A stretch of DNA of 64,000 bases from Azolla caroliniana (Eukaryota; Plantae; Polypodiophyta): assembly GCA_043228905.1 (NCBI GenBank), contig JBHGNT010000015.1, forward strand, positions 2,232,001 to 2,296,000. Direction: 5' to 3'. Shown here in pieces: positions 1 to 64,000 of the stretch (its first letter is position 1; every line of letters starts with the position of its first letter). The notes beneath the pieces were generated by a model. It did no database searches. It saw only the letters and a program-made list of their open reading frames with translations, and had not been told where the DNA came from. Both the position numbers and the translations under genes were made by a program.

Positions 1-453
1 GTGGACTGGAGAGACGAGATGAGCCGGGAAGAGCTACTGGTGGCGAGGGTTTGACAGCTCGAGCGAAGACCGGAGGACATAGAGCAGGCAAAGGCGAAGC
101 TGCATGCGGCAAGGGAAAGGAACAAAGGCCGGTTCGACCGAACGCACCGGCTACGACCAAAGAAGATCGAGGAAGGCGACTAGGTGCTAGTGTACGACAG
201 CAGCCTCGACAACCAGCACAAGGTAGTGCGTAAGTTCACGAGCAGGTGGTTCAGGCCCTACGCCGTAACGAGCGCGAACAACAACGACACCTACCATCTT
301 GCGGAGCTCAACGGGACACGGATAGCGGTGTCGGTAGCCAAGAAGAGGATCAAGTCCTTCAAGAAGCGGCATGAAGGCGAACCGGACCCGGTAAGCGTGG
401 GCGACGGCAACGACTGGACCGGAGCAAACGACGGTTTGGAGAGCGACGGGTGA
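1..453 (+). pseudogene. 3' end of a Ty3/gypsy integrase (degenerate), same family as the element at 55806-62372
   Basis: Frame 1 reads WRDEMSREELLVARV*QLERRPED...RFDRTHRLRPKKIEEGD*VLVYDSSLDNQH...RWFRPYAVTS. This is collinear with the C-terminus of ORF 60334-62442. Two in-frame stops. Confidence 0.85.
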
Positions 454-527
454 CCGCGAGCCAGTTTTCTCCAGTATTTGTCCCTCTCTGGTGCATACCG
501 GTGGATGCGTGGTTTGGTGGGGGTGGA

Positions 528-1113
528 TGTTGTGAAGAAAATTGTCCTTAGGAGGAATCGATGAATAAGACGCATGAACCAGCCCTTACACGCGAGCACA
601 AGTATTGATAAGATGTACATAATTAGGAATAGGTTGGTTGAGGTAAATATACTAGGTAGTACTCATTTATTAGCTAGGAAATCGATGCGTATCTCTGTCC
701 GAAGGGACAGAGAATAAAGATGATGTATTTAGGATGTGACGGCCCTCCTCGACGACCTATAAAAGAAAAAGGGAGATGGCTGAAACATCTATCGCATTTG
801 CGAGGACGAAGTGTTGTCGGATTGGGAACCGAGCACTCTTCTCGTTTTCTTCGTTGAGCTCTGTAGGTTTTGGTCGGTTGCCTCTCCTCGAGGGAGAAGC
901 CCGTGCACTTTGGCAGAGGCTCCACTACGTGCTCTATGTGTGTGTGGGTGTTTGTGTGTGGTCTCTCACGGGCTTGCCGGTTGTAATCTCGAAAAGCATT
1001 GTATTTGACTAGTTGTCTTAATCGATTCCTTGCTTGTGAGTCCTCTATGTATTTGTGTGTGTGTGTGTCGACATTGTGTGTTTGTGTGTGGGACGTATTT
1101 GTTATTGTCCTCA
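528..1113 (+). mobile_element. 3' LTR of that Gypsy element, nested in a Copia
   Basis: A purine-rich tract GGTGGGGGTGGA precedes TGTTGTGAAG at 528 (compare TGTCGTGAAG at 55806). CTATAAAA TATA near 757. The sequence switches to Copia coding DNA at ~1114, so the right end is approximate. Confidence 0.6.
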
Positions 1114-2280
1114 TGAGTTTTCCCTTTTTTCCGATATGGCTGAGGGAACTTCTCCGACATGTTCGATCGGGTGTGGAGTGTCATCTCCGATTTCAACCAC
1201 TCCCGGTTCCTCCGATTTCTCTAGATATGAGAACCATTCTTCATGGCTCGTCATATGGTTTGATGCTCCGGAGTCAACATACCACACCTCATCCAATTGT
1301 TAGGTGGTCTTCTTCATCGAGTTTGCCTTGTGCTTATTCACAAAGGTTGGCCCTTTTCTAGTCTTTCCGGTTACTGATCCTTCCGATCCTTCAGCGTAGT
1401 GCGAGCTTTTCCGACTCGCTTGTCCAACCTTGCCGGATCTGGATTTGTCCGAATCGGCGCGCTTCTTCCAACACTCGCTCTCCCAATGGCCCTTCTTACC
1501 ACAATACTAGCATTCCATGTCTCGGCCTTTGCTTGTCGATTTCCGGCACCACCTTGACTCCCCCTGCTCGCCACTATTGCGTGCCAATCCACCTCGTCCG
1601 CCACGCCCACGAGGCCAATCCGCCTCAATTTGTAGCATCTGGTTGTCCAATTGAGTAGTCTTTGACCCACTCGCATGGTTTTCTTCGACCATTAGCATCA
1701 ATTGCAAGTCGAAGAAGGACGATGGTTTCTCCTGGGTGCATATCGTTGTCCAAATTGGCCCATACCTCTGCACTAGACCATCGAGGTAGATCTACACCAT
1801 TTCTTCTTCATCCATTGTTACGTTGATGGACCCTAGTGCATCACAGACCTCCTTTACCTTAGTGGTGTAGTCGGTGACCGACATGTCCCTTTATCGAATA
1901 TTGTTGAGCTCTTGCCGAAGCTGTAACTTCCGGGCAGTGGTACTAGAGGCGAAAATCTTTTTGAGATTTTCCCAAGCTTCCTTCGGAGTCTTTGATGTAG
2001 CCAAGCATCTGATCATACAGACAGGACACGAGACAATACAACACTCTGCTCGTTGCTTGTTCCCATACCAGGAAGTCCTTGTGTGTCGGTTTCGGCGCTA
2101 CCTCGTTAGCTCCTACGACATAACTCCAATACCCGTGTCCAACCAAGTATTGGCGCATTGTGTAAGACCAAGACACAAAGTTGTTTCTTTCGAGCTTCTC
2201 CGTTGGAAACGAGCTTACCATGTGTAAAGAATCGGGTATGATTCTTGTGTAGTGAAAGAGATGTGTGTTATGTGTATGTG

Positions 2281-2673
2281 TGAGAGGAATTAGAGGAGAG
2301 AAGAGAGAATACAAGATATATAGAAAAAGGAATACTCAAGAAGAAGGTGTATATTCACAAGTAGAATAGCAAATACAAAATGAAGCATAACAAGGAGTCA
2401 CAACCGACTTAATATGAAGTATGGGGAGGGTGTTTTATATATAGTCATCCTCTCTCTTCATTAACTAACTACAACAACCACTCTCTCTTGGGGAATGTGA
2501 AGACTCATAGTCATGGGGAATATGTAACTCATTAGTTATGTGTCATAGAATATGATTCTATGACACATAGTTAATGTGTAGCCAGTAGTGGTGTGACTCT
2601 TGACCTTTGAGTAATCATAGATTCTCAAAAGGTGTGTTCACACGTTGCACTATGTTGAGCTTGATTCTCAACA
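2281..2673 (-). mobile_element. Possible solo LTR inserted in the Copia 5' leader
   Basis: Begins TGTTGAGAATC on - at 2673. Has TATATATA and a CT-rich tail, plus a 15-bp inverted repeat at 2537-2569. No clean TSD found. Confidence 0.35.
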
Positions 2674-3176
2674 CCGTGCTTCTATCCATTTCCTCTTCTG
2701 TTTGTTCTTAGCGGGTATTAGGGTTTGTATGTGTTACAACTCTTGTCGGCAACAGAGGATTCTCAACCCTCACGCTCTGATACCATGTAAAAGTTAATGT
2801 GAAGAAGCTTGTAGACACAACCAGCTCAGCTAGATAGCAACAAGTACTTCAATGCTCGTACTAAGCTACTGACACTAACTCCTAGAACCATAACTACCTA
2901 GTAGACTAGGAGTGTAGGCCTCCAACGGCCTACCGGTTCACACATAGGTCTGGCTCTCCGATCTGGACACCGAGATCCGGCTCACCTTACCGGATACTGA
3001 TCTGGCTCTTGGCTTATTTAGCTTATCCGGATCATGTTGAGCTTGTCCGCTCAACACGAAAGAATATGTGAGGACCTGCAAGAATATGTGTACAACAAAC
3101 AACACAGATAGTGTATAGATATACAATAAGGTAGAAGGAGATAGACACGATTAAGCTCTAATGGAAGCTCTGTTAT

Positions 3177-3180
<4 letters not shown>

Positions 3181-3236
<56 letters not shown>
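3181..3236. repeat. (CT)n microsatellite
   Basis: Pure CT dinucleotide run inside the putative LTR. Confidence 0.95.
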
Positions 3237-3242
<6 letters not shown>

Positions 3243-3294
3243 GTTATGGTTGGCTTATATACTCAAGCCCCTAACTTGAGAACTTGTTCACACT

Positions 3295-3394
3295 AGAAAT
3301 CATTTGAAAAGCATGATCGCCTACCAGTTCCAGGGTTTCTGCGTTCAGTCAATCTACGCAGAGTGAATCGGTCCCTAAGGAACCCCGAAAGGGC
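3295..3394 (+). pseudogene. Mitochondrial large-subunit (26S) rRNA fragment (NUMT)
   Basis: TTTCTGCGTTCAGTCAATCTACGCAGAGTGAATCGGTCCCTAAGGAACCCCGAAAGGGC matches my recollection of land-plant mitochondrial rrn26. Only ~100 bp, with unrelated flanks. Confidence 0.7.
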
Positions 3395-6300
3395 AACATG
3401 ATTTGAATCTTCCTCCTCAATCCAAAATTACAACTTATTGAGCCTGTATTTGCTCAACAGATCCAAGCAACCAATTATGATTGGAAAGGCTTTTTCAAAG
3501 GATACAAAGTGGAAGGAGATGGCCTTTTATGCCAACAATAATATCTTTTTCTTTAAATTCCTCAATGTAATTTTTGCAACACTTGTACCAGTCAAAACAT
3601 GCATGTTTTAGATCATTAGTGTATTCTTACATGCTTTCTCTAATTCCCCATGCTTAGCATTGTTATGAGAAAAACATAAAGTTGATAATATTCCTCTTGA
3701 TAAAGTTGTTCTTTCTCTTATTGAAAGTCTCAAGCATTTTGATAATGAATTTCTTTGTAAGCATTTCACTATCACGTCACTAATTACTATCTTAGTTTAT
3801 GAAAAGGATATTAAACACACGCAACAATTTATCAAACATTGGTTTTATATTCATGCATATGGTTTTCTACCCCCTTCTTGTTTGAATATTGTGTCGAGGG
3901 GTATGTTGAAAACATGAGACTAATTATTGAGGATCATAGATTACTTAGGATAATATGGTGGGTTAACACTAATGAAGTTACTCATATTAATGAAAGTAAA
4001 AAACTAGAATAAGGATTTGATTTATTAACACCATATTTGTGCAATACTTGAGCTCATTAATACCATATGCATAAGAGATAAGATGCATCCACATCGGTTG
4101 TCTCATCAATCTTCTCACAATCTTATAGGCAATGGGCATCACATTAGACATATTGCTCATAAATTTCTCAACAAATCCACCTATGGTTTTCTAATTTATT
4201 TATTTATTTTCCAAAAATATGGTTCTCTATATTGATTGATGAAATCTAGATTTTGTTGATATCATAGGCTTTCTAGATTTATAGATCAATCATTTCCAGC
4301 ATTAAGTATTCAAAGACAATTAGGTTACATCAATTTGGTTTATGAAAGTTTATAAAGGCCAAGATCCTTGAGATCCATGTCAAGTCCACTTCACTCTTCA
4401 TAGTTATTAGTGATCACGCTTTCTATCAAGTTGCTCAATTTTCTTCAAACTCTTTTCCAAATGATTGATTATGTTTGATGCGTTGAATTATAATTTTACA
4501 TTATCATTTAGTCATATGTGAATGGATTTAAATAAGAATTAAAAGAAGAAGAAGAAGAAAATCTTGGTTGTTGGTTATCTAGTGGGGGAATGTTAATTGC
4601 TACATGATAAGGTTACTAGTATAGGATCAAAGGTGAATAGAGCTTCATAGAGACTAAAGGGGCCTCCAACATAGCCTTTTCCGTACCCTACCCCTCTTTA
4701 TACAAACCCTTGTTTCATGTGCAAGCGTGGTGTTGTCAGTTTCTTTGTTGTTGTTGTATGTTAAAACAACCCTCACCAAGCAGTGGCTAAATAGAGTATT
4801 GGGATGTTGAGAGTACTAATCCCACTCTATTTGTTTTATTTGCTTCTTATTTATTCCTTAATCGGTAGTTGGAGCTTCTTGTTGCATGCTCTCTTCTTCT
4901 CTTTACATTGTCAATTGTTTTTACGAGTAAGTGTGAGGGAATGTTTCATTGAGTGAATGCACAGGGAGTGGTTTGGAGATCGTTGTTCGTATGCTAGCGT
5001 GGAGCATGTTAAACAAAGATGCCATCACAACCTACAAGAACAACAACAATTTAAAAAACTAGAATCAAGATTAATAGCAAGAGTGAGCTTCAATATTGTA
5101 GCATTAAATGAGAGTTGATGCACCTACTAAGAAAAGCGAAAAAGTTACTAAAAGGCTCAAGGCGGAGATGCAAAAGATAGGGTAGGTTTTTGAAATCTCA
5201 TATTGGTTTAGACGACCCACATTATTTGTGAAAGAACCTAAAGAATAGTTTAGTTCATACGGAACAAGTTTTTCACAAGGTGATGTCTAAATATGTGGCT
5301 TCAATAATGGAGATGTCCATAATTATGAGAATAAACAAGGCATAAATTCTTCATGATCGAACCTACTTGGCCAAGAGCCTTTAGGATAGATTTGTGGTGA
5401 TATTCTCTTTCCGAGGAAAGAGGAAGGATCAAATCCACTAAAAAGGAAACCGAAGATCTACAAAATCAAAAGTGTGGGATCATGCATATTAGATGGGTTA
5501 TGAAAAGGTGGTAAATCAACGAAATGTTTTTAGAAAAAGATCTATCTCAATTGTCTTGTTTCACGAGCTCTTGTCTCCATGCCATTGGTCTCAAGGCATC
5601 TATCTATAAGCATAAAAAGGGCAAGAAAGAGAGGATTTGTGTCACCCACTCAAAATTTATTTCCTTTTGTCATCTTGCTAATCATGTCATCTTTCACCAA
5701 TAATGCAAACCAAGATAATTTCAACCTCCTCCATGATGGAATTGCCAAGGTGGAAGAGAAAAAACCTAAACCGTAGATTGAAAACAAACGAAAATGATGA
5801 CCAAAATAACGTACGTCTCTGAGTTAACTAGCCACAAAACTTGGGTTGCATTATTATAATCCCCCCCCCCACTTATACATATGTGTAGACGTGTACACGC
5901 ATCCAACATACAAAGATTTTGACCATGCTTTTTGGTTCTAGGCCACGCAATGTTCTTAAGGCAAGAGGTTAGGAAATTCACGAGAGTTGGAACGTAGATT
6001 GTAAATGGGAGTCAGTGTGGATCGATCAGAAAAAAGCGAGACTTTTAGCATGCATTGACATAAACCAAGCAATCGCCCAAAGACTGTAAGGCCCTACCAG
6101 AGAGTACGCATTAGTCCTATGTATGTTAGGAAATCGCCTAAACATTGTGAGGCTTGCCAGAGAGAGTACGCATTAGTCATCTATATATGTATGTATGTGT
6201 TAGGAAACAGTGAACAGACTGCCTCGAGTGGGAGGGAAGGAGGGAAGAGAAAAGAAGAAAATGCATGCTTGTTTCCACTGCACACTCGGACGGGTCCGTT

Positions 6301-7120
6301 TGTTCGTCTTCGAGAAAAGGGTCACATGTGAAAACGGGTTGGTCAATCGGGTCGGTCGGTCGGTCGGTCAAGAAGCAATTCAATTCTACCAAAGAAGAAG
6401 AAGAAAACCTAGGATTGATTGAAAATAATTAATTAAAATAATTAAATAGACAATAATTATTATTATATTAAACGTACGTAATATACTCGAATGCATTGGC
6501 AAATATTCTTTTTCATACGAATGCAAAAGAATGCGTATGTTATCGAAACATTCTTACGTTTTTTTTTTACACTTTACCTTAACTTTCTGACCTTAAAATA
6601 TTTTACCTTATAAGTTATAATTATTAAGAAACAATGATTACAAAAGCATGGTATTTACCATATTTGAAGGTGTTTACCATACTCGAATGATTTAAAACAT
6701 TCTCGAATGCGAATGCGCTATGGGTCATACTATGATTTATAAGAAAAGAATAACGAATGAGAGGGTGCCGCGTGGAAAATATGGAACTTTATTTTTTTGA
6801 CATTTTTTGTTTTTTTTCTCTTTTTCTCTTTTCCTCTGCTTTGCCTCGATCGACTCTGTTTCGGAGAAAGACATATAAAAAGCTCCATGAAAGACTCTGT
6901 TTCTGAGAAACAGAGAGATCACTCACACAGAGCAGATCTCTCTGCCCCTCTCTCTCTCACTCTCTCTCTTTAGATCAATTATCAGATATACATACACACA
7001 GATCAATCCCGCAATTAGACCCTGCCCTCACAAATTCCGGTTCCCCCATTTGAATTCTCTGTAACTGCACACAATCTATATCCATATATCGGGCTATTCT
7101 TGTTCTGGTTTTTGGTCACC

Positions 7121-7311
7121 ATGTTTGATCAGACCTCTACCCTTTCCCCTGTGATGATAGGTGAGACCGACATGGGCGTGTCGATGCAACAGCATGCCTT
7201 GCAGTGTGCATCTCATGCCCTTAACCTCCACAAAACCTCTTCAGATTTCTTGCAACAAATTGCACGATCTTTGAAGCAGGTAAAAACATATATTCCGTGC
7301 CAATCTTTTTG

Positions 7312-7343
<32 letters not shown>

Positions 7344-8555
7344 TGTATGTATGTATGTATGTATGTATGTATGTATGTATGTATGTGCCTCTATGCATAT
7401 GTGTCTCTGTGAATTTTCCTCTAAGTTTATATGTATGCGTCTCTATGCATGTCTATATGTATATGTATGTGTGTAAATTTAGGACCTGAAAGTATTTTCT
7501 GGTGGGCCTCCTAATTCATGTATGTTGCACCGTATGTGAAAGAAAGAGATTGTAGATGTCGGGTTTCTAAGATTTCTTATGTATTCAATGGTGGGTTATT
7601 TACATAGAAATGGCTGCAATTTTTGACAGATTGTCAAAGATGTAATGATGAATCTGGATAAAAATTTATGTGTATTCTTGATCATTTCTTTGGAGTGCAT
7701 GGTGATGGACAGTGTTAGGGTGAGGATTGTAAGTTCAACAATGATGAAGGAGATGGTGGTGGTGATGATGATTTGCATGTTATAGGATGACATTTGATGA
7801 CGTTATTCAAACATTCATTATCATTATATGTTTGCCATATCTGAGTGCATGTATTGAGGATGACAGTTACTGGGGTTAATGATGTAAGGGATGGATGGAT
7901 GGATGGTTAAATGATGATGAATCATGATAGATGAATTGGTGGGCAACAAATGAATGAGATTAGGATGATGATGATGATGATGATGATGAAGATAGGGACA
8001 ATACAAGGATGATGATGATCATCATCATCATTATATGTTATGTATGATTGGATGGTTGGTGCATGATGATAAATATGTTGTATGTATGTATGATGATGCC
8101 TGAGTGAATGAATGTATTGAGGGATGATAGTTACTGGGGTTAATGATGTAATGGATGGATGGATGAATGAATGATTAAATGATGATGAATCATGATAGAT
8201 GAATTGGTGGGCAACAAATGAATAACATTAGGATGATGATATGCTATGTATGATTGGATGGTTGGTGCATGATGATAAATATGTTGTATGTATGTATGTA
8301 TGATGATGCCTGAGTGAATGAATGATCATGGGGATGATGATGATGATGATGATGGTATGTATGGTGATGTATCTAAGTATGTATGTATGTACGCAGGAAT
8401 TCGACAAATGCTATGGTGATGGATGGCAATGCGTGGTGGGTACCAATTTCGGCTCCTTTGTCACTCACACACATGGCAACTTCATCTACTTCTGTGTAGA
8501 CAAGCTTGCTTTCCTCCTCTTCAAGGGCACACCTGCCTGTTGTGTGCATCATTAG
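7121..8555 (+). CDS. Dynein light chain type 1 (LC8/DLC family), 105 aa, 2 exons
   Basis: Exon 1 7121-7279 (..ETDMGVSMQQHALQCA..IARSLKQ|gt). Exon 2 8397-8555 (cag|EFDKCYGDGWQCVVGTNFGSFVTHTHGNFIYFCVDKLAFLLFKG). Phase-0 GT-AG intron and the LC8 signature WxCxVGxxFGSxVTH. Confidence 0.93.
7317..7385. repeat. (TATG)n microsatellite in the DLC intron
   Basis: Tandem TATG array. Confidence 0.95.
7841..8325. repeat. Imperfect ~250-bp tandem duplication with ATG/GATG microsatellites in the DLC intron
   Basis: The blocks AGTTACTGGGGTTAATGATGTAA, GAATCATGATAGATGAATTGGTGGGCAACAAATGAAT and GATTGGATGGTTGGTGCATGATGATAAATATG each occur twice. Confidence 0.85.
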
Positions 8556-10770
8556 CCCATCCCCCAAACCCTTGGATACATCATGAAGGCAAATGGATTT
8601 GATTGGAAAAGCAGAAAAGCAAGGAAACCCTAAACCCACCTCCATAATGCCCCACCCCACCCCCCCATTAAAAAATTTTGACTCTCCCCAACCAAGATGC
8701 AAAAATCCTTTCCACTTGTGTACATTTTTTTTTTTTTTAAAGGAATTTTCTCATCTCATCTGCAATTTTTCCCACACACATCCATCTGGTCCCGGTCGGT
8801 CGCTCGGTCAGATGCAATATGAAAAACAAGACTTGTGGTCAATACTTTTCACCAAAAGATTTCCATGCACATTCAATCAATTGGCTATATGCAATATATG
8901 TGGACTGTAATTGATTGATATTCATTCATTCATTCATTATCGCCAATGTTTTTGCACAATCTTATGGAAGAAATTCATTCATTCCAAAATCCAATCCATT
9001 GAAATTAAGACACAGATGTGTGGGTGGTATGGTATCTTGCATACAGTGGACGTGCATATCTTGAGGTTATGGCTTTAATCACATGGTCAGCAGTAACCAT
9101 ATGCTCTTAGAATGTACCATTTGTAGGTCTTATAGCTTTTCTCCTCACGAAATAATCGAACATGGTCTTCATGGAATGTTTGAAACATGATGAATGTTAT
9201 TTATGGACAGGGCATTCAATAATCCGAATCCCTCCAGGACAATATTGGCGATGAGCTGTAAAGAAATGAATCTTCCGAGTCGAAGTTGTGAATGATGTGG
9301 TGTTGCACAAACACATTTTCCTTCAACTAGCAACAATTTTCAATTTCAATTGTTGTCATTTTCTATAAGGTGAAATGAGGAACTCCATCCATTCAATTTA
9401 TTTCTTTTTCTTCTTTTTCATTTGTTCTTTGTGTTAGTAGTATAGATTACTCCAGATCTTCTTCTTTTGATATGTTCTTTATTAGCAAATTGTCGTTTTT
9501 CCTGTAGGATATTCTGCCTTGAAGTAAGCGATGGAGACATGGATACTTTTTTGTGAAGAACATGTATGCATTATATCCACAAATCAATCTATGATCGCAT
9601 TATATCTTAGCATATCATAAAAGGAGTGTGCCCCATCATGTGGTGTCCATAAAACTAGAAACATTTCGATCTCTCAAAAAAGCATTGTTCTCATACCTTA
9701 AGTTAACACCCCGTCTAAAGGGAACCTATTTCGATAGTAATAGATGAATACACTTTATTTCAAAACACTAAAAGGTAATGTGGTATATTCTTGTAAATTT
9801 CCTCTTGGTTTGATCATGAAAATGAAAATTTTGAATGTACGAGAAACTACATCTTATGTATGGTGTTACATGGTTGTAATTTACTATAAATGTGGTAATA
9901 GTGTATTGAATGCATGTTACAATTTCAATCTGTCACCTCCCCATATACATAAAACAATCTCTCATGTAGCTTGCTACCTTCAAAACAAGAAAATACAGAA
10001 AACATCATTTGCATTTAACACATGTCTCTAATTAGAGATCCATATAGCCAGTTGTCACTCTATAGAATTAGGATGACACTGTTGGGTAACTAGGGACCTA
10101 TATTGCAATAGGGATTAAAGAAATGGGGTAATGAATTCCGGTTATGATTACAAGGATCTTAACATAGCAACCAAAAAGGGAACAAGTACATTCATCAAAT
10201 CTCCAATGCATCATAAATTCACCCAGAATTATTCCCGGTTCAAGATCCATGAAGTACAGATTGCTCGCTAAAATGTTATGGAAAGCTACACCATTCTTCC
10301 ATGGTGAATGATTTCATACACGTGGGAAGGTTAACGCAGGTGTGTTACAGAGTTTGGTGGGGATACAGTAGAGAAAATTTTGTATCCTCAGAGTCTTGTG
10401 CCTTCATTTTATAACTAGACCAAAATTGTTTCAGGCATCGATACAGACTATGCCATCCTTCCCATGTTCCATGTATAAGATTTCCATGTTAGCTCGTAGC
10501 TATTGAAGAAATTTGGCCTTTTTACAATGAGAAAATAGCATTCCAAAATCTTTGACATTCTCTACATCAAACTCGCGTATTTGCTTCCAACAGAGGCTGG
10601 AAAAGTTGAATTTGATGACATAGAAGACACAAGACACAAATTAAACAACTTATATGGGCGAATGAATGAAGATTAATTTTCATTAAAAAAATTGAATGTT
10701 CCATTGATAGTTTGCTCAAGGTAAAGTCTTGGTTCCAAAATTGTGGGTTGAAGATCATAAGTCACACCTT

Positions 10771-13700
10771 CTACACAAGGAGTGGAATTGATACAGAAGC
10801 ACAAACTCCAGCTTCTTTTGCCTGTACATGAGATAGGAGTATATATATCATCTATATATCTTATAACCAAATCATTAACAATCTTATAACAAGTCATTAC
10901 CTATCTCATAACAAGACATTGAGTATCTAATGACACGAGTCATCAAACATATTATTGTAACATGTCATTGAAGTTCTTATTATAACAAGTCATTAAATTA
11001 CCTTATTCTAAAAAGCCGTTTAAGAAGGGATACCTGTTTCTCCCAATTTATGCGGATAACAAGGAATAGAAGAAAAACTGTTTGAACCAGAGCACCAGAA
11101 AGTATGCCCATCCAAAGCCCCTGCAAAATTCCTCTGAGGTTTATTTTTTGTTTTGAAAAGGTTTTGTGTGACCCATATATGCATTATAAGCCTTTTATTT
11201 AGTGAAGACCATCACAACTTATTAGAAATATTGAGAATCGAGTAGATAGGTATATAGAGTTACAACTGCAGAGATGGATATATGAAAACAGAATTTCTAT
11301 TACATATGAGAGTAGTTCAAAATGGTAGTTTTCCCATGCGCTCACACCTTAGAGCTTAGATAGGATATGGACCGGCTCACTACAAAATTAGTGGGGACTG
11401 ATGATCAATCAGACCACTGTGTGAGAAAAGTGACTTATAATCTATGTTTGGTCTTAGTATAAATGTGCAAGTCAGTTGACAGTAGTGGAGATATTCCTTT
11501 TCTGTCAACTGACTTGTCATTTAATATGACCCAACTCCCTAGGTACAGGCTAGTGCTAGATAATACTTATCTTGAAGTCAATGACGCATACTTCAAGACT
11601 AAGTACATCGTAACTTGCCCACAAAATATTCTAGCTGACTTGATTAGCCAATCCTTTTATCTATTTCTCTCTTTCCTAAATATATTGTGTCCTACGTATC
11701 TACGGTTTCCTAGATTAACACCTTATCGACCCATATGGTCGAGTTGCACACTAGCCGCTCCTCATTTGGGGCGCTATCACAAAATGTGCACTCTAAGAGC
11801 ACATATGGGGATAGATTTACAACTTGGGGCTGATCATTGATTATATCTAACACGCCCCCTCAATGATCAACCCATTGAGTTCACTTGGAATTGGGCCAAC
11901 ACCTAGTCGTCGAAGGTGTTGTTGCAACTGTTCTGCTCCAAGCGCCTTTGTGAAGATATCTGCAGCATTTTCTGATGTTGGACAGTACTCAAGCTCCACA
12001 ATCTCATCATTTATTAGCTCCCGCACATAGTGATACTGAATCTCTATGTGTTTAGTACGTGCATGAAATACGGGGTTCTTGGCAATGGCCATGCAACTCT
12101 GATTGTCACACCTCAATACCGTTGCCGTCCTTATTGGGACTGCCACATCCATAAGGATTCTTCTTAGCCAAACTACCTCGCATGCCGCTATGCATGCTGC
12201 TTTGTATTCTGCCTCCGTTGAAGATAGTGCCACTGTTGGTTGTTTTTTACTACTCCATGAAACAGCTCCAGATCCTATTGAAAAACAATATCCAGAAACT
12301 GATTTTCTGGAATCACTATCTCCAGCCCAATCGGAGTCGCAATATCCACTAAGTTGGTCAATTGTTGGCTTGTAGAAGATTCCATAATTTAAAGTACCCA
12401 CAATGTACTTTAATACACGTAGAGCAGCTTTCCAATGAGTCTCCTTCGGCTTGTTGCTGAATCGACTCACCACATTGACTGCAAAACAAATATCCGGCCT
12501 AGTGTTGCATAGGAAAATTAGACTTCCTACTAGTTGTCTATACTTCCTTATGTCAACCATTGGTGATGAGTCTTCTTGGGATAGCTTGCAGTTTGACTCC
12601 ATTGGAGTCGACTTCGACTTGCTGTCCATCATCCCGAAGGTCTTCAAGATCTCTGTTGCATACTTTCTTTGTGACATGAAGATGCCGACCGAGGTTTGCC
12701 AAACCTCAATTCCAAGGAAGTAGTGTAGAATCCCCAAGTCTGTCATTTCAAACTCAGTTTTCAAACACTCTTGTGTTTGGCCAATGCACTCTTCATGGTC
12801 ACCAGTAAGTACTAGATCATCCACGTAAATGATAATGATGACTTGTTTCCCGTCCTTCATTTTGACATACATACTTGCATCCGAAGCACATTGCTTAAAG
12901 TCGATTGATCGTAAGAAGCTGTCTATCCTCTTGTTCCAAGCTCTTGGTGCTTGCTTTAGACCATATAGTGCCTTCTTCAGCTTGCAAACTTTGTTTTCTG
13001 AATTCGGTATCTCAAACCCCGGTGGTTGTGTCACATATACCTCCTCCTTGAGATGCCCATTCAGAAATGCTGATTTGACATCCATTTGATAAATCGGCCA
13101 TCCTCTTGAAGCAGCCAACGCTATGACCATTCGAATTGTTGTCATGCGAGCTGTCGGGGCAAATGTTTCTTGTACATCGAACCCTTCAATTTGGGAGTAT
13201 CCTTGCGCTACTAGCCTGGCCTTGAATTTCTCCAAAGAGCCATCAGCTTTATACTTTACTTTCCATACCCACTTCGTGCCTATCACCTTCTTCTTTGTTG
13301 GCCTCTCTACCAACTCCCATGTGTCATTTTTCATGATGCTATCATATTCTGATATCATCGCCTCTTTCCACTTCGGGTCGGCCATAGCTTCCTCCACCGA
13401 GGTCGGCTCACTCACTGAGCCTATGATGTCCACCATCAGAGCCATGTTGACAATGTGGTCAAAGGTTCTTCCTTGCTCCTGTATTCTTCTTGATCTTCGT
13501 AATCCATCAGTTGAAGTTTCAGGAAACTCAACTTTAGGAGTATGATCATTGAAGAGTTGTTGAGCCCACTTAGGTATTTTCTTTACATGTGGGACTGGCA
13601 TAGGCTGAACTAGTGAACCATTACCATCAGATGGTTCAGCTTCCTTTTTTGGATAATGGGTCGGGATTGGGTAAAATACTTCTTCAGTTGATGAGATAAC

Positions 13701-26401: not shown

Positions 26402-29400
26402 TTATTCATTCAATGGAGTTGTTGAGTGTTGAAACCTTGCTGTGGTGTCAGTATTATTTATCCTTTGCATAGACTGGTATAATTGTTGATGCCCGGCCAT
26501 CATCTTCAACCTTTGCACCTCCTCTTTCAATGCATCATTGAGAGCTAATTCACAAAGAAAAAAGATCAAACTACACATACCCATACACATCAATCTCAAA
26601 TCTAAACTCACACATCTTTGTTATTCTTTGTATAACAATTTTATATAGTGTGTAAATTCCTCCAATTTGCATAAAAATTATCTGTATAAAGTAGACATAA
26701 AGAATGTCCTAAATTCTCTGACAAAAATTCCCACATTTCCTTCATTCAATACACATGATGGGAGAGATTAATTCCCATTAGTTTCTATTTTCTACCACAT
26801 AACAAAGCACTTATATACTTGATAGGAATTTAGTTTTCCCATTAGTTTTTACCATATGCTAAAGCACTTGTTAACTGTACAACAAAGAAACGATTAGAAG
26901 CTTACCGTCCCGAAGTTGGGCTTGCTGTTCCATTGATTGGAGGCGAAGCTTCAATTCGTTGTTCTCCACGGATAATGCCGATGTGTCTCTCTTTGAACAA
27001 TAAGGAAAATATCTTAGCAAATTCATATTCTTCAGAGTATAGACCTTGAGAAGTTACTTTAGGACAAATGGTCTTGACATTGACCACATTTACCTATTAT
27101 TATTTGCATGTTTACCCTGTCATTTTTTCTCCACATTCATACATGCCTAGCATTTTGGGGTTATGAAATACAAGTCATACCAGTTATTCCTATGATTGTT
27201 TTCCAATATAGTGACTCCTAATAAATTTTCGTTGGAGTACGATGTTCATTTTCTTAACATACAAGAAGTTTAGCTCTGCGCTTTTAGGTCTGATTCTCGA
27301 GTTTGTCTCTTCGGATTAGTGATACTAGTTATCCCTTCATAATCTGGTTATTCATAAAAAATATTCAAGTAGGATATTCATTTTCTTAACATAGAAGAAG
27401 TTTATCCCTCCAAATTTAGGTCTAATTCTCAAGATTTGCCATTTGTTTGATTCACACGAGATGTATGAGGATAAAGTTGGACACATTTCAAGGCGCATTC
27501 TCTTCAAAGAATGTCAAAGCCAGCAAGTTTCTTTTATTGATGCCTCAAACATCCACTCATTGACATAAGAGCTTCACAAAGATCAAGATTGGAATAAATT
27601 GATATTATTTGATATTTCAAGGAGCATTCTATTCAAACTTCAAAGAATGCCAAAGTCAACACGTTGCTTTATTGATGCTTCAAATATCCTTCACCTCTAT
27701 AAACGCTCATGAAAATCAAGATTGGAATATATTGTGGTGAATTGATATTGATATTTCAAGGAGCATTCTTTTCGTAGAATCTTGAAGTCTAACAATTTTT
27801 TATTGATTCCATAAACATTCCCTCACCTATATAAAAGCTTCATGAAGATCAACATTAAAATAACTGTGGTAGATTGATATTAGGAGAGAATAATTTTATG
27901 TATTCACCCACATCAATTGTGTCACTTGTTCACTGTAAGAAAGTGCCAACAACCCAACACCAGAAGTGTGAGCAATAGGAAGAGGTGCATTCCTTATGGT
28001 AGTTGGGGCAACCATTTGGGCCAGATATTTCTTGAGTCTAAGTGATTATGACTTCCAAATCACTGCCTCTTTCTTTGGGAGTCAATCAAATCCTCCTGTA
28101 TCTTCTCCATCTCGGAGATGTTGGAACTTATGAAGAGGTGTAGTGGACCAATTCGTTAAGGTACCACCGACCCATTAATGGAATGAATTCACAGTTTTTT
28201 TTTATACTTGAGGGGAAGACACAACAGAGATATCACAATATTGATTCAGAGTAATGATGGGGGAAGGAGTTCATTTTGGTCATCATTGCCTACATATAAG
28301 AAAGAATCTTAGAAGGAATTCTAAGGTTATGCCATTAACTACATTCTCTGAATTGTATCTGTATCTACTTGGGCGCTGACATTGTAGCTAAACCCTGTTA
28401 TAATCACGTTTAAGCGCTTTACATATTATATCTCTAATTTGTATCTCTGCTTTAATATAATCCAATTTGGATGGAACAATTGAAACCCTCCTTTATGGCC
28501 TGCTGTAATCCAATTCATGAGCCAGTTTTTGGAAAACCGTGCTTGATAGCTTGATCCATGATCGTTGCTATCCAATAGTGAGTTGGCGGCGGTCTTGTCC
28601 ATTTTAAGAACTCACTTTTCATTAAAGTTGCATTCATCACTTTGTCATTCGATATTTTTTTTTGTCTCCATTAACATATTCCATAAACACACATGCATTA
28701 TATGGTGTTTCCATACTCAATGTCATAGGCATTATCCCATCTAATATTGTTCCATCTCTTCATTGATGAATTCATTGATTATATCTTCCTCTCTGCCCTT
28801 GAGTTGTCTCCACACTAACTGTTGATCGGAGTTTTTCTTCCTTTCTTGATCCTTTAAAATTCCAAAACATGATTTTTAGCTTGAGGCAGTTCATAAATCA
28901 TCACTTGCTATGCATTTTGAATTCCTAACGAATACATAGGCTTGTCTTCAACGCACTTGCTCTTTTGGGGTTTGATATTTTATTACGAAGAAATTCCTAC
29001 CTTTTAGGTACATCTTGCTACTATCGAAAATGATAACTCTTTTCCTATGATCTTTGATCGTGCACAAATGTCTCGACATGATTCTTCTTCTAGCCTCTTC
29101 TGACCAACTCTATGTGCTCCATATACCCTAATATCATGCATAACAAAGCGATCTTCGAAGAATTTCGTGATATTCTAGCAAGGTAGAGTGCATTCTCTGA
29201 TTAGGAATGTAATGCATCCTTTGAAGTGGATTTGGGTGCGTTAACATCATTGACATGTCTTTTAGTATCTTCTTAATGAGAAAATCTCTCTATTTCATCA
29301 TGATTGCATCTTCTTTTGCCTCAAGGCAAGATTTTATTTCAACATTTGCTTTGATTAGCAATTCTTTCTTGGCTTCTAAGATTGTCATTTTGGTCTCTAG

Positions 29401-32267
29401 TTCGAGCATCCGAGTGTCGTGGAAATGCAATGCCAAGGCTTCCCAAGAGTTAGTCCACCACGAACTCTGAAGAAAGGTGATGACTAAGGAATTAAATGGA
29501 TCATCCTACTTTTAACACAGATAATTACCATAGCATGATGTGGATATATTTCTCAAGGAAAAGATTGAGGCTCCTGGAAGATTTAGAAAGCGGTATCAGG
29601 TGATGGAGAAGCAACAAGAACATAGGATAAAGTTTCTCCAGACTGATCAAGAAGGAGAATTTCTCTCCAGTCACTCTCGAAAGTATGCATATCAGAGGCA
29701 ATTTGTGGTGCCATGTACCCCACAACAAAATGGAACAGTGGAACATTGGCATTGAGCCTTAATGGAGATAGCCCAATGTATGCTCAAAGGAGCAGAATTG
29801 CATGATCATTACAAGGCAAAGGTGGTTAACACCACTGTTTACATATCCAACTGAAATGACATGAAAATCGTGAAGTAAATAGCTCCATTGGAATCTTATT
29901 GAATTATGATGATCTGCAGGGGTTCAGCTGTACATGTTGATTGAAGGATGCTTATTCAAGGAAGCTTCTTGGAATGCTGATTGAAGAAGAGCCAATGTGA
30001 ATAGGATGTGACAGCAAAAGCTGCACAGTTATCACAAAGAATCTCGTGATCCATGGATGTTCCAGTCATATTGAGATCCAAGCATACGAGAACATTATTT
30101 GGCTTGGAGAATGCATATTTTTATGCTCACTTGAAGAATTTTCATGGAAATTCAGAAGTCAGTTTAATACTTCTAATAGTTGTAATTTGAAGAAGTTTCT
30201 TACCACTATGAGTAGGCATGTCATGAATATGGAAATTTGAAAAAAAACATTGCCAAAAAGAAAATCATCTGAAGAAGATTCAATTGAACTTTTGTAGACA
30301 TAACAGTTGAACAAGAGATTTCTTAAGTCATTGGTGAACTGTAGAAATGCAGATCAAACTTCCAATTTAATAACATGAATGAAGCATTGAAATATATACA
30401 TGTACACACATGCATAAATAGATATATATAGAGAGATCATTAATTTAGTTATATGTCTGTCACATACCTGGAGCATGGTTAGCTGAGCTGAGAGTGTGGT
30501 TGCTTCGGTCTGAAGGGTCTGCACCTTGCGTTCAAGCTCTGCTATATATCGCATTTTCCGTTCTTTCGAGCGAGCTGCTGATTGCCGATTTGCTAAAATT
30601 CTGTCAAATTCTTCTATAAGAAATCATTGAAAAGAAAAACACAAAAAAATGACTGATATGCATTTTACAAAAAATGCATCAGCTTCATGGTTTTTTTTCT
30701 ATTTTATTTTTAAAATATCCATTCATAAATATACATAGAGATGTGATTCTCAAGTGATCAGGGAAGGGCTGAAAATGCCAAAAACGGCTTCCATCCTTGA
30801 TGGACATAAGTCAGCTTCATGGAGTTTGATGAGATAACCTTTAAAATGTTAAATTTATGTACATATTTACAAGGAATTTGTTAAAATCTCCACACAACCA
30901 GAAAAACACATTTTGGATGCCAAAACAGAGATCACATAAAAAATGAAGAAAGTGTTTGCTTCAACTTCAAATGGGACACATCTCAAACCAAAAGACATGA
31001 TGCATGCAAATTCAAGTTTTATATCAGAAAATAACCCAGAAAAATGACAGACTTCACCATTCCATCACTCGATATTTCACTTACAATGCATGAAACATGT
31101 GCTATTGTATAATGGAAAGACACAACCTCAAAATTTGAAAAAACAGCTGAATCATATGATATAACTCCCAATTTGTGAGAGATACAAATGCAAATTTTGT
31201 GGGATGAATAAAAAGGTATAAGCTAAAAATAATTATAACATCAGTAGTGTTATGGAAACTGCTTCTTGTATTACCATCTCATGCTTTTTACCTAATATGA
31301 ACATACTTTTCTTCTACCACCATCTCATGCTTTTACTAAATATAAATAAAAGATCTCACCTCTTTGCCCGTTTAGGATCAACCATGGCCAATTCAGCTAG
31401 TTTGCTGGCTCCCATGGATTTCTTCATTTCCAACGATTCCGAACATAGAAATTCTTGTTTGATAGGCAATGAACCATCCATAGAAAGACTATGTTGATGT
31501 CGGGGACGCCGTTCTCGAACCTCACTGTCTGTGCTAGGTGGTGGCATGCCATTGATAGACAAGCTTCTCATATGTTGCGCCGGAGGAGTAGAGGGAATGT
31601 CTGTGGGTAATTTTGATGCTGATGAAGATGAAGTCGGGGTGCAAGAGTTCAACTTGTTGTCGGAATCAAAATATATTGAGAAAAGCTCATACGCTTCATC
31701 GGAAAATGTGGAGGGTTCGAGCAAGTGGGGATCATTGTCTTGGAACGAGAAATTATCATCATCGTCGTAATCACAATCATACTCATGTTCATAATCATGG
31801 TGATCAACACTGACAACATTGGGCATATTGCGGAATGTGATCTCGGAGTGAGCACGGCGATGACGAGAAACACGGGCAGGGGTTACCTGGTTGTCTACGG
31901 ATGACGATGTGGCCCCTATGGATGAAGATGTGGCACCCTCTTGCATAGCAAAGTCCATGGAAACAGAGCCACTCCGCATAGAGCCATCTGAAGCAGTAGG
32001 GGAGTGTGAAACCGAGGCCGAGGGAGAGGGGTCTCTCTTCAAATTAGCAGTGGCGAAAGCATTTACTGTTGGGGAAGGGTAACCCACATGCTTAGCAGAG
32101 TGATGATGGGCATGTGATTGTGAAGGGTGTGGGGGGAATCCATTTCTACTGCTATTAACATGCCCTGTTCCCCCACCATTTTCTTTACTCGAATTGGGAT
32201 TCGCAGAAAACCCGCATTGTAAGCCTTCCACGAAAGCTTCATATCCGTGGCCACCGAAGCCTTCCAT
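26402..32267 (-). CDS. Group I bZIP transcription factor (VIP1/RF2a/RF2b-like), 422 aa, 4 exons
   Basis: Exons on -: 32267-31360, 30600-30468, 26990-26906, 26544-26402. GT-AG introns, phase-compatible. [81 protein letters not shown]. HxRxxS-type motifs HRRAHSE, HMRSLS and HQHSLSMD. Confidence 0.95.
27486..27880. repeat. Three diverged ~130-bp tandem units in bZIP intron 2
   Basis: TTTCAAGG.GCATTCT...TTTATTGAT.C...AAGATCAA.ATT recurs at about 27486, 27615 and 27753. Confidence 0.7.
29480..30300 (+). pseudogene. Highly degraded Copia integrase remnant in bZIP intron 2
   Basis: [32 protein letters not shown] resembles the Copia INT motif [19 protein letters not shown]. Boundaries are approximate. 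Confidence 0.65.
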
Positions 32268-32786
32268 GGATGAGGTGTATGTATGTAACAGAGAAGAAGG
32301 AAGGAAGGAAGGAACAAAAGAATTGGGCGAAATGGAGAATTAAATTCCTTCTTCTTTCAAGGCAGAGGCGAGTGAGAAACGAGAGAGATCTCCACTCTTA
32401 CTCTTCCTATTCCTCTTCTCTTTTCTCTTTTTCTTCTTCTCTTTCTCTTTCTCTGTCTATCTGTCTGTCACTATGTCAAAATGTTTGGTGTGACACAGAA
32501 GTCAAAAAGGAAGAAGAAGAAGAAGAAGAAGAAGAAGGAGAAGGAGAAGGAGAAGGAATTCAGATATTTTTTTCATAATACGATTGATTCCATCCATCAC
32601 AGAGACAAAGGGGCCGCGGATTCGGAGCTGCCCCACGGACCACGGTCCTCTTCTCTTCGGGGCGCCCGATCGGATTAGGACCCACACCATACATTCCGAG
32701 CTTCTATCGAACACACATGTCCATCTACTCATCCCTCGGACAATCATAACACTTGAATTCGCCGACGCGGAACTCTTTTCTCGCGT

Positions 32787-33190
32787 GTATGTATGTATGT
32801 ATGTATGTATGTATGTATGTATGTATGTATGTATGTATGTATGCATGTGTAAATGTATATGCATGCTTGTATGTATGTATGTATGTTTATATGTATCTAA
32901 GGATGCATGTATGTATACATGTATGAAATGTATAGATGCATGTATGCTTGTATGTACGGATGTCTGCATGTCTACAATATGTGTGTACGTATGCATGTAT
33001 TCATGCATGCATGATGTATGTATGTATGCATCTGTGGATGCTGCATGTATGGATGCATCTATGCATTTATGTATGTGTACATGTATGTGCATGCTTGTAT
33101 GTATGTATGCACCTCTGCACCTCTACATTTATGTATGTGTACATATATGTGCATGCTTGTATGTATGTATGTATCATTGTATGTATGTGC
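32787..33190. repeat. Pure then degenerate (TATG)n/TGCA microsatellite upstream of the bZIP gene
   Basis: Direct inspection. Confidence 0.9.
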
Positions 33191-34793
33191 CTATATCTAA
33201 ACGCTTCTTGCTCGTGATGCACAAAATCTTGAATGTGAAGCCTTGTTTGTTGTCTCTATTATGAGATAGCTTGTCCAGACCCTGGTAATGTGAAATGTTG
33301 CCACCGCAAAAAAGTGGGAATAAATGACGGGTTTGCTTTCCGTTGAATTTGAGATTAGTTCCCATGAAGGGGCAATGCAACCTTCTTCATTGTCCTAGAA
33401 TGCATGTTTACTTTTTTATTGTCCTTGAAAATACGTAATCACTAATGACGAGTAGGACCTAGGCAAGGAATAGGTGTGAACATTCGGCAAATAATGTAGA
33501 TTATAGGGATTCAAGGGATAGTTTTCGAAAGAAAAAACTATTTTTCTATACAACCATTTGATATAGGTTTGCTATATTATTATACTACAAGTTTGGCAGT
33601 CTTTGGCATTGATATCCACCAATGCTTGGACATGTTTTAGAGAAACACGTTTCACATTATTTCTTTTATCTATAAACCTTGGTCCAACTTAGCTTGTGTA
33701 TAATATATTCGAATTGGTCCTAAACGCTTTATCACAAGCCACGCCATCAACAAAGGATGTGCATATTCAATAAGATTGAAATTTTTGTGTAATCATATGC
33801 ATGTGTATACTCAACAAGGAGGCAAAGCTTTAAAGTTTAGACCATGAGGATACACAAAGAGTGAGAGAGCGAGAGAGAAAAAGAGAAAGAGACAGAGATC
33901 ATGTTTACTCCTTCAACTTGAAGACTTACAAGTAGACAACTTACAAGTAGACAAATATCACTCATTTTTCCTAATTAATTAGTGTATCAAGTACTGGACA
34001 TTGTTTTATTACCATTGCCTTGAGTCGAGCAATGTTATCATTTCAATCCTTCACTTATTTGGCAAGGGGGCAAAAGTCAACATCCCGGATTTTAGGATCA
34101 ATGATCTCAAACTAAAGTGACAATTTTTTTATTTGAAGGTTTGAAAAGCATGTTACTTGCTAATCAACCAAGGATTAATTTGAAAACAATGTTGTAAAGC
34201 CATTTTTTCAGGGGTCGCCTATAGATGAAATTTTCAAGAATATAATGCGGAATCAACAATAAATTTGATGCCAATACTATACTGACATTTTTTTAGGAGC
34301 AAACTCCTAGTGTGCGTGATGAAGAGTTTTCATGAATTTTACAATGGAGCATCAAATCCCTTTCTAAAGACTTGAAGAATAACCGTAATTTCACAAATTG
34401 GAAGCCTCACTAATTGATCATCGTGTTTATATTTTTAAGATGTTGAGCTCAATAAGCTATCATGAATTGACAAGCAATATGTTTTGACTACGTTTACAGG
34501 CAATGTTGGCACATTATACTTTAGAAAGTAGCACATAATGTTTTGTTAAATAATCGGCACAGGAACCGGCCTTGGCACGTTACATCCATAACGAACATTA
34601 ATGCAAACAATTCTCTTAACTTTGATTAAACCCTTGAACTTCATGTTGACTTGGACATCTCTCTCTCTCTCTCTCTCTATTATTGCTCGAATAAGTTGTA
34701 AACATCTAGCCAATGCACCATGGGGAATGTTGTATTGAATTTGGGCAGTCCCATGATCACAAATATAATAGGTTTTGACGGCCATATTTACAT

Positions 34794-35790
34794 TGTCTCA
34801 CTCGGACAAACTAGGTTTAAGACATTTCTATAATTGACAAAAGGGTTGTTGCCCTAGCTTAGTTATTATATAATTGACTTTATAACCTAGTTCATGATGA
34901 TGTGAGTTGCCATACTTTCAATAATATAGATTGTATTCCTTGTGCCTCTCTGGTTCCCCCCCTCTCTCTAAGTTTCTTTGTACAACCCCCTTGATCTTGT
35001 TGATGTTGTCTTACTTTGCTTAATGTTGTTCATCTTGTTCTTGATTCTTCATCACATAGTGTTGTATCTTATTTTGAATCACCGACGACCGTTAACAACA
35101 TCTGGTATCAGAGTGAGGTTCTTTTCGCTGCTAGTTGTCATCAACCCCATCACCAACACTTTTGCTTTGATCCTTGAAGAACTCAAGATCTTTGGTATAT
35201 ATTGAACAAGTTTCTGTTAAGATTTTAGTCTGACTGATATCCTTTGTCTGACAAATACATACTAACACCTTGAGAGAAGAGACACCTCTTTGATTCACAT
35301 TCTATTAGACTAGACCTCACCTCAAGTACAACAGTCGACAGTACTCACTTTCGTGGCCGTAGTCACTCATAATGGAATCTTGAACCAGAAGACACCATTC
35401 GTGCTCTATTCGGCTAAGCAACATTTGAGAAGACCAGTTAGCTTTGTCCCTCTACTCGTTGTAGTCACTCGGAGCAGGATTGGCATTGAGATTGGCAATC
35501 AACCTCGTATTCAAAATCAAACTGACAATCTAATCGGCATGATTCGTGCCCAATTCGGCTAGGCATCACAATGGATAGACCAATTGGCGCTACCCCACAC
35601 TTGGCCTAAGGTAACACGGTATCGGGTACTTGTTCCTTTGGTATCCAACTCAAGGTTTTATGGTCGGGGAATGGCAGTATTGGCTAGTCGTTTAGTGGAA
35701 TCCGATCGTACGCAATACTCATATGAATCGAACTACTATGACTATGGAATCTGTGGAGACTACAACCCGAGCCAATTACAACCGACCGGT
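34794..35790 (+). mobile_element. Truncated Copia-type element: 5' LTR (~34794-35100), PBS and leader
   Basis: TGTCTC..AACAACA is followed by TC-TGGTATCAGAG (tRNA-iMet PBS at 35103). The LTR shares CTAGGTTTA and AAAGGG..GTT.CCCTAG with the LTRs at 21400 and 62373. No coding region follows. Confidence 0.7.
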
Positions 35791-36049
35791 AATGTGCACA
35801 ATACATAGAGCACTCAAGGACGCTCAACACAGATAAACTTCTACACAGAACACAGAGGCAAAGTATAAGCAAACAAATTTTTATTCAAACACAACTTATC
35901 ATGATGACACTCACATCCTGCCTCGAAAGGATTTGAACCCACAACCTTGTAATACACATATCAAATCCTTAACCATTGTAGTAACATAAACTGTGTATGG
36001 TTTTTAAAATATATAATCCAATATCATAAGAATATTCTATATTACTTTA

Positions 36050-36190
36050 ATTCTAGAATGTCCTAGAATATTCTAGAGTGTTTTATATACTAGAACCTTC
36101 TAGAATACTCTATAAAACTTCTAGACTACTAGATTACTCTATATTCTAGAATGTCCTAGAATATTCTAGAGTAATCTATATTACTCTATA
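36050..36190 (+). promoter_or_regulatory. Cluster of heat-shock-element-like nGAAn/nTTCn arrays in the LTR U3
   Basis: Perfect aGAAccTTCtaGAAt at 36092-36106. TCCtaGAAtaTTCtaGAG occurs twice and TTCTAGAA several times, directly upstream of the TATA at 36197. Confidence 0.6.
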
Positions 36191-39100
36191 GGGACTTATA
36201 AATAGGGATCTATCAAACCTCCAAAAACCAAATTGGTTCAACGCCATGCTATAGCTCCCTATTGTCTACTCTTTGTACTCCATCTTAAATTGCAATACAA
36301 TACTTTCTTTTCAATTCTCTTTTTCTATCTTAACACTATATCTCTTTTTCTCTCTTTCTCTTGATAGATTGAGCCAATTTTTCATTTCTCCCTCTTCCAA
36401 CAAGTTCTCTTCTTTCTTCTCCTCTCCCCTCATAAGTTATGGAGTTCGTGAGCAAACAAGAATACATGCACTTTCTTTCTGAGCTCGACATGCTCACGAA
36501 TAAATTTGTGGCATTAGAGCATGAAAATCAAAGGCTATCGGGCGACCTACAACAAGTGAGTACCGAAAAAGCTCAACAATATGAAGAGTTATCACAACGG
36601 GTTCATCAACTCGAGGCTACTATATTGTCATTACGAGAACAAGTGTCGGGGGCACAAAACTCCTCTCGAGAACCAAAGATTAGCCTCCCTGCCAAGTTTG
36701 ATGGTACAAGTTCTTTATTTCGAGGCTTCTTGAATCAAGTCCATTTGGTTATTCAGTTACATCCCAATCGGTACCCAACTGATGCTGCTTGTGTGGGATT
36801 AGTGGGAACCTTGCTATGTGGTACGACATTAGCATGGTTTGCACCACTTCTCGAGAAGAAATCACTGATGTTGGAGGATTTTGAGGCATTTGTTAAGGAG
36901 TTTCAAGCTAGTTTTGAAGACACTGACATTCAAAGGCTCCGACAAGTTTCCACAAGTTTCGAAGACACCGTATGCTTCTGTAGTTGCAACGTTTCCACAA
37001 GTTTCCGGACCCATTTCAAGGGATGGCCCAACTTCGATGGAAATAGAGACAACATAATGTCGAGCACCTTTATTAGATGCTAAGAAGCAATGATATCAGG
37101 CGCACCGCCTATGCCTATATTGTGGCAGTCCAGGACATATAGCCGTGAATTGTCCACATAAACCTAGACGTCAAGTATACCAAGTAAGTGCACATGACAT
37201 CCCTACTTCGAGTTCCATTGTTACTTCTAGTAACATAAATAAGCCTAATAGTCCATGCCATGAGAATAGATTCGATGTCTTGAGTCAATTAGAGGATGTG
37301 TTAAACGAGTAAGTCCGACCAAAATAGGAGCCATTTGGTTGGACCATCCTAGATATGTAGAGGTAGTTCCTAGTTGTGGTTCCATTTCATCAAGTCAAGT
37401 GAGTAGAGTTTTTTCTGCACAAGTTGAGCTTACCACATCTACATGTCATCAAGTCCTAGCCTCTACCCTCCTAGATTCTGGAGCCAACTCTTGTTTCATG
37501 GATCGTGAATTTGCATTGTCACAAAACATCCTTTTGAATAAGCTCCCGAACCCAGTAGCCGTAGGAGTCATTGCTGGTTGTCCCATAACATCAAGTGATA
37601 TAGTGGAGGAGTCCGAGCCAATTCGTATAGTTCTTGGCGATTTGGCAAGCATAATCTCTTTCAACATTATTTGTAGTCCGGAACACCCAATAGTTCCAGG
37701 TCTCCCTTGGTTTGAACTCCATAACCTGAAGATTGATTGGATGAAGAGGACAATTGAGGAGACCCAGGAAGAAAGAACAAAGCTCACATCCCTCAACTCT
37801 ATGACATTTGATACTAGATCCCATAGGTTATCGACCATCTCTTTACGCCAGTTACGTGAGGAAGGGGGGACCGAGGATATGTTCGTATTCGCAATAGTAG
37901 CTACTTCATCATCCACCTTACATGAAGGGGAAATTAAACTACCAGAGAAATACAAAGAGTTCTCCGATGTTTTTGATAAGGTGAAGGTCAATACATTGCC
38001 AGAGCATTGGCCATACGATTGCCGTATTGACTTACAACCAGGGAAAGAACCTCCATGGGGCCCAATTTATAATCTCTCCCCTGTGGATCTAGAGACTTTG
38101 CGGGAATATATCGACGAGAATCTCGCAAATGGATTCATTCGACATTCTAGATTCTCTACTGGTGCATCTATCTTCTTCATTAAGAAAAAGAATGGGTATC
38201 TTCGGTTGGTCATGGATTATCGAGGGTTAAACAAAGTGACAATCCGGAATAGATATGCTCTACCGTTAATCCCGAATCTTTTGGAACGTCTTAGTGGAGC
38301 AAAATATTTCACGAAGTTGGACCTTCATGGTGTGTATAATCTAGTTCGGATTCGTCTGGGGGATGAATGGAAGACTGTTTTTCGCACTCGCTATGGACAT
38401 TTCGAGTAGATACTATGATGCCATTCGGTCTCACGAATGCACCTACAGTTTTCTAGCATATGATGAATGATATTTTTCGAGATTTTTTCGATATCTTCAC
38501 TATAGTTTACCTAGATGACATTTTGATCTACTCGAAGACCCAAGAGGAGCATGATGAACATATTCATTAGGTACTACGTCGACTACGAGAATATGGTCTC
38601 TACGCAAAATTAGAAAAGTGTAGTTTCGGCCAGAATCAAGTGGAATTTTTGGGGTACGTTGTATCATAAGATGGTATTTCTATGGACCCCATGAAGGTTC
38701 AAGCAATTTTAGAGTGGCAGACGCCTGTTGCAATGCGTGATGTGCAATGTTTTCTCGGGTTTGCAAACTTTTATCGGAAATTTATTAAAAATTATTCTAA
38801 GATCATGCTTCCGCTCACTCAAACTCACACACAAAAATCAACCATTCATATGGAGTTTCGATGCAGCTGAAGCATTTGAAAGTTTAAAACGAGCGTTTAC
38901 AACGACACCTATTTTAGCACATGTTGACCCAACAAAACGCTTCATCCTTGAAGTTGATGCAACCTATTTTTGCAATAGGAAGTGTCCTATCGCAGACTGG
39001 AGATGATGGAGAGCTACACTCTGTCACCTTTCATTCTCGAAAGTTTGAAGTTATAGAGATCAACTATGAGATCCATGACAAAGAACTTCTTGCAATTGTG

Positions 39101-40342
39101 GATTCTTTTCAACAATGGTGACATTTTCTAGAAGGCTCTTCTGAGTAGATCATTGTCTACAATGATCATAAGAACTTGACATATTTTCAAAATGCTCGAG
39201 TCTTGAGTCGGCGACAAGCTCGGTGGGCGCAATTTTTGACCCACTTCGACTTTGTAATCATATATCGCCCTAGGATGCAGCAAGGCAAAGCATATGCGCT
39301 TTCTCGACACTCTTATATGGAACTTCGTCCAGGGGAACCTGCGTTTGAGCATAAAAAACAAATCCTTTTGGGTCCTAATCGCCTACGATTAATGGTAGTT
39401 AATGCCATAACAACACTTGAAGATTCCACTCTTCTTGATTCCATTCGAGATCATATGGTCACTAATGAATTTGCTAAGGATGTTTTGGATCATATTGTCC
39501 CAGATCGTGCTTCTTGTTTGTAGTCGAAAAACCCTCGTAATGATTATCGTCAGTTCTATTGGCATGGTGGTTTTCTATTTCGACAAAACCTATTGTATGT
39601 TCTTGATGGTCCCCCGTGACTACAAGTTTTACAACACTGCCATGACTCACAAATGGCTGGACATTTTGGAGTACGCAAAACTCTAGAATTAATTTCTTGA
39701 CAATATTGGTGGCCTCGCCTTCCTCATTTTGTTGAGGAGTATGTTCGCAACTGTGATAGATGTTGTTGATCAAAGAGTCCTCGACACCGATCCTATGGCT
39801 TACTACAACCACTTCCCATTCTGGAAAATCCTTGGAAGTCTATATCCTTGGATTTCATTACCGATCTCCTAGTTTCAAAAGGTTATGATGCAATTCTCAC
39901 AGTGGTTGATCGACTCACCAAAATGGCACATTTCTTGCCATGTACGAAGTCTATTACTAATCAAGAGGCAGTCGATTTAGTTATGCGGGAGGTATTTAAG
40001 CACCATGGTCTTCTAGATGATATTATTAGTGATCAGGGTCCACAATTTATCTCAAAGTTTTGGAGGCACATACTTAAACTTCTCCAAATTTCGGCTAAGC
40101 TTTCTTCGGGCTATCATCTTGAGACTAATGGCCAAACATAGCGTACCAACCAGACATTGGAGCAATATCTTCGTTGTTTCATCAATTACCAACAAGATGA
40201 TTGGGTTGATTTTTCGCACGTGACTGAATTTGCTTACAACAACTCGGTCCATTCTTCTATGGGATATTCCCCATTTTTTGCAAATACGGGCCCTCATCCT
40301 CGATGGACAATGAATGTGTGTCCAGAAGTGTCGACCAACCGT

Positions 40343-42007
40343 TGTCGTGATGTGACGTGCTCGAGAGTGGGAAAAACCGGCGAAAGGGGGGGGTCAAAAT
40401 GTGCATGTGCAATGTGTATGCACACAAAGGCGATTAGTTGTGCATATGCAAAATAAAAGGGAAAAGAAAGGGTGGGAAGGATGTATAGAAGCTCGTGCAA
40501 AAAGTAAGAGAGAGGAGAGATAAAAGGTAGAGGGGAGACAGACTAAGAATTTATACAGATAGAATTATATATTATATAAGAGAGAGTTAATGGGCTAGTG
40601 CATAGTCACATTGACTTCTAGTTAAAGGTGCACGGTTCAAATCTAGTCTTATAGTGTAGTGTGATTTAAGGAATTTTATTCCATTTTGCATTAAAGACGA
40701 AATTAGTGACCCCCATTCCTTTTTTCCTATAAAAGGAGGTTGAGGGGGGCTCATTAGGAAATGCCGTTTGGGAGGAGGAGACTATCGCCATTTTTCCTTC
40801 GGAGCTCTTCATCTTCTTCTTCACCACTTCTCTTCATCTCATACCCCTTCATCCCCTCATCGCCACGTGCTCGTCTTCTTTGCGTCGACACTTGAAGTGC
40901 TTGTGAGCCCAAGCTTCGTTGGTTCGATGTTGGTTTGCCCCGTTCGTTGTTGCGAGCCCGTGTGCTCGCCGTTTGGGTGGTCGTGGTTCGTTGGGGTTGG
41001 CATTTTGGTGGTGCTCGTGTGTTCATCTTCGCCGTGTTCGGATTTGCTCTTGTCTCTAAGGGCATTTACTATTTATCTTTTGATTGAGCTTGTGGTTAAC
41101 TATAAGTTCCCATTGTAATCAAACCCTATTTTATAAAGGGTCCTCTTGCGTTGGAATCAAACACGTATTTATTTCTTTGGCCGATATCATTCGTGTTTCT
41201 TTCTTTGTTCGTGTCTTCCTTGTACGTTTGTCCATCTTGTGACGAGGGAGCGTTTCGGGCGTGCCCATGCACCTCTCCTCCTCATAAAGACGTACGAGCA
41301 TTTGTGTGCGTGTTTGTGTCTTCCTTGTATGTTCGGCCGTCTTGTGACGAGGGAGCATTTCGGGCGTGCCCATGCACCTCTCCTCCTCATAAAGGCGTAC
41401 GAGCATTTTGTGCGTGTGTTTGTGTCTTCCTTGTATGTTTGGTCGTCTTGTGACGAGGGAGCGTTGGGGCTTGCCCATGCACCTCTCCTCCTCATAAAGG
41501 CGTACGAGCATTTTGTGCGTGTGTTTTTGTCTTCCTTGTACGTTCAGTCGTCTCGTGACGAGGGAGCGTTCGGGCTTGCCCATGCACCTCTCCTCCTCAT
41601 AAAGGCGTACGAGCATTTGTGCGTGTGTTTTGTGTCTTCCTCGTACGTTCGACGTCTTGTGATGAGGGAGCGTTCGGGCGTGCCCATGCACCTCTCCTCC
41701 TCATAAAGACATATGGGCATTCGTGTTTGTGTTATCGTCCCCTTGTGCGTTCATCTTGCGTGCTCATCTTGCTTGTACCCGTTTGATCACTTGGCTCGTG
41801 CGGTGATCTCGAAAGGTCGACGAGTCGTGATCAACGAAAGCCACCGGCCTCACAAAACAAAGGGCAACGAGCCCTTGCTTGGGAAGGGGTCGGGAAGTAG
41901 TATTGTCGTAAAGCAAACCTCGAGTCTTCTCTATCCCTTGAGTACTCCCAAGTCCAAGACCCCTGTGGTCCCGCCTAAGTAACACACGCGTGCGAAACTT
42001 CGCGACA
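40343..42007 (+). mobile_element. Solo LTR (1665 bp) of a non-chromovirus Gypsy, inserted in the integrase of the Tcn1-like element
   Basis: Termini TGTCGTGA..TCGCGACA resemble those of the 55806 LTR. Flanks CCGT and TCGT (4-bp TSD with one transition). The host frame STNR|AAEDRL rejoins when it is removed. TATA at ~40728. Confidence 0.85.
41190..41710. repeat. Five ~105-bp tandem units inside the solo LTR
   Basis: GACGAGGGAGC..GCCCATGCACCTCTCCTCCTCATAAAG.CGTACGAGCATTT recurs at ~105-bp spacing. Confidence 0.93.
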
Positions 42008-42395
42008 TCGTGCTGCTGAGGATCGTCTTAGTGGCCTCCAATAAATTCACACTACCATTCTTCACAATTTGCATGATGCTCAAGTTACACACAAGAGGCT
42101 TGCGGATCGTCATCGCCTAGATTCCTCCAAAAGATTCCGTGTTGGGGATCATGTATGGCTTCTCCAACAAAACATCAAGACCACTCGGCCTTGCGGTAAA
42201 TTGGATTACCAACGTTTTGACCCATACATGATCACTATTAAGATAAGTGACGTTGTATTTTGTCTTGGCCTCCCTCCGCACATATGTCTTCATCCGATGT
42301 TTCATGTATCCCTTTTGGAACCTTACGTCACAAGTTCAATTCCGGGTCGTCTTATAACTCCCCCACCACCTGTTGAGTTCTTGGAAGGACCCGAA

Positions 42396-43985
42396 AACCA
42401 TAACTCCTCCCTAGAGGATGCAATCTGCACTTGTGAGTGCCCAATTTGTCAATCTAGCTTGCAAGAGCATTGTAAATAATTAGAGCATGTTATCTCTTCC
42501 ATGAGTGGTCTTTTAGATTCAATATTGTGTCTGAGAGAATCTGAGGCTATCTTCCACAGTCATAAATGTGTCATGGGTTTAAGTCAAGATTGTGGCCCTA
42601 GTAGATTGAAGTGGTGTCCAAAAGAGTTGAGTAGTGAAATTTTAATCTTTATCAAGTTCTTTGAGGTTGTGGACACCAATTTCGAAGGAAAGGTGTGTAA
42701 AAGAAAGGATCTAGTTAGGAAGTCACTTAAACCAAGGGATTTGGCGTCTCTATTTGTAGTATATCTAGGAAAGTTCATTAAACACAACTTCATTTATTCA
42801 TGGCAAGCCCATCAGTTTAAGACTTGCATATCTGATTTTCCAAATGATTTAGTAGTCTCAATAGTAGATTTCGTAGAGAATTATACTTTCAAGCAGTAGA
42901 ATGAAATTCAATCCATGCATTGGTGTCAATGCAAGTAACCATTTTTGTGCACATAACATATTTTCGAGTTTTAGGTGATGTTACGAAAGTAGTTCATTTT
43001 TTTATTTCTGATGATAAGAAGCATGATACCTTGTTTGCCCAACACTGTTTTACAGTACATTGGAAATGGTTAATTAAGTCAACGTTTGAAGCATACTCAA
43101 CATTGCGTCTGGTCTGATGGAGTTGCGTCACAATTCAAGGCTAGATGTCCATTTTATTTTGTTGGTAGGTATCCTTCTGTAATAGTTTTGGAGATGAGAT
43201 GGAATTTTTTTGGGTCTGGCCATGGTAAAGGTGAACATGATGGATCAGGTGCACTTATAAAGCGGGCACTTACCCATGAACAACTAAAGGTGGATGGTGT
43301 GCATATGAATTGTGCAACACATATAGTCGAAATTTTAACAACTAATATGTCAATGAGTGCAACTGGTGTTTATTCCTCGCAGGTCCGAGATGTCAAACGT
43401 GAATTCTCGAATTGCGATCTCTCCATGTGGTTGGGGGTTATTCTAGGTTGGATGGTCAATGTATTGCGGTTTGAGAATTAACTTGTTTTTGCTTCCATTG
43501 TGTGCAGGGAAATTGGAGGTTTTGTTTAATAGGGCATATATTTAAAATTGGGAGTACCATACATTGAATGATAAGGACTAAGCGGATGGAGAAACAGAAA
43601 ACAATGTTGACTTCACATATCAGGGGCGTGGAGATACTCTGAGTAATTTCGTTGTAAATGCAGAAGAAGACAAATCAGAGGGTGTTGATTTCTATATATT
43701 GAAGTGCAAGGTTTGTAAACAATGTGCAACATAGAATATTGTAGATGCTTGGGGAAATTTTGTATCTGCAGGGACATTCTACATTGAAGGTATTTGTTAT
43801 GCAAGACTAGATGATTATGATTATGTGTATAGGCATTTTGAAGACAAACCAGTAGCATACATGTACTTTCATTTGGTCAGGTGCATCAACATCTCGATGT
43901 CACAATACAATAGCTGCTCAGGTTTATACATAGTTAGTGCTAATGTGTATGAATGTATTTACAATAGTATGCCATGGAATTTGTA
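42396..43985 (+). pseudogene. Sola2-like DDD transposase (degenerate, 5'-truncated)
   Basis: Motifs in order: C.CP.C, DFVENYTFKQ*NEIQSMHW..QVT, FISDDKKHD, WSDGVASQFK, WNFFGSGHGKGEHDGSGALIKR, and downstream TCFCFHC..W..C.N. These match the Sola2 signature (DF.ENY / SDG..Q.K / HGK..DG.G). No TIRs found. Confidence 0.8.
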
Positions 43986-45427
43986 GCTACAAGGAGATCA
44001 TACCAGTTTTCTCATAAAGTGGACAAAGTAGTTGTATTGCAAAAAAGCAGTTTAATAAAATCATTTGGGAGACTGTCTTCTTTCTGGTATACAGTTTTCT
44101 TTCTGTTCTTGTTTGTTAATAAAATCATTTGGGAGTCTTCTTTTTTATATACAGTCTTGTTTTTGTTCTTCTTTCTTAATAAAATCATGTTTGTTTAATA
44201 AAAAATAGTTTAATAAAATTGTGTGTCTTTTTTATATACAGTCTTCTTTGTGTTCTTCTATCTTAAAGAAAAGTTTAATAAAATCGTTTGAGAGTCTACT
44301 TTATGTTCTTGTTTGTTAATAAAATCGGCTTTGTTAAATGTGTATTGATTGTCAGTTTTACTTATTGCAACTTTTGGTTTTAGTCTGTTCAATGTGCATA
44401 ATGACAATTATACTGTCTAGACTAAATTTTGGCAATGGTGTTTTTACTCTCAAGTGAACCATGTACAAGTTCAAACAGTTTGTCATTCTGAGAACAACAA
44501 GCAACATGAAATCAGAAATCAATGACATATTTTAAAATTACACAGTAGATGATTTACTCAAAACAAGCGATTTAATTCTTCATTGATTAATCTGTCATCA
44601 AATTACATATTTATAATACACCATTGGCAATGTCTACAAAGCGCCTTTAAATAGCTAAGCTCTTGTTGGTCAGTGGAACTTCTCTACATATGTGATCTGA
44701 ATACTGAGCTCGGTATGGTGTCCACAACCATTTAGTTAGTTGGCAGCTCAATGTTTTTACCAAGTAGTTATCAGGCATTTTGTCAGGTACAATGAGGCAA
44801 CATCTGCGAAGGTTGTAGTAATGCTGTAAATGTTTTGTATCCACAATCAATGTATTGTCGGCATTATATTGGGGCTAGGTATGCCAAAAATAAAAAAGTC
44901 TTTTGAATCTTGCAATATCCTGCTATTCACATCTTTCTCGTGTCCACTAACCATTGAAGTGTTGTTGCCACTTTGGGAAGAATCTTTCTACACACTTCCA
45001 CACATTTGAACGTGGTTTTTCACTCAAAATAAACAAATCTTGCGTCAGCAATGGCTTGCACGATAGCCACATCTTGCGTTAGCTTTTCAAGTGCAATGGG
45101 ATCTGGTGGGACATCATCATCAGTTGGGCTTGGTGGGGGCGAATCAAGGTTTTGGGATTCGAAGAAATGTTGCATCAAGTGTTAAAAAACACTGTTGTTA
45201 TGAACCTCAGATTTACATGTTGTTTCGAATATTTCATGGCTTTTCACAACGTTGCCTAATTCAGTACAATCTTCCAAAAGAATAGGGTGGAATTGATATG
45301 AAGGAGATGTGATAGTAGGACTCTTACTTTTAGTCACGTTGCCAGCTATCTCCTCATCGGTTGCCGCGTCATCGGCACTAGACACCTCATACAACCTCCT
45401 TAATCCACGAGATTCTACAACACATTG

Positions 45428-46933
45428 TTAGCTAATTAGTGGCTTCACTTGTGTTTTTCTATGATCTTAGCTGAATACTAAACATGGTAGCTAATTAGCT
45501 ACATGGTAGGTAATTAGCGGCCACTCTTGATACTACTCAATACTACTACATCCTAGCTAATTAGCTGCTAATGAGCTAAGTAAGCTAATTAGCTATTCTT
45601 CCTAACTATGGTTGTGCCTAATTAGCTACCACTTTTGATACTACCATACTAAAGTATAATAGCTAATTAGCTCCTAGACTATAGATTGACAGTAGCTAAT
45701 TAGCCACATCTTAGCTAATTAGCTATTCTACTTTAGTATGGTAGTAGCTAAATAACTATTCTTCTTAACTATGGCAATAGTTAATTAGCTAGCACTCATG
45801 ATACTGCTTAGCTAATTAACTACATCTTAGCTAATTAGTTGCTAGACTATAGGTTGGTAGTAGCTAATTAGCAAGATCTTAGCTAATTAGCTATTCTACT
45901 TTAGTATGGCAGTAGCTAATTAGCTATTCTACTTTAGTATGGTAGTGACTAATTAGCTACATCTTAGCTAAATAGCTATTCTTCTTAACTATGGCAATAG
46001 CCAATTAGATATCACTCTTGATACTGCTTAGGTAAATAGCTACATCTTAGCTAAATAGCTATTCTTCTTAACTATGACAATAGCTAATTAGATATCACTC
46101 TTGATACTGCTTAGGTAAATAACTACATCTTAGCTAAATAACTATTCTTCTTAACTATGGCAGTAACTAATTAGCCATCACTCTTGATATTGCTTAGCTA
46201 AATAACTATTCTTCTTAACTATGGCAGTAACTAATTAGCTATCACTTTTGATACTGCTTCACTAATTAGCTACATCTTAGCTAATTAGGTGCTAGACTAT
46301 AGGTTGGCAGTAGCTAATTAGCTACATCATAGCTAATTAGCTATTCTACTTAAATATGGTAGTAGGTAATTAGCTACATTGTAGCTAATTAGCTACTACA
46401 CTATAGGCTAGCAACAACTAATTAGCTATTCTAGTTAAATAGGCTAACAACAACTAATTGGCTACTACACTATAGGCTAGCAACAACTAATTAGCTATTC
46501 TACTTAAGTATGGTAGTAGCTAATTAGCTAAGTGGTAGCTAATTAGCTACTCCACTATAGGCCGACAATAGCTAAATAGCTACCACTTAGCTAATTAGCT
46601 ATTCTTTTTAAGTATTGCAATAGCTAATTAGCTATTGCACTATAGTTTGGCAGTAGTTAATTAGCTATTCTACTTAAGTATGGAGCTAATTAGCTACTAC
46701 ACTATAGGTTGACAGTAGCTAATTAGTTACATCTTAGCTAATTAGCTGATAGACTATAGCTAATTAGCTATTGCAAGACCATAGATTTATAGTAGCTAAT
46801 TAGCTACATCTCGGCTAATTAGCAATACCTAGTTTGTAGCTAATTAACTAATACGCTATTGAACCATAACAACTAAATAGCTACCACACTTTATACGGCT
46901 TTGCTAATTAGCTAAGATGTAACTAATTAGCTA
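45428..46933. repeat. Array of ~50 copies of the 14-bp palindrome TAGCTAATTAGCTA with recurring 5-, 17- and 19-bp spacers
   Basis: Counted by eye, including degenerate copies. Spacers include CATCT, CACTCTTGATACTGCT, TTCTACTTTAGTATGGTAG, TTCTTCTTAACTATGGCAA and CTAGACTATAGGTTGGTAG. An 83-bp higher-order repeat lies at ~45961-46210. Confidence 0.93.
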
Positions 46934-47293
46934 CTACACTATAGAGACAAGCAACAAATTTACCTGTCAGTTTTCTCCACTCATCTGGGAGAGTTGTATT
47001 GCAATCCCCCAAACAGACTATAGCAATGCGACATGCATATTGAAAACAAACGATATGGTATGTGTGCTGACATGGTCCTAGGTGTACCAACAAAGTAGTA
47101 GTTTTGTCCTCTACGCTTAAACCGCAAGCGATGCAACATGCTTGAACAGTCAATATATCGTTACTTGGTTCTCCGTCGTTTGGTAAGGAAGCAAGAATGT
47201 TCAGGTCCAATTCTTGTTTGCTCTTTACCATCCCCTCCACAAAATGTAGCTGCTTCTTAAGGCAGCTAACTACCTGTTCTTGACGGGAGTATT

Positions 47294-50200
47294 TGTAATA
47301 ACCAAGATCATTAATCCTAAAATAAAGATATAAATGACACAATCATACTGAAAATACGCGTTACCACCCATCCACCCTACCCTCGCTCCAGAGTCGACAA
47401 GGCAGACGAGGAATCCCGTTCTGTCCCATACCAGCCAAGATCTCCACGTTAGGACCTTGGTAGATGACTAGTCCACATCAAAGAGAGCTTCGTCGGAACC
47501 ACTCATGGGGCCCCCCCTTAACCAAGGAGAGTCTCCCCTATTTATAAGACCTAGGCCATGTAATGACATCTACATGACCAATCATGTGCGGGGTACCCTA
47601 TGACACACATTAGGTTAGTCCAATAAAGCCGACGACTCAGATATTACAGTATGATAGCCCCCTAATAAGCATGTCTAAACCAATGAACATTACATACTCC
47701 CCCCCTCCATTTACTTGCACTCTTGCAATGGGAAGTTAGGAAAATGTTTGCATAATGTCTCTTCGATTTCCCATTTGATGTCTTCTTCCAATCTATCCTT
47801 CCACTTAACCTTGTAGTGATGAACAACCTTTGACCTTAGGTTTCTAGACCTATGGTCGAGGATTTTCTCAGGTTCATGTGGAGCAAAATGATCATCCTCT
47901 AATGTCGATAAATTAGATGGTGTTACAACATTATCATCATAACCAATCACCTCCTTTAATCGACCCGTGTGGAATACGAGATGAACCATCACATTGGAAG
48001 GCAAATCCAAATGATAAGCATTGGGACCTATACATTTTAAAACTTTATATGGTCCACAATACCTTGGGGCTAATTTTGCACACGGTCCTGTTCTCAATGT
48101 TTCTAAGTCCTTAGGAACCCGTAGAAAAACTTGTTGTCCTACATGAAATTCCCTTGGTTTTCTATCATGATTAGCATAAAAGACATTTCTGTCCTGTGCC
48201 ATCTTAAGGTTTTCTTCTGCCAATTTACGTGCTTCAAGTATATTAGACAGAAAATCCTTTGTACTATCCAAAGTATGTGAATCAAACGAAACATCAATAG
48301 GAGGACGTGGCATATAACCATACATCAACATGAATAGATTGTATTTTGTTGATGTATGCTTAGCGTTGTTGTAGGCAAATTCCACCATAGGAAGGTAAGT
48401 CTCCCATAATGAGGGTTTTTGCACTTCATATGCTCTCAACATATCCTCTAATATCTGATTCACTCTCTCAGTTTGCCCATCTGACTGAGGATGATCAGAA
48501 GAACTGAGACTCAAGGTTATTTGAAGTTTCTGCATAACTTCTGACCAAAATGTACTTGTAAACTTGGAGTCTCAATCACTTACAATCTCCATCGGTAGAC
48601 CATATAAGCTATAAAGATGTTTAATAAACTTAATAGCCAATTGTTTTGTGGTAATTGTGGATTTTGTTGGAATGAACCTTGCCATCTTGGTAAGCCGATC
48701 AACAACTACCCAAATGACATTGTTTCCCTCAATGGAACGAGGTAATCCAACTATGAAATCCATGGATATACTTTGCCAATTTTCAGCTACAATAAGCCAG
48801 CTTTTTTCTGTCACTCAGCCTTAATGATCTAACATTGTGGACATCGAATGACATAGGACTCTACCTTAGGTTCCATTTTTGGCCAGAAAAACCTAGCTTT
48901 AATCAAACCTAATGTTCTTTGCACACTTGGATGTCCAACAGAAGGGCATCATGACATTCATACACAATTTTATTCTTGATGTCCTTTATGTGTGGTATGC
49001 AAACCTTACTATTGCGGTACAATAACCCATTTGTAACATGGTAAAGGTTCTTCAGGGTAGATGTGGTTCCATGATCGACGTCAATACCTGTTTCAGCTCT
49101 CTTCCAGAACTTCGAAAATGTTTTGTCATCAAGGTATTTTTGTTTACCCCGGATCAAATCATATAAGTCGTCGTTAAATTCCATGAAACTTAGGGCATTG
49201 ATTTTTGGAATACAACTCAGGGTATTTGCAATGGAATTCAAAGTCTTGCATCAACTCCGCCCATCTTGCCTTTCGACCCTCAAAATTCTTTTGAGAGAGG
49301 AAGTATTTTAAGGCTTTGTGATCCATTAAAATAGTAAATTTACTACCATATGAATAATGTCGCCATTTCTTTAAGGTGTAAATAATAGCAAATAATTCTT
49401 TTTCTTGAACCGACTAATTTCTTTGGGCTGAATCCAATTTTTTGCTTTCAAAAGCAATCGGTCTCCCAATTTGAAATAATGCAGCACCAATAGCATAATC
49501 ACTTGCATCCGTCTCAACTTTGGATGTTTGATTAGGATTAGTTATAGCTAAAGTAGGTGCATTCACAATTAATGACTTGAACTTATTGAAGGTTTCTTCA
49601 AGAGAGGCATTCCACTGAATAGGTTTAGTGGACTTTCTTGTAATGCCCTTCAATAGGTCCGTAAATGGTGTTGTGTAGGATGAATAGTTTTGAAGAGATT
49701 TTCTTAGGAATCCAATAAATCCTAAGAATGATCATAACTCCTTAACATTTGAAGGTCGTGGCCAATTTAATACTGCTTCTATCTTAGATTTATCAATAGA
49801 CACACCCAACCTAGATATGCGGTGTCCAAGATACGTAATTTCCTTTTGAAAGAAATCACATTTAGATAGTTTAGCAAATAGCTTGTATTCACGAAGCTTG
49901 TCCAAAACTATTCTAACATGACACACACGATCCTCAAATGTATTACTATATACCATGATGTCATCAAGGAATACGACCACGAAATCACCAAGCTGATCTC
50001 TGAATATATCATTCATCAATTGCTGGAATGTGGCTGGAGCATTAGTCAACCCAAATGGTAGAACCCGAAACTCATAATGACCATAACGAGTTCGGAAAGC
50101 TGTTTTGGAAACATCTTCTTCCGAAACCCTGATTTGATGATAGCCAGTGAGCAAGTCTATCTTAGTAAAATATCTTGCACTTTGGAGTCTATCTATCAAG

Positions 50201-53200
50201 TTATCAGAACGAGCAAAGGGTAGGAATTGCGAATGGTGAGTTTATTCAAACCTTTGTAATTCACACACATTCGCCAAGTTTCATCCTTCTTCTTGGCTAA
50301 GATGATAGGAGCTCCCCATGGTGATTTACTGTACCGGATGTGTCCCATCCTCAAGTACTCCTTGATTTGTCGGGCAATTTCATCCTCTTCGGTTCGACTC
50401 AACCGATATGGGGGTATGCTCACCGGTTTAGCGCTTAAAAGGAGGTAGTCCTTGAGGTAACTTATCCGGGAATATCTCCTTAAAATTCGACAAGATGTCA
50501 CGTAGAGCATCTTTCTCAAAATCTTCCAATGAACTCTTATTTACAAATTGATACAGAAGATCATTGGGCTCTAATATACATGCATAAAAGTGTGCATTGA
50601 CGTTTCGATCATAAGCATAAAGATGATTAACAGACATTAAATTGTTTATCGCAATCCCATGAATAAAAACTTGTTGGTTATTATTTCCTTCAAAAGAAAT
50701 AGAATGATTTGGCCAATTGATATAAAGCCTATGTCTATTATAAAACCATATGTAACCAAGAACTACATCTACTGTTCGTAAACGCATTACATGAAAAGTC
50801 AACTTTTCAATGTAGTTATTACACCATGTGCAATGAATGAATGCCTTTGGATATGGCCTCCTGCAATAAGGACTTTGTAGTCGTGGTCACTTTTGGTTGT
50901 TTTTATTCGTAACATCTGCACCATATTAGAGTTAAGAAAATTATGAGTGCTACCACAGTCAAATAGTATAGTTACACTTTGATTGTGGATAGTCCCATAA
51001 GTTTTAAGTAAATCGTGTGGTCCAAGAATATTTTTTTGTAATGCAATAGAACTAACGGAATTCAAATAATTCAAGAACATACTTGGATTATTGGAAGTTG
51101 ATGGCTTTCTTTGCGGATTGTTGGGGTTACCGCTCTCCTTTCTCCGCCTACACTCGTTGGCTTTATGCCTAGGCTTCTTACAGAAGTTGCAGATTATTAC
51201 CCACCTTTTCGCATTGTCGCTTGACCTATCAGACAAGGTTGGTATCTACGTTTACCGCTTTCTCCTTCCAACTCTTTTGGTTGGTAACAAGCTTTTGTGT
51301 CAAATAGAATGCGGGCCCGTTCCATCGCTTCTCCCAAAGTCTTGGGTTGATGAGCGTGGATCTCATAATGAAAATCTTTATTATGGAAACTATTAATATA
51401 TAATCCTATCAGTATTTCCTCATTAGATGCTGACAAAAGTCCATGCTTCGTTATCATGTCGCAGAAATACTGATTGAATTGGTCAATAGTCTTGGCCTTA
51501 TCTGACAAGTGACACATATCTTGTATCACTTGAGAAGTCGTCTTGGGGCGGACAAATTCCATCCTGAGAGTCTTTTCAAATGCCTCCCACATTCCGGGTT
51601 TTCTATCCAACCGCTCCCACCATGAGTTTGCGGCACCGATCATCTCACGAACTGCCATATCGATATTTTCAGAATCATTCTGAATATTCTTGAGGCGAAA
51701 GTGAGCATTCCATCGGTTTATCCAACTGCTCACAAACTCGTGGTTGAGTTGCTTATCCCTTCCCGAGAACCGTTGAGGAGTAAATGAAGGCTTCTTTGTA
51801 TTGCTTGATGTGGAAGCGTGTGCCTTTAACTCCAAAATTTGTTGTTGAAGGTTTTCAAACTTATGCCTATTGGCATCAAGAAGCCCTTCAAGTTTGGAGG
51901 AGAACGCAGTTGTGACCATTGTCATTGACTTGACAATATCATCTTGCGTTTTGCGGAAATCATCCCTCGTGACAAATTGGATATCGTCGTTAATATCCTT
52001 GGCACGGACCGAAGATATTGGTCGGTCATCCTCATCTCGCATAGGTGAAATTGGATGACCTTGACGGGTGGGAGATGCGGGATGTGTCAAAAAACTACGA
52101 TGATTGGGAGATGTGTGATGTGCAGAATTACGAGAGGAGGAAGCCATGAAAATTAAGGAGAGTTGAGAGAGGAAAGAAATAACTATACTAAAGTCTAAAG
52201 TACTAAAGTGTATTATAAAAGACTTTAGGATTTAGATGAGGAAATAAAGAGTGATAGATAATGAGAGAGTGGGAGTACTTATATACCCAAATTTCTTAAG
52301 TCGGTGAGTAAAACAAAATCCCCCTAGATATGTCCAATTTAGGCATTTATCCCTTTTTTATCAATAGGAATTTCTAGATTAGACATTAGGAGCAATACCT
52401 TCCCTTTTAAGAAGTCGGTGAGTACTAGTCGGTGGCCACCTTTCTAAGGTTACTTTCTTGAATGCTTCCAAACTAGGAAATTCTCCTTTTTTAGTTATGA
52501 AAATTTTCTAGTTTAGATTTTAGAGATAAGCATCCCCCTTTTGGAAGTCGGTGGGGATAGTAGGTGACTTCCTTGAGAATCACTGTAGTTTGTACTAACT
52601 AAACTATGATGATGATCATCCCAATAATGATGATCTCTTCACTCATCATCCCAATATTCCTCTTGAGAATTATTGTACTAACCAAGTAGTGATGATGGTC
52701 ATCCCAATAATGATGATCTATTCACTCATCATATCCTTATTCCTCCCATCCATCTCATACTCACGATCCCTCTCAACATTGATTTCTTCTCTTCACTCTC
52801 TCCTTCGCATCGATTAATAAATGATGATGATCTTATCCATATAATTATATTATCATCTTTTTAATCAACTATACAATCATCCATATAATCAACCCATTAA
52901 CGCTAATGATCTATAGATTATCCATCCATCATCATGTAATTAACACGCACCCGTGGTGATGGATGATTGTGGCCATTCAATTAAACCTTAGGGTCAATGA
53001 TTAATTGATTATCGACAATCAACGATCATCACCCTAGTTCTATCAGCCAATTTTAATTAAATTGATTATTAAGGATCATTATCCATATATATGATATTCA
53101 TCAATTATTTCATTGAAAATTCAACAATCAAGCATCACCTATAGTATATTAGGTGGCCAACCTCTAGAGATACGATCTCCACATGTAAGGCCGCCTCATG

Positions 53201-54019
53201 GGCATAGCCATTAGATCAAGAGGGGTATACAAAACACATAGTAATAATAACAATAATTTTATAAAACTTTTTTAACCTCTTGATTTATTTTTTAATTTTT
53301 TTTGTGCATCAATGAATCGAACTCATAGCCTTTACTTTTAAGGTTATTGCATGAATATACTAACCAACCCATCACACAAATTTTGTTGTGTTATGGTCAA
53401 TGTCAAAACCTTAATATATTCATTATACATAACCCCAATATACCACAAATCAACATATCTCCCCTGAACGGAATCTCTGTGGCGTTTTTGACACATCCCC
53501 AATCCATCATTTAACATACATTAGTACATAAAAAAAATATAACATATTTTCCCGTACTAAAGCACATAACGTGAATCCAATCAAACATTATTTTTTTAGG
53601 ATTAAAACCGCTCTGATACCATATGTAATAACCAAGATCATTAATCCTAAAATAAAGATATAAATGACACAATCATATTGAAAATACGCGTTACCAACCA
53701 TCCGTCCCCGTGCCAGAGTCAACAACGCGGATGAGGAATCCCGATCTGTCCCATACCAGCCAGGATCTCCACGTTAGGACCTTGGTAGATAACAAGTCCA
53801 CATCAAAGAGAGCTTCGTCTGAACCACTCATGGCCCCCCCCCTTAACCAAGGAGAGTCTCCCCTATTTATAGGACCTAGGCCATGTAATGACATCTACCT
53901 GACCAATCATGTGTGGGGTACCCTATGACACACATTAAGTCAGTCCAATAAAGCTGATGACTCAAATATTACAGTATGATAACCCCTAAATAAGCATGTC
54001 TAAACCCATGGACATTATA
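47294..54019 (-). mobile_element. Full-length but degenerate Ty3/gypsy chromovirus (tRNA-iMet primed, with chromodomain)
   Basis: LTRs at 47294-47694 and 53624-54019 (visibly diverged). TSD GTATT on both sides. PBS at 53610-53621, PPT GGAGGGGGGGAGTA at 47695-47708. Gag 52147-51197, CCHC knuckle and protease LFDCGSTHNF, RT FLDD, RNase H ETDASDYAIG, INT DFIVGLP, chromodomain EPEKILDHR..YKVKWK. Many frameshifts. Confidence 0.93.
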
Positions 54020-54556
54020 GTATTGTTCCTAGAACGCAACCGAGAAATTTCCGATTGATCATTCCTTATAGAGGAAGATAGAACAACAAGATACAAGAAT
54101 CATTAACTTACTTGGAGGTTCTCCAAATTGTAATCAATGACAATATTTACACCTAGAAGGTCTAGGTTCATTGAAAGAATCTGGATCTCTGTCCGTAGTT
54201 GTATTTTTCGATGAAGATCCAACGGCTCGTCAATTTCGAGCTCATGTTGAGCAACCTATTCCAGATAATGCCACACTAAGCACATTTTCATGTATAACTT
54301 ATTTATAACATGTTACATACTAGCAAAACAATAACTACCTGAATCTTATTTCTGATTGTTGTCATAGCCAAAGTGACTTTTCTCTCCATCGCAGCAACCA
54401 ATGTTGCTCTCTCTAAATCAGACTTTGCTGCCTCTAATGTCTCACAGGCTTCATGGACATTTTTCAGCTTATAGCTAATCAATGTCTCACTTGTATCATC
54501 TGACAGGAACTATGCGAAATAATCTTCAGCCACAACCGGGACTTAGATCACTTCGA

Positions 54557-54789
54557 TGATAATCAAACACAGAAAGATAAGAAATGAAAGTAGGTACACA
54601 AACAGAAGAGAATGCACAGGATGTTAACATGGAAAACCCTAAACGGGAAAAACCACGGGAGTCCCCAAACTCCAACTATCACTATGTAGAGAAGAATACA
54701 ACAGATGAACACAAAGGCCATGACCTCTTGCTCTCAATCTTCGCCTGGCGGCGGTTACAACAAAGACTCACACTGTCTCTCTCTCTCCC
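54557..54789 (-). mobile_element. Partial Copia-type LTR
   Basis: Contains the GGAAAACCCT....GGGAAAAACCACGG motif common in plant Copia LTRs. Truncated against the LINE. Confidence 0.45.
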
Positions 54790-55805
54790 GAATTTATGAG
54801 AAGGTTATATGCTGTGTGCGCATGAGAGATAAACTTTTAGATTTTTTCAAAAGCACTATTGGTGTTAAGCAAGGATGCCCACTCTCACCAACACTATTTG
54901 GTCTATGCATTGATGAATTGGAAGAAATGGTTGCCAAGTTTGCAAAGGAAGAATGTGTTGAAGAAGTTGCCATTGGGAATGTTGTGATTATGCTTTTGCT
55001 ATATGCAGATGATGTAGTGCTTTTTGCAAATACTTTAGGAGATGCGCAAAAGCTTATGAAGGCATTGGAAAATTTTTGCATGCATACTAAATTAAGTGTC
55101 AATAGCTCTAAAACAAAGATTATGCTTGTGAAGAGCCAAAAAAGAGATAAACCATGCATTATGTACAACAATGAGCCACTTGAATGTGTGGAAAGCTTCA
55201 AATATCTTGGCCTTGAAGTTCCTTCAAATCATAGATGGAATGAATGTGCTACACGCCGCTTAGAGGCGGGCAAGCGAGCATACTATGCATTTGAGAACAC
55301 ATGCAATCTTGGAGATATTAAGTGTTGGGTCCTCAAGAAATATCTTTTCGACACTTTGGTGACACTGGTTCTTCTCTATGGGGTGGAAGTATGGGGCGGT
55401 AGCATCCCTAAATCTATGTGGAAAGAGTTTGAAAATGTCCAAAAGCATTTTCTTACCAAGTTTCTACAAGTTAAGAAACAAACGCCCTACACCCTCCTCG
55501 TCCTTGAGATGGGATCGCTTCCCATTGAGATCATGGCCATGGAAAGGGTTGTTGAATACATGCTTAAGGTTCAAAAATGTCCCTCACATCGACTTCCTAG
55601 AATTGCGTGGGAAGCAAGCAAAAAGATCCAAAAGACGCATAAAAGCAAAATTTTGTGTTCCAGTTGGATGCAAGATATAGAAAAATGGTTTGGTAGATGG
55701 GATGCGAGACACTTGCTTCATGATGCATCATTAGATTCCTCTGTAAATGAGGCATTTTTGTAAAGCCAATGTGTCATGACATGGGACAAATGTGGAGGCT
55801 CACGC
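54790..55805 (+). mobile_element. Non-LTR retrotransposon (LINE, RTE/RTEX-like) RT fragment
   Basis: GVKQGCPLSPTLF, LLYADD, NSSKTKIM, FKYLG, LLYGVEVWG. The 5' end is truncated and the 3' end is interrupted by the LTR at 55806. Confidence 0.88.
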
Positions 55806-58800
55806 TGTCGTGAAGATTTTCGGCAATAGTGTGAAAATCCCATAAAACGTACAAAATCGAGTATGAATCATGTAATACAATAATTGTGAAGATAACATTT
55901 TTAATATCTAAGTACAAAATGATGGAGGTTTCGAATGCACTTTATTACACGAGAAATGGACAACTAAATGTCAAGATATGAGGGTATAAAGTTTGTGAAA
56001 AGAAAAGAGAAAATTGTGAGATATCCCACATAGGCACGACAAATACGGCTCTCATCATATATAAGCTGGAGCAAAAGATATTATCTTTGTGTGTCTATGT
56101 GTGGAGCATAGAGAGTTCAAGGTAACTTGATCTTAGAGTGGAGGTGGCTAGCTACTTGAAAAGGGTTTTGGCCAACCAAAACCGGACTGGCGATGGAGCC
56201 GGTGATCCGACGGCATCCGACCGGTATCCGGCGGCGGCATGCGGCACCGGTGTCCGGCGTCGGCGTCGGTATCCGGCGAACCGGCGACTAGATAAAATAA
56301 ATATATAAAAATATATACATATTTACATATAAAAGGAGGGCAAGTATGGGTTCGAACCTTGCACCTCCAAGTTAGGAGTCAAATGGCTTACCATTAAGCC
56401 ATAGTATTTAATTAAAATTATATTTCTATCATTGTACTTTTACATGTAAATTCTCATCCATGAGTGCTAAAATGAGTGACATGGTTAGCATGCACCACAT
56501 GTAATACTTAAGCGCCAAATGGTAAACATGCAATTTATGCATGTCTTGTACCCTCACATGCATCATATGCATGAGAGCATCTATAAAAGAGGGAAGGGGG
56601 AGGAGAAAAACACGGTTTTTTTTTATGAAAATTAAGAACAAGAAATTCGTTATCAAATCAATTGTGTAATCTCATCTTCTCTCTTTCCCAATCTATCTTA
56701 AGTGCTTTCTCGCCAAAGCTTGTATCGACTCTAAATCCTTCTGGTCCAGAACCCCGGCGGTTCCGCCTCACGATCCGCGCGTAGTGACGGATCTTCACGA
56801 CATAATTAAGTGGTGGACCCGACGTGAAAGAGGCGGTAGGAAGGATCAAGTCGAGATTAATACTTGGAGATGGCGTCCTCAAGCAACCAAGCAGGAGAGC
56901 TCGAAAGGATGATGCTAATCGTCGAGCAAATGATGAGATCTCGGGACAACGACGTGAGCGTGGAGAAGGCTGTCGATCGTGTCGTAGAGCTCGAGGGCCA
57001 ATTCGATGGAAGGAATGTTACGAAGTTCCTTGATGCATATAAGAGGGAGATGAATCAAAGGGACGTGTCCGAGGCACGTCAAATCGCAAGCTTCAAGAGA
57101 GTTGTCGCCAACAACATCCAAAGACGCGTCATCGAGCTTCAAGAAGGAAAGACAACATGGTCCGAGTTCGAGAAAACGATACTAGCGGAGTTCGTGACTG
57201 AAGACTCAACGAGGATGACTCGACATGCCCTGATGAAGTGGATAGAGAAGAAGAATAAGAAGATGAGCGTCTCGAGGGTGTACGACGAATTCGACCAGAT
57301 GTTTAGTCGTCTCCCCAATACGGACCAAGTGTTGCTTGAAGAGGACAAGACTTTGTACTTCTTGAAGGCCGTGGACATAAAGGATAGACGGGAGTTGGGG
57401 ACTCTTCTCGAAGATGATACCCAAGCAAATGGGCTCGTAGCGGACTGGATCGCGGTGAAGCGGGCATGCAATAGGCTCGACAAGCGTCGCCAATAGGTTG
57501 ATGACACCGACTTGACGGGACCGACTACCACGGAGAAAGCAAGACCGCCGAAAGTAGCTGAGCTGCCGAGACAAAGTAACGTGGAAGAAAAGAAGATTGA
57601 TGACGACATCATTGAAGAGCTAGCGAAGAAGTTCGAGAAGGTCACGCTAGCCAACATGAATCGTCGGGGCCCTAAAGGAAAAGAACCCTTTAGATGCGTG
57701 TGGTGCGATAGCATGGACCACATGAGAAGGGATTGTGCGAGCCTTCGAGAGGCGATTCGACAAAATATCGTATACATAGAGGACAACATGATCTGCTCAA
57801 GCGAGACTAGAAGACCCCTATGGGTGAATTTCGGAAGAGGAGGAATGAAGAGATCTATGGAGGATGCTGATGCGACTCATGTGGATGCGATGCACTATGC
57901 TGCGTTGGCCGGAATAAGAGTCGGGAAAGACAAGGCTGAAGCTGCTCGAGCGGGAGCAAAGTTTTGGACTTCCGTTCTCGAATATGAGAAGAAGGGAAAA
58001 ATCACATTGAACGAGGTAGAGCTTGCGGACCGAAGCGTGCAAAGCATAACCGGGTGGTCGGATCCGGTGGACGACAACACCATACTTGCAGAGGTGATGT
58101 GCGACAACCACGAGGTGTTCGTCGAAGAAAAGAGAAAGAGAATAGAAGAGCAAGGCCCATCAAAAAGACATGAAACAAGGAACGCGAAAAAGAAGGACGA
58201 TTCGGAGACGAGTCGACCTTTACAAACGGAGGAACGAGAGTCAAGCCGAAAAGGGGTGCCGAGCATACGAGTTGAAGAAACGGTTCGGCCCGTGAAGGTT
58301 GGTGTCGAAGACCCCACTCGGAGGACAAGGACTATACCTACCTATAAGCTAAGGTCGGACATAGAGCAGACGACGGACCTAAAGAAGATTCTCGAAGAAC
58401 GATTTCTTGATAGCCACGTAACTTTGTCCTTGAGGGAATTGCTTGGCATTACGAAGAAGGAGTTCCATGACACAATCGTGGACCTTGTAAAGAGAAAGAG
58501 ACAACAATCGGACGAGGACGAAGAGAAGCCGTAGAAAGCAAAAACGAATGCCATAACGATGGCAAGAGACGAAATCGATGAAGATATGGTGGACAGCCAC
58601 TACACTCGACCTCATTGGGCACGAGCGACAACGGAGACGCCGGTGAAGATCGGGGAGAAGAAAGAGACCGTCGTAGCCTTGATCGACCACGGCTCGGAGA
58701 TCAACCTCATGTCAACCGACTTCTACAAAAAGGGAAGATGGCCAATCAATACAAACCACGGATGGAAGATTCGCGCGGCAACAAAGTCTACGGAGGACTT

Positions 58801-61800
58801 GTACGGAGCTTGTCCCAATGTCAAAGTCACCATCGGGGATGTGGAGATGGATCAACACTTCTTCGTACAAGAATCGGCGTCGCATCCTGTCATCCTAGGG
58901 CAACCTTATATCACATCATCGCGGATGGAGACCAAAGTGTTCGATAATGGAGCAGCCTTCGCACGAATAAAGAGTCTTGACAACCAAAGATCGGTCCAAT
59001 TCCTAACGGTGCGAGCCAATCATGAAAGGAATCGAGATAGTCTCGGAGGCGAATCCTCGGATTTTTAGAGCGGACTATTGAAGCATGGGGCACAAATAGT
59101 CCGAGCAATCACAAGACCCCACAAGAAAGAAGAGTGCGTGGATTGCGAGGAGAAGCAACATGTGTCACACCTAGTGGCGCATGTAAACTAGTACTACCCG
59201 ACAAGAAGCACAAGCACCGGATACAAGAATTCGAGAAGATGCTGAAAGAAGAGAACATAATAGAAGAAGGGGAGTTCGTGACTCATATTATGGAAGAAGC
59301 CTCATTTAACGACACCATCGGCGAAATCGAGGACGTCGTGGACTTGAGCTATCTTCACAACCAATGCATGATTTCGGTTAACTCCGTCAACATGTACGCT
59401 ATCATCGATGAATACCGTCGTGGCATCTCGATGAAGGAAGCTGACATCAACACGAAATATAAAACGGTGGATAAGAAGATCAAGCCAGTTGCGGTTCCGC
59501 TACCGGAAGATAGCTGGCAAAAGATGAAGGAAGTCGCTAACGATCCAAGCTTAAGAGATCCGAAGAAGATAGGTCATGACTTCACCAAAGAGACGAAGGG
59601 GAAGCTACGAGTTGGAAAGGAGGATTTCCTTCTCCCTGAAGAGGAGCGAATGTTTTGCAATATGCTTGAGAGACATGGGAAGGCTTTCGCATTCTTCCCA
59701 CGAGAAATCAGATGCGCCGACCCAAAGGTTATAGAGCCAATGGTGATCTTCACGGTGCCTCATGTGCCTTGGAACTTGAAACCGATACCGGTTCCGAGAG
59801 CACACCTTCCGAAGCTGATCGAGCTCTTAAAGGAGAAGGTGAGTATGGGAATTCTAGAACCGTCGAATGCTCCTTATTCCAATAGGTGGTTCACGGTGCC
59901 GAAGAAGAATGGATCATTGTGATTCATCCAAGATCTTCAACCCGTCAACAAGGTGACAATTCGAAATGCCGGAATCGGTCCGAGCGTGGACGAATTTGCC
60001 GAAGCGTTTGCGGGCCGGTCCATCTACTCCATTGGCGATCTCTACTCCGGATATGACCAATTCCAATTGGCGATCGACAGTCGGGACATTACAACCATGA
60101 GGACTCCGATCGGGCTTGTGCGGATGTGTACCTTACCCCAAGGCGCAACGAACTCGGTGGCTCATATGGTGAATGCCATGAATAAAGTCTTGAAGGATTG
60201 CATTCCGGACATCACGATGCCATTCTTGGATGATATTCCGATAAAAGGATGTTCGGATGAGGAGAAAGATGAATCGAAAGATAAGGAAGGTTGTAGAAAG
60301 TTCGTTGCGGATCATATGAAAGATTGCTAGAAGGTGCTTCAAAGGCTCGAAGATACGAATTTGACATTTTCGGGAGAAAAATCCGCATTCGGGCAACCAG
60401 AGATCTTGGTGGTAGGTCACTTGTCTGGAGGATACGGCCGGAAGCCCTCGCCATCCAAAGTGAACGCAATCCAAGACATGAAAGAAGAATGCGAAAACCA
60501 AACGGAGGTTCGAAGGTTCCTTGGAGCGTGCGCGTTTTATCATATATGGATTCCTCACTACGCTCATGTCGCCGAACCGTTATATGGACTACTAAAGAAA
60601 AGAATAAAGTTCGAATGGCGAGACGAGCACACAGAGGCGATGCGAAGATTAAAGAAACTGCTTCTTGAAGCTCCAACACTAAGGAAGGCCGACTATGCCG
60701 AAGGGAAACCAATTTATGTGACCGTAGATACGAGCCCAACCGGAATCGGGTGGGTCATCAATCAAGAAGGTGAAGATAATGCGCGATATGCCGTCCGGTT
60801 CGGAGCAAAGGTTCTCAGCGAACGGCAACAAAGATATGCCCAAGTCAAGCGGGAACTTTGGGGTATTGTGTCGGCAATGAAGACGGACAAAGATTACTTG
60901 ATCGGATCAGAAGTGATAATAGAGACAGATTGTCTCCCAATTCTCAGAATGGTCTCGGGATGTGCGACCCCAGATCTTGCTATGCTAAGGTGGATCGCCT
61001 ACATCAAGTCTTTAAACCCAGAGATCCGTCACATCGCAGGGAAGAAGAACGCCATGGCTGACATGCTGTCGAGGGCAAGATTTTCAAATGGAAGTAACAT
61101 GGTTTCGGAAGATGAAGATGTCGCCCTCGACTTCTTCAAGATGGCTCGATTGTCGGCGGAAGACCAGGACACGCAAACCCTCCACGCCTTCAACGAGAAC
61201 GAGTACGAAGGAGAATGGTTACTCATTGGTAGATTCCTAAGAACATTGACGACAGATGCTTCGTTGACAAAGGAGGAGGCCCTACGAATCCGAAAGAAAG
61301 CTTACCGATACTTCTTGAAGGGAGGATTCCTTTGGCGACATCCAAAAAGAAGGACAGGAATACCACGTCGAGTGGTGGTAAAGAAAGAAGAGCAAGAGAG
61401 GCTGATGACCGAATTCCACGAGAGTGCTTGGGCAGGTCATAGAGGAACATGGGCGACGTTCGAAAAGTTGAAGGAGAAGTACTGGTGGCCAAGCATGTAC
61501 AAAGATGTACTTCATTTCGTGTCCACATGCGAAACTTGCCAAGTATATTCAAATATACGTCATCGTGATGAGTTAAAGCCGACATACCCACTCACCATAC
61601 ACTTCAAATGGATGGTGGATCTGGTCTCGATGCCAATGGGAGTGGGACAAATGAAGTACCTAGCGCTAGCAAGGGAAGACTTGACAAATCAAGTGGAAGG
61701 ACGAGCCTTGACAAACAAGACGACTTCAGCCGTTTGCAAATTTCTACTTGAAGATGTTGTTTGCCGATATGGATGTGTAGGGAAGATAGTGGCCGACCGA

Positions 61801-62372
61801 GGGGAGTTGGACGCGCACGAAGCGACGGAGCTCTTCGAAAGACTAGGCGTGAAGCTCTCCCTCACGACTGCCTACAATCCGGAAGCAAATGGGAAGATCG
61901 AGCGAGGGCATGGACCTATCGTTAAAGCCATCGTACGGGCATGCAACGGTCGGGTCGGGAATTGGCCACGACTATTACCCTATGCCTTGTGGGCCGATAG
62001 AACGACACATAGCTCGGTGATAGGGTATATGCCGACAGAGCTTATGTATGGACAGAAGCCAATTATGCCCATCGAAAGGACGATCGCCTCATGGGTAGCG
62101 ATACCGTGGGAGAACGAGATGAGTCAAGAAGAGTTATTAGCGGCGCGGATAAGGCAACTTGAAAGAAGACCTGAAGATTTAGAAAAAGCGCGAAAGATGA
62201 TGAAGGCAGCCCGAGTAAAGAACAAAGTTCGGTTCGACAACACGCATCGACTTCGTCCCAAGAAGATTGAAGAAGGGGATTGGGTTTTGGTTTACGACAG
62301 CACCCTTGACAATCAACATAGTACAACAAGGAAGTTCGCAAGAAGATGGTTCGGGCCGTATGTGGTGACAAG
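55806..62372 (+). mobile_element. Non-chromovirus Ty3/gypsy (Phygy/Selgy-like), tRNA-Trp primed, interrupted by a Copia at 62373
   Basis: 5' LTR 55806-56802 with a 12-bp perfect terminal inverted repeat (TGTCGTGAAGAT/ATCTTCACGACA). PBS TGGTGGACCCGACGTGA at 56811-56827. ORF1 gag-PR (CVWCDSMDHMRRDC, LIDHGSEIN) ends at 59068. ORF2 RT (FLDDI), RNase H and INT lie in the -1 frame. A few nonsense stops (57496, 58534, 59922, 60330). Confidence 0.9.
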
Positions 62373-62545
62373 TGTCGAATACATGTGTATAATGGACGTA
62401 TTCACACTATCCCGTTTTGGCCATTTATGTAAATTATCATAAAGGGTAGTTGCCCTAAGTCGGTCACTATATATAGTGACCTTGTAACCTTTTTGTAAGG
62501 TTGGGTGTTGTATTATTGCTTTATGGAATAAGAAGTATTTTTGTG

Positions 62546-62576
<31 letters not shown>

Positions 62577-64000
62577 AACGACCTACAATCTGTCATACGC
62601 AGGTACTCAACAGCAATCGAATGCTTCTTGATCTTCCGCATCGACACGACCTCTGTCTACAACATCTGGTATCAGAGCCTGCACAGTAGTTGGTCCTTCA
62701 ATCCGCTGTCGGCCGTCGTCTCAGCATTCGGTTTCCTGCGTCATTCGAAGAAGAGAGAAGAAGAAGAAAAACGAGGCTTGCATCTCTTCGCGTTAGATCC
62801 TCTTCGCTTGGGGTAAGCCAGCCGGTTGTACTCCGTTCCCTGTGATCGCAACGCTCGAGGTGAAATCCCCTTGTGCAACATTGACACGATCGTGCTCCAC
62901 TCGGTTAAACGGCATCCGAAGAGGTCAACAAACGCCGCTCGTTGTAACCACTCGGTGCAGATCGGTCTCAAGACAACAACCCCAATTCGCGCTTCATCCG
63001 GTTGATCGACATTCGGGAGGATCAGTTGGATTTGTCTCTCTCGTCGCTGCAGCCACCCGAAGCAGAATCGGTCCAGATAATCGGTTTCAATAATCGGTAT
63101 TCGGCATATATATCCGAAGCGAACCGGGCTCACTCCGACTCGGCAACATTCGGGAAGACCAGTCGGTTCTGTCCCTCAAGTTACCGGAGTCAATTCGAGC
63201 AAGTTCCGAAGCCGAACCGACTCGGGTTCAAATCCGACTAGAACGATATCGGGTGAGCCAACCGGCTGCACTCCAACAAGGTTCGTAGTCAACTCCGAAC
63301 CGAGCTTCGTCAACCGAAACCGAATTTGATGGCATCAACATCCGGCTCGTCAGAAATGAGTCTACGAAAGTTCGATGGATCGAACTTCAACTTCTGGAAG
63401 GAGCAAATGCAGGACTATCTCATAGTCAAGGGGCAAATCGATCCCATCGAAAATGAAGAACCTCCAGAAGGATACAAACCAATTGAGTGGCAGAAGCTGG
63501 ACAGAATCGTCCGCGCCACGATTCGGATGCACCTATCGGAATCGGTATACTTTACGGTGCAATCGTGTACGACAACATTCGAACTGTGGAAAACACTGTC
63601 GGACACTTACGAAAAGAAGGTCGCCGCAACGAAGATGTTTCTGATCCGGCGCCTCTACAACTTGCGGATGAAAGAATCCGATTCGGTTCAAGCACACCTC
63701 AATGAGTACGAAAGCATAAGCTCCCAAATCTCGTCACAGGGGACGACAATCGAGGATGAACTCAGAGCAATGATACTCATGAGCAGCCTTCCCTCATCAT
63801 GGGAAACTTTCGTCACAACCGTGTGCAACGCGTCAACCACGGCTGTTAAATACTCCGAAGTCACGAGCGCAATCCTGACCGAAGCAGCTCGGAGAAAGTC
63901 TTTCGCCAAAGACTCAACAGACGACGCTTATGTAGTACAAGGTTCGACAGACCGATCGAACATACGAGGAAGAGATTCCTCACGGCCGCCGAACAATCAG
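62373..64000 (+). mobile_element. 5' part of a Ty1/copia element (Tork/Tnt1-like gag) running off the window end
   Basis: LTR 62373-62664 (TG..CA). tRNA-iMet PBS at 62667-62678. It interrupts the Gypsy integrase right after GPYVVT. Confidence 0.9.
63329..64000 (+). CDS. Copia gag N-terminus (open to the window end)
   Basis: MASTSGSSEMSLRKFDGSNFNFWKEQMQDYL..WQKLDR..LYNLRMKE..LMSSLPSSWETFV, with no stop in 224 codons. Confidence 0.9.
   Translation, partial: MASTSGSSEMSLRKFDGSNFNFWKEQMQDYLIVKGQIDPIENEEPPEGYKPIEWQKLDRIVRATIRMHLSESVYFTVQSCTTTFELWKTLSDTYEKKVAATKMFLIRRLYNLRMKESDSVQAHLNEYESISSQISSQGTTIEDELRAMILMSSLPSSWETFVTTVCNASTTAVKYSEVTSAILTEAARRKSFAKDSTDDAYVVQGSTDRSNIRGRDSSRPPNNQ

Follow-up and report, generated by a model that had tools for sequence, protein, structure and literature searches.

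A decayed Sola2-type transposon facing a convergent, intron-containing gene with a RING-like finger in DNA from Azolla caroliniana

The window analysed here is a stretch of 64,000 nucleotides from Azolla caroliniana (assembly GCA_043228905.1, contig JBHGNT010000015.1, positions 2,232,001 to 2,296,000). It contains a decayed member of a multi-copy family of Sola2-type DNA transposons, with the transposase and a second gene, which has introns, pointing towards each other (Table 1). The transposase lies on the + strand (42397-43986) and the second gene on the - strand, so that their 3' ends converge. An earlier note, made from the sequence alone, had proposed a convergent element with two genes, as opposed to a single-copy host gene, and this agrees with our data: both genes occur in many copies in public contig sets and the pairing recurs in relatives. 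The earlier reading was incomplete, since it missed a NIF-like domain, an N-terminal domain found in relatives and motif arrays shared by the two genes.

Table 1. Features of the Sola2-type copy and of the element inserted into it
Feature	Position	Strand	Remarks
Sola2-type DDD transposase, 3' two-thirds of exon 2	42397..43986	+	stops, frameshifts; triad kept; 83-87% at the nucleotide level to L001
Spacer between convergent 3' ends	43987..44646	.	roughly 60-bp tandem repeat at 44042-44328
C-terminal two-thirds of FCP1/SCP (NIF, PF03031)-like domain	44647..45039	-	N-terminal part deleted in window copy
Acidic/low-complexity exon after RING	45040..45414	-	phase-1 acceptor; basic tail deleted in window copy
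Second-gene intron	45415..46963	-	full of palindromic AGCTAATTAGCT arrays
RING exon, main part	46964..47293	-	open frame; RING-H2-like finger about 47001-47135
Gypsy-type LTR retrotransposon, inserted, outside Sola2 element	47294..54019	-	GTATT target duplication both sides
RING exon, first bases	54025..54028	-	AG acceptor just upstream
Exon B, helical/coiled-coil-like by inspection	54112..54297	-	one stop
Exon A, coiled-coil-like by inspection	54339..54555	-	upstream end cut by nested insertions

The Sola2 motifs that had been read from the transposase (DFVENY, EIQSMHW, WSDG..QFK and FFGSGHGKGEHDG) were all found, and the DDD triad is retained with aspartates at 42867 (DFVENY), 43116 (WSDG..QFK) and 43239 (FFGSGHGKGEHDG). 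The assignment was made by eye against the Repbase alignment of Sola2 (PMC3627910 Additional file 10); as far as that alignment goes, known Sola2 elements have the same motif order (DF[AS]ENY, QS.HW, Q.T.H, ISDD..HD, SDG...QFK, HGK..CDG.G) and the same triad. The present element differs from them in belonging to a green-plant clade, in its two-exon transposase and its convergent spliced RING gene, and neither the short terminal inverted repeats (TIRs) nor the 4-bp AT-rich target site duplication (TSD) of Sola2 elements was seen. The window copy is dead, as had been claimed, its transposase carrying stops and frameshifts and lacking the 5' part. The matching exon 2 reading frame of the related locus L001 is open; nucleotide similarity to L001 begins at 42397, where the integrase end of a Gypsy element directly adjoins. 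For the two closest homologues the clusters hold 34 and 36 variant proteins, in keeping with a multi-copy family. Sola2-type transposases were also found among named moss, liverwort, gymnosperm and charophyte proteins, and animal homologues have the same motif type (E<1e-20); none of the viral contigs or prokaryote genomes searched held a related locus. In the moss Ceratodon purpureus a related transposase has been annotated. The pairing of a Sola2 transposase with a RING gene had no match in the literature searched, a scope which did not extend to Repbase and Bao 2009.

Removal of the LTR retrotransposon at 47294-54019, whose LTRs differ at 30 of 396 positions (7.6%), restores an in-frame GT-AG gene on the - strand, as the earlier note had anticipated. 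The exons 54554-54339, 54297-54112, 54028-54025 joined to 47293-46964, and 45414-45040 share one frame of 370 codons with four stops, and every junction has a GT donor and an AG acceptor. The predicted junction 46964/45414 falls where it had been placed and keeps the frame. The join between exons A and B is uncertain because the first intron would measure only 41 nt. A variant is listed for three of the stops, and in each case other copies have a sense codon there. The window copy is truncated at both ends; on the upstream side of exon A, LTR-like DNA begins at about 54557 and is followed by a LINE fragment at 54690-55763. One contig from a run only guessed to be RNA reaches into the NIF region, and the sequence from an unclassified run is unspliced, neither of which informs on expression or splicing.

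The C3H2C3 finger reported for the second gene is present as the ligand pattern C-x2-C, C-x-H-x2-H-x2-C, C-x3-C, which occurs once in the whole window and in none of 30 shuffles. Its last ligand pair is non-canonical, C-x3-C instead of C-x2-C. Pfam zf-rbx1 matches the window finger with E=0.008 and 16.8 bits (curated cut-off 31 bits, not reached) and zf-RING_2 with 11.9 bits (cut-off 27.3, not reached). All of its atlas matches are RING-type. In view of the altered last pair and the Pfam scores below cut-off, binding of an E2 is at most a putative property. The fingers of relatives score 16-24 bits against Pfam, and a profile built from them has the RING E3 ligases RNF4, RNF13 and Ark2C as its top matches; the fingers here differ from those ligases in ending in C-x3/4-C. 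Against the relatives' profile the window finger scores 14.6 bits, below the unrelated RNF13 (22 bits), with an hhalign probability of 32.6%. Because these scores are low, the case for common descent of the window finger and those of relatives is built on their position, their orientation and the exon phase. None of 41 candidates was a longer homologue of the window RING exon, which is weak evidence.

Coding sequence on the - strand goes on beyond the acidic exon, in a NIF-like frame over 45039-44647; a reading of 45040-44780 in the frame of the acidic exon was rejected, the coding frame there being the NIF frame. Other copies diverge from the window at 45039 into a different continuation. The remnant matches L005 with E 5e-6 and an HMM built from L005 and L007 only with E 8e-9; against Pfam NIF it has E=0.016 and 15.3 bits, below the cut-off of 21.8 bits which the domains of L005 (55.3) and L007 (27.1) exceed. 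In these two relatives the domain is intact and matches UBLCP1 in sequence and SCP/CTDNEP1 in fold, the fold matches (E 3e-6 to 1e-4) coming from a model whose mean pLDDT is 50. The best sequence and fold matches overall are FCP/SCP phosphatases (SCP1-3, CTDNEP1, UBLCP1 and Tim50), whose catalytic DxDx(T/V) motif is replaced by DLNGLL in L005 and DLNGVL in L007; the region is deleted in the window. Unlike both the phosphatases and the RING E3s, the two domains sit here beside a transposase.

The AATAAA-rich repeats described between the 3' ends exist, in that seven AATAAA copies lie inside the tandem repeat, but they span 44054-44318 rather than about 44050-44290 and are all on the + strand. 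Their conservation as poly(A) signals is contradicted by the relative L004, which has AATAGA there. The second-gene intron (45415..46963) contains 78 copies of AGCTAATTAGCT, a motif absent elsewhere in the window and present 57 times in the transposase intron of L001. More generally, the top motifs of a transposase intron are found again on the gene-2 side within the same family, at 47.6 per kb for L001 motifs in the window and at 7.7, 4.5 and 1.3 per kb in L002, L006 and L005, against at most 0.6 per kb in other loci; such sharing was absent in L003, L007 and the moss-like loci.

It might be thought that the RING gene belongs to the host, or to an unrelated repeat, and adjoins the transposase by chance, since no TIRs were found and the window is a nest of insertions. 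The copy number data and the arrays speak against this. In four sequencing runs from three organisms, 6404, 6209, 4943 and 1697 contigs fell on 41900-47400, most of them less than 99% identical; they span both genes and cover 30 of 30 bins, so that thousands of divergent contigs in all four runs mark a dispersed, multi-copy element. Diverged contigs tile the transposase end, the spacer and the NIF end, including the joint at 44186-44332, and thus bridge each step between the two genes, and the intron of the RING gene carries the motif of the transposase intron. Apart from the window itself, no contig of its own clade held transposase and RING together. We regard a chance association as highly improbable, and the second gene very probably belongs to the Sola2-type element.

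Related transposases formed 43 groups, of which 12 could be tested because they had at least 3 kb of downstream DNA. Seven of the 12 have a convergent RING gene, one (L014/L020) has a convergent gene with no detectable RING, and four have none. Of the observations that the earlier note had named as contrary to it (transposase copies without the RING gene, a single-copy host RING gene, a transposase of another superfamily), none applied as a rule, although the second gene is missing from four of the 12 groups. The note had also asked whether the pair recurs inside shared TIRs and TSDs: the shared layout holds in the seven groups, but no TIR/TSD pair enclosing both genes was found in any locus examined, RING-bearing relatives included. 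In L011 and L014 the TIR counts lay within those of shuffled controls; a doubtful 16-bp candidate in L063, with AAAT on both sides, encloses a GMC-oxidoreductase fragment and no RING. A candidate in L075/L076 was rejected because it sits within the transposase gene. The RING-bearing groups occupy separate branches of the transposase tree. Several of them may share one host species. The tree is a quick IQ-TREE search, midpoint-rooted, on 36 representative rows (the window and 35 of 80 loci) and 20 proteins, and for this reason we claim no order of events. In L050 the RING gene is on the same strand as the transposase.

Between the diverged copies L014 and L020 the second gene is under purifying selection and has the dS of the transposase (omega 0.25 and 0.33 at dS 0.36-0.42 for the second gene; omega 0.09 at dS 0.35 for the transposase). 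RING pairs gave pN 0.22-0.32 and pS 0.72-0.76. These values bear on the idea that RING and NIF are captured host fragments, a passive cargo of the Pack type that does nothing for the element. The content does vary by lineage (RING, NIF or none), and specific homology of the window finger to the others is putative. Against it stand the purifying selection and long open frames in diverged relatives, the constant position and strand in seven groups, and the window stops that are sense codons elsewhere, and we consider passive cargo improbable. L011 and L014 appear intact, as does L001 for its transposase exons.

In relatives the second gene encodes a long helical region, a basic tail and an extra N-terminal domain that is absent in the window. 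This domain had no Pfam match, its best PDB match by sequence (E 0.27) was not credible, and its model (pLDDT 47, best Z 4.2) is too poor for a fold assignment. The atlas pointed to plant transposon proteins of the Transposase_32/ATHILA type at 0.88-0.89, which, being below 0.9, is a lead only. A Pfam scan of the gene-2 pieces did not report DUF1985 or DUF287. The helical region and basic tail, the convergent two-gene layout and the co-divergence with the transposase would all suit a transposition cofactor of the MURB or Harbinger DNA-binding protein type, which binds element and transposase and helps to target or assemble the transpososome, the RING being an interaction surface; binding of MURA to MURB has been reported (PMC12973397). 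The zinc ligand pattern, however, is kept as in active E3s, and the four groups without a second gene indicate that it is not obligatory, which makes a cofactor somewhat unlikely. Alternatively, the protein could be an active E3 with the transposase of the same element as its substrate, so that copy number is kept low or the transpososome is cleared once integration is over. The E3-like RING profile suits this, as does P0155, a Sola2-type transposase fused to a Ulp1 protease, which ties the Sola2 superfamily to ubiquitin-like modification. Such a self-directed ligase would leave the N-terminal domain and the family-specific motif arrays unexplained, and we think it unlikely.

The reading that we prefer, with a probability of about 0.45, is that the coiled-coil RING protein is the element's own counter-silencing factor, a predicted ubiquitin ligase acting on the element's DNA. 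The N-terminal domain, seen only in relatives, would bind the motif arrays of its family as VANC does in VANDAL elements, the coiled coil would dimerise, and the RING would recruit a host E2 and so lead to ubiquitination of chromatin or silencing proteins on the element. In the clade of the window, the FCP/SCP-like exon with its phase-1 acceptor might be spliced behind the RING in place of the acidic exon; with DLNG replacing DxDxT, its module probably binds phosphoproteins, catalysis being weak or none. The motif arrays could instead be transposase sites.

Several known systems resemble this arrangement in part. The VANDAL MULEs of Arabidopsis also combine an accessory gene with family-specific short motifs, which form tandem arrays in VANDAL introns (PMC5735166). 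According to the same account they have a MULE transposase, VANC contains DUF1985/DUF287, and binding and demethylation were shown for VANC, whereas for the present protein such activities are hypothetical. The Fanzor1-carrying Sola2 elements DFa-1/2/3 and PPa-1/4/5 likewise have a second gene 3' of the transposase with family-dependent cargo, described as a TnpB-like protein (PMC3627910); here the cargo is a coiled coil and RING, to which an FCP/SCP-like domain is added in some cases. In Ectocarpus, the large Sola element Sola1-1_Ec32 also has an accessory gene on the other strand and is proposed to modify its own sequence by epigenetic means, but it belongs to Sola1 and its description lists ParB and a DNA methyltransferase and no RING (PMC12477816). 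MURB of MuDR and the PMD/PP7 modules (PMC12973397, PMC7156037) are similar as an accessory protein of a plant TIR element and as a transposon-derived domain beside a phosphatase domain, respectively; they are of another superfamily, and PP7 is given as a PPP metallophosphatase, in contrast to the HAD-type FCP/SCP fold here.

A fuller version of the preferred reading, which we put forward as doubtful, is that a green-plant Sola2 lineage in moss-like and other non-flowering hosts has retained a ubiquitin ligase of its own. This protein, with a DNA-binding domain, a coiled coil and a RING, would dock on co-evolving intron arrays and remove host silencing, and in the clade of the window an alternative last exon would add an FCP/SCP pseudophosphatase, with phosphorylated RNA polymerase II or some other phosphoprotein as its ligand. 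To our knowledge a function has been assigned to few accessory proteins of plant transposons, and the cases described in the literature cited here are from angiosperm MULEs. A RING accessory gene that is conserved in the Sola2 elements of non-flowering plants and comes with exchangeable modules and matching arrays offers a direct test of whether transposons use ubiquitin against silencing, and the test is feasible because apparently intact relatives exist and a related transposase is annotated in C. purpureus. Some RING and FCP1-like gene models in non-flowering-plant genomes may be transposon cargo. If the fuller reading is true, plants would have a second sequence-specific anti-silencing system, evolved independently and based on ubiquitin.

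The earlier note had described a minus-strand RING-finger gene (the second gene) convergent with a Sola2-type transposase on the plus strand, and had proposed removing an inserted LTR element. The excision restores the second gene across the insertion site: four minus-strand exons join in frame via GT-AG introns to give 370 codons with four stops. The three stops with listed variants are sense codons in other copies. The first intron measures only 41 nt and that exon join is uncertain, and the 5' end is truncated near 54556 by nested insertions. From N to C terminus the product comprises a helical stretch of about 185 residues, then the RING-like finger, then an acidic exon. The window matches the RING pattern at a single place, and none of 30 shuffles matches it; Pfam scores of the finger lie under the cut-off, and all ten matches listed in an atlas search were RING-type or unnamed clusters. 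The AATAAA-rich repeat noticed between the 3' ends holds seven AATAAA in a ~60-bp repeat, but all are on the plus strand, and L004, a related locus, reads AATAGA.

Features of the window (NIF, FCP1/SCP-like domain PF03031)
Feature	Position	Strand	Remarks
Copia element	11220-16678		two identical 634-bp LTRs; unbroken 1379-codon frame
MATE transporter gene	17041-19843		adjoins Copia element
Host-like frame	23555-24742		coiled-coil protein
Host-like frame	31356-32339		ends in DPKRAKR
Gypsy element	36436-42395		truncated at transposase
Five 105-bp repeats within an insert	41206-41733		insert breaks Gypsy integrase
Sola2-type transposase, 3' two-thirds	42397-43986	+	several stops and frameshifts
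NIF remnant	44647-45039	-
Acidic exon	45040-45414	-
RING intron	45415-46963	-
Inserted LTR element	47294-54019		GTATT duplication; LTRs differ at 30/396 sites

The transposase bears the motifs DFVENY, EIQSMHW, ISDDKKHD, WSDG..QFK and FFGSGHGKGEHDG, in the same order as the Repbase sequences of Sola2 aligned in PMC3627910 (Additional file 10), which agrees with its earlier assignment. Its nucleotide match to the close relative L001 starts only at 42397, right behind the Gypsy integrase end; the gene has therefore lost its 5' portion, for which a deletion is the simplest explanation. With the lesions of both genes, this copy is dead, as supposed. Elsewhere in the window, the Copia element is, judged by its sequence, a very recent insertion. 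Neither host-like frame had a Pfam match at E<=0.01; the second is presumably bZIP-like.

A transposase search with P0005 gave 135 proteins at E<=1e-10. Among the best 120 of these, named relatives were from Ceratodon, Calypogeia, Cryptomeria, Taxus and Klebsormidium, with Labeo and Holothuria as more distant ones; none bore an angiosperm name. These relatives point to a non-flowering land plant as host, and repeat landscapes may point to a fern. A quick tree united the plant-type rows in a single clade (SH-aLRT 99) and placed the window in a 13-row subclade (SH-aLRT 99) without any named member. The Sola repeat class has already been recorded in Physcomitrella (Sola1), Azolla and Ceratopteris (PMC9033089, PMC10741241, PMC6786969, PMC6890710). 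In the pair P0155 and P0154, a Sola2-type transposase (P0155) is fused to a Ulp1/C48 protease (PF02902), and a Labeo protein named 'Sentrin-specific protease 2' bears Sola2 transposase motifs. In another Sola2 family (L016-L023, L066) an extra repeat-filled gap splits the transposase within the catalytic region, where P0006 has a similar in-frame insertion.

Is the second gene part of the element? Contigs on 41900-47400 numbered 6404, 6209, 4943 and 1697 (four runs, three organisms), mostly below 99% identity. Depth, which does not equal copy number, was present in 30/30 bins and of similar order over the exons of both genes. So many divergent contigs exclude a single-copy host gene. Diverged contigs tile the transposase end, spacer and NIF end; no single contig of the four runs spans both genes. 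The motif TAGCTAATTAGC matches 78 times in the second gene's intron, nowhere else in the window, and 57 times in the L001 transposase intron. That the two genes are chance neighbours we regard as highly improbable.

Clustered at 90% identity, the top 80 of the 187 metagenome loci gave 43 groups, some of which may come from one shared host species; 12 had at least 3 kb beyond the transposase (measured from the end of the match in L077/78/80). The predicted co-occurrence holds in part: a minus-strand RING lies downstream in seven of the 12 (L011, L012, L042, L068/69, L071, L074-76, L077/78/80). The first RING profile was built from six of these, L074-76 being an independent match (E ~1e-9). The L014/20 group has a convergent gene with the N-terminal domain of L011 and no detectable RING, and four groups (L029, L036/37, L046/48, L063/64) have neither RING nor other convergent gene in at least 3 kb downstream. 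At L050:3658-4917 (1.4 kb downstream available), on a branch near the gymnosperm proteins, a coiled-coil RING gene lies on the transposase strand, possibly by independent capture or inversion. Between L014 and L020, omega is 0.25 (N-domain) and 0.33 (coiled coil) in the second gene (dS 0.36-0.42) and 0.09 in the transposase (dS 0.35), so that the two genes have diverged together under selection. The proposed two-gene convergent element is supported by multi-copy contigs, a shared intron motif, recurrence and co-divergence; that its second gene is passive cargo seems improbable.

Against the relatives' profile RNF13 scores higher (22 bits) than the RING of the window (14.6 bits; hhalign probability 32.6%); common descent of the latter with their cargo RING is therefore inferred instead from position, strand, C-x3/4-C ending and exon phase. 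No TIR or TSD enclosing both genes was found in the loci examined. At L063:269-9914 a Sola2 transposase and a fragment of a GMC-oxidoreductase gene lie inside a 16-bp inverted repeat that AAAT borders on either side; the structure is either a Pack-type Sola2 or due to chance pairing.

The NIF-like domain, the N-terminal domain of relatives and the shared motif arrays are additions to the earlier description. Within the subclade of the window, L005 and L007 have a convergent reading frame that is open and encodes a NIF domain over the Pfam cut-off, nearest UBLCP1 by sequence and CTDNEP1/SCP by fold in a low-confidence structure model. The window matches at 45039-44701 (-) with E 5e-6, or 8e-9 with a profile from L005 and L007 only. 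Three contigs of run X10 diverge from the window at 45039 into residues of the domain's missing part, and relatives of the acidic exon run on into a basic tail absent from the window; a deletion thus fused exon and remnant in this copy. The established catalytic motif DxDx(T/V) (PMC4436666) reads DLNGLL or DLNGVL in L005/L007. Since the RING exon donor is phase 1, as are candidate acceptors at the acidic exon (window, L003, L005, L012) and the NIF frame (L005, L007), a RING-NIF splice form is possible; the L005 NIF frame may also be a separate third gene.

The N-terminal domain of moss-like relatives (L011, L014/20, L068/69), about 110 residues, gave no Pfam match or usable structure model; its atlas lead, to Transposase_32/ATHILA clusters, is weak. 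Among 15 transposase introns, the top 10-mers recur mainly on the same family's second-gene side for L001 (there in the window), L002, L005 and L006, and do not do so for L003, L007 and the moss-like loci. Beyond 11915, L046/L048 have tandem arrays with TTAATAAAAT, which the spacer repeat of the window also contains; a second gene was not detected.

Sola elements with second genes are already known: amoebozoan Sola2 carries Fanzor1 (PMC3627910, Additional files 10-11) and Ectocarpus Sola1 a ParB-methyltransferase (PMC12477816), unlike the RING and FCP/SCP types here. In the accessible parts of the full-text literature, including PMC12973397, PMC7156037, PMC13547354 and bioRxiv 10.1101/2021.09.26.461848, no report of RING or FCP/SCP accessory genes in a Sola2 element was found, though Bao et al. 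2009, Repbase, Dfam or the PMC12973397 supplements (Sola clusters and Pfam domains) may already record a second ORF.

What might the second gene do? It could encode a cofactor like MURB or that of Harbinger, which we consider unlikely, or a self-limiting ligase acting on the transposase, which seems slightly less likely still. We tentatively prefer, at a probability of roughly 45%, an element-encoded predicted E3 that counters silencing. The introns of VANDAL elements contain VANC motifs arrayed in tandem (PMC5735166), which may parallel the arrays in the transposase intron and on the second-gene side of some families here. By analogy, the second-gene protein would bind its own family's motif arrays, its predicted RING, perhaps in a spliced RING-NIF isoform, would recruit an E2, and the putative E3 would act on a target there, opposing silencing of the element.
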